Part shown: positions 1 through 64,000 of the stretch, piece by piece
Position numbering within the stretch: position 1 is the stretch's first letter
How the letters are laid out: every line of letters begins with the position of its first letter
DNA from: Mustelus asterias
Taxonomy: Eukaryota
DNA: 64,000 nt
Assembly: GCF_964213995.1 (NCBI RefSeq)
Contig: NW_027590122.1
Location: 930,001-994,000, forward strand
Reading direction: 5' to 3'
Position numbers and translations under genes: made by a program
Notes under the pieces: generated by a model
What the model was told of the DNA's origin: nothing
The model's database searches: none
Seen by the model: only the letters and a program-made list of their open reading frames with translations

Positions 1-2
1 GA

Positions 3-673
3 CACCAGCGAGTTCACACCAGGGAGAGACCGTTCATCTGCTCTGTGTGTGGGAAGGGATTCAGTCAGTCATTCACCCTGCTGACACACCAGCGTCTTCA
101 CACCGAGGAGAGACCATTTACCTGCACCGAGTGTGGGAAGGGATTCACTCTGTCATCCACCCTGCTGACTCACCAGCAAGTTCACAGCGGGGAGAGACCG
201 TTCACCTGCTCCGAGTGTGGGAACAGATTCACACGGTTATCCAGCCTGCAGAGACACAAAGTCACTCACTCCCAGGAAAGACCCTTTAAATGCTCCGACT
301 GTGGGAGTGGCTTCAAAATTTCTGAGCATCTGATAGACCACCAGCGCATTCACACTGGGGAGAGACCGTTCAGCTGCTCTCACTGCACAAAGAGGTTTGG
401 AAGGACATGCACACTGAGGAGACACCAGCGAGTTCACACTGGGAGAGACCATTCACCTGCTCTGTGTGTGCGAAAGGATTCACTCGATACCCCAGCTGCT
501 GATGCACAATGTCCCTCACACCCAGGAGAGACCCTTTAAATGCTCTGACTGTGGGAATGGTTTCAAAAGCTCTCAGGAACTGATGATCCACTGGTCCAAT
601 CACAGCTGCTGTGTGTGGGAAGAAATTCACCAGTTCATCCCTCCTGCGGAGACACCAGCGAGTTCACAAGTGA
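3..673 (+). pseudogene. C2H2 ZNF gene, 3' part (5' end lies outside the window); 5 intact fingers, then a frameshift near 441 and decayed fingers up to the ancestral stop
   Basis: ORF 45..539 has CxxC-x12-HxxxH fingers with TGERPF-type linkers. The linker near 441 lacks one G (GGGAGAGA). Finger remnants continue to CACAAGTGA (stop 671-673). It could still encode a shortened protein. Confidence 0.8.
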
Positions 674-1225
674 TGACTGGGGTTGGATTCTGCTGTTATT
701 GCTGCTGTTAATCACATCCAGGACTGAACCATGTTCATTCTGACAGTAGGTGAAGTGGGAGGGTCGGAGGGTTTCTTTCTGCTGGACTGGCCGGTCTCAC
801 AACTTTACTTCCAGTGAGCTGATGCTCTTTGAGCCTGGGAGAGCACATTTCCACTGAAATGACCCACACAAACTGATGAAGAACATTTATTTTATCCTGG
901 AGAGTAAATAATGTTTTTCCTACCACTACATGTAGATCTAAAATAAATACATTTGTCTCTGTTCCATTGAGTCTACAGCACAGGGCCAGGCCAGTCGGCC
1001 CAATTGGTCTGTGTCAGTATTTATGCTCCACATGAGCCTCCACCCACCCCTCTTCATCTCCCCATCAGCATATCCTTCTATTCCTCTCTCCCTCATGTAT
1101 GTATCGAGCTTCCCCTTCAATGTATTCATGCTGTTCACCTCAACCACTCGCTGTGGTAGTGAGTTCCACATTCTCACCACTCGCTGGTAAAGAGGTTTCT
1201 CACTGAACTCCCTGTTGGATTATTG
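674..1225 (+). other. ZNF-family 3'UTR / 3' flank with polyA signal
   Basis: Closely similar to 21500-22025 behind the 20650 gene. AATAAA occurs near 943 and near 21748. Confidence 0.65.
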
Positions 1226-1937
1226 AACCCCTTCATAATCTTAAAGACTTCCATCAGGTCACCCTTCAGTCTTCTCTTCTCTAGAGAAAATCAGCCCCAG
1301 CCTTTCCTGAAGGTTAAATGCTCTCAGTTCTGGGATTATTCTTGTGAATCTTTGTTGCCGCTTCTCCAGTGCCTCTATTTCCTTTTTCTAAATGGAGATC
1401 ACAAATGTTGACAATGCTCCCAGTGTAGCCGAACCCTGATTCTAAACAAGTTGAACAGAACCTGTTCAATTCTATTCCTCGAGAATGGAACCCTGTATAT
1501 GGGCCCCACACTTTAGGAAAGATGTGAAGTCCTTAGAGAGGGTGCAGAGGAGATTTACAAGAATGGCCCTGGGGATGAGGGACTTCAGTGAGTTCGAGAG
1601 ACTTGAACAGCTGAAATTTCTCTCTTTAGATCAGACAGGCATTAGGATTGGGAATGGGGCCATTCAGCCCATTGAGTCCATGCTGGCTCTCTGTAGATCA
1701 AACTGTTGCCCTGTTCTCTCTCCGTGTCCCTGCGGATTTATTTCCCTGAAGCTCCCATCCAATTTCCTTTTGGAAACATTCCATTATCTCTGCTTCAGCC
1801 GCTCGTAGGGAGTGAGTTCCAGATATTTACCACTTCAAATGCAAACGAGGAGCAGAGAGCACAAAAGGAGGCCGTGTGACCCATTGTGCCCCTGCTGCCT
1901 CTTCAAACATTCTCAGCAACAAGGTCAGGGAGGCCAC

Positions 1938-4140
1938 AGAACCATAGAAAATTACAGCTCAGAAACAGGCCTTTTGGCCCTTCTTGTCTGTGCCGAACCA
2001 TTTTATGCCTAGTCCCACTGACCTGCACTTGGACCATATCCCTCCACACCCCTCTCAACCATGAACCCGTCCAAGTTTTTCTTAAATGTTAAAAGTGACC
2101 CCGCATTTACCACTTTATCCGGCAGCTCATTCCACACTCCCACCACTCTCTGCGTGAAGAAGCCCCCCCTAATATTCCCTTTAAACTTTTCTCCTTTCAC
2201 CCTTAACCCATGCCCTCTGGTTTTTTTCTCCCCGAGCCTCAGCGGAAAAAGCCTGCTTGCATTCACTCTGTCTATACCCATCAAAATCTTATACACCTCT
2301 ATCAAATCTCCCCTCAATCTTCTACGCTCCAGGGAATAAAGTCCCAACCTATTCAATCTCTCCCTGTAACTCAGCTTCTCAAGTCCCGGCAACATCCTTG
2401 TGAACCTTCTCTGCATTCTTTCAACCTTATTTACATCCTTCCTGTAACTAGGTGACCAAAACTGTACACAATACTCCAAATTCGGCCTCACCAATGCCTT
2501 ATATAACCTTACCATAACACTCCAACTTTTATACTCGATACTCCAATTTATAAAGGCCAATGTACCAAAGGCACTCTTTACGACCCTATCCACCTGTGAC
2601 GTCACTTTTAGGGAACTCTGTACCTGTATTCCCAGATCCCTCTGTTCAACTGCACTCTTCAGAGTCCTACCATTTACCCTGTACGTTCTTCTTTGGTTTG
2701 TCCTTCCAAAGTGCAATATCTCACACTTGTCTGCGTTAAATTCCATTTGCCATTTTCAGCCCATTTTTCTAGTTGGTCCAAATCCCTCTGCAAGCTTTGA
2801 AAACCTTCCTCACTGCCCACTACACCTCCAATCTTTGTATCATCAGCAAACTTGCTGATCCAATTGACCACATTATCATCCAGATCATTGATATAGATGA
2901 CAAACAACAATGGACCCAACACCGATCCCTGCGGCACACCACTAGTCACAGGCCTCCACTCAGAGAAGCAATCCTCCACAACCACTCTCTGGCTTCTTCC
3001 ATTGAGCCAGTGTCTTATCCAATTTACTACCTCCCCATGTATACCCAGCGACTGAACCTTCCTAACTAACCTCCCATGAGGGACCTTGTCAAAGGCCTTG
3101 CTGAAATCCAGGTAGACAACATCCACCGCCTTCCCTTCATCCACTTTCCTGGTAACCTCCTCGAAAAACTCTAATAAATTCGTCAAACATGACCTACCAC
3201 GCACAAAGCCATGTTGACTCTCCCTAATAAGTCCCTGTCTATCCAAATATTGGTAGATCCTATCCCTTATCACACCTTCCAATAACTTGCCCACCACCGA
3301 CGTCAAACTTACTGGCCGATAATTTCCCGGATTTCTTTTGGAACCTTTTTTAAACAACGGAACAACATGAGCCACCCTCCAATCATCCGGCACCTCCCCC
3401 GTGAATACTGACATTTTAAATATGTCTGCCAGGGCCCCTGCAAGTTCAACACTAGCTTCCCTCAAGGTCCGTGGGAATACCCTGTCCGGTCCTGGGGATT
3501 TATCCACTCTGATTTGCCTCAAGACAGCGAGCACCTCCTCCCCTTTAATCTGTAAAGGTTCCATGGCCTCCCTACCAGTTTGCCCTATTTCCGTAGACTC
3601 CATGCCCGTTTCCTCAGTAAATACAGATGCAAAAAAACCGTTTAGTATCTCCCCCATCTCTTTTGGTTCCATACACAGTGTACCACTCTGGTCTTCAAGA
3701 GGACCAATTTTATCCCTCACTATCCTTTTGCTCCTAACATACCTATAGAAGCTCTTTGGATTTTCCTTCACTCTGTCTGCCAAAGCAACCTCATGTCTTC
3801 TTTTAGCCCTCCTGATTTCCCTCTTAAGTAGCTTCTTGCACTTTTTATACTCCTCGAGCATCTGATGTGTTCCTTGCTGCCTGTACATTTCATACAACTC
3901 TCTCTTCCTCTTAATCAGTGTTACAATCTCCCTCGAGAACCAAGGTTCCTTATTCCTATTTACTTTGCCTTTAATCCTGACAGGAACATACAAACTCTGC
4001 ACTCTCAAAATTTCTCCTTTGAAGGCCTCCCACTTTCCATTTACATCCTTACCAGAGAACAGCCTGTGCCAATCCACACTTCCCAGATCCCTTCTCATTT
4101 CATCAAATTTGGCCTTTTTCCAGTTTAGAACTTCAACCCG
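1938..4140 (-). mobile_element. CR1-type LINE, 5'-truncated, ORF2 RT region with one frameshift near 2755, 3' tail present
   Basis: ORFs 2674..4098 and 2009..2746 contain KSPGPD, NYRPVSLTS, QHGF, DFSKAFD, GVPQGSVLGP, FADD and RRRLRGDLIEVYK. Confidence 0.95.
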
Positions 4141-4542
4141 AGAACTTCAACCATGTTAAATTCTAACATGTGACTGGAGCTTTATTTTAAAAATTAATGT
4201 TGGATTCACCTACATGCTTGTGGAAGCTGCATAGCTGGCAGGAATTGTCTGAACTAAGAATTTCTTCTATGAATTTGATCAGTTGGAGGACATTATATTC
4301 TGTCAAATCTGGCTCAAGAATAAGGTTGATTGCTCAGTTCAAGTAAGAAGGAAAGCTATTGGCTTGCAGCAAGTGTCTTTTCGAACCAGGATATCTTGTA
4401 TTAACCTTATTCAGTTGTGGGACATGGGCGTCACTGGCTGGCCAACATTTATTGCCCATCCCTAGATGCCCTTGTTCAGAGGGCAGTTGAGAGTCAACCA
4501 CATTGTATGAACCAAATGTGTTCATTAAATATTACTGTATTT

Positions 4543-6947
4543 AGAACAAAGAACAAAGAAAGTTACAGCACAGGGACAGGCCCTTTAGCCCTCCAAGCCT
4601 GCTGCCGGACTAAATTAAAACCCCCTACCCTTCCGGGGACCATTTCCCTCTATTCCCATCCTATTCATGTATTTGTCAAGATGTCCCTTAAAAGTCACTA
4701 CCGTATCCGCTTCCACTACCCCCCAGGCAACGAGTTCCAGGAACCCACTGCTCTCTGTGTAAAAAATCTGCCTCGTACATCTCCTTTAAACCTTGCCCCT
4801 CACACCTTAAACCTGTGCCCCCTAATAATTGACGCTTCCACCCTGGGAAACAGCTTCTGACTATCCACTCTGTCCATGCCTCTCATAATCTTGTAGACTT
4901 CTATCAGGTCGCCCCCTCAACCTCCCTCATTCCAGTGAGAACAAACCAAGTTTCTCCAACCTCTCCGCATAGCTAATGCCCTCCATACCAGGCAACATCC
5001 GGGTAAATATTTTCTGTGCCCTCTCCAAAGCCTCCACATCCTTCTGATAGTGTGGCGACCGGAATTGAACACTATATTCCAAGTGTGGCCTAACTAAGCT
5101 TCTCTAAAGCTGCAACATGACTTGCCAATTTTTAAACTCAATGCCCCAGCCAATGAAGGCAAGCATGCCGTATGCCTTCTTGACTACCTTCTCCGCCTGC
5201 ATTGCCACTTTCAGTGACCTGTGTACCTGTACACCCAGATCCCTTTGCCGATCAATACTCCTAAGGGTTTTGCCATTTACTGTATATTTCCTATCTGTAT
5301 TAGACCTTCCAAAATGCATTACCTCACATTTGTCCAGATTAAACTCCATCTGCCATCACTCCGCCCAAGATTCCAACCAATCTATATCCTGCTGTATCCT
5401 CTGATGGTCCTCATCACTATCCGCAAATCCACCAACCTTTGTGTCGTCCGCAAACTTCCTAATCAAACCAGTTACATTTTCCTCCAAATCATTTATATAT
5501 ATATATAACAAACAGCAAGGTCCCAGCACTGATCCCTGAGGAATGCCACTTGTCACTGCCCTCCATTCAGAAATGCACCCTTCCACTGCTACCCTCTGTC
5601 TTCTTTGACCGAGCCAGTTCTGTATCCACCTTGCCAACTCACCTCTGATCCCATGCGACTTCTCCTTCTGCACCAGTCTGACATGAGGGACCTTGTCTAA
5701 GTCCATGTGGACAACATCCACTGCTCTACCCTTATCAATCGTCTTCGTCACTTCCTCGAAAAACTCGACCAAGTCCGTGAGACACAACCTCCCCTTCACA
5801 AAGCCATGTTGCCTCTCACTAATACATCCACTTATTTCCAAGTGGGAATAAATCCTGTCTCGAAGAATTCTCTCCAATAATTTCCCTATCACTGATGTAA
5901 GGCTCACCGGCCTGTAATTACCTGGATTATTCTTGCTACCCTTCTTAAACAAAGGAACAACATTGGCTATTCTCCAATCCTCTGGGACCTCCCCTGTATG
6001 ATGTGGAGATGCCGGCGTTGGACTAGGGTAAACACAGTAAGAAGTTTAACAACACCAGGTTCCTCTGGCTCCACACATAGATTCCCTCCCCTATCCTTGA
6101 GTGGGCCGACCCTCTCCCTGGCTACCCTCTTGTTCTTTATATATGTATAAAAAGCCTTGGGATTTTCCTTAATCCTGCTGGCCAATGATTTTTCGTGACC
6201 ACTCTTAGCCCTCCTTACTCCTTGCTTAAGTTTCTTTCTACTTTCCTTGTATTCCACACTTGCTTCGTGTGTTCCTCCCCTGTAGCCAGTGAGGATACAA
6301 AGATCTCTCTCAAGACCCCAGCAATTTCCTCCCTTGCCTCTCTCAGTATTCTGGGGTATATCCCATCAGGGCCTGGGGACTTGTCTACCTTAATGTTTCT
6401 CAAGAACCCCAATACCACCTCCTTTTTGATCTCAACATGACTCAAACTATCTACACATCCTTTCCCAGACTCATCCACCACCAAGTCCTCTTTGGTGAAT
6501 ACTGACGCAAAGTACTCATTTAATATCTCCCCATTTCCTCTGGCTCCGCGCATAGATTCCCTCCCTTGTCCTGGAGTGGGCCAACCCTCTCCCTGGCTAC
6601 CCTCTTGCTCTTTATATATGTATAAAAAGCCTTGGGATTTTCCTTAATCCTGCTGGCCAATGCTTTTTCGTGACCCCTTTTGGCCCTCCATTCTCCTTGC
6701 TTAAGTTTCTTTCTACCTTCCTTGTATTCCACACTTGCTTCGTGTGTTCCCAGCCTCCTAGCTTTGACAAATGTTTCGTTTTTCTCTTTGACGAGGCTCA
6801 CAATATCTCTCATTATCCAAGGTTCCCAAAACTTGCCATACTTATCCTTCACCCTTACAGGAATGTGCCGGTCCTGAATCCCTATCAACTTACACTTGAA
6901 AGCCTCCCACACGCCAGATGTTGATTTGCCCTCAAACATCTGCCCCA
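4543..6947 (-). mobile_element. CR1-type LINE ORF2, degraded, interrupted at 5999-6273
   Basis: ORF fragments 6520..6948, 6215..6553, 5356..5952 and 5104..5349 carry CR1 RT motifs. The 3' tail (GAACAAA repeats) is near 4543. Confidence 0.9.
5999..6061 (-). mobile_element. Penelope-like element terminal fragment
   Basis: TGATGTGGAGATGCCGGCGTTGGACT...AACAACACCAGGTT, the same terminus as the hammerhead-bearing copies at 58.3-58.7 kb. Confidence 0.7.
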
Positions 6948-6948
6948 T

Positions 6949-7637
6949 CTGGTAGCTATTTATTAGCTACCAGTCATTAACAGATGAGAAATTAATGAGC
7001 CTTAATTGAGTTATAGTTAATCAATGAATCAGTAGTCATAGTAAAAGATTGAGTTTTATTTGCTGTAAAAGTTTAATTGCTGTGTATGTAAAGAATGTGC
7101 AATGAGGATAAATGTACTGGCGAGAGAGACCTTCAAGCTCTGATTAGCCTCAACATTTGAAACTGTGAGAATAAGGGGATTGTACAGAATCAGATAAAGG
7201 GATAGTATGAACCAGTTCTATTGAATTCCTGTCTAAGATAATAAGAGGTGATGGTGTCAGTAATTGAGGATCCAGTTAAATTAATCTAGTGATCAAATTG
7301 ACCAATTGTCATGATACAACAGGCCCAAATCTGACGTGAGGTAATCGTCACTTTGTGGATAAAAGTAGAGGTTCTAAAGGTCTTCCTTGGGAGCCAAATA
7401 CTGAAAACTCCCGAGGCTGAGTTCCAAGGAAATTACTGTCAGAGAAGGAGCCAGACTCCCGAGACTGAATTCCACAATAATTCCTGTGAAAGAAGGAGCC
7501 AGAGAGGGTTATGCTTCTACGGATTGATCACCCGCATGAAGTTGTAAAAGTCAATATCTTAAAGTTGTTGAGTAAAACTTTTTCATTCAGTAAACTTCTT
7601 TTTAAATTTACTATCCAGAGAATTCTGCCTTTACCAC
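6949..7637 (+). mobile_element. Possible solo LTR
   Basis: Non-coding block with TATA-like GGATAAAAG, AGTAAA signals, an internal ~48-bp duplication (7387-7503) and a CA end. No TSD was identified. Confidence 0.3.
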
Positions 7638-9057
7638 AAAGAGGGCAGGGAACAGGCTACAGATGAATTAAAGAGAAACCATTTGTGTCCAGAACATTGT
7701 GAACATCCTTTGACTCTGGTTGCCTTTGATCCTCAAGTCATTTTCTGTTTGTTTTAACCATGTTCTGTTTCATGAATAAACATTTATCAGTAAAAATATT
7801 TGATTTTGCTGGACTTTTCCTGATGAGATTGATGCACTTTAGGGAAAGTGGGTGAGAGGGGTTGGCAGGCTCTTTAACAGAAAGTGAGTCCCTCGAAGGT
7901 AATTGGCAAAGGAGCCAGAGGGGGAGATGAGATTTTATTTTATTTTTTGACGCAGCGAGTTGTTCTGATCTGCCTGAAAGCAGATTCAATAGAATCTTTC
8001 CAAAGGGTAAAGACTTGAAAGGGAAGAATTTGCAGGGCTGTGGGGACAGATCAGAGTGGTAGGATGAACCAGAGAGTCCTTTCAAAGAGATAGCAGGGGC
8101 ACAATGGGCTGAATGGACTCCTGCAGCCTCTCAATCTCAGCCTGCTGCTTGTGCAGGGTAAAAGGGACAGATTTCATTGCAGCCTCTTCCCTGTATCTGT
8201 ATTTAAAGAGACAGGTTTCTCTTTAGCTCTGAGTGACAGATATAACAATTGGTTGGAGGCCCATTTCCCACTCAGTCCTCCAGTACCTCCTTGTCCCTCT
8301 ATTAGTGCGACTTCCATGGCAGTTTCCCAACTGGGGCGCAGGCCTCGTTATTCTCAGCTAAACTCAGCCCTCAGCTCCGTCGCCTGGCTGTCATTGACAC
8401 GAGCAACAGAGACAGAAAGGTGTCCCAGGCTCAAATGGGACGTCGAAACGTGTGGCTTTAAATGAACTGTTAGGATCTCTGATGATGATCAACAATTTTT
8501 TAAAAATGAATTCTAAACCCAGTAAACAAATTAAAGAATCACACGACAAAACTTCAAGTTTTCTGATGTTTATTCCAACAAACTGGAAGCAACAATGATT
8601 AAACACTTTTTTATAGGGAACATAGCCCTTAAACTGTAAAATTAAACTTTGCCCTTTTACTCTTAACACCATTAAATATCCACTCAATGGATATATTTTA
8701 CCCTGCCTTGGAATGTTGACACTCTTTCTCCAAAAACCAGCCCAAAGTGATTCTTTACTCCCCAAGGGTTTATTTCCATTGTTTTCCTTTTCCAGTCTGG
8801 CAACCTTTAATCCCAGAACTGTCCTTCACAGTGATGGTTCTCCTGGACATTTTCCCACTAACACAAGCAAGGCGAATCTTCCAGTCTTGTTTCACAATCT
8901 TTCAGGAATTTGTGACCAACATTCGACATTGGAGCAGAAGTCGGCCATTTGGCCCTTTGAGTCGGCTCCACCATTTATTTAGATCATGGCTGATCTGTTT
9001 GTGTTGCGTTCTCGTGTTATACCCAATACTTTTGATGCCCTTATCCAACAAGAATTA

Positions 9058-9193
9058 GTATAAAGGCAAAATTCTGCTGTTGTTGGAATCTGAAACAAAA
9101 ACAGAAAATGCTGGACAATCTCAGCAAGTCTGACAGCATTTGTAAAGAGAGAATAGAGACAACATTTTGAGTCAGGATTACTCTTTGTCAGAG
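9058..9193 (-). mobile_element. Penelope-like terminus, family B, with a decayed hammerhead
   Basis: Homologous to 14955-15085, 24210-24267 and 56290-56430. Confidence 0.55.
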
Positions 9194-9405
9194 GTGAAGA
9201 CAAGGAAATTCGGACAAAATTTATCCTGTGAAGGTCAAGAATTGGGAAGCAATCTATTAAACCTCCTCTGAACCACTTTCAATGCATTTGTATCATTTCT
9301 TAAACAGGAGACAAAGCTGCACCCAGTATTCAAGATGCAGTCTCAGCAACGCCCTGTATAACTGAAACAGAACATCTTTACTTCTCTGTTCAATTTCTCT
9401 CGTAA

Positions 9406-10205
9406 TAGAACAAAGAACAAAGGAAATTACAGCACAGGAACAGGCCCTTCGGCCCTCCAAGCCTGCACCAACCGTGCTGCCTGACTTAACTAAAAGCCCC
9501 TACCCTTCCGGAGACCATATCCCTCTATTCCCATCCTATTCATGTCCTTGTCAAGACGCCCCTTAAAAGTCACTACCGTATCCGCTTCCACTACCTCCCC
9601 CGACAACGCGTTCCAGGCACCCACTACTCTCTCTCTAAAAAATCTGCCTTGTACATCTCCTTTAAATCTTCCACCTCGCACTTTAAACCTATGCCCTCTA
9701 GTAACTGACTCTTCCACCCTGGGAAAAAGCTTCTGACTATCCGCTCTGTCCATGCCCTCATAATCTTGTAGATTTCTATCAGGTCTCCCCTCAACCTCCG
9801 TCGCTCCAGTGAGAACAAACCAAGTTGCTCCAACCTCTCCTCATAGCTAATGCCCTCCATACCAGGCAACATCCTGGTAAATCCTTTCTGTACCCTCTCC
9901 AAAGCCTCCATATCCTTCTGGTGGTATGGCGACCAGAATTGAACACTATATTCCAAGTGCGGCCTAAGTTCTATAAAGCTGCAACATGACTTGCCAATTT
10001 TTAAATTCAATACCCTGGCCGATGAAGGCAAGCATGCCATCTGCCTTCTTGACTACCTTCTCCACCTGCATTGCCACTTTCAGTGAACTGTGTACCTGTA
10101 CACCGAGATCCCTTTGCCTATCAATATTCTTAAGGGTTCTGCCATTTACTGTATATTTCCTATCTGTATTAGACCTTCCAAAATGTATTACCTCACATTT
10201 GTCTG
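9406..10205 (-). mobile_element. CR1 LINE 3' fragment
   Basis: ORFs 9964..10224, 9624..10040 and 9490..9753 match the CR1 ORF2 C-terminus. Same subfamily as 4543-5350. Confidence 0.9.
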
Positions 10206-10283
10206 GAATAATAAAGGATAACATTCCATTTGTCAGAACTTTGATTTATTTGAACTAAGATTTATGGGGGTTCTCTTAGAAAG

Positions 10284-10611
10284 AATCATAGAAACCCTAC
10301 AGTGCAGAAGGAGGCCATTCGGCCCATCGTGTCTGCACCGACCACAATCCCACCCAGGCCCTACCCCCACATATTTTACCCGCTAATCCCTCTAACCTAC
10401 ACATCCCAGGACTCTAAGGGGCAATTTTTTAACCTGGCCAATCAACCTAACCCGCACATCTTTGGACTGTGGGAGGAAACCGGAGCACCCGGAGGAAACC
10501 CACGCAGACACGAGGAGAATGTGCAAACTCCACACAGACAGTGACCCGAGCCAGGAATCGAACCCGGGAGCTGTGAAGCAGCAGTGCTAACCACTGTGCT
10601 ACCGTGCCGCC
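10284..10611 (-). mobile_element. HE1-type tRNA-derived V-SINE
   Basis: tRNA-like head (GGCGGCACGGTAGCACAGTGG...GGTTCGATTCC), V-domain (TGTGGAGTTTGCACATTCTC...GGTTTCCTCCCACAGTCC) and a CR1-like tail. The family name is from established elasmobranch SINE knowledge. Confidence 0.85.
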
Positions 10612-10979
10612 TTGTTTACAATAACCTCCCTAATAGTAAATCACACCAGGTTCCAGTGACTTAATCATATGGCAAGAAAGAATACTTTAAATGGTGAATT
10701 CAGAAACTTTATTAATCATTAAAAATTTAACAAGTCAGAAAGATAAAAAAAAACAGAGTGTCGATTAACAGTTAATAGAGAAAGTTTAACTTTTAACAAT
10801 TGAACTGACTTCTCTCCATCCCTCTCACACCAGGACATGAAGTGACCGCTCCAAAAACGTGGATAACTTGTAAAACCAACAGCTCTCGACACTTCTCTGT
10901 AAACATCTCTCCCTCCACCTTTCTCGACCAAATTGCCTTCTCAAGACCACTTTTTTATACTTTAAAAATGTCGAAAGCT

Positions 10980-13900
10980 GAGAGGGAGTGATTGGAGGCA
11001 GCAGTGCTGGTGAGAGATTAATTGAATTGTTTATTTATTTAATTAGTCAGCTGGTGTGTGTTTTTTTTGGCCTTTACTTTTGCAGTAGTATTTTAAGTTT
11101 AAAGTGAAAACTGGAAGTGGGCTGCTAAGGAGTCTGGGAAGGGTTTGTTAAGCGCGCGAAGTATAAAAGGTAGGCTGCAGTATACAGCGGGCAGCGTCGG
11201 GAGCGGGCAGTGGAGTGAGTGGGAAGCAGAGTGCGAGCTATAAGGCTTTGGCTCACAGGGCTTGTGTGGGAAGCAGAGTGTGAGCTATAAGGCTTTGGCT
11301 CACAGGGCTTAGGCAGAAAGGGCGAGCAGGGGTGAGTTTAATTCATTTTTGCTGTTTCTACCTGGTACTGGCAAGGTATCTAGAGGGGATGGGTGTGCAG
11401 GCAGTGCTATGTTCCTCTTGCACTATGTTTGAGGTGAGGGATGACGACAGTGTCCCTGCTGATTACACCTGTGGGAAGTGCACCCATCTGCAGCTCCTCC
11501 AAAATCGTGTTAGGGAACTGGAGCTGGAGTTGGATGAACTTAAGATCATTAGGGATGCAGAGGTGGCCATAGACAGAAGCTTTAGGAATACAGTTACTCC
11601 GAGGAATGAAAACAGATGGGTGACGGTGAGAGGGGCTGTGAGGAAGCAGTCTGTGCAGGGATCCCCGGTGCTCGTTCCCCTTAGCAACAAGTATTCCGCT
11701 TTGGATACGGTTGAGGGGGATGACATACCAGTGGTGAGCCGCAGTGAGAGGATCTCCAGCACTGTGTCCGTCTCTGTGGCTCGGGAGGGTAAGGGGCAGA
11801 GCGGGAGGGCAATAGTTATTGGGGACTCGTTAGTTAGAGGGATAGATAGGAGGTTCTGTGGCAGCAAAAGAGACTCACCGATGGTATGTTGCCTACCGGA
11901 TGCCAAGGTCCGTGACGTCTCAGACCGTGTTTTCCGGATTCTGAAGGGGGAGGGGAAACAGTCACAAGTCGTGGTACACATTGGTACCAATGACATAGGT
12001 AAGAGAAGGGACGGGGATTTAAAGCAGGAATTTCTGGAGCTGGGCTGGAAGCTGAGAGCCAAGACAAAACATGTGGTCATCTCTGGTACGTTGCCGGTGC
12101 CACGTGATAGCGAGTTGAGGAACAGGGAGAGAGTGCAGTTAAACATGTGGTTGCAGGGATGGTGTAGGAGGGAGGGTTTCAGATACGTGGATAATTGGAA
12201 CACATTCTGGGGAAGGTGGGACCTGTACAAACAGGACGGGGTGCACCTGAACCAGAGGGGCACCAATATCCTAGGAGGGAAATTTGTTACGGCTCTTCAG
12301 GGGGGTTTAAAGTAATTAGTCAGGGGAGTGGGAAAAGGAGTTGTAGTCCAGAAGTCAGTGAGGGTGATGAGGTATTGGGGAAGGTATCAGGGTCAAGGGT
12401 GGGTACCGGTAGACAGGAAGGTGGGTTGAAGTGTGTCTACTTCAATGCAAGGAGCATCCGGAACAAGGTAGATGAACTTGGGGCGTGGATTGGTACTTGG
12501 GACTACAATGTTGTGGCCATTACGGAGACGTGGGTAGAACAAGGACAGGAATGGTTGTTGGATGTTCTGGGGTATAGATGTTTCACTAAGTCTAGGGAAG
12601 CTGGTAAAAGAGGTGGAGGAGTGGCATTGTTAATCAAGGATAGTTTAACGGCTGCGGAAAGGCACTTCGAGGGGGATCTGCACACTGAGGTTATATGGGC
12701 TGAGGTTAGAAATAGGAAAGGAGCGGTCACGTTGTTAGGAGTTTACTATAGGCCCCCAAATAGTAATAGAGATGTGGAGGAAGAAATTGCTAAGCAGATT
12801 ATGGATATGTGTGGGGGTCACAGGGTAGTTGTCATGGGGGACTTTAACTTTCCAAATATTGATTGGAACCTTTGTAGGTCAAATAGTTCGGATGGGGCAG
12901 TTTTTGTGCAGTGTGTGCAGGAGGGTTTCCTGACACAATATGTGGATAGGCCGACAAGAGGTGAGGCCACATTGGATTTGGTACTGGGAAATGAACCGGG
13001 CCAAGTGTTAGATTTGGTTGTGGGAGAGCACTTTGGAGATAGTGACCACAATTCGGTGTCTTTTGTTATTGCAATGGAGAGGGATAGGGCCGTACGGCAG
13101 GGCAAGGTTTACAATTGGGGGAGAGGTAATTATGATGCGATTCGGCAAGAATTAGGGGGCATAAGTTGGGAACAGAAACTGTCAGAGAAAGGAACTAATG
13201 AAAAGTGGAACTTTTTCAAGGAACAAATACTGGATGTCCTTGATAGGTATGTCCCTGTCAGGCAGGGAGGAAATGGCCGAGTGAGGGAACCATGGTTCAC
13301 AAAAGAGGTGGAATGTCTTGTGAAAAGGAAGAGGGAAGCTTATGTAGGGATGAGGAAACAAGGTTCAGATGGCTCGATTGAAGGTTACAAGTTAGCAAGG
13401 AATGAGCTGAAAAAGGGGCTGAGGAGAGCTAGGAGGGGACACGAGAAGTCCTTGGCGAGTCAGATCAAGGAAAACCCCAAGGCTTTTTACTCTTATGTGA
13501 GGAATAAAAGAATGACCAGGGTGAGGTTAGGGCCGGTCAAGGACAGTAGTGGGAACTTGTGTATGGAATCAGTAGAGATAGGCGAGGTGATGAATGAATA
13601 CTTTTCTTCAGTGTTCACCAAGGAGAGGGGCCATGTTTTTGAGGAAGAGAAGGTGTTACAGGCTAATAGGCTGGAGGAAATAGATGTTCGGAGGGAGGAT
13701 GTCCTGGCAGTTTTGAATAAACTGAAGGTCGATAAGTCCCCTGGGCCTGATGAAATGTATCCTAGGATTCTTTGGGAGGCAAGGGATGAGATTGCAGAGC
13801 CTTTGGCTTTGATCTTTGGGTCCTCGCTGTCCACGGGGATGGTGCCAGAGGACTGGAGAATGGTGAATGTTGTTCCTCTGTTTAAGAAAGGGAATAGAAA

Positions 13901-14834
13901 TGACCCTGGTAATTATAGACTGGTTAGTCTTACTTCAGTGGTTGGTAAATTGATGGAAAAGGTCCTTAGAGATGGGATTTACGACCATTTAGAAAGATGC
14001 GGATTAATCCGGGATAGTCAGCACGGATTCGTGAAGGGCAAGTCGTGCCTCACAAATTTGATAGAATTTTTTGAGGAGGTAACTCAGTGTGTTGATGAAG
14101 GTAGGGCAGTTGATGTCATATACATGGATTTTAGAAAGGCGTTTGATAAGGTCCCCCATGGTCGGCTTATGATGAAAGTGAGGAGGTGTGGGATAGAGGG
14201 AAAGTTGGCCGATTGGATTGGTAACTGGCTGTCTGATCGAAGACAGAGGGTGGTGGTGGATGGAAAATTTTCGGATTGGAGGCAGGTTGCTAGCGGAGTG
14301 CCACAGGGATCAGTGCTTGGTCCTCTGGTCTTTGTGATTTTTATTAATGACTTAGAGGAGGGGGCTGAAGGGTGGATCAGTAAATTTGCTGATGACACCA
14401 AGATTGGTGGAGTAGTGGATGAGGTGGACAGCTGTTGTAGGCTGCAAAGAGACATAGATAGGATGCAAAGCTGGGCTGAAAAATGGCAAATGGAGTTTAA
14501 CCCTGATAAATGTGAGGTGATTCATTTTGGTAGGACTAATTTAAATGTGGATTACAGGGTCAAAGGTAGGGTTCTGAAGACTGTGGAGGAACAGAGAGAT
14601 CTTGGGGTCCATATCCACAGATCTCTAAAGGTTGCCACTCAAGTGGATAGAGCTGTGAAGAAGGCCGATAGTGTGTTAGCTTTTATTAACAGGGGGTTGG
14701 AGTTTAAGAGCCGTGGGGTTATGCTGCAACTGTACAGGACCTTGGTGAGACCACATTTGGAATATTGTGTGCAGTTCTGGTCACCTCACTACAAGAAGGA
14801 TGTGGAAGCACTGGAAAGAGTGCAGAGGAGATTT
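10980..14834 (+). mobile_element. Young CR1-type LINE with 5'UTR, ORF1 and ORF2, truncated at its 3' end
   Basis: 5'UTR with a 47-bp tandem duplication (11219-11310) and two open ORFs. CR1 homology ends abruptly at GAGATTT 14834. Confidence 0.95.
11389..12315 (+). CDS. CR1 ORF1p: N-terminal CxxC..CxxC zinc motif, coiled coil, SGNH/GDSL esterase-like domain
   Basis: ATG at 11389. Motifs CSSC...CGKC, LQNRVRELELEL, VIGDSLVRG, HIGTND and DGVH. Confidence 0.9.
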   Translation: MGVQAVLCSSCTMFEVRDDDSVPADYTCGKCTHLQLLQNRVRELELELDELKIIRDAEVAIDRSFRNTVTPRNENRWVTVRGAVRKQSVQGSPVLVPLSNKYSALDTVEGDDIPVVSRSERISSTVSVSVAREGKGQSGRAIVIGDSLVRGIDRRFCGSKRDSPMVCCLPDAKVRDVSDRVFRILKGEGKQSQVVVHIGTNDIGKRRDGDLKQEFLELGWKLRAKTKHVVISGTLPVPRDSELRNRERVQLNMWLQGWCRREGFRYVDNWNTFWGRWDLYKQDGVHLNQRGTNILGGKFVTALQGGLK

Positions 14835-14942
14835 GGGCTCGGAGAATCAGAACCCAGACTTTATCATCCTTATCCTGTTTCTTCCTTTGCCACCACTCCC
14901 TCTGTTTTGCGGGAGGGTCGTGGGGATTCCAATCAGAACTAA
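12300..14942 (+). CDS. CR1 ORF2p (APE endonuclease + reverse transcriptase), in the -1 frame relative to ORF1, no AUG before the APE domain, C-terminus lost after 14834
   Basis: APE motifs NARS, ITETW, GDFN and SDH; RT motifs QHGF, GVPQGSVLGP and FADD. The frame is open from TTG 12195 and the first ATG is at 12801. The start coordinate is inferred. Confidence 0.85.
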   Translation, partial: GGFKVISQGSGKRSCSPEVSEGDEVLGKVSGSRVGTGRQEGGLKCVYFNARSIRNKVDELGAWIGTWDYNVVAITETWVEQGQEWLLDVLGYRCFTKSREAGKRGGGVALLIKDSLTAAERHFEGDLHTEVIWAEVRNRKGAVTLLGVYYRPPNSNRDVEEEIAKQIMDMCGGHRVVVMGDFNFPNIDWNLCRSNSSDGAVFVQCVQEGFLTQYVDRPTRGEATLDLVLGNEPGQVLDLVVGEHFGDSDHNSVSFVIAMERDRAVRQGKVYNWGRGNYDAIRQELGGISWEQKLSEKGTNEKWNFFKEQILDVLDRYVPVRQGGNGRVREPWFTKEVECLVKRKREAYVGMRKQGSDGSIEGYKLARNELKKGLRRARRGHEKSLASQIKENPKAFYSYVRNKRMTRVRLGPVKDSSGNLCMESVEIGEVMNEYFSSVFTKERGHVFEEEKVLQANRLEEIDVRREDVLAVLNKLKVDKSPGPDEMYPRILWEARDEIAEPLALIFGSSLSTGMVPEDWRMVNVVPLFKKGNRNDPGNYRLVSLTSVVGKLMEKVLRDGIYDHLERCGLIRDSQHGFVKGKSCLTNLIEFFEEVTQCVDEGRAVDVIYMDFRKAFDKVPHGRLMMKVRRCGIEGKLADWIGNWLSDRRQRVVVDGKFSDWRQVASGVPQGSVLGPLVFVIFINDLEEGAEGWISKFADDTKIGGVVDEVDSCCRLQRDIDRMQSWAEKWQMEFNPDKCEVIHFGRTNLNVDYRVKGRVLKTVEEQRDLGVHIHRSLKVATQVDRAVKKADSVLAFINRGLEFKSRGVMLQLYRTLVRPHLEYCVQFWSPHYKKDVEALERVQRRFGLGESEPRLYHPYPVSSFATTPSVLREGRGDSNQN

Positions 14943-14954
14943 TCATTTTATCAT

Positions 14955-15132
14955 AAAAGTTAAATACTGCGGATGCTGGAATCTGAAACAACAACAGAAA
15001 ATGCTGGAAAATCTCAGCAGGTCTGACAGTATCTGTGGAGAGAGAATAGAGCCAATGTTTCGATTCTGGATGACCCTTTATAAGAGTGCTTCTGAAGTGT
15101 CATCCTGACTCGAAAGATTGGCTCTATTCTCT
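14955..15132. mobile_element. Penelope-like terminus, family B, inverted arrangement with decayed hammerheads
   Basis: AGAGAATAGAGCCAAT...ATTGGCTCTATTCTCT inverted arms at 15041-15132. Confidence 0.6.
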
Positions 15133-15502
15133 AATCATTTTAATCGATAAGTTTCTTGTTCTTAGTTTCCAAATGGCAGGTAAGAGACCTGTCCAGTCCC
15201 CACTTGAGCTCTGATTTGTCACTGGCCATGCTTGGGTCGGATTATAACCATTAGAATCTACTCTCAGAGGCCTGCTTTTCAGTCCAGTGCTACTTGGAGT
15301 ATACCGTCACTTCACCGACTATCAGGTCACAAGTCCCTCACAGTTCTTATCACAAATTTATGATAAAATAATTTAAACATGCCTGAGAACGCTTCTTAAC
15401 TTCTTAGTCAGCTACCTACCCCCGTTTGTTGATTAGTCAGACCCCATTTTTACAGATTCTAGGTTTCTCAGCTGCTGAACACCAGCCGGTCCTACAATAA
15501 TC

Positions 15503-15824
15503 TCATAGAATCTCTACAGTGCAGAAGGAGGCCATTCAGCCCATCAAGTCTGCACCAAACACAATCCCACCGACCCTATCCCCATAACCCCATGCATTTA
15601 CCCTAGCTAGTCCCCCTGACACTAAGGGGCAATTTAGCATGGCCAATCCACCTCACCCGCACTTCTTTGGACTGTGGGAGGAAACTGGAGCACCCGGAGG
15701 AAACCTACACAGACAAGGGGAGAATGTGCAAACTCCACACAGACAATGACCCAAGCTGGGAATCGAACCCGGGTCCCTGGAGCTGTGAGGCAGCAGTGCT
15801 AACCACTGTACCACTGTGCCGCCC
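15503..15824 (-). mobile_element. HE1-type V-SINE
   Basis: Same head, V-domain and tail as 10284-10611. Confidence 0.85.
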
Positions 15825-16304
15825 CAGTTTAATTCTCACTCGTTCTGAGTAAATATTCTCACCAGGTCCTCTGTTGGGGCCCTGCTAAGCAGCTTTAATG
15901 GTTCATGATTGCAGAAACTGAGCAGTCACAGGAATGTGGTCAAGATAGTCCAGTCCCACAATGCCTCACATTCAATCTGCAGTCCTTCAATTATAACAGA
16001 ATATGTGGCTGTATGTAGCTGCCTCGGCCGTGGTCAACCCCAACACTGCCTTCCTGAACTGTTACAATGCCTGAGGTGTAAGTACGCCCATAGGGAGGGA
16101 TTTCCAGCTACACATTCCAGACTTTCACTCACTGTTGGTGGGTTCCAGATTGATATATTCCATTCAACCACTCCCAAGCTGAGTTATTCCAATTCCTTTA
16201 TTGTCCAGGACAATATATTCACAATATCTTTAAAACAAAAATTCAACAACCCCATTTGATTTCAGGTATTAACATATTCTGTTAGTTTGTTCTTTATTGT
16301 CAAT

Positions 16305-16595
16305 GTCAGGCTGGGGTTGTTCCTCTTGGAGCAAAGGAGGTTGAGGGTAGATTTGATAGAGGTGGACAAGATTCTAACAGGTTTAGATAAGGCGGACAAA
16401 GAAAAGCTGTTCCCATTAGCTGAAGGGACAAGGACGAGGGGGGCACAGATTTAAGGATTTGAGTCAGAGATGCAGTGGGGGATGTGAGGAAGAATATTTT
16501 GATGCAGCGAATGGTAATGACCTGGAACTCGCTGCCTACGAGGGTGGAGGAAGTGGAGACAATAAACAATTACAAAGGAAATTGGATGGGAATTT
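16305..16595 (+). mobile_element. CR1 3' fragment (duplicated at 51185-51490)
   Basis: LGLFPLEQRRLR.DLIEV-like translation. The two copies are closely similar. Confidence 0.75.
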
Positions 16596-16861
16596 GGGGG
16601 GTTTCAAACAGAAATGCTGACTAAATATCTCTGAACTTCCTCACACCCGGTCACTCTGTGATCCTTGTGAAATTTGAAACCAGGTATTCGCAACAAGACT
16701 CAAAGAGCATCAGCCCACTGGAGGCAAAGTTGTGAGACCGACCAGTCCCGCAGAAAGAAACCCTCCGACCCTCCCCATTGACCAACTGTGAGAATGAACA
16801 AAATGCAGTCCTGGATGTAATTGAGAGCAGAAACAATAACAGCAGAATCCAACCACTGGAA

Positions 16862-17536
16862 TCACTCGTGAACTCGCTGGTGTCTCAGCAGGTGGGATGA
16901 AAGACTGAATCTCTTCTCACACACAGAGCAGGTGAAGGGCCTCTCTCCAGTGTGAACTCGCTGGTGTGTCTGCAGGTGGGATGACTGAGTGAATCCCTTC
17001 TCACACTGAGAGCAGGTGAACGGTCTCTCCCCAGTGTGAATTCGCTGGTGTATCTGCAGGTGGGATGACCGAGTGAATCCCTTCCCACAGTGAGAGCAGG
17101 TGAATGGCCTCTCCCCTGTGTGAACTTGGTAGTGTGTCTGCATGTGGGCTGACTGAGTGAATCCCTTCCCACACTGAGGGCAGGTGAATGGCCTCTTCCC
17201 AGTATGAATGCGCTCATGTGCCCGCAGGTTGGATGAACAAGCGAATCCTTTCCCACACTGAGAGCAGATGAATGGCCTCTCCCCAGTGTGAGCTTGCTGG
17301 TGCCTCCACAGGCTGGATAAATGACTGAATCCCTCCCCACACTGAGAACATGTGAACGGCTTCTCCCCAGTGTGAACTCGCTGGTGTGTCTGCAGGTTGA
17401 ATGACTGAGTGAATCCCTTCCCACACTGAAAGCACGTGAATGGTCTCTCCCCAGTGTGGCTGCGCCGATGAGCTTCCAGCTCAGTTGGGTATCTGTATCT
17501 CTTCCCACAGTCCCCACATTTCCATGGTTTCTCCAT
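16862..17536 (-). CDS. C2H2 zinc-finger protein, 8 fingers, 224 aa, no effector domain
   Basis: MEKPWKC start in a CACCATGG context, 8 complete fingers, in-frame stop 13 codons upstream, splice acceptor TTTTACAG at 17888. Confidence 0.9.
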
Positions 17537-18357
17537 GGTGCAGGTGTCCTTGCCTCTGTCTTGGGTGGACAATCAGTTGAAGCCTCGTCGACACACAGAA
17601 CACGGGTACAGTCTCTACCCGCTGTGAATGGTGTGATATTTATTCAGGCTGTGTAACTGGTTAAAGCCCTTTAGTCCGTGCGCTGGAACACTCTCACTCG
17701 AGTGTGGCAGTGTGTTGGTGCTTTTCCAGTCACACTGATGTTTGAAATCTTTTCAAATCGACAGACTGGACAACCATTTCTCCTTCTAGATTCAAAGTCC
17801 GATGATATTCAGCTTCCAAGGAATATGACTCTGTCAGATCTAGACGTGACGTTTGAGATTTCGGCCTGTGATTCCTCTTTCAATATCCTGTAAAATGAGG
17901 TTACAAAAGTCATCAGTGTCAGGACAGGATAGAAATTCAGAGCAGGATTCTATTTAAAAATGAAAGTGGATGGGCGCTTGAAGGAAATATACTTTCAGGA
18001 GAATGGGGATATAGAGTGGGAATGGGACTGGAATGTTATACAGAGAGTCAGCATGGACTCGAGTTACCGAATGGATTCCTTCTGTGCTGTAATGACTTTA
18101 TGACTGGTAATGTATAACATCGCTGCAGCATTATATTACAATGCAAGAAATAATAATAAATGTATTTTATTACAGAAGCATAAAGAATGTATCTAATCTG
18201 GGTACCATATAATAACACTAGACATATCTCTGTCCTATATTAATTTACTGTCCCCTTAAATGTCAGCCATCTCCTGGGGAAAGCTGCCCTTTAATTGTGA
18301 ACATTAGGAAAAAGACCATCCTTTTAGACAGACAAATAAATGTGTCAAGTTGAGGGA

Positions 18358-18835
18358 GCAAAGGATGTTCACCAGGCTGATTCAGGGAATCACAGGACTG
18401 ATGTAGGAGGAGAGATTGACTCGGTTAGAATTGTTTTCGTTGGAGTTCAGATGAATGAGGGGGGAATCTCAAAGAGACTTATAAAATTCTACAGGTTGAG
18501 ACAGGATAGATGCAGGGAGGATGTTCCTGATGGAGTCCAGAACTGGGGGTCACAGTCTGAGGATTCAGGGTAGACCATTTAGGACGGAGGTGAGGAGACA
18601 TTTCTTCACCCAAAGAGTGGTGAGCCTGTGGAATTTATTACCACAGGAAGTAGTTGGTGCCAAAACATTGAATGTATTCAAGAGGCGGCTGGATAAAGCA
18701 CTCGGGGCGAATGGGATCACAGGTTATGGGGAAAAAGCAGGATTCGGCTACTCAGTTGGATGATCAGCCATGATTGTAATGAATGGCGGAGCAGGCTCGA
18801 AGGGCCAAATGGCCTCCTCCTGCTCCTATCTTCTA
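18358..18835 (+). mobile_element. CR1 3' fragment inside a ZNF intron
   Basis: ORF 18521..18763 (HFFTQRVVSLWN..FKRRLD) followed by the CR1 tail. Confidence 0.8.
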
Positions 18836-18849
18836 TATCAATGTCTTTA

Positions 18850-19920
18850 AGAGAGAGAGAAACCTGGGCCAACTTTTCCAGAGTCTGCAGCTTCCCTGGA
18901 TTCACTTCCTTTCCCTTCAGTTGCTGCAAGTCCCCAATTTCCCCCAGAATGAGAAAAGAATTGGAAAGGGGGAGAAAAGAAAGTGTTTTACTCACAGATG
19001 TTGGCCTCTTTTAGGTCAAAACAAAGGAACAAACTCAAGTTAAATCAGGACAAAGTAAAAGGGGCAGCTCCCCAAAAGGAGGGGGAACAGCCCGATCAGA
19101 AATCAAAGTACAAAGGAAAGAGCGAGATGTTGACCTCTTTTAAGGAAATAAGTGATAAATTAGTTATCCGCCAGAGTTCGATGTCATCTGATCGCTTGTT
19201 TGGAGAATAAAACATACTGAGGAACCTCGCTTCATCTGGGATATGACGCTGGCGTAACCCATGTCATCAAAATAACTCCCTTCCGACAGGAGGAAGTTTC
19301 AGTGCAGCTCAATCTGACTGTCACAAAGACCTGATTGGCTGGAGGACCAGAGTCCTTCCGGTCCTCCAACTCTTCCCATTGGTCAACACCCCAGCATGAA
19401 GGTCAGGAGGCGTCTACCCCGCACATGCGCAGTTTCCCCTCTCTCTTGGACATGCGCAATCCCGGGGCCGGGGGGAGGGGGAGATCACCGAGCGGCTTCT
19501 CGCTCTGGCCGGAGCCGTCAGCCGGTTGCGTGGAAACCTTGGCTCGATGTGGTGTAGGGGGAGGGGAACAATGGGTGGGGGCGGGGCTCCCGGGTCCGCG
19601 CGCCCGGGCCTGCGCACTGGAACACCATAACGTCATTGCGGAAGAGACTGATTTTTATTGGCTCATTCAGGCAGGCTCCATTGTGGACGTCACAATGCGG
19701 AAGCTCGATTGATTCAGATTCAGACTCAGTGAAACTTCCTCCTCTGGGCAACATCTGGGAGGAAATCAAATGTTTCCCCCTTTCCATTTATTTTCTCATT
19801 CTGGGGGAAATTGGGGACTTGCAGCAACTGAAGGGAAAGGAAGTGAATCCAGGGAGGCTGCAGACTCTGGAAAGATTGGCCCAGGTTTCTCTCTCTCTTA
19901 AAGATATTGACATCCTTTGC
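18850..19920. promoter_or_regulatory. Bidirectional ZNF promoter cassette 1, with inverted non-coding exon modules
   Basis: ATTGG boxes at 19334, 19378 and 19657; NRF1-like CATGCGCA; GC box GGGGCGGGG near 19578; GACGTCA plus GCGGAAG near 19686-19703. The same module lies on - at 18855-19006 and on + at 19731-19890, between divergent ZNF ORFs. Confidence 0.75.
19007..19119 (-). mobile_element. Tx1-clade LINE 3'UTR fragment
   Basis: Reverse complement matches the 3'UTR (49645-49756) of the Tx1-like ORF2 end at 49441-49632. Confidence 0.7.
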
Positions 19921-20127
19921 AGAGTTCCACATGAATTAGAATTGTCTGTACTGAATTTCTATCTTGTTTTGATAGTGATGACTTTTGTAAATTCTTTTTA
20001 CAGGATATTAGAAGGAGAGGATTTACTGATAGAAATGTCAAGATCTAACAGTCACTCAATTCATGGGAGCTGAATGTCATCGGTTTGAATCTGGAAGAAG
20101 AAACGTATAGCTGTTTGAATTGGGTGA

Positions 20128-20531
20128 CATGATGCAATGCGGTGTCGATAGAAACTGATAGCCAAGTTCCGCACACATGAGGACGGCCTCAACCTGGATA
20201 TTGGGTTCATGTCACACTATTTGTAACCCCCACAGTTGCGTGGACCTGCAGAGTTTCACTGGCTGTCTTGTCTGGAGACAATACACATCTTTTTAGCCTG
20301 TCTTGATGCTCTCTCCACTCACATTGTTTTGTTTCTTAAAGACTTGATTAGTTGTAAGTATTCGCATTCCAACCATTATTCATGTAAATTGAGTCTGTGT
20401 CTTTATATGCTCTGTTTGTGAACAGAATTCCCACTCACCTGAAGAAGGGGCTTAGAGCTCCGAAAGCTTGTGTGGCTTTTGCTACCAAATAAACCTGTTG
20501 GACTTTAACCTGGTGTTGTTAAACTTCTTAC
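20128..20531 (+). mobile_element. Penelope-like element 3' end with a 12-bp TSD
   Basis: Starts with a PLE ORF-end-like segment (KLIAKFRTHEDGLN) and contains a hammerhead. TGAATTGGGTGA occurs at 20116-20127 and at 20532-20543. Confidence 0.75.
20431..20475 (+). ncRNA. Minimal type I hammerhead ribozyme
   Basis: CAC-CTGAAGA-A-GGGGCT-TAG-AGCTCC-GAAA-GCTT-GTG: intact core, helix II, palindromic mini helix III and helix I. Confidence 0.75.
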
Positions 20532-20649
20532 TGAATTGGGTGAACCATTGGTGTGAACAGAAAAGCATCAAGGCCCGTGCAACCCGAGTGACGGTGTTCC
20601 AGTGCACGTATTGTGAAAACTGCAGGAGAGACAGAAAGACACACGGATC

Positions 20650-21516
20650 ATGGAAAAACCATGGAAATGTGAGGACTGTGAAAAGTCATTCCGTTCCCCA
20701 TCAGTGCTGGAAATTCATCGACGCAGTCACACCGGGGAGAGGCCATTCTCCTGCTCCAATTGTGGGAAAGGATTCACTCGGTTATCGATCTTGCGGACAC
20801 ACCAGCGAGTTCACACCGCGGAGAGGCCATTCACCTGCTCTCAGTGTGGGAAGGGATTCACTCAGTCATCGCACTTGCTGATACACCAGCGAGTTCACAA
20901 TGGAGAGAGGCCATTCACTTGCCCCATGTGTGAGAAGGGATTCAGCGATTCATCCACACTGCAGACACACCAGCGAGTTCACACCGGAGAGAGGCCGTTT
21001 CCCTGCTCTGTGTGTGGGAAGGGATTCAGTATCTCCGCCAACCTGCTGAGACACCAGCAACTTCATACTGGGGAGGCTTCCTTCACCTGTTTTGAGTGTG
21101 GTAAAGGATTCAGTGATTCGTCCAACCTGTTTTCACACCAGCGAACTCACACTGGGGAGAGGCCGTTCACCTGCTTACTGTGTGGAAAGGGATTTAGCCA
21201 GGCATCCAGCCTGCAGACACACCAGCGAGTCCACACCGGGGAGAGGCCGTTCACCTGCTCAGTGTGCGGCAAGGGATTCAGTGATTCATCCAACCTGATT
21301 TCACACCAGCGAGTTCACACGGGGGAGAGGCCATTTAACTGCTTTGTGTGTCAGAAGGGATTCAGTCGATTATCTAACCTGCTGACGCACCAGCGACTTC
21401 ACACTGGGGAGAGGCCGTTTGCCTGCAATGAATGTGGAAAGGGATTCACACGATCATCCCACCTGCTGAGACACCAGCAAGTTCATAAGCGATTACAAGC
21501 ATTGGATTCTGCTTAA
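20650..21516 (+). CDS. C2H2 zinc-finger protein, 10 fingers, 288 aa
   Basis: MEKPWKC start, 10 complete fingers, acceptor TTTTTACAG at 20003, family 3'UTR downstream. Confidence 0.9.
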
Positions 21517-22427
21517 TCACACCCAGGACTGAACCACATTCATTCTGACAGTTGGTGAAGTGGGAGGGTCGGAGGGTTTCTTTCTGCTGGACTGGCCAAT
21601 CTCACAACTTTGTTTCCAGTGGGCTGATGCTCTTTGAGCCTGGGAGAGCACATTTCCACTGAAATGATCCACAAAAACTGGTGAAGGATGTTTATTTAAT
21701 CCTGGATCATAAATAATGTTTTTCCTACCACCAAAGGTCGATGTAAAATAAATACATTTGTCTCTGTCCCATTGAGTCTACAGCACAGGGCCGGGCCAGT
21801 CGGCTCAATTGGTCTGTGTCAGTATTTATGCTCCACATGAGCCTCCACCCATCCCTCTTCATCTCCCCCCATCAGCATATCCTTCTATTCCTTTCTCCCT
21901 CATGTATGTATCTAGCTTCCCCTTCAATGTATTCATGCTATTCACCTCAACTGTGGTAGTGAGTTCTACAGTCTCACCACTCGCTGGTAAAGAGGTTTCA
22001 CATTAAATCCCTATTAGATTATTGAATCTCTGAAAATGCACACAGCATTTGTAACAAAAAGGATGAATTGTCAGCGCGGATAGAGATAAATGTGTGTGTC
22101 CTGATAGACATTACAGAGACTTAGCTGAAAGGTCACGGAGGCTGGGATCTAAATATTGAAGGGTATTTGACATAATGGAATGGCAGGAAGCTAGGAAAAG
22201 GTGACAGGATCTCTCCCATTAATTAATGATGACATTAGTTCAGTACAGAGCTACCACCTTAGCCTGAAAGATCAGGATGAAGGATCGGTTTGGGTCGAGA
22301 TAAGAAATGGTAAAGGTACGAGGTCTCTTGTGGGAGAATTTAATGGGCCCCTTACCTAAGTTACACTGAACTGATTTCTTTATTTTGAACATGACACTAT
22401 AATAGTATGTTTATTTATTAGTGTCAC

Positions 22428-22710
22428 AAACCGGCTCACATTAACACTGCAATGAAGTTACTGTGAAAATCCCTGAGTTGCCACAACTCAGCACCTATTT
22501 GGGGACACTGAGGGAGAATTTAGCATGGCCAATGCACCTGACCAGCATGTCTTTCCAACTATGGGAGGAAACCGGAGCACCCGGAGGAAACCCACGCAGA
22601 CACGGGGAGAACGTGCAGGCTCCGCACAGACAGTGACCCAAGCCGGGAATTCACCATGGGTCCCTGGTGCCGTGAGGCAGCAGTGCTAACCACTGTGCCA
22701 CCGTGCCGCA
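22428..22710 (-). mobile_element. V-SINE, subfamily with the GTAAGCCTACTTGTGAC/AATAAAT-type tail
   Basis: tRNA-like head and V-domain. The tail differs from the HE1 copies and recurs at 23322-23630, 28737-28968, 38352-38655 and 63160-63400. Confidence 0.8.
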
Positions 22711-23321
22711 CTCAGATGCTATATTGCACTGCCCAGAAATAAAATAAACACCTGATCAAAAAGGACTAGGAAAAAGTACAAACTTATAAATCTCAACTCC
22801 TTTTCACAAATACAGATCAAATACTTCATCATTTCCAGTTCCCAGTCACATCATTTTCTCATTATTGTGTTCTGATTATTCAAATAGTATCTCTATTAAA
22901 CTCATAGATAATACCATTATTTTATTCCGTGACGTCATATAAACTAACATTTGAAGCTAAGACATTGTTTTAAAGCTGTATTTACACATATTTTCAAATC
23001 TTCACCCAAAGCATTCCAAAGATTCATCCACAAACTGAAATATACACAGACTTCAAAGTTGTACAAACATAACATTTTTTAAACTTGGTTTTTTCTACTT
23101 AATTCATGATCTTCCCTTAAAGTCAACAGGTTCTTTGCAAATTTTCAGGCAATGATTCCTTTTTTGCTTCATCCAAAATCATTGCAGTTTTCAGTTCAAC
23201 TGACTTCCTAAACTTTAAAAACTGGACATTTTATAAGTAATTTGTTGCTAAGTTCTTGAAAATTCACTTTATTACTATTCATTTGGCTTTTTTCTGTAAC
23301 ATATCGATCGGATTAATAAAG

Positions 23322-23630
23322 TTAAAGTTTGATGTTTATTTATTCGTGTCACAAGTAGACTTACATTAACACTGAAATGAAGTTAATGGAAATCCCCCAG
23401 TCACCACACTCCGGCACCTCTTTGGCTACACTGAGGGAGAATTTAGCATGGCCAATGCACCTAACCAGCACGTCTTTCGGACAGTGGGAGGAAACCGGAG
23501 CACCCGGAGGAAATCCACGCAGACGCAGGGAGAATGTGCAGACTCCACACAGTGACCCAAGCCAGGAATCAAACCTGGGTTCCTGGCACTGAGAGGCAGC
23601 ACTGCTCACCACAGTGCCGCCATGTTGCCC
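23322..23630 (-). mobile_element. V-SINE
   Basis: Same structure as 22428-22710. Confidence 0.8.
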
Positions 23631-23842
23631 AAATATTCATGCTATTTTATAATGTTTCCCCAAACCTCTGAAGAATCATCTCAAGTGAACAATACAAAAT
23701 ATGCAATGACTGCGGATCCAATATAAATTTAGTCTTACTCAGAATTTCAATACTCTTTGATTATTTTATTTTAATATATTGTATGTGTGTTTTCCAACAA
23801 AAGGTATGGTCTCGGAGAACACCCAGAACTATATTTCCATAT

Positions 23843-24200
23843 TGGGGAGGCGATGGTGTAGTGGCAGTGTCACAGGACGAGTGACCCAGAGACTCAGGGT
23901 AATGCTCTCGGGACCCAGGTTCGAATCCTATTGCGGCAACTGGTGAAATATAAATTAGATGAAAATCTGGGATTAAATGTCTAATGATGATTAGAAACTA
24001 TTGTCGATTGTCATAAAAGCCCATCTGGTTTACTGATGTCCTTTAGGGAAGCAAATCTGCCAACCTTATCTGGTCTGACCAACATGTAACTCCAGATCCA
24101 CAGCAACATGGTTACCTTTAATTGCTCTCTCAGATCAAGGACAATTAGGAATGGGCAATAAATGCTGTCCCAGCAACACCCACATCCCATGAATAAATAA
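23843..24200 (+). mobile_element. Second tRNA-derived SINE family
   Basis: A/B-box-like head (TGGTGTAGTGG...GGTTCGAATCC), core TTTAGGGAAG.AAATCTGCC and tail GGGCAATAAATGCT. Other copies lie near 28330-28650 and 33386-35672. Confidence 0.75.
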
Positions 24201-24228
24201 ATGTTGACATTGTCTGTGGGGAGAGAAT

Positions 24229-24267
24229 AGAGCCAACGTTTCGAGTCTAGATGACCCTTCATCAGAG
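24229..24267 (-). ncRNA. Minimal hammerhead ribozyme, family B (Penelope-like terminus)
   Basis: Minus strand reads CT-CTGATGA-A-GGGTC-ATCTA-GACTC-GAAA-CGTT-GGCTCT. The core is intact and the 5' strand of helix I is truncated. Confidence 0.65.
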
Positions 24268-24967
24268 GGGTCTGACCCCTCTTCTGTTTTTGTGAATGTT
24301 GCCATTGTTTATTATATTAACCAAGGGATTTACTTCACCAAATAACATAAACTTCGTTCCACTCAGAGTCGGTCACAATTCATTTTTGACAAACAATATT
24401 TTTATTTTCTCCAATTCAGCACTAACAATTTCAATAAGCTCTTGAAGATCCCACCCAGAATAAAAAATATTGGCATCATCTGCAAACAAAACTAATTGTA
24501 ATAACTGATGCATTCCAAATGTCATTAATATATAAAATAAACAATTGAAGGCCCAAAACAGATCCCTGTGAAACTCCACACAGAATATTCACAAAATCTG
24601 ATTCACATCACCTACTGTTACAAATTGTTGAGATTTCCAAATAACTTCTGAGCCACTTATTCACTACTCCCCTAATCCCTTGTTTCCAGTGTTTTAAGTA
24701 ATATTCCATGGTCAATTGTATCAAAATCTGTGTAAGATCAGTAAAAACCTCGATTGTAAATTGTCTTCTTGTCCACAGCATTCGTCATTTTCTCCACAAA
24801 TTCCATCAGTGATAATGAGATAGACTGACTTGGTCTGACTATTACACAGTGAGTTACATTGAGGAATGGAATTATCAGACCATTTAGCAAATGACTTCTC
24901 TTTTCTCTGAAAAATTAGAAAAGTGAAGACACTCTCCTGTAATTAGTATAGTCATGCAGTATAATAT

Positions 24968-25040
24968 GCCCGGCGAGCTCAGTCGGTAGAGCATGAGACT
25001 TTTAATCTCAGGGTTGTGGGTTCGAGCCCCACGTTGGGCG
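24968..25040 (+). tRNA. tRNA-Lys (anticodon TTT on a Lys-CTT-type body), probably a retroposed pseudogene
   Basis: 73-nt cloverleaf GCCCGGC...TTGGGCG. It differs from the vertebrate Lys-CTT sequence as I recall it at T8>G, C34>T and C48>T. No CCA and no T4 terminator follow. Confidence 0.85.
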
Positions 25041-25049
25041 TTGTTGTTT

Positions 25050-25384
25050 GGGGTGGCACGGTAGCACAGTGGTTAGCACTGCTGCTTCACAGCTCCAGGG
25101 ATCTGGTTTCGATTCCCGGCTTGGGTCACTGTCTGTGTACACATTCTCCTCGTGTCTGCGTGGGTTTCCTCCGGGTGCTCCGGTTTCCTCCCACAGTCCA
25201 AAGATGTGCGGGTTAGGTTGTTTGGCCACACTAAAATTGCCCCTTAGTGTCCTGAGATGCATAGGTGAGAGGGATTAGCGGGTAAACGTGTAGGGATATG
25301 GGAGTAGGGCCTGGGTGGGATTGTGGTCAGAGCAGACTCGATGGGCCAGATGGCCTCTTTCTGCACTGTAGGGTTTCTTCTATG
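25050..25384 (+). mobile_element. HE1-type V-SINE directly behind the tRNA
   Basis: Full head, V-domain with a small deletion, and tail. Confidence 0.85.
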
Positions 25385-26460
25385 TTTACCACCAGCTTTA
25401 AACCATGGAGTAACTTAGTCTATTTTCATTTTACAGGGAAATAGCCCAGTTTGAAAAGACCGGATGCAAATGTGTCAATGGTTTTACTCCACAATCAATA
25501 ACCTGCTTAATGATTGACATCTCAGTATTGTCTGAATTGGTAGATTTTTTATTCTTATGATATTTCACAATATCAATGACCTCCTTTCCATCAACACCTC
25601 TAAAACGTGGGATGGGATGAAGAGGTGGATCACTTTCTCTTGGAACTTTTATCATTGTCCATGAACTCTGTTAAAAAGAAATCCACATTTGGAAGCCCAG
25701 CCATTATATGAAATATCAGCACTATAACAGGAGAAGATAAGAAAGACAGACATATTGATCTTTTCATCAACACATCTGAGAGTTAAGAATGTGTGACATG
25801 ATTTTGGGACACCGGAGTGAGTGTACAGATGTGATTTGTTACATGTGAAAAATAACAAGCCTAAATTCATGATGAGATGGAGTGAAGAGCGGGTCCCAAA
25901 CACACACAGCTACTTGAGACACAGCAGGAGATGAAATGGTTCATGTGGCCAGGGCATTGAGACAACATTGTGACATCATCAAGGCACTGACACACACTCC
26001 AGAGAAACTGAGTTCAAAACAATCAGGATCCAATTAAACACATTGAACATGCTCACAAAAATAATATAGATTGGGACAATTCAGGTCTTGGGAGAAATAA
26101 TACTGATTACAAAGTGTCAACAAGTTGGATAGGGGTAAAGAGAGAGCTGGGGAAACTTTTACATCCATGCTTGATCTGTTGCTTGAAGCTTACTAGTAAC
26201 CGAGAACTCTCAGCGCTCCTTCAGGAGTAGAAAAGATTGAGTAGATGTTACCCCAGGCGGGGCCAGAACAGAACTGGAAAATAACAGTGAAATTGAGTGA
26301 GGGTCAGAGAGAGAGTTCTCCCCCCTCAAGGTGTGGTCTGTAAGAATCCTGGGGAACCCCCTACTTCGGGTTTTTTGACTAGTGAACATTAAATTAAATT
26401 CTATAACTGGCTGTGCCTTGATTTTGAATTTGATTGTTACATTTCTCCTGTTTTTATCCC

Positions 26461-27205
26461 TGTTATGATTACGCTCTGGGTAAGGATGGTTGACAGGTGA
26501 CAGGATGGGAAATTGTGGTTTGGGTCATTGACCAAATGGTTTGTTGATCCAAAAGGTGTAAAAGGGGCCAAACTTTATCAGAAATCCAGCAGAGCTGAGA
26601 ACAGACAACTTGCTGTGTGGGAGCAGGGGGATAAACAGCTCCCAGAGGACAGAGAAAACAGGAGGGCCTTGAATCCTGGATGATACCTGGGTGTCAAGGC
26701 CACCATGTTTTCACTGCTTGGCATGGGAATGCTGACTCCCTGTACCAGGGACGCAGCGTGGGAAGATAATTGTTTGAGAGTTTGACGTGGCTTGTGCAGA
26801 TACAGATGGTTCAATGACAGGTTTTCTAATTGGGCCGTTCAAATGTTAGCTGGGCAATGATTGGGTTAAATCAGTCTCCATAGACTTTGTGATGTAACAA
26901 AGTATAAGAAGGGATTCCCCGAGAACAGAGATTTGTCGAGGTTTTACATATTGCATTGACTGGTGCCATGGCATCTGGGGCAGAGCAGGGAGCATTTCCG
27001 TGGAGATGCTGCTTCTACCCAGAGTGTAATGGTAATGCTGCTGCATTTTGATACGACTGCTCAGACATTAGCCTGTGTCAGCTCTTATTGATCCTGAATA
27101 AAATCTAACCACTGTCACCAATAAGGGTTATCACTGGGAATCATTTCAGAGTTTGGGAAAAGGGGAGAAAGGGTTAATTGATTCCCTGAACCCCATTTTC
27201 TAACA
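26461..27205 (+). mobile_element. Probable solo LTR
   Basis: TGTTA...TAACA termini, TATAAG near 26904 and AATAAA near 27097. No convincing TSD. Confidence 0.45.
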
Positions 27206-28968
27206 TCGCTGAGTCAAAAATAAAATCTCATCTCCCCCTCTGGCTCCTTTGCCAATTACCTTAGAGGGACTCACTTTCTGTTAAAGAGCCTGCCAACCCC
27301 TCTCACCCACTTTCCCTAAAGTGCATCAATCTCATCAGGAAAAGTCCAGAACAATCAAATTTTTTACTGATAAAAGTTTATTAATGAAACAGAACATGGT
27401 TAAAACAAACAGAAAATGACTTGAGGATCAAAGACAACCAGAGTAAAGGATGTTCACAATGTTCTGGACACAAATGGTTTCTCTTCAGCTCCTCTGTCCC
27501 CTGTTCCCGTGACTCCCCGCTTTGGACACAGGGACACTGAACCCCGGGGGTCACGTCACCATCAGCCCTGGTCACCCCCTCCCGAGCCCCGATTGGTTGG
27601 AGGCCCATTTCCCAGTCAGTCCTCCAGCGCCTTCCTGTCTCTCTATTAGTGTGATCCCCATGGCAGTTTCCCAACTGCCATGCAGGCCTGTTATTCGCAG
27701 CTAAATTCAGCCCTCAGCTCCGTTGCCTGGCTGTCATTGACACGAGCAACAGAGACAGAAAGGTGTCCCAGGCTCAAATGGGAAGTCAAAACTTGTGGCT
27801 CTAAACCAACACTTCAACATTTGTCAGTCAAATCCATGTTATTTACACTGGGAGTTTTTATGATGAGATTAATTGAAGTGTTCGGCTGGTCAGCAAGCTC
27901 GATAAGCACTGATTCCAGATTGTTCAATACTTCTGTCTTGAATCACAAAATCTTCTCACTTTATCCCCTTCCTGAACTGAATTCCATTATCCTGAGCAGC
28001 TGTGGGTGTCACCTCTCTGTGTAAACTCCTGCCCCTTTTTATAAGGCTCTCTCATTCCTTATTGTGGGTCAATTCTTTAATGGTTGAGGATCGCTCTGTG
28101 ATGTAGTGAGTGTTTATCCGGTCAATCAATGTTTCTGATGTCAGTCAGAACGTCCATCGTTACTTTTCACCTGTTTCTTACTCTGTCTTTTATAAAAATA
28201 AAGTTTTCAAACTTTTACAGAATGGTCAGCTTTAAGGTTTCTTTAGTTCATGATGAGGTCATCCAAAGGTCAAAGCCTCTCTTTTCTCCTTCCCGTTTAA
28301 CTAAGGGTCTGTGGAATATTCCATTCACGGGGAGGTGGTGGGAATGTCGCTGGCCGAGTAATGCAGAGACCCAGCAAAGGATCTGGGGACAGGCAGCTGG
28401 TGGGATTTGAATTCAGTGAATCAATTTGGAATTATATAAAGTTAGTCTCAGTAACGGTGACCATGAAATTGTCATCGATTGTTGTAAAAACCTGTCCAGT
28501 TCACCCTATTAATGCTCCCTATTAGGGAAGGAAATCTGCCATCCTTACCCGGTCTGGCCTACATGTGAATCCAGACCCACACAGCGATGTGGGTGAATCT
28601 TAACTGCCCCTCTGAAATGGCTGAGCAAGTCACTCCATTCAGGGGCAATCATTCTAGACACCCACCACCCTCTGTGAAAAAATTGCCCCTCTGGACCCTT
28701 TTGTATCTCTCCCCTCTCACCTTAAACCTATGCCCTCTGTCTGTGTGGAGTTTGCACATTCTCCCCGTGTCTGCGTAGGTTTCCTCCGGGTTCTCCAGTT
28801 TCCTCCCACAATCCAAAGATGTGCAGGTTTGATGCATTGGTCATGCTAAATTCTCATTCAGTGTACCCGAACAGGTGCCACGGTGCAGCGATTAGGGGAT
28901 TTTCACAATAACTTAATTGCAGTGTTAATGTAAGCCCACTTGTGACTAATAAATAAACGTTACTTTAC

Positions 28969-29750
28969 TTAGACCTTTATAAGATCACCCCCAAGTCTCT
29001 TACGCTCCAGGGAAAAAACACCCAGTCTATCCAGCCTCTCCTTATACCTTAAACCATCAAGGCCTGGTAGCATGCTAGTAAATCTTTTCTGCACTCTTTC
29101 TAGTTTAATAATATCCTTTCTATAATCGGGTGACCAGAACTGTACACAGTATTTCAAGTGTGGCCTTACCAATGTCTTGTACAACTTCAACAAGACGTCC
29201 CAACTCCTGTATTCAATGTTCTGACCAATGAAACCAAGCATGCTGAATGCCTTCTTCACCACGCTGTCCACCTGTGACTCCACTTTCAAGGAGCTGTGAA
29301 CATGTACCCCTAGATCTCTTTGTTCTGTAACTCTCCCCAACGCCCTACCATTAACTGAGTAAGTCCTGCCCTGATTCAGTCTACCAAAATGCATCACCTC
29401 GCATTTATCTAAATTAAACTGCATTTGCCATTCATCAGCCCACTAGCCCAATTGATCAAGATCCCGTTGCAATCTGAGATAACCTTCTTCACTGTCCACT
29501 GTGCCACCAATCTTGGTGTCATCTGCAAACTTACTAACCATGCCTCCTAAATTTTCATCCAAATCATTATTATAAATGACAAATAAGAGTAGACTCAGCA
29601 TTGATCCCTGTGGTGCACCACTGGTCACAGGCCTCCAGTTTGAAAAACAACCCTCTATAACCACCCCCTGTCTTCTATCATCCAGCCAATTTTGTATCCA
29701 TTTAGCTACTTCACCCTGGATCCCATGAGATTTAACCTTATGCAACACCT
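28969..29750 (-). mobile_element. CR1 ORF2 RT fragment
   Basis: ORFs 29443..29769 (FADDTKIGG) and 28969..29424. Confidence 0.9.
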
Positions 29751-29859
29751 CCCTTGCTAAAGTCCTCATTAGATATCAATTCTACCCGTTACCGACATTT
29801 CACTGAACCAGTCTATATTTTCATCACCAGACTACACTGGCAGCAATGTCAACATCTTT

Positions 29860-31072
29860 CTAACTTGATTGATTCTATTGAGGAGCTGACAAGGGTGACC
29901 ATTGAGGGTAGAGCAGTGGATGTTGTGTACATGGATTTTAGTGAGGCTTTCAACAAGGTCCCTCATGGTCGCCTCATCCAGAAGATTAAGATGCATGGGA
30001 TTCACGGTGACTTGGCCACTTGGATTCAGAATTGATTTGCCCATAGAAGTCAGAAAATAGTGGTGGAAGGGTGTTTTTCTGACTGGAGGTCTGTGACGAG
30101 TGGTGTTCTGCAGGGATCCGTACTGGGACCTTTGCTCTTTGGGATACATATAAATGACTTGGATGAAAACGTGGATGGGTGGGTTAGTAAGTTTGCAGAC
30201 AACACAAAGCTAGATGGAGTTGTAGATAATGTAGAAGGTTGTCAAAGGATACAGTGGGATGTAGATCAGCTGCAGATATGAGCGGAGAAATGGCAGATGG
30301 ATTTTAATCCAGGCAAGTGTGAGGTGCTGCACTTTGGGAGATCAAATATTAAGGGTAAGTATCCAGTTAATGGCAGACCCCTGAACAGCAATGATCTTGG
30401 GGTTCAAGTCCAGAGCTCCCTGAAATTGGCCACACCAGTAGATAGGTGGTAAAGAAGGCAGATAGCATGCTTGCCTTTATTGAGTCTGACATCCTTTATT
30501 CAGGATGTCATGTTGCAGCTTTATAAAACCTTGGTTAGACCGCACTTAGAATAGTGCATTCAATTCTGTTCGCTACATTACAGGAAGGATGCAGAGGATT
30601 TGGAGAGGGTGCAGAAGATGTTTACCAGGATGCTGCCTGGATTGGAGGGGATGAGCTATAATGAGAGGCTGGACAAACTAGGGTTGTTTTCTCTGAAACT
30701 GCAGAAATTGAGGGGAGAGCTGATTGAAGTCTATAAAATTATGAGAGACAGAGATAGGGTTGACAGTCAGAATCTTTTTCCCCAGAGTTAAAATTTCTAA
30801 TACTAGGGGGCATGCACTTCAGGAGAGAGGGGGAAAGTTCAAAGGAGATGTGAGGGGCAAGTTTTTCCTTTGCACAGAGAGTGGTCGTGTCTGGAACACG
30901 CTGCAGCACAGGTGGTGGAGGCAGATACGATAGGGGCGTTTAGATAAACACATAAATATGCAAGGAATATGGACCAAGGGCAGGCAGAACGGATAAGTTT
31001 AATTTGGCATCATGTTCGACCCAATATCGTGGGCTGAAGGGTCTGTTCCTGTGCTGTACTGTTCTACGTTCT
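29860..31072 (+). mobile_element. CR1 ORF2 fragment with 3' tail, degraded
   Basis: ORFs 29754..30035, 30060..30281 and 30600..30791, ending in the tail GTACTGTTCTACGTTCT. Confidence 0.9.
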
Positions 31073-31157
31073 ATTAGTGATCTCCATTTAGAAAAAGGAA
31101 ATAAAGGCACTGGAGAAGGGGCAAGAAAGATTCACAAGAATAATCCCAGAACTGTAA

Positions 31158-32084
31158 TCACTTGTGAACTCGCTGGTGTTTCACCAAGTTTGCTGACCGA
31201 GTGAATCCCTTCCCACACACAGAGCAGGTGACCAGCCTCTGCCCAGTGTGAACTCGCTGATGTACCCGTAGGTTGCATGACTGAGCGAATCCCTTCCCAC
31301 AGTCAGAGCAGCTGAACGGTCTCTCCCCAGTGTGAATGCGCTGGTGGGTAATCAGTTCATGAGAGCTTTTGAAGCCACTCCCACAGTCAGAACATTTAAA
31401 GGGTCTCTCCTGGGTGTGAGTGATGTTGTGTCTGCGGAGGCTGGATAACTGAGTGAATCCTTTCGCACACACCGAGCAGGTGAATGGTCTCTCCCTGGTG
31501 TGAACTCGCTGATGGTTCAGCAATGCTGCAGATATTCTAAATCTCTTTGAGCAGTGAGGGCAGCTGAACGGCCTCTCCTCAGTGTGAATGCGCTGGTGGA
31601 CGATCAGTTTCTGAGAGCTTTTGAAGCCATTCCCACAGTCACAGCATTTAAAGGGTCTCTCATTGGTATGAATGACTCGGTGTGTCTTCAGGCTGGATGA
31701 CTGAGTGAATCCCTTCCCACACACAGAGCAGGTGAACGATCTCTCCCCAGTGTGAACTCGCTGGTGTATCTGCAGGTTGGATGAAGTTCTAAATTTCTTT
31801 GTGCAGTGAGAGCAGCTGAACGGTCTCTCCTCAGTGTGAATGCGCTGGTGGGACACCAGATCCTGAGAGCTTTTAAAACCACTCCCACAGTCACAGCATT
31901 TAAATGGTCTCTCATTGGTGTGAGTGAGATTGTGTTTCTGCAGGCTGGATAACTGAGTGAATCCCTTCCCACACACAGAGCAGGTGAATGGTCTCTCCCC
32001 AGTGTGACTGCGTTGATGAATTTCCAGCCGAGATGGGGATATGAATCCCTTCCCACAGTCTCCACATTTCCACGGTTTCTCCAT
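31158..32084 (-). CDS. C2H2 zinc-finger protein, 11 fingers, 308 aa, with 3-finger internal periodicity
   Basis: MEKPWKC start in a CACCATGG context, 11 complete fingers, acceptor at 32435. Confidence 0.9.
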   Translation of the reverse strand: MEKPWKCGDCGKGFISPSRLEIHQRSHTGERPFTCSVCGKGFTQLSSLQKHNLTHTNERPFKCCDCGSGFKSSQDLVSHQRIHTEERPFSCSHCTKKFRTSSNLQIHQRVHTGERSFTCSVCGKGFTQSSSLKTHRVIHTNERPFKCCDCGNGFKSSQKLIVHQRIHTEERPFSCPHCSKRFRISAALLNHQRVHTRERPFTCSVCAKGFTQLSSLRRHNITHTQERPFKCSDCGSGFKSSHELITHQRIHTGERPFSCSDCGKGFAQSCNLRVHQRVHTGQRLVTCSVCGKGFTRSANLVKHQRVHK

Positions 32085-33417
32085 GGTGCGGGTGTCCTTG
32101 TGACTCTCCAGGTTAAACAATCAGTTAAATCTCACACAGGTCACGGGTACAATCTCTCCCCGCTGTGAAAGCTGCGATGTATTTTCAGGCTGTGTAACTG
32201 GTTAAAGCTCTTTCCACACTCAGTGCACTGGAACACTCTCACTCGGGTGTGTGTATCTCAATGCATTTCTAGTCACAGCGATGTTTACAATCTTTTGAAG
32301 CCAAGAGGCCAAACAAGCATTTCTCCTGCTAGATTCAAAGGCCGATGATATTCAGGTCCCAAGAAGTCGAGTCACTCTGTCAGATCTCGATGTGATGTTG
32401 GAGATTTCTGTCTGATTTCTCCTTGTCTAATATCCTGTAAGTCAATTTAGAAAAAAAACATTGCAATTCAGAATATGATCGAAATTCAAATCTACATTTC
32501 TAGTTTATGGAGCATTCTTTAAAGACACAGTCATGGAGCATTAAACTTGCCCAGCAGGGCCTCCCGTATCAGCACACAGGCAGCTGCTTTGTGAGACTGC
32601 CAGCAGTACAGACAAGTCAGAGATAAGGGTGTCCTCAGAAGTGGGATTCATTGTGAAAGCTCAGGGACGGTTGATAAGATGGAGCAATTCTGTGATTCTA
32701 ATGAACATTCTTTCCTCTCCCATTCCCCAAAAGCCGTGAATCTCCATCCCACACACTCTCCCTCCATTCTCACTCTGCTGTATCTAATATTCACCCTCCC
32801 AATTCTCCTGAAGGTGCTGATTGAGGCTGATTGACAGATCCATGCTCACTGCTTCCTGTCCAGCACAGAAATCAGAACAAATAGGAGCTGCAGTCAGCAT
32901 TCGGCCCATCGAGTCTGCTCAACCATTCATTGAGATTATTGGTTGATCTACCTCTGCATTATTTTCCCCACACTGTCCCCCATATCCATCGATATCTTCA
33001 ATATCTAGAAACCTATCAACCCCTCTCTTGAAAATTCTTGATGACTGAGGCTCTGTAGTCCTCTGGGGTAGAGAATCCAAAACATCACCACATCCTTGAG
33101 TGAAGAAATCCTTCCTCATCTGAGCTTTCTCTCCATTTTCCAGCCTGTTCCCAATAATTATTGACTCCCTTGTCATTCAAACACTGTCTAACTCATCCTT
33201 GAATATATTCAATCCCTCCACTGGTCCCTATGGAAGAGAAATCTAGACACTAACAATTCTCTGAGAGAAGAGATTGTTGGAAATATATAATATAGCTGCA
33301 GTCCAAAATTACACAGCCAGATATAATAAGTGTATTTTATTACAGAGCTATAAATAATATATCTAATCTGTACCATATAACAACAGGGGAGCGGATAGCC
33401 TTGTAGTATTAATCACC

Positions 33418-34966
33418 AGTCCCCTGGGCCTGATGAAATGTATCCTAGGATTCTGTGGGAGGCAAGGGATGAGATTGCAGAGCCTTTGGCGTTGATCTTT
33501 GGGTCCTCGCTGTCCACGGGGATGGTGCCAGAGGACTGGAGAATGGCGAATGTTGTTCCTCTGTTTAAGAAAGGGAATAGAAATGACCCTGGTAATTATA
33601 GACCGGTTAGTCTTACTTCGGTGGTTGGTAAATTGATGGAAAGGGTCCTTAGGGATGGGATTTACGACCATTTAGAAAGATGCGGATTAATCCGAGATAG
33701 TCAGCACGGATTCGTGAAGGGCAAGTCGTGCCTCACAAATTTGATAGAATTTTTTGAGGAGGTAACTAAGTGTGTTGATGAAGGTAGGGCAGTTGATGTC
33801 ATATACATGGATTTTAGTAAGGCGTTTGATAAGGTCCCCCATGGTCGGCTTATGATGAAAGTAAGGAGGTGTGGGATAGAGGGAAAGTTGGCCGATTGGA
33901 TAGGTAACTGGCTGTCTGACCGAAGACAGAGGGTGGTGGTGGATGGAAAATTTTCGGATTGGAGGCAGGTTGCTAGCGGTGTGCCGCAGGGATCAGTGCT
34001 TGGTCCTCTGCTCTTTGTGATTTTTATTAATGACTTAGAGGAGGGGGCTGAAGGGTGGATCAGTAAATTTGCTGATGACACCAAGATTGGTGGAGTAGTG
34101 GATGAGGTGGACAGCTGTTGTAGGCTGCAAAGAGACATAGATAGGATGCAAAGCTGGGCTGAAAAATGGCAAATGGAGTTTAACCCTGTTAAATGTGAGG
34201 TGATTCATTTTGGTAGGACAAATTTAAATGTGGATTACAGGGTCAAAGGTAGGGTTCTGAAGACTGTGGAGGAACAGAGAGATCTTGGGGTCCATATCCA
34301 CAGATCTCTAAAGGTTGCCACTCAAGTGGATAGAGCTGTGAAGAAGGCCTATAGTGTGTTAGCTTTTATTAACAGGGGGTTGGAGTTTAAGAGCCGTGGG
34401 GTTATGCTGCAACTGCACAGGACCTTGGTGAGACCACATTTGGAATATTGTGTGCAGTTCTGGTCACCTCACTATAAGAAGGATGTGGAAGCGCTGGAAA
34501 GAGTGCAGAGGAGATTTACCAGGATGCTGCCTGGTTTGGAGGGTAGGTCATATGAGGAAAGGTTGAGGGAGCTAGGGCTGTTCTCTCTGGAGCGGAGGAG
34601 GCGGAGGGGAGACTTAATAGAGGTGTATAAAATGATGAAGGGGATAGATAGAGTGAACGTTCAAAGACTATTTCCTCGGGTGGATGGAGCTATTACAAGG
34701 GGGCATAACTATAGGGTTCGTGGTGGGAGATACAGGACGGATATCAGAGGTAGGTTCTTCACGCAGAGAGTGGTTGGGGTGTGGAATGGACTGCCTGCAG
34801 TGATAGTGGAGTCAGACACTTTAGGAACATTTAAGCGGTTATTGGATAGGCACATGGAGCACACCAGGATGATAGGGAGTGGGATAGCTTGATCTTGGTT
34901 TCAGATAAAGCTCAGCACAACATCGTGGGTCGAAGGGCCTGTTCTGTGCTGTACTGTTCTATGTTC
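33418..34966 (+). mobile_element. Young CR1 LINE, 5'-truncated, open ORF2 3' part (33438..34892) and intact tail
   Basis: 484-aa ORF nearly identical to the RT region of the 11-14.8 kb element. Confidence 0.95.
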
Positions 34967-35176
34967 TATTAATCCAGAAACTTAGCTGATGTTCTGGGGA
35001 CCCGGGTTTGAATCCTGCCACGGCAGATGGTGGAATTTGAATTTGAAAACAAAATCTAGAATTAAGAATCTACTGATGACCATGAAACCATTGTCGATTG
35101 ACCAAAAAACCCGTCTGGTTCATTAATGTGCTTTAGGGAAGGAAATCTGCCGTCCTTACCCAGTCTGGCCTACATG

Positions 35177-35530
35177 TCATAGAAATCATAGAAATCATAG
35201 AAACCCTACAGTGTAGAAAGAGGCCATTCGGCCCATCGAGTCTGCACCGACCACAATCCCACCCAGGCCCTACCCCCATATCCCTACATATTTTACCCAC
35301 TAATCCCTCTAACCTACGCATCTCAGGACACTAAGGGGCAATTTTCTTAGCATGGCCAATCAACCTAACCCGCACATCTTTGGACTGTGGGAGGAAACCG
35401 GAGCACCCGGAGGAAACCCACGCAGACACGAGGAGAATGTGCAAACTCCACACAGACAGTGACCCAAGCCGGGATTCGAACCCAGGTCCCTGGAGCTGTG
35501 AAGCAGCAGTGCTAACCACTGTGCTACCGT
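35177..35530 (-). mobile_element. HE1-type V-SINE
   Basis: Full length, with (CATAGAAAT)n tail repeats. Confidence 0.9.
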
Positions 35531-36139
35531 GACTCCAGAGCCACAGCAATGTGGTTGACTCTCACCCAGCTTCTGAAATGGCCGAGCGAGCCATTCAGTT
35601 CAAGGGCAATTGGGGATGGGCAATAAATGCTGGCCCAGCCGGCAATGCCCGTGTCCCAAGGATGAATAAAAAACAACATCAGACACGTCTCTGTCCGATA
35701 TTAGTTTACTGTCCCCTTTAATATATTTCAGAAATTAGATGGGCACATGAAGGAAATAAACTTGCAGGGGAAAGGGAATATAGAAAGGGAATGGGACTGA
35801 CTGGATTGTTCTACAGAGAGTCGGCATGGATTCGAGTTACTGAATGGACTCCTTCTGCGCTGTAATGACTCAATGAGTGAAAATATATAACATAGCTTCA
35901 GTGCTACATTACAAAACAAGAAATAATAATAAACGTACTTTGTTACAGAACCATAAATATTATACCAAATCTACTATATAACAACACAAGGCATATCTCT
36001 GTCCTATATTAATTTATTGTCCTTTTAAATGTCAGCCATCACCAGGGGAAACCAGCCCTTTAATTGTGAACATTAGGAAAGGGACCTTTTAGCCAGACAA
36101 ATCAATGTGTCAAGCTGAGGGAGCAAAGGATGTCAATGT

Positions 36140-36850
36140 CTTTAAGAGAAAGAGAAACCTGGGCCAACCTTTCCAGAGTCTGCACCCTCCCTGGAGTCAC
36201 TCCGTTTCCCTTCAGTTGCTGCAAGTCAAGGCAGGAATGAGCAGCTGAACAAGCTCATTGTCCACTTCCGCATTCAGACAATGGGCGAGCTCTGATTGGC
36301 TGGAGGACCAGAACATCCGTTCCTCCAACTTTCCATTGGCCAACACCTCAGCAGCAGGTCAAAAGGTTGGCTCGCCCCGCACATGCGCATCTTCCCCTCT
36401 CCCTTGGACATGCGCAGTCCCGGGCCGAGGGAGGGGGCGATCATGACGCGGCTTCTCGCTCTGGCCGGAGCCGTCAGCCGGTTGATTGGAAACCGTGGCT
36501 GGAAGAGGTGGAGGGGGAACAATGGGTGGGGGCGGGGCTCCCGGGTCCGCACGCCCGGGCCTGAGCACTGGAACCCGGAGACGTCATCGCGGAGCAGAAT
36601 GATTCCTATTGGCTGATTTAGGCAGAGCTCTCTTATGGACGTCACAATGCGGAAGTTGTCCAAACTCCCTCTTCTGGGCAACATCTGGGAGGAAATCAAT
36701 GTTTCCCCCTTTCCATTTCTTTTCTCATTCTGGGGGAAATTGGGGACTTGCAGCAACTGAAGGGAAAGGAAGTGAATCCAGGGAGGCTGCAGACTCTGGA
36801 AAGGTTACAGATGAAGACCGGATTCAGGAACAGGACTAGGCCCAGGTATA
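36140..36850. promoter_or_regulatory. Bidirectional ZNF promoter cassette 2
   Basis: Collinear with 19330-19890. Inverted exon module at 36155-36227 (-) and 36675-36803 (+). Confidence 0.75.
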
Positions 36851-37140
36851 TTTTTGTTTCTCTCTCAAAGACATTGACATCTTTTAGTTCCCTCAGTTTA
36901 TCTGGCTAATAGGGTAGCCTCTTACCCAATGTTCACAATTCAGTTTTCCCAGAAGAGGGCTAACATTTAAATGAACTGTAAATTTGTATGGGAGAGAGAT
37001 ATGTTATTTATGATCCCATATTTTTTGACTTGAAATATACAGCAGTGTGGCTGCTTTATCAATTTCCAGTGATGCAGAGATTACAACATAGAAGGAAATG
37101 CATTTGGCAACTTAAATCCATGCTGACTCTCCGTGGTAGC

Positions 37141-37310
37141 CATGATGTGGAGATGCCGGCATTGGACTGGGTTGGGCATAGTAAGAAGTCTCACAACACC
37201 AGGTTAAAGTCCATCAGGTGAGTGACCTGAGGAAGGAGCAGTGCTCCAAAAGCTCGTGATTCCAAATAAACCTGTTGGACTTTAACCTAGTGTTGTGAGA
37301 CTTACTGTAC
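37141..37310. mobile_element. Penelope-like inverted terminus with a mutated hammerhead
   Basis: CTGAGGA-A-GGAGC-AGT-GCTCC-AAAA-GCTC-GTG at 37227-37258 (GAAA changed to AAAA), with inverted arms. Confidence 0.65.
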
Positions 37311-38169
37311 TCTCTGTGGAGCAATTTGGTCAGTTCCATTCCCTTGAGCTCCACGTCACATTGGAATGGATGAGAGTTCCAGATGAAGTGAGACTGGGGT
37401 GGAGTCGGGCGATGTCACTGAGATGGGAATAGGCGGTTTTGATGATGATGTGGATATGTGGTTGGAAGCTCATCTTGGGGTGAAATATTTCACCATGGTT
37501 GTGAACAGTTTGGTTCAGCCTCAGACAGTTACCAGGAAGATAGAGTTGCTGGTGAGGGAGTGGAGTTTGTAGTGGGGACTGAAGACAATGGGTTCAGTCT
37601 TCCCAGTGTTTGTATGAAAGAAGTTTCAGTTCTTTTAGTACTGGATTTCAGACAAGTCAGGATTGTGTGCGAGTTGTGGGGGGAGAAACTCGGAGGTGAT
37701 GGCGTTCACATCTACCTGCTACCTTGGTCCTTCTAGGTGGTGGAGGTTGAGGATTTGGGAGATTCTGTCAAAGTTCTCATTGAGTTCTAGATGTATAAAA
37801 TCCCTCTCCTTCACCCCGGCCCCTTCTACTTCTCTCTGTCTCCACTCGAGACCAGGTGCCAGATTTCCTTTCTTGACAGACATCAGCATAACACTTGGGT
37901 TTTTATGATAATCCAGCAGCTTTCCTCTGTGTGGGTTTCCTCCAGATGCTCTGGTTTTCTCCCACAGTCCAGAGATGTGCAGATTAAGTGGGTTAGCCAT
38001 TTCCCTTAGTGTCCCAAGACATGTAGGTTAGATGGATTAGCCATGGTAAATGTGTGAGGGTATGGGGATAGGGTGGGGGAGAGGCTCTGGGTAAGATACT
38101 ATGTGAGAGAATTGGTGCGACCCATGGGTTGAATGTCCTCCTTCTGCACTGTAGGGACTCTATGATAAT

Positions 38170-39195
38170 GTTGGAAAATGTGAAACAGTTCATTTTGGAA
38201 GGGAGAGCAGGGGAGTATTATTTAAATGGGGAAAAGACTGTAAAGCTGCAACACAACAGGACTTGGGGGACTTCTGCACAAAACACAGAAACCCAGCACA
38301 CAGGTGCAGTTGGTAATCAGGAAGCCTAATAGAATGTTGGCCCTTATTTCAAGTAAAGTAAAGTTTATTTATTTGTCACAAGTAGGCTTACATTAACAAT
38401 GCAATGATGTTACTGTGAAAATCCACTAGTCGCCACACTCCGGCGCCTGTTCAGGTACACTGAGGGAGAATTTAGCATGACCAGTTCACCTAACCTGCAC
38501 ATCTTTGGACTGTGGGAGGAAACCGGAGCACCCGGAGGAAACCCACGCAGAACCGGGGAGAATGTGCAAACTCCACACAGACAGTGACCCAAGCCAGGAA
38601 TTGAACCCGAGTCTCTGGCGCTGTGAAGCAGCAGTGCTAACTGCAGTGCCACTGTGGTTGGAGTATATGAGTAGGGAAGTCTTGCTACAACTGTACAAGG
38701 TACTGGCGAGACCATATCTGGAGGACTGTGAGCAGTTTTGGTCTCCTTATTTCAGGAAAAATATTATTTCATTGGAGGCAGTTCACAGTAGATTCACTTG
38801 GATTATCCCCGTTATGGAGGGATTGTTTTATGAGGAAAGTTTAAACAGGTTGGGCCTCTCCTCATTGGAATTTAGAAGAATGAGAGGTGATCTCATTGAA
38901 GCATATTGGATTCTTAAGGGACTTGAGAGGGTAAATGCTGAGCGGATGTTTCCTCTCATGGGAGAGTCTGGGACCAGAGGGCACAGTCTCAGAATAAAAG
39001 GTGCCAATTTAAGACTGAGATCAGGAGCAATTTCTTCTCCCAGAGGGTTGAGAGTCTTTGCAAGTCCTTGCCACAGAGAGCTGTGGGGGCAAAGCCCTTG
39101 TGTATATTTTTGATCAATAAGGAAATCAAGGGTTACGGGAAAAGGGCAAGAAAGTGGACATGAGGAATGTCAGATCAGCCATGATCCTATTGAAT
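38170..39195 (+). mobile_element. CR1 3' fragment interrupted by a V-SINE (38352-38655, -)
   Basis: The C-terminal part of ORF 38505..39113 matches CR1 ORF2, and its N-terminal part is SINE antisense. Confidence 0.8.
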
Positions 39196-39394
39196 GGGTG
39201 ACATTCAATCCCTTCCCTGCAGGACATCAGTGAATCAATTGGGTTTTTAATGACACTCCAGAATTTTCATGGTCACTTTTACCTAGTGCCGGCCCCAGAA
39301 ATGACCAGATTCATTCCGCTCAATTTCACAACCTGCCTTTGTGTTTTTGTGGGTTCTCTCTCACATTTTTTTTCTTTTAAATTCAGTGTCACAG

Positions 39395-40040
39395 AGTTTT
39401 AGAAGAGGAGGATTTGCAGTCAGGAATCTTTGAACAAACATCACATCAGGAGTTGACGGAGCTGCCCAGTTAACGGTAACTTGATTATCATTTAAACATT
39501 GAAGGAAAAAGCATTGTTCACAGTAGATGAAACTGTTCTCTGTGTGGACGCAGCTTCAGTTGATCATCTGGCCTCAGGAGCTACAAATATAAACATCCTG
39601 GGGAGGAACCATGGAAGAGTGAGGACAGTGATGAGGGATTCAGTTACCTGTCTGAGCTGGAAGCTCATCGTGCACCGGGGAGAGGCCGTTCACCGGCTCT
39701 GTGTATTGGACTGATTTCACTCCATCAGCCAACCTGTTGTCTCACTGACATATTCACACTGGGGGGAGATTGTTCAAACGCTGCAGAGATGGAAAGGGAT
39801 TCATTCAGTCATCCCACCATATGACACACAAACGTGTTCACACTTGAGTGATTTTGTTAATTGCCCAGATTACGAGAAGAGCTGTAAAAGTTCCAGGGAA
39901 GTGATATCCTATCAACTTGTCCACACTGACGAGAGACCGTTCAGGTGCTCTCACTTTAGGACTGAGTTCAGGCGATTATCTCACCTCACAGTGCACCAGC
40001 AGATTCACACTGGGGAGAGGTTATTCCTCTGCTCTGACTC
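39395..40040 (+). pseudogene. Decayed C2H2 ZNF gene
   Basis: Family acceptor/5'UTR (AGAAGAGGAGGATTTGCAG) followed by broken fingers ([23 protein letters not shown]) with multiple stops and frameshifts. Confidence 0.8.
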
Positions 40041-40296
40041 AGTTGAAAAAAATTACAAGTAAATCACTATTTGCTATAGACCAAAGAAAGATACTTTATT
40101 AGAAGAGTAAGGGTCACAAGGTAAAACAAGCCAAGTTCCAGAATATTAAACATCCAGTCCAGTTACAGAGATTGTAAACATCAACAGAAACAAACCCAAA
40201 CTATCAGAATGAACAGAGTTCAGGCTTGGATGTCATTAACAGCAGCAACAGCAGCAGAATCCAATCCCAATAATCACTGCTGAACTCGCCGGTGTG

Positions 40297-41214
40297 TCAG
40301 CCAATTAGATGATCGATTGTATCCTTCTCACATGTGGAACAGGAGTCTGGTCTCTCCCCAGTGTGAACTCGCTGGTGTGTCCGCAGGTTGGATGAATTAC
40401 TGAATCCTTTCCCACACTGAGAGCAGGTGAATGGTCTCTCTCCAGTGTGAACCCGCTGATGTATCTGCAGGTGGGATGACTGAGTGAATGTTTTCCCACA
40501 ATAGGAGCAGGTGAATGGTCTCTCCCCAGTGTGCAATCGTCGGTGTCTCTGCAGATTTGATGCATAAGGAAAATGCTTCCCACACTCAGAGCAGATGAAC
40601 GGCCTCTCCCCAGTGTGAACTCGCTGATGTATCAGCAGATAGGATGAATCAGTGAATCCCTTCCCACACTCGGAGCAGCTGAACAGTCTCTCCCTGGTGT
40701 GAATTCGCTGGTGTCTCTGCAGGTTGGATGAATTACTGAATCCTTTCCCACACTCAGGGCAGATGAATGGCCTCTCCCCAGTGTGAACTCGCTCGTGTGT
40801 CTGCAGGTGGGATAACTGAGTGAATCCCTTCCCACACTCTGAACACGTGAACCATTTCTCCCCGGTGTGACCTCGCTGGTGCATCAGCAAGTTGGATGAT
40901 TCACTGAATCTCTTCCCACAATCGGAGCAGGTGAATGGCTTCTCCCCGCTGTGAACTCGCTTGTGTGTCTCCAGGTGGGATGAACTTGTGAATCCTTTCC
41001 CGCACTCGGGGCAGGTGAATGGCCACTCCCCTGTGTGAACTCGTTTGTGTGTCTGCAGGGAGGATGAATGAGCAAATCCCTTCCCACACTCCAAACAAAT
41101 GAACGGCCTCTCCCCAGTGTGATTACATCGATGAGTTTCCAGTTGGTGTGAGAAATTGAATCCTTTACCACAGTCTCCACATTTCCACGGCTTCTCCATG
41201 GTGCTGGTGTCCAT
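40297..41214 (-). CDS. C2H2 zinc-finger protein, 10 intact fingers plus a degenerate 11th
   Basis: ATG at 41214 or at MEKP 41199, 10 complete fingers, a frameshifted last finger, acceptor near 41493. Confidence 0.85.
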
Positions 41215-42279
41215 GTGTCTCTCCCAGTTTGACAGTCAGCTGAAGCCTCATCCACAACAAAACACCCGAATGGTCTCACCCCAATGTGACTGGTGCTGTC
41301 TTTTCAAGATGTGTTCTTGCTTTTCCAATCACATTTATGGTTGAAATCTCTTGAAGCAGAAGAACAGACAAATATTTCTCTTTGTAGATTCCAAAGGCTG
41401 ATGTTGTCCAGGTCCCGATGAATGGAGTTAATCTGTCAGATCACCATGAGTGTTTGTTTTGAGATTTCTGTCTGGAAATCCTCTTCTGATATCCTGTAAC
41501 ACGAATTTCCAAAATTCATCACTGTCAGTGCAACTTAGAAATTCAGAAAAGACAATTCCAGTTTTTATAGAAAATTCTTTACTTTTCCCCACTATTCTTA
41601 CCCTGCTGTATCGCACTATACACCCTCCCAATTCTCCTAAAGGTGCCAATTCATGTTGGTTAATGAATCCATGCTCATCACTTCCTGTTCAAATGTGTGT
41701 AATATGCAGCACTCATTACTTGGTTGGAGATATGGTGGGTGCAGCGAGTGATCATGATCTGGAACTGGGTGCCCACGGATCTTGTGGCAGTGAAAACAAT
41801 TAAAGATTTCAAACTGAAATTGGATGCGCACTTGAAGGAAATATTCTTGCAGGAGAATGGGTAGATGGAGGGGCAATGGGTCTGACTGGATTGCTCTATA
41901 AGAAGTTGATATTGTCTCCTTCTCTATCGGAATAACAATGCCTGGAAGTATATTAACATAGTTACAATATTCTATTACAAGACTAGAATCATAGAATCCC
42001 TACAGTGCAGAAGGAGGCCATTCAGCCCATCCAGTCTGCACCAACCACAATCCCACCCAGGCCCTATTCCTGTAACCCCATTTACTGGCCCTGCTATTAC
42101 CACTGACACTAAGGTCAATTTTACCACGGCCAATCATTGGATGAACCTGTGTTGAAGATATTAAAAAGGCCATGTGTTTAACACAAAGTCAATTTATTTG
42201 ACTATTATCCACAATATTAACACCTATAAATGGACTGTTGTTTATTAACAGCAATGGAAACAGACCCATTCGAACATAA

Positions 42280-44210
42280 TAATTAAGAACAGAAGGAGGC
42301 CACTCGGCCCCTCAAGCCTGTTCCGCCATTCAATAGGATCGTGGCTGATCTGATTGTAACCTCAACCCAACATTCCTGCCCACTACCCTCACCAATAATC
42401 TTCCATCTCCTTTTTAATCAGGAGACCACCTTGCTCTTCTTCAAAATATTCCAAGATTCTTCTTCCTCTGCCTTTTGAGGAAGAGAGTTCCAAAGATCCA
42501 TGATCCTCTGAGAGAAAACACTTCTCCCTATCTCTGTCTGAAACACATTTTTAAACAGTGTCTCCTTGTTCAAGATTCTCCCACAAGAAAAAAAAGTCCT
42601 TTCCACATCAACCCAGTCAATAGCCCTCAGAAACGTAAAAGGTTTCAATCAAGGCCCCTCTTACTCTTCTAAACTCCAGTGGCTACAAGCCCAGATTCTC
42701 CAATCTTTCCTCATAAGACAACCTGCCAATTTCTGGTATTAGTCTGGTAGACATTCTCTGAACTGCTTCCAATGCATTTACATTTTCCTTAAATAAGGAG
42801 TTCAATACTTTAACAACACTCCAGATGTGGTCTCACCAGTGTCCTGTCTGACTGAAACATAAACTCACTCCTTTTGTAACCACTTTCCTCACAATAAACA
42901 ATGACATTCTATTAACTTTCCTGATTACTTGCTGTACCTGCTTTCCAGCCTTTTGTGATTCATGTATTAGGACACCTCTGAATCTCAGAGCTCTGCAATC
43001 TCTCACCATTTAACGTTTTTTTTAAAATTTGGCAGGAATTCCTGCCAAAATTGATAATTCCACATTTGCCCACGTTATACTCCATTTGCCAAATCTTTGC
43101 CCACTAGCTGAACTTATCTACATCCCTTTGTAGCCTCCTTACATCCTCTTCACAACTTACTTTTCTACCTTTGTGTCCTCAGCAAATTTAGCGACCATGC
43201 TTGCATCCAAGTCGTTTATATAAATTGTTAAAAGTAGAGGTTCCAGTTCTGATCGCTTTGGCACACCACTCGTCACATCCTGCCAACCAGATAAAGATCC
43301 ATGTGTTGCCAACTCTGTTTCCCGTTAGCTCGCCAATCTTCTTTCCATGCCATATTACCCCCACACTGTGAGATTCTATTTTCCACATTAAGCTTTGATG
43401 TGGCAGATTATGAAATGCATTTTGCAAATCAAAGTACAGTACATTCACCTTTGCTGCCCCATTATCCAATATATAAAGTCACCATCTCCCAGATGTCCCC
43501 TTGAGAGGGAGAGCTGACTGGTGGTCACTTAACCTGAGGATCATAAATTCATTAGATATAGGAGCAGAATTAGACCATTTGGCCAATCGAGTCTGTTCCG
43601 CCATTCGATCATGGCTGATAAGCTCCTCATCCCCATTTTCCTGCCTTCTCCCCATAACCCTTCAACCCCATTACCAATTAAAAATCTGTCTAACTCCTCC
43701 TTAAATTTACTCACTGTCCCAGCATCCACCACCCTTTGGGACAGCGAATTCCACAGATTCACAACCCTTTGGGAGAAGCAGTTTCTCCTCAACTCTGTTT
43801 TAACTTTGCTGCCCCTTATCCTAAGGCTATGACCTCTCATCCTAGAATGCCCCTTGGTTGGCACGAGAATTGAACCCGTGCCATTGGTGTCGCTGTGCAT
43901 CACAAACCAGCCACCCGGCCAACTGAGCGAACTGACCCCCTTTATCTAAAGTATATGTGACTCCTTCAAAGAACTCCAATAAATAGGTTGAATATGATTT
44001 CCCTTTCTCAAACCGTGCTGACTCCTTATGTCTGAATTTTTCTCATTCTCATGATATCTTTAATAAAGCTTTAATATTTTCCCTACATCAGATTTTAGAT
44101 TAAGTGGCCTTTAGTTTCCTTTTTGCCTCCCTCCTTTTTTGAATAAAGGAGTTACATTTGCTACTTTGCAATCTACTGGAATCTTCCTCAAATCTCGCGA
44201 CTTTTAGATA
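42280..44210 (-). mobile_element. Several degraded CR1 fragments
   Basis: ORFs 42418..42648, 43188..43469 and 43541..43903 carry CR1 ORF2 remnants. Confidence 0.7.
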
Positions 44211-44458
44211 ATTAAAACGGTGCTATTTCCTTCCATGTTCAAAATTCTCTGCTGTTCAGGTTACAATACATTGTGCAATTCCATCCAATCCTGATCTGAT
44301 GTTTTGTGCAAGTTTCCTGACCCCAAATCCACCTCTTCTAAGACCAATTATATCAACACCTATAACAGAGCTGGAGTCACTTTACAATTCAGCAGAAACA
44401 GACCCAAAGGTACATGGTTCAGTCTGAACACGAAAACAACAAAATCCAATCACAACAG

Positions 44459-45332
44459 TTACTTGTGAACTCGCTGGTGTCTCAGCAGATTGGATGACTG
44501 ACTGAATCCCTTTCCACACTTGGAACAAGTGAATGGCTTCTCCCTGGTGTGAATTCGCTGGTGTGTCAGCAGAGTGGATGAGTGAGCAAATCCATTCCCA
44601 CATTGGGAGCAGGTGAACGGTCTCTCCCCAGTGTGAGTGCGCTGGTGTACAGTGAGTTGAGATGATTGCTTGAACCCAGTCCCACAGTGAGAGCACCTGA
44701 ATGGTTTCTCATCAGTGTGAACACGTTGATGGTAATGCAGATTTACAGAATTTTTAAAGCATTTCCCACAGTCTGGACATTTAAAAGGTCTCATCAGTGT
44801 GAATCCGCTGGTGTGTGAAGAGGGTGGCTGACTGAGCAAATCTCTTCCCACACTGGGAGCAAGTGAATGGCCTCTCCCCAGTGTGAATTCGCTGGTGTAA
44901 TGCGAGGTTGGAAGACTGAGTGAATCCCTTCCCACACACAGAGCAGGTGAACGGCCTTTCCCCAGTGTGGATTCGCTGATGTTTCAGCAGATGGGATGAG
45001 GCACTGAATCCTTTCCCACACTGGGAGCAGTTGAATGGTCTCTCTTCAGTGTGAGTTCTCTGGTGTATATGTAAGCTGTTTGACTGAGTGAATCCCCTCC
45101 CACACTGGGAGCAGGTGAATGGTCTCTCCCCACTGTGACTGCGCCAATGAATCTCCAGCTGGGAAGGGTAATCGAATCCCTTCCCACAGTCCCCACATTT
45201 CCACAGCTTCTCCCTGTTGCGACTGCAATTATGTTCCGAAAGGCTGGATGATTGGTTAAAGTCTTGTCCACACACAGAACACGTGTACAGTTTCTCTTCA
45301 CTGTGAACGGTGCTATTTCCTTCCATGTTCAA
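44459..45332 (-). pseudogene. C2H2 ZNF gene, 9 intact fingers split by a 2-bp deletion after finger 5
   Basis: ORF 44781..45332 has 5 fingers and ORF 44459..44935 has 4 more in another frame. GATGAGACCTTT replaces the expected GATGAGAGACCTTT near 44790. Confidence 0.8.
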
Positions 45333-46710
45333 AACACAATGATATTCAGGTTACAATAAATTGGCTAACTCCATCAGGTTTTGATATAATATTTGGTTTC
45401 AGTTTCCCAACTGCAAATCCTCCTCTTCTAAACCCTGTGAAATTGATTTAAAACAGAAAAAAGGAAGTGAGAGAGAACCCACAAAAACACAAAGGCAGTT
45501 TGTGAAATTGAGCTGAATGAATCTGGTCATTTGTGGGGCTGGCACTCGGAAAAAGTGATCATGAAAACTGCTGGATTGTCATAAAAACCCAGCGGGTTCA
45601 CTGATATCCTTCAGGGCAGGAAATCTGCCACACGGTCTGGACACAAGACTCTGGACACTGAGAGAGAAGATAGAGAGAAGTAGGAGAGGTCAGGGTGAAG
45701 GAGAGGGATTTTGTACATTGACAACTCAATTAGAACTTTGACAGAAAGTTTCCCAAACCCTCAACCTCCACCCACCTAGAAGGACCAGGGTAGCAACTAG
45801 ATGGGAACACCATCACCTTCAAGTTCCCCTCCAACTCACACACCACCCTGACTTGTCTGACGTCCAGTACTAAAAGAACAGAAATTTCTTTCATATAAAC
45901 ATTGGGAAGACTGAACCCATTGTCTTCAGTCCCCACTGCAAACTCCACTCCCTCGCCAGCAACTCTCTCCCTCTTCCTGGCAACTGTCTGAGGCTGAAGC
46001 AAACTGTTCACAACCATGGTAAAATATTTCACCCCAAGTTGAGCTTCCAGCCACATTGCCACATCATCATCAAGACCGCCTATTTCCACCTCAGTGCCAT
46101 TGATCAACTCTACTCCAGTCTCAGCTCCTTTGGAACTCTCATCCATTCCATTGTGACGTGAAACACAGGGGAATGGGGATACAGAGAGGGAATGGGACTG
46201 ACTGAATTGCTCCACAGAGAGTTGGCATGGATCTGAGTTGCCTATTCTATGTTGTAATGTTTCCATCACTGAAAATAGATAATGTTGATACACTGCTATA
46301 TATTTTAAGACAAGAAATAGGGAATCGTAAATAACATAGTATATACCATGTAACTACATTAAACATATCTCTCTCCCATACAAATTTACTGTTCATTAAA
46401 ATGTTAGCCCTCTCCTGAGAAAACTCCCCCTTGAATTATGAACATTGGGTAAGAGGCCATCCTATTAGCCAGATATATAAACATGTCAAAGTGAGGGAGC
46501 TAAAGGATGTCAATGTCTTGTGAGAGAAAGAAAAAGATACCTGGGCCTAGTCTTGCTCCTAATTCCGATGTTCGTCTATAACGTTTTCAGAGTCTGCAGT
46601 CTCCCTGGATTCACTTCCTTTCCCATCAGTTGCTGCAAGTCCCCAATTTCCCCCAGAATGAGAAAGGAAATGGAAAGGGGGAGACATTGATTTCCTCCCA
46701 GATGTTGCCC

Positions 46711-46795
46711 TCTTTTTAGGTCAAACCAAATAAACAAACTCAGATTAAGTCAGGCCAAAGTAAAGGGGGCAGCTCCCCAAAAGGAGGGGGAACAG
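46711..46795 (-). mobile_element. Tx1-clade LINE 3' end
   Basis: Matches 49672-49756 and 19007-19090. Confidence 0.7.
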
Positions 46796-47116
46796 TAAGT
46801 TTCACTCTGAACCTCATTGGCCAACTTCCGCATTGTGACGTCACAATGGAACCTCGCGTGAATTAGCCAATAAGAATAAGTCTGCTCCGCGGTGACGTCC
46901 TGTGGTTTCAGTGCGCAGGCCCGGGCGCGCGGACACGGGAGCCCCGCCCCCACCCATTCCCCTCCTCCTGCACCTCCTCCAGCCAAGGTTTCCAGGCAAC
47001 ATGCTGGCGGCTCCGGCCAGAGCGAGAAGCCGCTCGGTGATCTCCCCCGCCCCCCTCTCTCTACGGCGGCTGCGGCTCCAAAAAGAGATCGAGAGCGACC
47101 GCTGGCGGCAGCCGCA

Positions 47117-47244
47117 CTGCGCCTGCTCCGGACAGCTCGGCTCAGCAGCGCTCTCTGCGCCTGCTCCGGACAGCTCGGCTCAGCAGCGCTCTCTGCGCCT
47201 GCTCCGGACAGCTCAACTCAGCAGCGCTCTCTGCGCCTGCGCGC
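47117..47244. repeat. 38-bp GC-rich tandem repeat, 3 full units plus a partial one
   Basis: Unit CTGCGCCTGCTCCGGACAGCTCGGCTCAGCAGCGCTCT starts at 47117, 47155 and 47193. Confidence 0.9.
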
Positions 47245-47350
47245 TGGTCTGCCAGCTGAGGGAGTGGGGGAGGGGACTTTGCAAAATCTTCCCATCATTT
47301 TCTTCCAAGTCCCGCAGTTTGATTTGAAACAGCACAGCTTCTGTTTGTAG

Positions 47351-47554
47351 CTTCACCACAGACTCAAACTTCACCACAGACTCAAACTTCACACACAGAC
47401 TCAAACTTCACCACAGACTCAAACTTCACCACAGACTCCAACTTCACACACAGACTCAAACTTCACACACAGACTCAAACTTCACCACAGACTCAAACTT
47501 CACACACAGACTCAAACTTCACCACAGACTCAAACTTCACACACAGACTCAAAC
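47351..47554. repeat. Minisatellite with mixed 18/19-bp units, about 11 copies
   Basis: Direct repeats of CTTCAC(A)CACAGACTCAAA. Confidence 0.9.
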
Positions 47555-47914
47555 CTCCTCCTCTGGACAACATCTGTGAGGAAAACACTTTCTTTCCCCC
47601 CCCCCTGGGAAATACAGAGAGTTGTGGACTCTGGAACTGGAATTAGAGCCAAATATACTGAGGGGGGAATGTTTGTGATTTTGTGGAACCTGTTTTTATT
47701 GTCTGAGCGTTTTAAAGTTTAATTTATCCTGTCTATTCAAATACTGTTTCTTAATGCATGATTCAGTGATGTTAATTTTAGATTAATTTTTGAAGTAAAA
47801 ATTTTTTAAAATGAAACATTGTCTTTGTTTATTCCATTGGGATTTGTGGGAATTTGTTTATTATAAGGTGACCATGAGGATCGTAACAACATTGATATGT
47901 CTGGTGTTGGTGCA

Positions 47915-48040
47915 TATGATGTGGAGATGCCGGTGTTGGACTGGGGTGGGCCCAGTAAGACGTCTCACAACACCTGGTTAAAGTCCAACAGGTTTATTTC
48001 GAATCACGAGCTTTCAGCGCGCTGCTCCTTCTCACCTGAT
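47915..48040 (-). mobile_element. Penelope-like terminus with a decayed hammerhead
   Basis: ATGATGTGGAGATGCCGG...GAGCTTTCAGCGCGCTGCTCCTTC. Confidence 0.65.
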
Positions 48041-48044
48041 GACC

Positions 48045-48294
48045 AAACAACCTACTGGAACATTAGGGAATTCACACTGGGAAGAGACCCTGATAATTCC
48101 CACTCACTTTCAGCGATTTCTCATAAAAACTACCAGATTGGAAGCTTCTGCCTGAAATGTTATTTTCCCTTCGTTTCCAAACTGAGACCATTCACCTGCT
48201 CAGTGTGTGGGAAAGGATTCACTTGTTCACCCAAGCTGCTGACACACCATGGCAGTCACACCCATTAGTGATCTTTTGGATGCTCTGACTGTGG
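48045..48294 (+). pseudogene. ZNF gene remnant
   Basis: [25 protein letters not shown] plus neighbouring broken fingers, cut by an LTR at 48296. Confidence 0.7.
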
Positions 48295-48295
48295 C

Positions 48296-48780
48296 TGTTA
48301 ATTATACCAATAGAGGTTAAGTTTATTCAGATGGAGGGCACTGATGAGATAGTTATAATGAGCAGGTAAAAAGTGGGACTCACTAATATAGCTTGGAGTC
48401 AGAGTTGAACCTGTAATGTTTGATTCTGTGAACAAATCTATACCAAATAAAGATTGACTCCACCCCAAGGCTGTCAGGATTATAACATGGTAACAGAAAA
48501 TGCTTGTCTAATGGTGAAGGTTGGAAACTAAAAGAAAGTATATTTCAGACAGAAGCTTACAATCCCAGCAGCTTTTGTGAGAAATGACTGAAAGGCAGTG
48601 GGAATTGTCAGGGTCTGATTACCTGCTGATGCTCTCGGAGTCTGAACCATACAACCAGTGGAAGAATGAAGTGGCGATGTGGACACGGGTTACATCCCGA
48701 TCAAGGAGGAAACAAGATCTGGCCTTGGCACTGTCACTTCCTAACACAAGGAAAATCAGCAACAAAGCATTTTCTGATCA
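48296..48780 (+). mobile_element. LTR retrotransposon 5' end: 192-bp LTR, PBS and gag-like remnant
   Basis: TGTTA(48296)...TAACA(48487) with AATAAA, followed directly by TGGTAACAGA (initiator-Met-like PBS, 1 mismatch), then YNQWKNEVAMWTRVT..KQDLALALSLP. Confidence 0.6.
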
Positions 48781-49440
48781 GCCAAACTGCAAGTTGATAA
48801 CTGCACTGGCACGGATGATTCATGTAAAGAATTCACTTCAGGTGGTTGGAGGGTAGAATCCCTGTCAATTGGTCTATGGGAGAAATCCCTAATTCCCCTC
48901 TGTGCCGGGCGATCGCCCTCCTGCTTTAAAGGGATACAATTAGTTCCATTTTCAGTCATCAATTATCTGATTGTTCCATGAAAAGAATTGCTCAAAGCAA
49001 CAAATTATTGGAGAAACCAGAAGAGGGTCTCTTCATGTGTAACATTTGGACTGAAGGAGAAAAACCATCTTTTTCTTCGATTTGTTTTGAAACACTGTGT
49101 GAATTTTTGCGATCCCGGTCAGGACTGTTAACGTTTGCAGAGAAATTCGAACACCCGGTGATTAACTGAAAGAATTACATCACAAGATTCCACATTTTTA
49201 AACAAAAACAAACTTTACTGTATGTTTAAATAAAATTTAAAAAGACAACACTACAAATTGAATACTACACTCAATAAAGATTTATGATATAAACCGAGTT
49301 CTATTTTTTTACCTCAAGAGTTTCTTTATACATAACAATATCTTGAAGTTTCATTCACTTCTGGTCCTAGGACCATCCCAAAGGTATGTCAAAGCTCTCC
49401 ACAATTCACTTTAATTCTCCCCAGTACACCAGATATTCTC

Positions 49441-49756
49441 CCCAGGCAGCGGGCGATCGAGGGGGCCGTCCATCCTGACTGTCTGCCCCTCTACTGCGGC
49501 TACATTCACAGCCAGGTGTCCCTGGAGAGGGAGCATGCGGTGTCCACGGGCACGGTTGATGCCTTCCGTGCCCGCTGGGCACCGCAGGGGTTGGGGTGCG
49601 TTATCGACCCTGATAATCACATTTTAATTTGATGTTTTTAAGTTTCCTTTGTACTTTGATTTTTGTTCGGGCTGTTCCCCCTCCTTTTGGGGAGCTGCCC
49701 CTTTTACTTTGTCCTGACTTAATTTGAGTTTGTTTATTCGGTTTGACCTAAAAAGA
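49441..49756 (+). mobile_element. Tx1-clade (L1 group) LINE 3' end
   Basis: Reads RQRAIEGAVHPDCLPLYCGYIHSQVSLEREHAVSTGTVDAFRARWAPQGLGCVIDPDNHILI*, which resembles vertebrate Tx1 ORF2 C-termini (recalled, not searched). A T-rich 3'UTR ends in AAAAAGA. Confidence 0.65.
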
Positions 49757-52214
49757 GGCCAAGAGTTTATGGGAGTCCATCCATTATCTTTTCACTAAAC
49801 AAGCCTCCAATTTTCCTTTAAGCTCTCAAACTGTGGACTCCTCAGTCTAAACATGGGCTTCACTGCATTCTTGCTGAGGCATTTAAATGTTGGAAACACC
49901 CCTGGTTTCCAACGGTCCTCTAGGCTTCTAGTCCCACAGCTGGTTCACAGCTCCTGGTCCCACAACTGGTGGCTTCCAAGCTGACTGCAGACTGTCCGCT
50001 GAAACCAGGTCATTGATTGGAAAGGACTCAAAGGTTCCGGGGAAAAGGCAGGAGAATGGGATTGAGATTTATCAGCCATGATCGAATGGCACAGCAGATT
50101 CGATGGGCCGAATAGCCTAATTCTGCTCCTATATCTTATGGTCTAATTCTAACCAAGACTCCACCCTGAATCACATATCCCCATGGTAACAGAGACCAGG
50201 TGGAATATCTGACAGATATTTAGCTTCAAAACTAAACCCTTTTTCCTGAGGTCTGCATGAAGAATTAACCTAACAAAAACAGTACAATAATCGTCAGACC
50301 CAATGTCTCCAGCTAAAAGATCCAGCTGACCTTTTACAGTTCTTACCTCTCGAGTTTTGACTTCTTAAACCAACATGGGCCATGCTTTGTGACTGCGAAT
50401 TCCCTGAGGGTGTTTTCATCAGATTCTCAATCCAGGTTTTCCATTTTTTAAAAGCAATTCTTGCAACTAATTCATATTTCTAAAACATAGGAATTATAAA
50501 ATTAGATTTTTGTAACAAAAACAGGAAGAAATGGAAATGTATCACCTTCAAAATATCCCATTTAGAATATTACAATATACAACATGCTGTATATCTTAAC
50601 AACAGCCATGATCTTATTGAATGGTGGAGCAGGCTCAAAGGGCCAAATGGCCTCCTCCTGTTCCTAAATCCACTGTTTTCCTATGTTGATCTATCTTATA
50701 ACCTGCAATAGACATAATAATCCCTCCATTGTCCACTTGACATTCACAAGTCCAGCTTGATAACAGCACACTGCTGGGTTCCATGTCCAGGAATTCAGTC
50801 CACTGAAGATGGAAATTACTGCTTGCAGTCTTTTCTGACGGTTTTCTTCTTACAATAATTATAGTCCAAAGTTCCTCCTGCAAAAGGAGAGTCTTCATTG
50901 CTGTTCATTTGTGAATTTTCAAGTTCTATTTTGAAAACAGTCTGTACAGAGTTCACATTTTGAAATTTATTTTCTTCCATGTTTGTAGTTCCTCCATTGT
51001 TTAAATCCAGAGAGAATATTCCACTCAATTCCACATTGAAACTGTCTTCTTCTTGCTCAGTTATAGCTGATTCCTTTATTGTCCAGGACAATATATTCAC
51101 AATATCTTTAAAACAGAAATTAAACATTCCCATTTGATTTCAGACAGTAACATATCCCGTTAGTTTGTTCTTTATTGTCAATGTCAGTCTCGGGTTGTTC
51201 CCCTTGGAGCAAAGGAGATTGAGGGGAGATTTGATAGAGGTGGACAAGATTCTGACAGGTTTAGATAAGGTGGACAAAGAAAAGCTGTTCCCATTAGCTG
51301 AAGGGACAAGGACGAGGGGGGCACAGATTTCTTGTTTTGGGTCAGAGATGCAAGGGGGGGGGGGGGGGGAGGGAGATGTGAGGAAGAATATTCTGATGCA
51401 GCGAATGGTAATGACCTGAAACTCGCTGCCTACGAGGGTGGAGCAAGTGGAGACAATAAACAATTAAAAAGGAAATTGGATGGGCATTTGGGATGTTCCA
51501 AACAGAACGAAGAACAAAGAAAATTTTGTTTTCTTTAAAGAAAACAAAAAAAAGAACAAAGAAAATCCATCAAGACATCATTTGACTGAGTTTGGCAGAA
51601 AGGGACCTACACAGGGTTGGAGTCGGTGGGGTTTGGCGGGGGGATCTCTCCACCGGTTGGGGATATACCAGGTACAGACGATGATGGCTGTGGTTGTTGG
51701 AGGTCAGTCATCACTGCAAGGGTCACTGCAGGGTTCATCTAAAACTCTGCTGGCCATGTTTAAACTCACATTAAGTGTTATTCCACTATCACCCTTGTGC
51801 ACGATGATCCACCCAGTAAAGCAACAACTTAACATTAAAATTCTCATCCTTGGTTTCAAATCACTCCATGACCTTGCCTGTCCCAATATCTATAATCTCC
51901 TATCAGCCCCACAACCCTCAATATATTACACGACTCTAATTCTGGTCTTTAGTTTGTCCCTGACCTTGCTTCACCATTGCAAGCTCTACCTTCAGTTGCT
52001 TAGGCTCCAACCTCTGGAATACCATCCCTACACGTCTCCAACTCTCCACCTCGCTTTACTCCTTTAACACACCCCTTAAAATCTACCACTTTGACCAAAC
52101 TTTTGGTCATCTAACCAAATATCTTCTTTGTGGCTCAATGTCATACTTTATTTTACAATGCTCCTTGGATGTTTTATTACTTTCAGGCGCTATATAAATA
52201 TATTTTGTTGTTCC

Positions 52215-53740
52215 TCGTGTCTCCTGGGCCTAATCATTTTCAGCGGCTTCATTAATTACCGTCTCCCCACCGTAGGGTCGGAAACGGGGATGTTCACTGA
52301 TGATTGCAGTGTATATGACCATTCACAACTCTGAATACTGAAGCTGCCCGCATGCAGCGCAGGACCAGGACAACATTCAGGTTGGAGCTGATTGTCAATT
52401 CATACTGACACCACATAATTATCAGGAAATATCTATTTCCAGCAAGAAAATCGAACCATCTTCCCATGATATTCAATGGCATTACCATCAGTGAATGCCC
52501 CACCAGCAATAACTTTGGGGTTACCATTGACCAGTCATTTAAATACTGAGGTTACAAGAGCAGATCAGAGGTTGGGAGTTTTGTGGCAGGTTACTCACTT
52601 AATGACTCCCCAAAGGCTTGCCATGATTCACAAGGTATAAATCAGGAGTAAGGGGGAATATTCTTTACCTGGATGAGTGTATCTGCAACAATTTTGTAGA
52701 TCCTATCCAGGACAAAGTAGCCCGCCTGATCAGCATCTCAAATACCACCTTAAACATTCACTCTCCACCATTAGCCCACAATGGTGGCAGTGTATCCCAC
52801 TGATTAGATGCACTGCAAGAAATCACCAAGGCTGTTTTCACAGCATGTTCCAAACCCTAACTTCTACCACTTGAAAAACAAGTGCAGCCAGCGTATGGGA
52901 ATGCCACCATCTGCAAATTGTACTCCACATCACACACCATTCTGACTTGAAAATCAATCACCATTCCTTCTCTGTCACTGCATCAAATTCCTGGAACTCC
53001 CTAACACCGTTGTGGGTATACCTACACCAGATGGATTGCAGCGATTCAAGAAAGTGGCTCACTTTCTTCACAAGGGCAATCAGTGATGCACAATGAATGT
53101 TGGCCTTGCCAGTCACATTCACATCCCCTGAAAGAATAAAAAAAAAATCCTCATCCCTGGTATCATTCTCAGTCATGAGTACTGCAATTATCAATGAACA
53201 GCTCCGCTTTCGACTTTATGATGGGGGAGGGTCATTGGTGGAGCAACTGAGGATGGATGGGCCTCGGACACTACCCTGGGGCTGAGATGATTGGCCTCCA
53301 ACAACCGCGATCATCCTCCTCTGTGCGGGATGTGGCTCTCGCCGGTGGAGAGTTTCCCCCTGATTCCCATTGACTTCAATGTTAATTGGGTTGCTTGATG
53401 CCACGCACAGTCAAATGCTGCCTTGACGTCAATGGCAATCACTCCAACATCACCCAGTTCAACTCTTTTGTCCATGTTTGGACAAAGGCTGTAAATGAGG
53501 CAGGAGGTGAGTGGTCCTCGGTGGAACCCAAAATGAGCATCAGTGAGCAGGTTATTGCTGTATAAATGCTGCTTGATCGCACCGTTGGCAACAACATCTT
53601 CCATCATTTTGCTGATGAGCGAGACTCGAGACATTGGAGGGCAGTTGGCCAGTTTGGATTTTTCCTTATCCATTGCCTTCAGCTGTTTATTGATATCCCT
53701 TGAAGTGAATCGAATTGGCTGAAGATGGGCATCTGTGATA
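52215..53740. mobile_element. Old LINE fragments: 3' end on + (52215-53147) and an RT fragment on - (53210-53740)
   Basis: MFTDDCSV and IDVKAAFD remnants. The A-tailed 3' end is shared with the second SINE family. Confidence 0.65.
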
Positions 53741-53864
53741 GTAGGGACCTCAGGATGGATAATCCATATGGAGAGATTAGAGAGGCTGGAATTGCACTCT
53801 ATAGAGCAGGAAAGGTTAAGGAAAGATTTAATAGAGATATTCAAACTTTTGAGAGGTTTTAGTC

Positions 53865-54862
53865 CTATTTTCAAGAAGGGGAATAGGGATAGCCCAGGTA
53901 ATTACCGACCAGTGAGTCTAACCTCAGTGGTTGGTAAACTGATGGCGAAGATCCTGAGGGACAGGATATATGAGCATTTAGAGAGGTTTAGTATGCTCAA
54001 GAATACTCAGCATGGCTTTGTCAAGGGCAGATCGTGCCTTACGAGCCTGGTGGAGTTCCCCTCGCACCTTAAACCCATGCCCCGAGTAATTGACTCTTCC
54101 ACCCTGGGAAAAAGCTTCTGACTATCCACTCTGTCCATGCCCCTCATAATTTTGTAGACTTCCATCAGGTCGCCCTCCTCAACCTCCGTCGTTCCAGTGA
54201 GAACAAACCAAGTTTCTCCAACCTCTCCTGATAGCTAATGCCCTCCACACCAGGCAACATCCTGATAAATATTGTCCGTACCCTCTCCAAAGCCTCCACA
54301 TCCTTCTGGTAGTGTGGTGACCAGAATTGAACACTAGATTCCAAGTGCGGTCTAACTAAGGTTCTATAAAGCTGCAACAAGACTTGCCAATTTTTAAACT
54401 CAATACCCGGGCCGATGAAGGCAAGCATGCCGTATGCCTTCTTGATTATCTTCTCCACCTGCCTTGCCACTTTCAATGACCTGTGTACCTGTACACCCAG
54501 ATCCCTCTGCCTATGAATACTCTTCAGGGTTCTGCCATTTACTGTATATTTCCCATCTGTATTAGACCTTCCAAAATGCATTACCTCACATTTTTCCGGA
54601 TTGAACTTCATCTGCCATCTCTCCGCCCAAGTCTCCAACTGATCTATATCCTGCTGTATCCTCTGCCGGTCCCCATCGCTATCCGCAAATCCACCAACCT
54701 TTGTGTCGTCCACAAACTTACCAATCAAAGCAGTTACATTTTCCTCCAAATCATTTATATATATTACAAACAGCAAAAGTCCCAGCACTGATCCCTGAGG
54801 AATGTCACTTGTCACAGCCCTCCATTCAGAAATGTACCTTTGCACTGCCAACCTCTGTTTTC
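53865..54862. mobile_element. CR1 fragments joined in opposite orientation (+53865-54057, -54058-54862)
   Basis: ORFs 53735..54121 and 54165..54851. Confidence 0.85.
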
Positions 54863-55102
54863 TTCTGACTGAATATCTCTAAACTTCCTAACACTCTGTC
54901 ACTCTGTGATCCTTGTGACATTTGAAATCAGGTATTCACAAAAAGACTCAAAGAGCATCAGCCCACTGGAGGCTGAGACCAGCCAGTCCAGCAGAAAGAA
55001 ACCCTCCGACCCTCCCCATTGACCAACTGTGAGAATGAACAAAATGCAATCCTGGATGTAATTGAGAGCAGAAACAATAACAGCAGAATCCAACCACTGT
55101 CA

Positions 55103-55777
55103 TCACTCGTGAACCTGTTGATGTCTCAGCAGCTGGGATGAAACGCTGAAACCCTTCCCACACTGAGAGCAGGTGAATGGCCTCTCCCCAGTGTGAACTT
55201 GCTGGTGCGTCCGCAGGATGCATAACTGAGTGAATTCTTGCCCACACTGAGAGCAGGTGAACGGTCTCTCCCCAGTGTGAATTCGCTGGTGTGACTGCAG
55301 GTTGGTTGACCGAGTGAATCCCTTCCCACACTGAGAGCAGGTGAATGGCCTCTCCCCAGTGTGAACTCGCTGGTGTCTCTGCAGGTGGGACGACCGAGTG
55401 AATCCCTTCCCACACTGAGAGCAGGTGAATGGCCTCTCTCCAGTGTGAACTCGCTGGTGTGTCTGCAGGCTGCAGAACTGAATGAATCCCTGCCCACACT
55501 GAGAGCAGGTGAATGGTCTCTCCCCAGTGTGAACTCGCTGGTGTGACTGCAGGTTGGTTGACCGAGTGAATCCCTCCCCACACTGAGAGCAGGTGAACGG
55601 CTTCTCCCCTGTGTGACGTAGCTGGTGTGATTGCAGGTGGGATGACTGAGTGAATCCCTTCCCACACTGAGAGCAGATGAACGGCCTCTCCCCAGTGTGG
55701 TTGCGCCGATGAGCTTCCAGCTGAGATGGGGTTCTGCATCCCTTCCCACAGTTCACACATTTCCATGGTTTCTCCAT
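55103..55777 (-). CDS. C2H2 zinc-finger protein, 8 fingers, 224 aa; close paralogue of 16862..17536
   Basis: MEKPWKC start in a CACCATGG context, 8 complete fingers, UTRs collinear with the 17-kb gene. Confidence 0.9.
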
Positions 55778-56242
55778 GGTGCAGGTGTCCTTGCCTCTCT
55801 CTTGGGTGGACAACTAGTTGAAACTTCGTCCACACACAGAACAAGATTACAGTCTCTACCCGCTGTGAATGGTGTGATATTTATTCAGACTGTGTAACTG
55901 GTTAAAGCTCTTTAGTCAGTGCACTGGAACACTCTCTCTCGAGTGTGGCAGTGTGTTGATGCTTTTTCACTCACACTGACATTTCAAATCTCTTCAAATC
56001 GACAGACTGGACAATCATTTCTCCTTCTGGATTCAAAGTCCGGTGATATTGAGGTCCCAAGGAATACGACTCTGTCAGTTCTAGACGTGATGTTTGAGAT
56101 TTCGGCCTGTGATTCCTCTTTCAATATCCTGGAAAATGAGTTTACAAAAGTCATCAGTGTCAGTACAGGATAGAAATTCAGAACAGACAATTTCTATGGA
56201 ACATTCTTTCCTCTCTCATTCCCCAAAAGCTCTCTCCCCATT

Positions 56243-56430
56243 CTCAGCAGGTCTTGCAGCATCTGTATGGAGAGAAAAGAACTGATGTTTCAGAGCTTTG
56301 ACAAAGGGTCATCGAGACAAGAAACATCAGCTCTTTTCTCTCCTTACAGATGCTGCCAGACCTGCTGAGATTTTCCAGCATTTTCTCTCTTGGTTTCAGA
56401 TTCCAGCATCCGCAGTAATTTGCTTTTATA
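56243..56430. mobile_element. Penelope-like terminus, family B, inverted, with a decayed hammerhead
   Basis: AGAGCT-TTGACAA-AGGGTC..GACAA-GAAA-CATC-AGCTCT with inverted arms. Confidence 0.6.
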
Positions 56431-57630
56431 AGGCTGCAGATACCTCCTCCCAAGTAACATGCGTGTGCCCAAGACATCACCACTTGTTTCCCTTATTTCT
56501 TTAGCACCCATGGTGCTCTCCGCAGTAAACACAGAGGAGAAGTATTCATTAAAAATCTCACCCATCTCCTGTGGCTCCACACACAGATGGCCATCCTGAT
56601 TTTTAAGGGGATCTATTCTCTCTCTAGCCACCCTTTTACTCTTAATATTGCTCTCGAACCTCTTGGAATTTTCTTTAATCTTACCTGCCAGATCCATATC
56701 AGACCCACTTTTTGTCCTCCTGATTTCCCTCTTCAGTATTTTCTTACACTTTTTATAGTCAGAGTGATTCACTTGTCCCCGATTGCCTAAACCCAATGTA
56801 TGCTTCCTTCTTTTACCTGACCAGAGCCTCAATGTCCCTTGTCTGCCAGAGATCCCTAAATTTACCATTCTTTCCCTTCATCTTAACAGGAATATACTGC
56901 CCCTGGACTCTTGATATCACACTTTTAAAACCTTCCATTTGCCAGTCATTCCTTTCCCTTCAAACAAACTCACCTCATCAACATCTGCTCGATCCTGCCT
57001 AATGCCCACAAAAGTGGCCCTGCTCCAGTTTAGGGCCTTGACCTGTGGACCTGTCCTATCTTTTTCCTGAACTATTTTGAAACTATTGGTGCTCCCAATA
57101 GTGCTCCCTGACTGACACTTCAGTCACTTGCTCCACCTCATTTCTTAACTGTCTAACAGAAAGTGAGTCCAGGAATTGATGATGAAAAATAAGGAGCTGG
57201 GAGATGAATTGAACAAGTATTTTGCCTCGGTGTTCACAATAGAGGATACAGTTAAAACTCAGAAACAGCTGGAAATCAGAAAACAGAAGTGTGGGATGAA
57301 CTCTGAAAAAGCACAATTCCCAGGGAAGTGGTCCTCAGCAAACTGTTGGAGCTGTGGGCTGATGAGTCCTCGGGTCCTGCTGGGCTTCATTCTCGGGTCT
57401 TAACAGAGTGAGATCGTTGATGTGTTGTTCAATTTTCTAAAATTCCCCATCGGGAATTGGATAAAGGGAAACCGGTGGATGCGCTGTACTTAGATTTCCA
57501 GAAGACATTTGATGAGGTGCCACATGAAATGTTATTGCAGCAAATAAAAATTCATGCTGCGGGGATAACATATTGGCGTGGATAGAAGATTGGCTAACAG
57601 CAAACAGTGGGCAGAAATGGATCATTTTCT
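56431..57630. mobile_element. Degraded CR1 fragments (- 56431-57150, + 57160-57630)
   Basis: ORFs 56344..56868 and 57176..57403. Confidence 0.7.
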
Positions 57631-57639
57631 GGTTGAAGA

Positions 57640-58210
57640 GAGAGAGAGACCTGGGGCAACCTTTGCAGAGTCGGCACATTCCCTGGATTCACTTCCTTTC
57701 CCTTCAGTTGCTGCAAGTCCCCAATTTCCCCCAGAATGAGAAAAGAAATGGAAAGGGGGTTGAAGAGAAAGTGATTTACTCACAGATATTAGCGACAGGA
57801 GGAAGTTTGAGTCTGTCTGAAGATCAATCTTCATTCACACAAAGCCCGCGCTCTGATTGGCTGGAAGACCAGAGTCCTTCCAGTCCTCCAACTCTTCCCA
57901 TTGGTCAACACCTCAGCAAGATGATCAGAGGGTGGGTTCTCCCCTGCACACGGGGCGGGGCTCCCGGGTCCGCGCGCCCGGGCCTGGAAGGTGGAGACAT
58001 CAACACGGAGCAGAGTGATTCCTATTGGCTGATTCAGGCAGGGTTCCATTGTAACGTCACAATGCGGAAGTTGTCCAATGAACTTCAGAGTGAAACTTCC
58101 TCCTCTGGGCAACATCTGTGAGTAAATCAATGTTTCCCCCTTTCCATTTCTTTTCTCATTCTGGGGGGAATTGGGGACTTGCAGCAACTGAAGGGAATGA
58201 AGTGAATTTG
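57640..58210. promoter_or_regulatory. ZNF promoter cassette 4 (internally deleted core)
   Basis: Inverted exon modules at 57650-57810 (-) and 58090-58207 (+). The CCAAT boxes, GC box and AACGTCACAATGCGGAAG are retained. Confidence 0.7.
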
Positions 58211-58331
58211 GTCTGTATATTCCACACATTTTTACTCCACTAATGTAGACATTTATCTGTCTGGCCGCCTGCATGGAAATTTTCAGCTCTCTGCGTCCAG
58301 GGCAAGAAGCAGTGAGCATGGATCTGTCAAT

Positions 58332-58721
58332 CACACATGAGGACAGCCTCAACGGGGATCTTGGGTTCATGTCACACTATCTGTAACCCCCACAACTTGC
58401 CTGGGCTTGCAAAATCTCTAACTGTCCTGGCTGGAGACAATACACATCTCTTTAACCTGTGCTTAACCCTCTCTCCACTCACATTGCCTGTACCTTTAAG
58501 ACTTGATGACCTGTAAAGACTCGCATTCCAACCATTATCTTGTAAATTGAGTTTGTGTCTTTTTATGCCATGTTTGTGAACAGAACTCCCACTCACCTGA
58601 TGAAGGAGCAGCGCTCCGAAAGGCTTGTGGCTTATGCTACCAAATAAACCTGTTGGATTTTAACCTGGTGTTGTGAGACTACTTACTGTGCTTACCCCAG
58701 TTCAACGCCGGCATCTCCACA
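58332..58721 (+). mobile_element. Penelope-like 3' end with a hammerhead at 58594-58629
   Basis: Homologous to 20128-20531. CAC-CTGATGA-A-GGAGC-AGC-GCTCC-GAAA-GGCTT-GTG has one extra G in helix III. Confidence 0.75.
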
Positions 58722-59140
58722 CTCTGAGTGGAAACAGAGAGAAGTAGGAGAGGCCGGATGTGAGGAGAGAGATTTTATACATCTACAACTCAACAGGAAC
58801 TTTGACAGAATTTCCAAATCCCGTGAACAGCATCAGCTCCAAGTTCCTCTCCAACCCATACACCATCCTGACTTGTCTGACATCCAGTACTGAAAGAACA
58901 GAAATTTATTTCATATAAATACTGGGAAGACTGAACCCATTGTGTTCAGTCCCCACTACAAACTCCACTCCCTCACCAACATCTTTATCTCTCCTCCTGG
59001 CAACTGCCTGAGGCTGTTCACAACCAGGGTGAAATAGTTCATCCCAAGATGAGCTTCCAGCCACATGTCCACATCATCATCAAGACCACCTTCATTCATA
59101 GAAGCATTGATAGTAATTAAGTAATAATAATGAATAATAA

Positions 59141-59442
59141 AATACAGTGGAGAAGGAGCCTCCAGCGGGAGCCTCCAGCGAGCCTGCACCGACAACAATC
59201 CGATCCAGGCCCTATCCACATATTTACCTGTTAATCCCCCTGATACCAAGTGGCAATTTATCGTGGCCAATCCGTCTAACCGGCACATCTTTAGACTGTG
59301 GAAGGAAACCGGAACACCCGGAGAAAACCCACACAGACACGGGGGGGAATGTAGAAACTCTGCACAGACAGCGACCCGAGGCTGGAATTGAACCCGGGTC
59401 CCTGGCGCTGTTAGGCAGCTGCACTAACCACTGTGCCACCGG
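59141..59442 (-). mobile_element. HE1-type V-SINE, diverged
   Basis: Head, V-domain and tail are recognisable. Confidence 0.75.
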
Positions 59443-59496
59443 GCCACATGTCAGTGCCATCGCCCGACTCCAGCCCAGTCTCAGCTCATCTGGAAC

Positions 59497-59631
59497 CCTC
59501 ACCCATTCCATTGTGACGTCACACTCTCACCCATTCCATTGTGACGTCACACCCTCACCCATTCCATTGTGACGTCACACTCACCCATTCCATTGTGACG
59601 TCACACTCTCACCCATTCCATTGTGACGTCA
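59497..59631. repeat. 26-28-bp tandem repeat with five perfect CRE sites
   Basis: TGACGTCA at 59514, 59542, 59570, 59596 and 59624. Confidence 0.9.
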
Positions 59632-59989
59632 GGGCTTCACTCTCCGATCACAATCCCTGCCGGCCTCCCACATGCAGCCTCAATGGCGGCAGTCAGCCCG
59701 GGTCTAACACTCCAAGCTGCAGCTCCATTTGGTACAAAGGGGGGGACCGGGAAGTTCATTTCCGAGGTTTGGGTTTGAACAACAAAGAACAAAGAACAGT
59801 ACAGCACAGGAAACAGGCCCTTCGGCCCTCCAAGCCTGTGCCGCTCCTTGGTCCAACTCGACCAATCGTTTGTATCCCTCCATTCCCAGGCTGCTCATGT
59901 GACTATCCATGTTTACAAAGTCTCTCCACCCATCCGCCACATTTATCATTCCCCGCACTCTACCTCGTATTGATCTCGCTTCCAAGTTG

Positions 59990-60230
59990 AAACCGTCCGT
60001 CCGCCGCCATTACTCGCACTGCGCATGCTTCAGGTCCCGCCCCTCATTCACTCCGATTGGTTGGAGGACCAGCCGCTCCCGCTCGGTCCTCCAGCCCCGC
60101 CCCCTCTTCCTATTGGTCCGGAGCTAGCGTCAATCAGCTCCCGGGCATTGTGATGTGGAGCATGCGCAGTGTCATTGCTGTCCTTGGCGCTTGTTTGTCC
60201 CGGAGAAGCGGAGTCAGCGTTAGGCGGTGG
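59990..60230. promoter_or_regulatory. CpG-rich promoter-like region
   Basis: TGCGCATGC and GCATGCGCA (NRF1-like), two CCCGCCCC GC boxes, two ATTGG boxes and the family TGGAGGACC/GGTCCTCCA inverted repeat. Confidence 0.65.
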
Positions 60231-60589
60231 CTGGGAGGATTTGGAAACACTTTGTGGATCCGCAAACCCTTCAGAATCATTGTCAGCTCCCTGGTTTGCA
60301 GCTGCGGGGCTTCTCCCTCCCTCCCTCCCGGGAACAGGCCCAGGTTAACGGCCCCATCCTGGCTCTGCCACTGGAGGATGGTTCACATCAGAGGATGGGG
60401 GAGGGGGACAATAAATAAGAGGTTACACTTTGGCCTCAAATCAATGAGGATTCTGATCTCTGGGAAGGAAGGAAACCCTGGGAGGTGGGCGGGGAGGATT
60501 CACAAACACCCGCTGGAGGCTCCAACACCACCAATCAGGTCCATTGGTTTTATTGTCAGTCTGCAGACAGGAGCTGGAGAACTGAACCC

Positions 60590-60861
60590 AGTAAGAGTTT
60601 TAACAACACCAGGTTAAAGTCCAACAGGTTTATTTGGTAGCAAATACCATTAGCTTTCGGAGCGCTGCTCCTTCATCAGATGGAGTGGAAATGTGCTCTC
60701 AAACAGGGCACAGAGACACAAAATCAAGTTACAGAATACTGATTAGAATGCGAATCCCTACAGCCAACCAGGTCTTAAAGATACAGACAATGTGGGTGGA
60801 AGGAGCATTAAGCACAGGTTAAAGAGATGTGGCTGTCCTGTCTGGAGACAATACACATCTC
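60590..60861 (-). mobile_element. Penelope-like terminus
   Basis: Reverse complement is homologous to 20270-20531. Confidence 0.75.
60647..60683 (-). ncRNA. Minimal type I hammerhead ribozyme, intact
   Basis: Minus strand reads CCAT-CTGATGA-A-GGAGC-AGC-GCTCC-GAAA-GCTA-ATGG. Confidence 0.8.
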
Positions 60862-61175
60862 TACCCACAGACACATCATGTCTGTGCTAGCTTATTTTCA
60901 AACAGTTGTACAATTAGTCCTAATATCATTCCCCTTCATAAAAACATGCATTATTTCTCCTTTCAAATGATTGCTCAATTCTCTTTATGAAAAATCTGAG
61001 TTAACAAAAAACAACATCGGAAGAGTTGCAGAAGCCTCTGCAGTATTCATGGTCATTTTTTAAATTAACAAAGTTTCTTTGACTCAATAACATGAAGAGT
61101 CAGGTGGGAATTCTCATACAGTTTTGGAAATAAAACTATTTGCAGTCATGCAGTCGATTTTGTACCTTTTCAAGG

Positions 61176-61483
61176 AACATAAAATCCTACAGTGCAGAAG
61201 AAGGCCATTCAGCCCATCGAGTCTGGACCGACCACAATCCCACCCACGCCCTATCCCCATATCCCCATGCATTAATCCTAGCTAGTCCCCTTGACAATTT
61301 TTAGCATGGCCAATCCACTTAACCCGCATATCTTTGGACTGTGGGAGGAAACCAGAGCACCCAGAGGACACCCACGAAGACACAGGGAGAACATGCAAAC
61401 TCCACACAGATCGTGACCCAAGCTGGGAATAGAACCCGGGTCCCAGGCACTGTGAGACAGCAGTGCTAACCACTGTGCTGCCC
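61176..61483 (-). mobile_element. HE1-type V-SINE
   Basis: Full length. Confidence 0.85.
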
Positions 61484-61812
61484 CTCAATGTTGGTCTTGG
61501 AAACAGGGCAGAATGTCAGTTCTGGAATGTAAGTGGTCAGTTATCCTATTGACAGCAGCACAGCCACACCAGAAAGAGACCATTCAGATATGTTATGTGT
61601 GCAAATGGATTTATTCAATTTCCCGTTCTGTTAACATATTTAAAAGTTCAAAGGATTTGATCAATCATGAGTTCATTCTGATTGTCAAGTCCATGTATGT
61701 GTGTGTGTGTGGAGAGGGGGTGGATGGTAAATCATCAGCTTGTTACACCAGCTGACACTCCAAGGAGTTCATCTTCAGGTGTAGATGTTTGTTCTGCTAT
61801 CAATTAAACTCA

Positions 61813-61945
61813 GATGTGGAGATGCCGGCGTTGGACTGGGATAAGCACCGTAAGAAGTCTCACAACACCAGGTTAAAGTCCAACAGGTTTATTTGCTACC
61901 AAATAAACCTGTTGGACTTTAACCTGGTGTTGTGAGACTTCTTAC
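61813..61945. repeat. Penelope-derived perfect hairpin (46-bp arms, 4-nt loop)
   Basis: 61850-61895 is the exact reverse complement of 61900-61945, with loop CTAC. Confidence 0.85.
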
Positions 61946-61996
61946 ATTAATTAAATTCAGGACGGAGCTGGCTGCTATATTAGTTATTTTCATTTT

Positions 61997-62326
61997 CATC
62001 ATAGAAATCATAGAAACCCCACAGTGCAGAAGGAGGCCATTCGGCCCATCGAGTCTGCACTGACCACAATCCCACCCAGGCCCTACCCCCACATATTTAC
62101 CCACTAATCCCTCCAACCTACGCATCCCAGGATTCTAAGGGGCAATTTTTAACCTGGCCAATCAAGCTAACCTGCACATCTTTGGACTGTGGGAGGAAAC
62201 CGGAGCGCCCGGAGGAAACTCACGCAGACACGAGGAGAATGTGCAAACTCCACACAGACAGTGACCCGAGCCGGGAATCGAACCCGGGACCCTGGAGCTG
62301 TGAAGCAGCAGTGCTAACTACTGCAC
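61997..62326 (-). mobile_element. HE1-type V-SINE
   Basis: Full length. Confidence 0.85.
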
Positions 62327-62464
62327 CATTTTATACCTTGGTGCTTTGGCTTCACTCGTAATTGAATCACAAAACATGATTTTTTTTAATGCAATAACAT
62401 ACATCAATGGTGGCTATCTTACCCAGCATTCACAGTGAATCAGAATATGATCCAGCCGCTCAAT

Positions 62465-63065
62465 AGACTTTGCGCATGCGCAGTGGATGTTGCTGCCGCA
62501 GTAGCAGCAGGGTGGTTATATCAGCTCCGGGTTTCCAGGGAAACGGATTATTCTGGAGGGTAATGGAGGCGGCGGGGTGGGTGGAGAGGCTTCATAAGCA
62601 CCCAGTGGAGACAGGAAAACCCGAATAATAACTGCTCGGTGTCGCGTTCGTACCATTCGGGGCCGCGACCGCAGATGCCTGATTTGGAGGCCCCGAGTTG
62701 ACGGAGGCCATCTTTGTCGGGGCGATGGGCAATAGTGCGCATGCGCGGTGCTCCCTGTCAGCAGGAGGAGAGAATGTTGTGAATTTCTATCCTGGACTGA
62801 CAGTGATGGACTTTGGAAACTCCTTTTACAGGGAGTTAGAAGGGGAGGATTTACACACAGAAAACTCAACCCAAGAGAAATGTTTCTCACTTAATTTCTA
62901 TTCTTGACTGACAATGATGATCTTTTTTTAACAGGAAATTTGACGACAAAATTTGAAGGGAAACTTAAACCAGACATCAGACCAAAACCTGCCAGAGTCA
63001 CTCCATTCATCAGAACCTGATTGTAAGTGTGTCTGTAGAAAAAGATTCAAACATCTGTGTGGCTG
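62465..63065 (+). promoter_or_regulatory. CpG-rich promoter-like region followed by a ZNF-family acceptor and 5'UTR remnant
   Basis: Perfect NRF1 palindrome TGCGCATGCGCA at 62471-62482, a second GCGCATGCGC near 62738, and the family acceptor TTTTTACAG near 62831. Confidence 0.55.
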
Positions 63066-63689
63066 GAAATAGGAAACAATAATGTCATGGAAGGATTTGC
63101 AAAAAAAGATGCAATGTTTTAAATTGAGTTGTTTAACCGGGAGCCTGTGTGGGTCAGTGTTTTAAAGTTTATTTATTAGTATCACAAGTAGGCTTAGCCT
63201 ACATTAACACTGCAAGTTGCTGTAAAATTCCCCTAGTTGTCACACTCCAGCACTTGTTCGGGTCAACGCACCTAACCAGCAAGCCTTTCTGACTGTGGGA
63301 GGAAACCCATGCAGACATGGGGAGAACGTGCAGACTCCACACACACAGTCACCCAAGCCATGAATTGAACCCACTGTGAGGCAGCAGTGCTAACCACTGC
63401 AGCCCCATGGTGATGGGTGAGTGTGTGGGACTTGATGCAGAGGACAGGGGTTTATATGCACCAAAGTTTTTCATGGGTTAAATGAGGGACGCTGACAGTC
63501 AAGTCTAAAGAAAATAAAGGAATGAATGAAAGTTCTAGAAACATCAGCTGAGACAGGGATTTAGCGAAACTCAAGTTGGTAATGAATAGATGAGGCTGTC
63601 CGGTCAAGTCAGGAGGGAATGCATGAAATTTTCAGAAACAATACTAATATTCTGATGCAGCGAATGGTAATGACCTGAAACTCTATGTT

Positions 63690-64000
63690 CTAAAAAACTC
63701 AATCAAATTTGTGAGACATGATTTTCCACTCACAAAGCCATGCTGTCCCTAATCAATCCTTGCGTCTCTAAATGCCTGTAGATCCTGTCTCTCAAAATAC
63801 CTTCGAGCAACTTAGCCACTGCAGATGTGAGGCTCACCCACCGGCCTGTAGTTCCCAGGCTTTTCCCTGCAGCCCTTCTTAAACAAAGGCACAACATTTG
63901 CCACCCTCCAATCTTCAGGCACCTCACCTGTGACTATCGATGATTCAAATATCTCTGCTAGGGGACCCACAATTTCCACCCTAGCCTCCCACAATGTCCT
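63690..64000 (-). mobile_element. CR1 ORF2 fragment running off the window
   Basis: PEDWRVANVVPLFKKG..PGNYRPV in ORF 63812..63994. Confidence 0.9.

Follow-up and report, generated by a model that had tools for sequence, protein, structure and literature searches.

Introduction

The CR1 element found in the 64,000-nucleotide stretch of DNA analyzed here (the window) raises the question of how its second open reading frame is translated. ORF2 lies in the -1 frame relative to ORF1, within a stop-to-stop span from 12195 to 14942, and its first in-frame ATG is at 12801, which is 3' of the endonuclease start. These features had been noticed in a sequence-only reading of the locus and were confirmed from the sequence; this copy has no AUG that overlaps the ORF1 stop or is close to it. 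That reading proposed that ORF2p is made as an ORF1-ORF2 fusion by ribosomal frameshifting at a double slippery site.

The translation of the second ORF of LINEs is described as unclear in an excerpt of PMC3708506, and the worked cases, SART1 and L1, are cases of reinitiation (excerpts of PMC5972666, PMC3708506, and PMC1965478). For Dictyostelium TRE5-A and TRE3-A, a -1 frameshift is needed for ORF2 according to a figure legend in PMC5911963; compared from this legend alone, these are amoebozoan, tRNA-gene-targeting APE-type non-LTR elements, and not CR1. The idea of frameshifting thus exists for other non-LTR elements, and what would be new is the likely mechanism for ORF2 of CR1, a -1 frameshift at U_UUA_AAC. 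A full-text search found no paper on frameshifting in CR1, although subscription journals and Repbase reports are outside such a search and an earlier mention is possible. Frameshifting has no mention in the available parts of the main texts of PMC4120745 and PMC13343379 or of the supplement of the latter, and the term CR1 was not found in the first 300,000 characters of PMC5009743.

Loci and junctions

The genome surveyed has 3.68 Gb, and CR1 is very abundant in it; CR1 is also the most abundant repeat of the chicken (PMC11835228, in excerpt). Loci were the best matches to ORF1 queries, five of which gave matches. The 169 junctions between ORF1 and ORF2 were anchored with tblastn on the DGLHL motif, located 26 codons 5' of the stop, and not on the heptamer; 152 of them are distinct over 300 nt, and together they form ten clusters (subfamilies) that are 55-83% identical upstream. 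The count leaves out L001 and L003-L006, which duplicate the window insertion; L149, which coincides in position with L064; L096-L115, which are repeat retrievals; and L116-L119, which come from other collections. Loci L200-L219 are also repeat retrievals and were used for the pairing tests only.

The CR1 copy in the window

The features of the locus are collected in Table 1. The window copy is 97.4% identical to copy L097 over 3862 columns, and the match ends at 14834, so that the end of ORF2, the 3' UTR, and the tail are missing. Lacking these parts, the window copy cannot be a source element and is a 3'-truncated relic. The reading frame of ORF2 beyond 14834, up to 14942, is unrelated flanking DNA. 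At the other side, position 10975 is the 5' end, and the same end is found in independent copies.

Table 1. Coordinates of the CR1 features in the window.
Feature	Position	Strand	Remarks
CR1 LINE copy	10975..14834	+	5' end kept, ~450 nt of 3' end gone
ORF1	11389..12315	+	308 aa; N-terminal Cys motifs and SGNH/GDSL esterase
G_GGU_UUA, upstream overlapping heptamer	12303..12309	+	present here, not conserved
Slippery heptamer	12306..12312	+	U_UUA_AAG in window insertion, U_UUA_AAC in family
Linker, -1 frame, heptamer to endonuclease	12306..12422	+	without in-frame AUG in window's subfamily
ORF1 stop	12313..12315	+	abuts heptamer; family uses TAA or TAG
G-rich motif, GGGG AGU GGG AA	12323..12334	+	candidate linear stimulator
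ORF2, APE endonuclease and reverse transcriptase	12423..14834	+	PF03372, PF00078; broken off at 14834
Second copy, same CR1 family	33418..34969	+	5'-truncated, 3' end intact, junction missing; 97.6% identical to L097

The esterase of ORF1 was recognized above the cut-off (PF13472, E 7e-12), and the Pfam domain Exo_endo_phos starts at residue 46 of a translation begun at 12303. The CR1 label rests on the esterase domain of ORF1, the APE and RT domains of ORF2, and the likeness of the junction to published rows labelled CR1. The same combination of ORFs is found in the canonical CR1 LINEs of vertebrates (type IV, CR1 subgroup 7; excerpts of PMC4120745 and PMC13343379), and the junction of the window's family agrees with CR1 consensus rows published for sharks and rays (PMC13343379, in part). 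Judged by these features, this is an ordinary CR1 LINE of the esterase type, and the novelty lies in the mechanism and not in the element. The relatives L096, L097, and L098 end in short tandem repeats, with no poly(A), which is a hallmark of CR1. Within the group, poly(A) is unique to Zenon (PMC13343379, in excerpt).

The named ORF1 homologs of the window element are from sharks and rays. One further protein, P0006, is encoded on a 4-kb contig labelled Pseudomonas aeruginosa and is 70% identical to the shark-type ORF1; it is probably host DNA in an assembly carrying that label. The 3' tails are quite different among subfamilies with a common junction (L097, L200, L205, L209, and L218). Nonetheless, L200 and L205 have one common tail despite belonging to different ORF1 clusters, which suggests recombination between CR1 subfamilies. 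The window insertion has been duplicated, together with its flank, at least six times (97-100% identity; L001-L006, on contigs C157, C90, C89 twice, C71, and C648). Several zinc-finger-like ORFs are found within the 64 kb, such as that at 16862-17572, which makes it probable that the window belongs to an amplified gene cluster.

A slippery heptamer is conserved at the end of ORF1

The last codons of ORF1 in the window are CAG (12298-12300), GGG, GGT, TTA, and AAG (12310-12312), followed by TAA, and both overlapping heptamers that the sequence-only reading had pointed out are indeed present and in phase. The survey of the family shows that they differ in conservation. Of the 169 junctions, 156 have the heptamer TTTAAAC where it is expected, followed by TAA in 81 and by TAG in 60, and it is the majority in ten out of ten subfamilies. 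Given that the subfamilies have a common ancestry, these are not ten independent events. G_GGU_UUA is kept in 83/169 copies, being the majority in five subfamilies, a minority in another, and absent from four. Among the 30 loci closest to the window copy, 24 have T TTA AAC TAA and six have T TTA AAG TAA. The flanking DNA 5' of the element is common to these six loci, indicating that they are duplicates of one insertion, and U_UUA_AAG is a private C-to-G change of one dead insertion that gives ORF1 an end in GGLK where the family has GGLN. The site is thus single and not double, with U_UUA_AAC as its conserved form.

The codons used at this place are not those expected from the remainder of ORF1. 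The final leucine is TTA and the final asparagine is AAC in all ten subfamilies, whereas elsewhere in ORF1 these codons account for 24 of 213 leucines and 34 of 89 asparagines, respectively, and TTA is not used at two nearby control leucine columns (0/20). The codon that precedes the final leucine is variable (GGT, AGT, GCT, ACT, CGT, or GAT), and always ends in T. The fixation of TTA, AAC, and the preceding T next to a variable codon indicates, from codon usage, that the constraint at the end of ORF1 acts on nucleotides. The last two codons carry an in-phase heptamer in every one of the ten subfamilies, compared with 4 of 2660 codon pairs elsewhere in ORF1 for a strict X_XXY_YYZ pattern, and 10 of 2660 for a relaxed one. 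The per-copy change is lower in the heptamer, but this was not used as evidence, given the re-centring of the copies on the motif. Three nucleotides before the heptamer (-3; 12303 in the window), at the third position of a codon, the majority base is G in all ten subfamilies, also in those without G_GGU_UUA.

The heptamer in other species

The check proposed with the sequence-only reading, conservation across CR1 consensus sequences, gave a positive answer: TTTAAAC followed by a stop, and then mostly by a run of G, is present in published CR1 consensus rows from sharks to crocodilians (supplement of PMC13343379, in part). The rows include cartilaginous fish (elephant shark, catshark, dogfish, sawfish, and stingray) and other vertebrates (bowfin, coelacanth, bullfrog, alligator, crocodile, and bearded dragon). 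This supplement was searched by motif in rows cut to 400 characters, and the 16 CR1 rows and one Crack-labelled row with TTTAAAC and a stop at the end of ORF1, among 23 matches to TTTAAACTA, show presence and not a fraction; one further row has a TGA stop.

At the protein level, the distant ORF1 representatives that reach the last position of the profile end in L-N in 35 of 35 cases; many others in the list of 150 distant proteins are fragments or have different ends. Snake, lizards, turtles, and swallow are among the named members. In a tree of the SGNH domain, L-N is found in several clades, G-N in one, and some clades have neither. Some distant proteins (P0098-P0155 and others) end in Q-G-N, K-N, or F-F-x, and these endings suggest further heptamers; the DNA behind the alternative endings was examined for two G-N cases only.

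These two cases came from a metagenome scan that gave three loci, of which L116 and L117 reach the ORF1 stop and L118 ends before it. In both contigs, ORF1 ends with G followed by GGA AAC TAG, that is, G_GGA_AAC in the same phase as the heptamer of the window's family. In L116, the -1 frame stays open for 930 codons and encodes endonuclease and RT, with an in-frame methionine at codon 63, just 5' of the endonuclease; the proteins of L116 are 30% (ORF1) and 41% (ORF2) identical to those of the window. The clade is probably invertebrate. All three X bases of the heptamer have changed and the X_XXY_YYZ pattern has been kept, which is the prediction of tandem tRNA slippage, in a swap known from two contigs of one clade. 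U_UUA_AAC and G_GGA_AAC are both among the four shiftiest heptamers in the available part of PMC5009743. Searches of viral contigs, and of this genome with P0144 and P0085 as queries at strict cut-offs, gave nothing useful, and a search of GTDB contigs gave one weak unrelated match only.

The frame of the linker and of ORF2

The endonuclease motif could be located in 152 copies, in the -1 frame in 127, in frame 0 in 14, and in the +1 frame in 11. In the 127 copies with the -1 arrangement, the linker is open in this frame in 111; its frame 0 is interrupted by stops in 125, and its +1 frame in all 127. The linker measures 138-297 nt, with one copy of 498 nt, and its protein sequence is widely variable, which means that the -1 frame has survived many insertions and deletions. 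In seven of the ten subfamilies, the -1 frame is closed 1-5 codons 5' of the heptamer, and entry into ORF2 is therefore confined to the junction. From the heptamer, ORF2 is open for 958 codons in L096 and for 963 in L097, with the endonuclease at about codon 39 and the first AUG at codons 165 and 161, respectively.

An AUG is found in the linker of 30 of the 127 copies, mainly in particular subfamilies (15/19 in subfamily 2, 3/3 in subfamily 7, and 1/1 in subfamily 9). Among copies that stay open as far as endonuclease codon 120, 30 of 32 in the window's subfamily have no AUG before the conserved endonuclease asparagine, and this is also the case for 12/12 and 6/6 copies in two other subfamilies.

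RNA contigs from four runs were compared with L096, and the matches listed contain neither an indel in the heptamer nor a GT-AG joint, which bears on neither frameshifting nor splicing. One contig (run X8, depth 5.7) skips 75 nt of L096 (2125-2201) and rejoins at the first base of the heptamer; its short side has 21 letters and the gap ends in AC..GG, and it is probably a diverged relative rather than a product of splicing.

A G-rich motif follows the heptamer

Most -1 frameshift sites use an RNA structure located 5-9 nt downstream (PMC5009743, in excerpt). CR1 differs from most of the viral sites described there, given that no downstream structure was found and the 0-frame stop abuts the heptamer; a nearby stop is required at an umbravirus frameshift site (same source, in part). 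With folding that does not consider pseudoknots, no RNA structure was found 5-9 nt 3' of the heptamer in the window or in the ten junctions. Local folds of 70-150 nt in the window gave z values from 0.03 to -1.0 against shuffles, and the ten junctions folded at three lengths gave -1.7 at best. No fold beats the shuffles, and the stimulatory structure that the sequence-only reading had suggested looking for in this manner did not appear. A conserved long-range pairing partner for the junction was not found either, with the 3' tail included in the search. Pairing with the 3' tail was rejected because equal or better pairing is reached by 14-48% of internal windows in the five elements analyzed, and it is also disfavoured by the differences between the tails of the subfamilies. 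Pairing with the codons of KSPGPD reaches -18 kcal/mol in the window's subfamily, but is weak in the others and in L116, and the best common pairing positions are simply C-rich, proline-coding stretches.

What is conserved downstream of the stop is a linear motif, which begins 10 nt after the heptamer, with the run of G starting at the 11th base. The pattern G4-N0-4-G3 occurs in 153 of 169 copies but, among 3221 control windows, in only 70. All ten subfamilies have G as the majority base at positions +17 to +20, of which two are third positions of codons, and the second run of G is displaced by one base in cluster 2. The invariant third positions and the one-base shift point to a role of the motif at the RNA level. 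The motif is also present in most of the published rows (supplement of PMC13343379, in part), and L116 and L117 have a looser version of it. Four of the ten junctions are predicted to form a two-tier quadruplex, the window's subfamily and L116 not being among the positive cases; no natural quadruplex stimulator of frameshifting was known in 2016 (PMC5009743, in excerpt). Our guess is that the motif acts as a linear, probably protein-bound, stimulator. A precedent is the nsp2 site of the arterivirus PRRSV, where the linear motif CCCANCUCC is located 11 nt downstream and is bound by nsp1beta and PCBP (PMC5009743, in part). The G-run of CR1 is likewise linear and of low complexity, and its distance from the heptamer is similar. 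Nonetheless, the PRRSV motif is C-rich, acts mainly in -2 frameshifting, and has known binders (same source, in part), whereas that of CR1 is G-rich and its binder is hypothetical.

The ten bases GGGAGTGGGA, found after the ORF1 stop at 12324-12333, recur just before the ORF2 stop in L096 and L097, which belong to the window's subfamily. The two copies of GGGAGTGGGA do not change together in L108.

Alternative routes to ORF2

In termination-reinitiation, ribosomes that have ended ORF1 would begin again on the -1-frame codon that overlaps the stop, be it AUG, AUU, AUA, or any sense codon, and release free ORF2p. An open -1 linker is equally expected in this case. Among LINE RNAs that are bicistronic as that of CR1, SART1 uses a UAAUG stop-start and a downstream element, and L1 reinitiates independently of AUG, with its ORF2 tolerating other sense codons (excerpts of PMC5972666, PMC3708506, and PMC1965478). 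In 150 CR1 copies, the -1-frame codon overlapping the ORF1 stop is AUG in 5, AUU or AUA in 79, and GAA, GUU, GUA, GAU, or other codons in the remaining 66. AUU and AUA are near-cognate starts and occur in the TAA subfamilies, and the 84 copies with one of the three codons comprise one subfamily with UAAUG and four with AUU or AUA. By contrast, the five TAG subfamilies have GAA, GUA, GUU, or GAU at this place. CR1 differs from SART1 in that UAAUG is found in 5/150 copies only, and the heptamer is the conserved feature.

The G-rich motif could also be accommodated by reinitiation, in that the motif, or the UGGGA contained in it, would hold the 40S subunit. UGGGA is the core of motif 1 of the calicivirus TURBS and is found inside the G-rich motif in eight of the ten subfamilies. 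However, TURBS works upstream of the stop (PMC5972666, in excerpt) and the UGGGA of CR1 is downstream; an upstream UGGGA is found at -96 on Trp-Asp codons in six subfamilies, is absent in three, and is mixed in one. Reinitiation also leaves unexplained the TTA leucine, the AAC asparagine, the T that precedes them, and the swap to G_GGA_AAC. As a general account for CR1, it is considered unlikely. Nonetheless, UAAUG, the linker AUGs, and the methionine of L116 indicate that reinitiation may work in some CR1 lineages, alone or beside slippage. An AUG near the ORF1 stop had been counted against frameshifting in the sequence-only reading, and such an AUG does exist, although restricted to the five copies of one subfamily and to three published rows (ScyCan_CR1-1a and SquAca_CR1-17a and -6c, supplement of PMC13343379, in part). 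The five copies (L081, L082, L085, L088, and L094) combine the heptamer with UAAUG, the AUG being in the frame of ORF2, and their subfamily lends itself naturally to a test of two routes, or of a switch between them.

It could also be that there is no recoding, the L-N end being needed by the esterase and ORF2 starting at a downstream AUG. The AUGs found in the linker of some lineages (30/127 copies, and L116) would allow this. Such a requirement for two amino acids does not account for the synonymous codon choices fixed at the end of ORF1, and where the first AUG is beyond the conserved asparagine (30/32, 12/12, and 6/6 copies) a downstream start would lose catalytic motifs. Codon choices and AUG positions already contradict this explanation for most subfamilies, which makes it very improbable. 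Hardly credible is the production of ORF2 from a spliced or separately started RNA, with CUAAU...CAG after the heptamer as branch point and acceptor, given that CTAA..YAG follows the site in three TAA subfamilies (44/51, 7/11, and 4/5) but is absent in six and found in 1/4 copies of a seventh, no AUG would be supplied before the endonuclease, and the phase of the heptamer would have no explanation.

Proposed mechanism

The combination of an in-phase heptamer with an ORF2 that is in the -1 frame and has no early AUG makes it likely that ORF2p is an ORF1-ORF2 fusion. Programmed -1 frameshifting at U_UUA_AAC is the best reading of these sequences, and we consider it probable. The fusion proposed by the sequence-only reading is thus retained, sustained by the site and its phase, the frame of the linker, the published consensus rows, and the heptamer swap, whereas its double site falls. 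Most ribosomes would terminate and release the 308-aa esterase, and a minority would slip back one base, with tRNA-Leu and tRNA-Asn re-pairing from UUA AAC to UUU AAA. The resulting fusion would have approximately 1,270 residues, comprising esterase, linker, endonuclease, and reverse transcriptase, with the junction ...G-L-N/L-I-C-Q-G. A protein search, which is a weak test, found no longer fused ORF1-ORF2 proteins. More tentatively, a pause would be provided by the abutting stop together with the G-rich motif.

The coronavirus IBV uses the U_UUA_AAC that the sequence-only reading had mentioned, and this site and the viral G_GGA_AAC are the same heptamers as those of CR1, in the same phase, and likewise fuse an upstream accessory protein to the polymerase (PMC5009743, in part). 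For the yeast L-A virus, to which G_GGU_UUA had been attributed, the available part of PMC5009743 gives G_GGU_UUU and contains no match for GGGUUUA.

A broader proposition is that esterase-type CR1 elements from sharks to reptiles, and those of a distant clade, obtain their reverse transcriptase from a Gag-Pol-like fusion made by a structure-free -1 frameshift, helped by the abutting stop and by a G-rich linear element that is protein-bound or forms a two-tier quadruplex. This extended form is speculative and rather doubtful as a whole. The binder would be a host protein that recognizes runs of G, such as hnRNP F/H, or ORF1p itself.

If frameshifting is the mechanism, ORF2p of CR1 carries an esterase at its N-terminus, and the ratio of ORF1p to ORF2p is set as in retroviruses. 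Annotations that begin ORF2 at the first AUG would then lose part of the endonuclease, and the junction would provide a short frameshift cassette of natural origin in which no RNA structure is evident. Should the G-rich element be protein-bound or form a quadruplex, the host or the element would gain a switch for retrotransposition.

Follow-up and report, generated by a model that had tools for sequence, protein, structure and literature searches.

Mirrored arms in a shark zinc-finger cluster as probable front ends of paralogous genes around a likely bidirectional promoter

Two inverted arms in a zinc-finger (ZNF) gene cluster of the shark Mustelus asterias are probably the homologous front ends of paralogous ZNF genes, with what is likely a bidirectional CpG-island promoter between them. 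The cluster probably expands as gene pairs are copied in segments and exchange partners. The arms belong to a stretch of 64,000 nucleotides (contig NW_027590122.1, positions 930,001 to 994,000 of the forward strand; here called the window and numbered from its first letter), which carries seven C2H2 finger arrays among LINE fragments in a genome of 3.68 Gb. An original prediction made from the letters of the window held that one module points outward on both sides of a conserved core. This layout is borne out by self-comparison, which aligns the left and the right arm in opposite orientation with 89.0% identity over 172 columns (E 3.5e-60; Table 1). As a control, minus-strand self matches at E<1e-3 occurred in 3 of 50 Markov-resampled copies of 17901-20700. 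Both flanking finger-only frames are intact (8 and 10 fingers). Their arrays match Pfam zf-C2H2 and zf-H2C2_2 and consist of tandem fingers with conserved linkers.

Table 1. Features of the cassette under study, its flanking genes and the other cassettes of the window
Feature	Position	Strand	Remark
Left (A-side) fingers-only C2H2 ZNF coding sequence, 8 fingers	16862..17536	-	open frame
Left last exon, 5' part	17537..17887	-	relic coding, closed before fingers; predicted acceptor 17888
Intron 2 sequence	17960..18368	-	common to many family members
LINE 3' fragment inserted in left intron 2	18370..18830	.	matches other LINE copies of the window
Left arm, type A	18835..19006	-	exon 1 end and GTGAGT donor 18995-18990
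Left arm, predicted intron, 72 nt	18995-18924	-	splicing predicted
Left arm, predicted exon 2	18923 to 18874 or 18864	-	predicted
Insertion in left exon 1	19007..19283	-	outside core
Predicted bidirectional promoter core	19284..19745	.	from composition and promoter words
Right arm, type B	19746..19913	+	GGGAGG at 19757 where the donor would be
Right arm, intron-1 homologue, 68 nt	19757-19824	+	likely retained
Right arm, exon-2 homologue	19825 to 19874 or 19884	+	
Right last exon, 5' part	20004..20649	+	relic coding; predicted acceptor 20003
Interspersed repeat of ~405 nt within right last exon	20128..20531	.	missing from sister copies
Right (B-side) fingers-only C2H2 ZNF coding sequence, 10 fingers	20650..21516	+	open frame
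Second cassette	36130..36880	+	left arm without intron 1; right arm type B
Third cassette, reversed	46502..47600	-	B arm points left, retroelement tail in exon 1
Fourth cassette	57633..58207	+	A arm without insertion; core shortened

The core (462 nt) has a GC content of 0.59 and a CpG o/e of 0.69, compared with 0.35 for the window; such a value is reached by 2.9% of 460-nt windows, which places the core in the top 3%. With consensus strings that we assume for these motifs, we detected CCAAT boxes (three), NRF1-like words (two), one GC box and CRE-like and ETS-like words. The same scan found no TATA word in the core, and none of the four cores of the window showed a ZNF143-linked word. The promoter words on the B side are conserved. 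Predicted exon-1 ends lie at 18996 (-) and 19756 (+) and the homologous exon-1 starts at ~19300 and ~19720; the 5' ends of the two opposite-strand genes, as predicted positions, are thus within ~1 kb of each other, as in bidirectional promoters. The core also combines the CpG richness, the lack of TATA words and the NF-Y-, NRF1- and GABPA-type words of vertebrate bidirectional promoters. Judged from these features, it likely resembles a vertebrate CpG-island promoter, with predicted activity in both directions. The GC-rich core of the original prediction holds for this segment but not for the whole space between the arms, which also includes sequence inserted into the left exon 1 (19007-19283).

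Self-comparison also recovers the further cassettes that had been expected at 36.1-36.9, 46.5-47.6 (reversed) and 57.6-58.2 kb. The second (36.13-36.88 kb) matches the core and right arm with 83% identity over 550 nt, the far arm of the third is a partial exon 1 only, and the B arm of the fourth combines GTGAGT with another downstream body, called Y. Outside the left arm, GTGAGT donors lie at 57783-57778 (-) and 58118-58123 (+); apart from the right arm, GGGAGG occurs at 36687 and ~46694 (-), and GTGAGG at ~47576. Each copy has a minus-strand ZNF to its left, as predicted, with arrays at 16868, 31164, 44465 and 55109. The predicted plus-strand ZNF or remnant to the right of the first three copies is equally present, as the intact frame of Table 1 and as remnants at ~39.6-40.0 kb and ~48.2 kb. 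The left genes of cassettes 1 and 4 (16178-17945 and 51055-56186) are sister copies with 88.5% identity, and the right halves of these cassettes have different gene bodies. In the far arm of the third cassette (47350-47560), a short exon-1 word is tandemly expanded with a unit of ~15-17 nt, and a three-copy repeat of ~30 nt at ~47110-47240 adjoins it.

Outside the window, the module is likewise tied to ZNF genes. An exact 34-mer from the module has 769 matches in the genome, and its control has none. The first 100 listed matches cluster on three contigs (C12, C23 and C71), with one match on C21. Among 40 loci taken at even steps from these first 100 listed matches, 28 have a finger array on the same strand within 5 kb downstream and two have one on the opposite strand; with ZNF last-exon acceptors included, 35 of the 40 have a ZNF feature in this range. 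Upstream of the same 40 matches lies a divergent array in 18 cases and a same-strand array in three, and within 1.5 kb of 13 of them lies an outward partner module. The picture was similar in a census of three contiguous stretches picked inside known clusters, 664 kb in total, where 33 of 35 modules point at a ZNF array or acceptor. Homology runs outward past the arms through intron 2 to the last-exon acceptor. Because of this linkage and this outward homology, we read the module as the front end of a ZNF gene and not as a terminal repeat. It is predicted to be the non-coding leader (exon 1 end, intron of ~70 nt, exon 2) of a very large family of fingers-only C2H2 ZNF genes.

The arms fall into types. 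Sorting 79 anchored module copies by their upstream sequence gave 32 copies of type A, 23 of type B, 15 with a retroelement tail and 9 that stayed unclassified. GTGAGT is found in 27 of the 32 A arms and 11 of the 15 tail-bearing arms and in a single B arm; the B arms mostly carry GGGAGG (15 of 23) or GTGAGG (5). The donor difference between A and B is pronounced (p=1e-9), and the predicted intron 1 is usually 72 nt long in A and 67 nt in B. The original prediction had described the GTGAGT donor as present in some modules and mutated in others. Both states do occur where it placed them, but they reflect a fixed difference between arm types rather than scattered mutation. By this pattern, the missing donor is an inherited property of the B half, so B transcripts likely retain intron 1. 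A particular last exon, the K type, occurs in 15 of 29 typed A-side genes and in none of 11 typed B-side genes, a bias to the A side that fits two old lineages. Its complete absence behind B promoters also speaks against a simple flip of the core between the arms.

Pairs of genes appear to have been copied as units and also recombined. We found 33 outward pairs, of which 25 have fingers on both sides plus a B word; 19 of these 25 came from loci chosen for likeness to the right arm of the window. Distances were computed on finger regions, since insertions distort full matrices. By this measure 23 of the 25 pairs fall into four subfamilies (6, 8, 4 and 5 members), where near-identical copies may be uncollapsed haplotypes and rows are not independent. 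Within a subfamily, the left gene, the core and the right gene each lie within ~5% (8% for one right gene), which indicates that the pair was copied whole. Between subfamilies, right genes are mostly 0-7%, cores 2-17% and left genes 16-25% apart. One B gene with its core adjoins four A-side genes that are 16-25% apart, so partners have apparently been exchanged. Homology of at least 90% to the window stops in the left intron 2 (18382) for one subfamily and at the left arm (18835) for another. Among the 79 copies, promoter halves and the gene bodies behind exon 2 (X or Y) combine as A-X (23), A-Y (3), B-X (11) and B-Y (11). Since both halves occur with both bodies, at least one crossover in the shared block is needed. 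Within each of two left-gene subfamilies, the insertion at 20128-20531, which we take to be SINE-like, is present in some copies and absent from others, a further sign of exchange between halves.

How common pairing is can be read from the census, which contains 55 arrays of at least three fingers. An outward partner within 1.5 kb was found for 14 of the 35 modules, and 11 of the 35 have no partner, opposite promoter half or divergent gene within 6 kb. A module lies upstream of 23 of the 55 arrays. Adjacent arrays are divergent in 19 cases, convergent in 17 and tandem in 16, and the strand alternates between neighbours in 36 of 52 (p=0.004). Head-to-head pairing is therefore a real tendency, but not a rule, in a partly decayed cluster. 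A-type halves also occur on both sides of one promoter, at three loci (L054, L060 and L068) and near 898-899 kb of G000:C90, the contig from which the window comes. In these A-A promoters, one arm is truncated a few bases into exon 2, at an identical point.

The leader is strongly conserved. The profile was taken from 13 census modules of one type, since selection by the exact 34-mer biases it; the census modules, too, were found by similarity, and this inflates their conservation. Counted in 20-nt bins from the first base of exon 2, seven of the eight bins from -80 to +80 reach 91-97% identity and the remaining one 86%; identity is 81-83% from +80 to +160, 72-77% to +220 and 66-72% past +200. 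Among 47 arrays, the first three fingers share 73% identity, with 66% at third codon positions. Within pairs, identity is 86-98% between the arms and 78-84% between the finger regions.

Inverted arms of ~170 nt around a conserved interior are also what terminal inverted repeats of a non-autonomous DNA transposon (MITE) look like, and the copy number is high: a first look gave 1596 candidates for the module and 1265 for the core, figures that are not copy numbers. We give this reading practically no credence. Matches are concentrated in ZNF regions, arms mostly occur singly, homology extends past the arms as far as intron 2 and the ZNF exon, pairs differ in the length of their arms (97 to 216 nt), and no target-site duplication is evident by eye at the outer ends in the window. 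The paired fixed-end repeats, target-site duplication and gene-independent dispersal of a MITE were thus not found. The original prediction had named a module lying mostly away from ZNF genes, as an ordinary transposon repeat would, as the case against itself; this was not observed, and the ZNF linkage of 35 of the 40 sampled matches rules a DNA transposon out. Another reading accepts the genes but lets exon 2 encode a conserved N-terminal effector peptide, comparable in a shark to KRAB or FiNZ. Most copies do keep one exon-2 frame open, and this frame is in phase with that of the relic in the last exon. Changes in exon 2 (2/6/2 and 22/18/10 by codon position) are not enriched at third positions, however, and at least 4 of 31 copies are frameshifted. 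In all 38 candidate last exons, the relic frame ends upstream of the fingers. Pfam gave no match to an accessory domain in the frame that spans the right arm (the FiNZ profile lay outside this search), and a protein search, in itself a weak one, returned 124 candidates with none at E<=0.01. With no sign in Pfam, codon bias or the closed relic frame of an N-terminal effector derived from upstream exons, as KRAB and FiNZ genes have, an effector peptide is very unlikely. From these comparisons the leader appears non-coding today and possibly coded in the past. The 5' parts of the last exons (17537-17887 and 20004-20649) are decayed coding sequence, and their closure in 38 of 38 cases suggests that the family has lost a longer N-terminus. 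It is improbable, too, that the promoter is active on the A side only with the B arm as its decaying copy. The canonical donor is missing in 22 of the 23 B arms and several B-side genes of the window are remnants, but the B donor state is a stable type rather than scattered decay, the B gene of the window keeps its intact 10-finger frame and the B-side promoter words are conserved. Contigs of presumed RNA runs argue weakly in the same direction. No run recorded as RNA contains the stretch. We compared unstranded contigs from four runs guessed to be RNA, from three studies of other organisms, with 16600-21700. Contigs of three of the four runs cover the module including the B-type intron-1 start, with a 1-nt gap at 19768. 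The ZNF family and its leader exist in those other organisms. Among the best 15 of 339 joints listed for these unstranded contigs, none was a splice joint in either arm. Summed contig depth, to which arms and paralogues cross-map, is high over the arms in three runs and near zero at 19165-19335. We did not count it for divergent starts because of this cross-mapping, because the 18994-19164 bin is a retroelement tail and because strandless contigs carry no starts.

The most serious competitor of our preferred reading, which we still consider clearly the less probable, is that the leader owes its identity to gene conversion throughout the family, at a recombination hotspot centred on the promoter, and is itself under little selection. 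Identity drops gradually outward from the module, so that the range from +80 to +200 fits conversion tracts equally well, and the halves are mixed in all four ways. The leader lacks codon bias, the module shows no fold signal (z 0.11 compared with Markov-resampled controls), and an Rfam search of the module gave no match at E<=1. What speaks against conversion is that arms of the same cassette are no closer than arms of different cassettes (0.940 and 0.940; 11 cassettes, p=0.32) and that the A and B donor states remain distinct directly beside the shared block. The same equality leaves arm-to-arm conversion within a cassette unsupported. Conversion across the family keeps some weight because of the gradual fall-off and the discovery of modules by similarity, and selection on a shared expression element is favoured over it only modestly. 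The original prediction itself, in its strict form, let the cluster expand only as fixed, co-regulated pairs that stem from one ancient inverted duplication. Part of this stands. The alternation of strands, the existence of whole-pair subfamilies in which recent duplicates carry both genes and a Mantel correlation between left and right genes (rho 0.28, p=0.004, on rows that are not independent) all agree with growth by pairs. Fixed pairs do not stand: 21 of the 35 census modules are unpaired, partners have been swapped, which weakens the strict form already, and A-A promoter layouts exist too. We consider this form unlikely, while a single ancient inverted duplication may still lie at the origin of the layout.

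Returning to paralogous front ends around a common promoter, we propose the following mechanism. Pairs would have been multiplied by segmental copying, and partners swapped through ectopic recombination. The A gene would splice its 72-nt first intron and a non-coding exon 2 of 50-60 nt, the B gene would mostly keep intron 1 unspliced, and translation would begin in the last exon. Selection on a shared expression element would be the main reason why the leader of ~160 nt is conserved, and the leader would double passively as a crossover point; the layout as a whole would trace to an old inverted duplication. A bolder version, which we offer tentatively and regard as doubtful, makes the leader a selected family-wide cassette joint. 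It would then serve as a common expression signal for hundreds of effector-less ZNF genes and also as their preferred crossover site, reshuffling halves and arrays into new divergent pairs. If this were true, cartilaginous fish would have in this joint an inbuilt source of diversity for their ZNF repertoire. Beyond this speculation, the cassettes show how a very large ZNF family is put together in a vertebrate lineage that has received little study, with leaders of two types and a common core but without an effector exon. Across hundreds of genes the non-coding leader is conserved more strongly than coding third positions, and it therefore offers a handle for testing the joint switching or silencing of the family and its reshuffling.

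Type IV collagen genes also lie head to head as paralogues, following an inverted duplication and later duplication of the pair. They form three stable pairs with co-assembling products and went through no mass expansion or partner exchange; in both of these respects the shark ZNFs differ. The closest published analogue is the silkmoth chorion locus (PMC4639761). There, the A and B branches of a superfamily are paired head to head on common promoters of a few hundred nucleotides and have multiplied as pairs, of which there are 44 in a set of 127 genes; the promoters are conserved, and pseudogenes and gene conversion occur as well. The shark cluster shares the two paralogous branches, seen in its arm types and last-exon bias, but most of its genes are not in pairs that duplicate as units, since 14 of 35 modules are paired and partners are exchanged between subfamilies; copying of whole pairs is confined to young subfamilies. 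Chorion genes encode eggshell structural proteins from TATA promoters with measured stage-specific expression (PMC4639761). In contrast, the shark pairs consist of DNA-binding ZNFs with a TATA-less CpG core between non-coding leaders that mirror each other; they exist in hundreds of copies and often exchange partners. Human divergent promoters are enriched for GABPA, NRF1, NF-Y and YY1 sites (PMC3082894), and the shark core resembles them in its predicted starts less than 1 kb apart, its CpG richness and its NF-Y-, NRF1- and ETS/GABPA-type words. In the RecQ examples of bidirectional promoters (PMC2688522), the partners are unrelated, whereas the shark partners are paralogues. The lineage-specific KRAB-ZNF and cyprinid FiNZ-ZNF genes (PMC10547256) are similar in forming clusters of hundreds of fast-turnover tandem finger genes, with the fingers in a single last exon behind short upstream exons; the shark genes differ from them in that no KRAB or other accessory domain was detected and the upstream exons appear non-coding. 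The main text of PMC10547256 makes no mention of shark, cartilaginous, head-to-head or bidirectional, and the zinc-finger passages of the whale shark paper (PMC8455134) do not describe such a layout. In the literature searched outside subscription journals, we found no description of such a layout in sharks. Each element is known already by itself: the bidirectional promoter, paired paralogues, birth-and-death clusters and ectopic exchange.

Mobile elements have left their mark on the cassette. The 113 nt of the left-arm insertion that lie beside the arm match the 3' end of a non-LTR element of ~7.1 kb with 87-94% identity, and the remaining 164 nt are probably a second retroelement tail. In 15 of the 79 modules, exon 1 carries short 3' tails of this element. 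Three such elements are stacked head to tail in exon 1 of one A-type arm (L106-L108, G000:C23:4001600-4022700); they bear a reverse transcriptase, and tRNA-Val-like sequence is present at both internal junctions. From its motifs, we take the element to be of the Tx1 type. The same 3' end occurs in the window at 49643-49762, away from any detected module. The LINE fragment in the left intron 2, presumably CR1, is missing from several paralogous cassettes. A nearly full-length LINE, which we assume to be CR1-type as well, lies at 11284-14942 with open frames of 343 and 915 amino acids, and its reverse transcriptase region is 98% identical to a copy at 33418-34517.

Follow-up and report, generated by a model that had tools for sequence, protein, structure and literature searches.

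A LINE of the Tx1 clade inserts with single-base precision, in many separate events, at a hotspot in the 5' module of the C2H2 zinc-finger (ZNF) genes of Mustelus asterias, where it makes 14-bp target duplications; elsewhere in the genome it uses a short target word, and the word varies with the lineage of the element. The window, the stretch of 64,000 nucleotides analysed here (contig NW_027590122.1), is a C2H2 zinc-finger gene cluster within a genome of 3.7 Gb.

The element is confirmed as a Tx1L-related LINE. Its ORF2 is open over 1,297 amino acids and carries an AP-type endonuclease (PF03372) and a reverse transcriptase (RT, PF00078), the best named relative being Xenopus laevis Tx1L (ORF2 YTX2_XENLA, P0004; 48% over the whole ORF2). 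The Tx1 placement originally predicted was borne out when a full-length RT was put in a phylogeny built from 28 of 105 hits, with no L1 row: it falls in a 100/100 clade with P0004 (Tx1L), P0002, P0005 and P0006, and the nearest RT is a stingray record. Upstream of ORF2 lies ORF1, with open frames of about 620-760 amino acids and a CxxCxxxxHxxxxC motif; the ORF1 part of an older copy gave no Pfam match. The young lineage is intact, since 13 of 20 ORF1-bearing loci, chosen from the 40 best matches, keep a stop-free ORF2 frame of 1,302-1,307 codons. The copies bear the marks of TPRT, namely a fixed 3' end, variable 5' truncation and target duplications, the latter in 26 of 84 junctions, with the remainder blunt or altered. 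One old Tx1 copy (L129, 2381-4422) is interrupted by an LTR-retrotransposon-like gag/pol fragment.

The features of the window are collected in Table 1. All four junctions of the original prediction were found where it had placed them: AAAAGA followed by GGCCAACATC at 19007/19006 and AAAAAGA followed by GGGCAACATC at 46711/46710 (both on the minus strand), AAAAGA followed by GGTCAACATC at 19136/19135 (minus strand), and a copy running to 49756 and followed by GGCCAA (plus strand). The filled modules at 19006 and 46710 do lie on opposite sides of the core; their subtypes differ as well, and so do the tails, both in length (115 versus 87 nt) and in haplotype. Descent of both copies from one insertion was checked, and they are separate insertions. 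Their proposed independence thus stands in that sense, with the qualification that each event was later multiplied by duplication. Indeed, the 19006, 46710 and 49757 copies each represent one event later duplicated, because the composites recur at other loci: that of 19006 is common to 23 near-full-length matches among 37, that of 46710 recurs in loci L141 and L161, and the 49757 copy and its flank are identical in 11 of 30 loci. Empty sites had been announced near 19746, 36676, 58107 and 57790; the first three are real, the last is degenerate and lies at 57792, and another at 47565 had been overlooked. Also overlooked were a shift of two bases, a second hotspot, the fact that 19136–19283 is chimeric and the inflation of counts that cassette duplication brings.

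Table 1. Features of the window related to the element and its target module
Feature	Coordinates	Strand	Remarks
C2H2 zinc-finger ORF	16862..17572	-	downstream of filled module
Downstream part of ZNF module	18835..18990	-	89% to 19746-19913
Target word and 3' copy of the 14-bp duplication (CCAACATCTGTGAG)	18991..19004	-	GTGAG-type ZNF module
3' tail of Tx1L-related LINE, 115 nt	19005..19119	-	ends GACCTAAAAGAGG
5' target copy, 9 nt (TCAACATCT)	19125..19133	-	
Element tail, 12 nt (CCTTAAAAGAGG)	19134..19145	-	'19136 junction'
Captured 3' trailer of pre-tRNA-Glu(CTC)	19146..19218	-	about 90% match
Insert, 65 nt	19219..19283	-	no source beyond module composites among 37 matches
Upstream part of interrupted module	19284..19400	-	ends CTTCCTCCTGTCG
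Bidirectional promoter-like core	19330..19745	.	83-87% to 36292-36806 and 46825-47055
Empty target site	19748..19761	+	GGGAG-type module
C2H2 zinc-finger ORF	20617..21516	+	downstream of empty module
Empty target site	36678..36691	+	
Element tail, 87 nt	46709..46795	-	module of GGGAG type, missing some upstream bases; target not duplicated
Empty target site	47567..47580	+	other side of 46.8-kb core
Element tail, 317 nt	49442..49758	+	at off-module CCAA word in duplicated segment
Empty, degenerate target site	57779..57792	-	
Empty target site	58109..58122	+	

Read on the minus strand, the composite at 18995-19290 passes from the upstream part of the module through the 65-nt insert, a 73-nt trailer of the tRNA-Glu(CTC) gene (contig C8), the 12-nt tail, the 9-nt target copy, 5 spare bases and the 115-nt tail to the target. 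The trailer match starts at the 3' end of the tRNA on G000:C8. The 'similar junction' at 19136 is correctly positioned and yet marks no third module site, as it sits in the 5' copy of the 19006 target. The whole composite arose either by two insertions in series or by a single one with template jumps, and the 9-nt target copy would be either a short duplication or a read-through flank copied in a template jump. Comparable pre-tRNA chimeras occupy the same module site in L142, L158 and L218, and L083 shows a serial insertion with a full 14-bp duplication. An Rfam search of window positions 18700-20000 gave no match, and tRNA hits returned inside the tail by a relaxed tRNA scan were judged false.

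The module lies between the bidirectional promoter-like core and the zinc-finger ORF, and the element inserts in the sense of the gene. A promoter function of the core is predicted from its sequence; it contains words that we take to be CCAAT-, CRE- and ETS-like. In two related-species runs, presumed to be RNA, one contig each connects 19833 or 19872 with 20002-20003, where an AG precedes the next exon; this would place the target site of the GGGAG subtype inside exon 1. The module of about 1,400 copies is likely a non-coding first exon. In the GTGAG subtype, the duplicated 14-mer includes a putative donor-like GTGAG, and the spacing of the target site to the core varies between module subtypes. 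Just upstream of the empty site at 47567, a module word of 19-21 nt is tandemly expanded (47351-47557).

The element itself ends in …AAAAGAGG; it targets the word NCAA and mostly duplicates 14-15 bp. Of the 26 duplications found, three of them from twins of one locus, 19 begin at the base that follows GG, 5 begin a base before that and 2 at other places; the preceding target bases vary, are not GG and are mostly pyrimidines. GG is consequently part of the element, and GGNCAA was ruled out as a target, since it joins two element bases to four target bases. The preference first proposed, for a site just downstream of ZNF transcription starts or more generally for GGNCAA, was right as to both a ZNF-module hotspot and a general short word, and wrong as to the word itself. 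About 100 nt before the element 3' end, a G+C-rich stem-loop (49660-49700 in the window) forms the most stable fold of the tail and is a candidate recognition signal for the RT.

Exact tails number 1,818 genome-wide (1,443 five-A, 235 TT and 140 four-A), and their 3' flanks are not random across the genome. Positions +2 to +4 of the first 30 five-A junctions are C in 28, A in 29 and A in 26 cases, and later positions are flat; here and below, junction samples are first-listed matches rather than random ones. Off-module flanks display no preference beyond 3-4 bases, and off-module sites neither an excess of CpG islands (4/86 near, 4/86 far) nor a general preference for promoters. From this use of a 3-4-base word with flat flanks genome-wide, it follows that most copies lie outside ZNF genes. 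Short tails also occur in tandem, as in L160 (G000:C71:14.94 Mb), with 18 copies of about 255 nt, and at G000:C89:2431516-2433811, with 15 tail junctions spaced by about 132 nt; such arrays suggest repeated template jumps or local amplification.

Within the ZNF module, one site stands out. NCAACATCTG follows 134 of the 1,678 junctions with five-A or TT tails and 122 of the 140 with four-A tails, so that 256 exact-tail junctions abut it. The word alone would predict 0.018 (~0.02), as the genome has about 1.4e8 CAA words and 1,402 of them are module sites. A looser pattern allowing very short tails brings the main module site to 394 junctions. The multiplicity of events was assessed on a breakpoint sample of 63 loci, from which 19 long copies were set aside and re-fetched duplicates and three off-cluster loci left out: conservative merging of its 49 short junctions leaves 23 breakpoint classes, whose tails range from 10 to 1,291 nt. 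At least 12 of these classes have, by eye, module sequence or a duplication right at the 5' junction, and 14-bp duplications are present at 12 of the 14 module junctions checked, which were chosen by eye. Raw counts are inflated by cassette duplication, as the short junctions include twin classes of 5 and 7, and most four-A copies in the sample are duplicated twins. For ten long copies, comparing flank with element identity did not cleanly tell duplication from separate insertion. As a control, the NCAA word NCAACTGAAGGG, located 76 nt downstream in the module, holds 1 junction genome-wide versus 394 at the main site, with 95 versus 130 copies of the two in 110 fetched module loci. Two CCAAT-box words hold 0 and 0 junctions genome-wide, and insertions there could have been removed by purifying selection. 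A second small family, ending AAACGAAAAGAAA and about 1.3 kb long in L130, occupies the main module site in 5 of its 6 exact matches (L277-L281, G000:C23).

The word follows the lineage. Among unselected off-module copies, the +1 base is C for 30 of 30 TT tails versus 5 of 29 five-A tails, and other tail haplotypes mostly go with GCAA or ACAA; in modules, 41 of 45 TT copies occupy C-type sites (hand count within the first 100 listed). The young tail haplotype is followed by TCT in 165 of 180 cases, some of them tandem repeats of one event, and in modules this lineage goes to a second site, some 45 bp upstream of the main one. At least 78 of 227 TCT junctions fall at that second site, including ones at the element's own copy of it. 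Together, both module sites account for a raw share of 334/1,818 (18%), inflated by duplication as are the shares by class, which reach at least 78/227 for TCT junctions, about a quarter for TT tails and 122/140 for four-A tails. In the available passages of Kojima's work, a family counts as target-specific when more than 20% of its flanks belong to one sequence type (PMC4494074).

The four lineage words are the first bases of module sites. The linkage between word and lineage is imperfect, one haplotype being found with ACAA, GCAA, CCAA and TCT. The young lineage's own 5' leader begins with its new word, and young full-length copies start with a diverged copy of the second-site exon piece and a tRNA-Val-like remnant, so labelled by resemblance and below Rfam's threshold; the tRNA-Val-like head is present in 4 of 5 older copies with the 5' end in view. 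Full-length young copies may stand head to tail (L230, L234, L235, L236, L244), the 3' flank then being the leader of the next element, and two near-full-length young copies (L241, L242; G000:C21) sit at a TCTC word in an ATCCA-rich satellite. The endonucleases of the old and young lineages differ at 23 of 250 positions, three of which fall within or beside the stretch that aligns with the hairpin loop of Tx1L. L228 and L233 combine a young endonuclease with a GCAA flank and look recombinant, so they offer no clean test of mechanism. An argument from 'identical endonuclease, different word' was ruled out, since the own end of L238 is TCTC and L228 and L233 look mosaic.

It is somewhat probable that the site is chosen by pairing of read-through element RNA with the nicked target strand, as in R1/R2. 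Master copies would be transcribed from a ZNF promoter, with RNA reading through into the module. RNAs ending 3-4 nt past GAGG could then prime at any matching word, whereas RNAs carrying more of the flank would base-pair over the 14 nt that separate the two nicks, and paralogous modules would capture them; a lineage with a changed 3' flank would therefore acquire a new word and a new hotspot. RNA pairing is favoured because it accounts for the two modes, the single-base precision, the lineage-bound word and the site switch. Tails joined to module or leader sequence on contigs outside the clusters (L062, L091, L070) fit it, as does L251, an off-cluster tail and flank with poly(A) and a duplication, which could instead be a template jump and not read-through. 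The candidate terminal hairpin counts against it, being weak (between -2.4 and -6.3 kcal/mol with the four words observed) and missing from 2 of 3 centroid folds. The fuller proposal is put forward tentatively: a vertebrate LINE, with the 3' flank of its RNA dictating where it inserts, would home to the first exon of a 1,400-copy gene family, borrow its promoter and be re-targeted through a captured exon leader behind the tail, with no new endonuclease specificity needed.

RNA pairing is weakened by the 23 changes in the endonuclease and by the specificity of the Tx1L endonuclease, reported to be sequence-specific alone in the available part of its description (PMC1950540). Recognition of module DNA by the endonuclease or another part of ORF2, in the way that Tx1L recognises Tx1D, with amino-acid changes moving the word from NCAA to TCT, is accordingly a rival, though a rather unlikely one, and none of the copies examined cleanly separates it from RNA pairing. 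Besides the precedent of this closest characterised relative and the lineage differences within the domain, it draws support from the constant 14-15 bp of the duplications and the pyrimidines that mostly precede them. However, CATCTG is not matched even in part at off-module sites, the +1 base changes with minor variants of the tail, and both words would merely happen to be sites in one module. Tethering is less likely than RNA pairing, and improbable overall. Here a host factor at ZNF promoters would hold the particle at a set distance, as for Ty3 and TRE5, and the short word would fix the base. This would explain why both hotspots are within about 50 bp, just downstream of the promoter core, why lineages with different words remain in the module and why the AAACGAAAAGAAA family shares the site; it sits poorly with the near absence of insertions at the matching word 76 nt away, the lack of a general promoter preference and the differing core-to-site spacing of the module subtypes. 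A few chance insertions multiplied by cassette duplication or conversion, with no targeting, would be very improbable as an explanation. Duplicated composites are real, as the 23 matches of the 19006 composite, the classes of 5 and 7 and the four-A twins attest, but pure duplication is contradicted by the 23 breakpoint classes with differing tail haplotypes, the serial insertions at one site in L083, the intact young copies with different flanks and the unused neighbouring NCAA word.

Among LINEs known to be site-specific, the safe sites are RNA genes, repeats or transposons; with a protein-coding gene family, a new class would join these targets. Set against about 1,400 module sites, the 394 junctions suggest that around a quarter of the family's 5' ends have been altered. 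If the RNA 3' flank sets the site, the element would be a naturally re-programmable vertebrate retrotransposon with intact copies, which would be relevant to RNA-based gene insertion.

The element is a Tx1-clade member that would work like target-specific Tx1 and R1/R2 elements, and its target class and lineage-wise change of site were not found in the literature searched. That search, made on partial texts, returned nothing on Tx1 targeting of zinc-finger genes or on lineage-wise site change; Repbase, subscription journals and supplements, which may name the family, were outside it. With Xenopus laevis Tx1L the element shares an AP-type endonuclease and RT and an apparent target specificity. 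The target of Tx1L is the DNA transposon Tx1D, according to the passages available (PMC4494074), whereas the present element uses ZNF modules and short words; unlike Tx1L, it enters the 5' module of a protein-coding family, is found mainly off-target, at a short word, and changed its site from one lineage to another. Keno, Kibi, Koshi, Tx1-Mar and Tx1-9_AMi likewise prefer multicopy sequence, and weak preference and small-RNA chimeras are also known; their targets in the same passages are snRNA genes, microsatellites, satellites, 5S and transposons, with no protein-coding gene among them (PMC4494074). In L051 (1863-2546; G000:C1:112.24 Mb), two U2 snRNA pieces are each followed by an element tail of about 400 nt, and these U2-Tx1 chimeras resemble crocodilian SINEU or Keno. 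For Tx1-mobilised SINEU, co-transcription with the target is discussed in those passages (PMC4494074). R2Ol, R1Bm and SART1Bm, as far as the accessible parts of the reports go, combine transcription from the target locus with a 3' flank, or bases resembling the target, that anneal to the primer (PMC6530143, PMC7265360), and R2Ol insertion rose from 12% to 96% with a longer 3' target flank (PMC6530143). In these three elements the site is fixed by a specific endonuclease and annealing makes insertion more efficient, whereas in the present element annealing is proposed to set the site itself.
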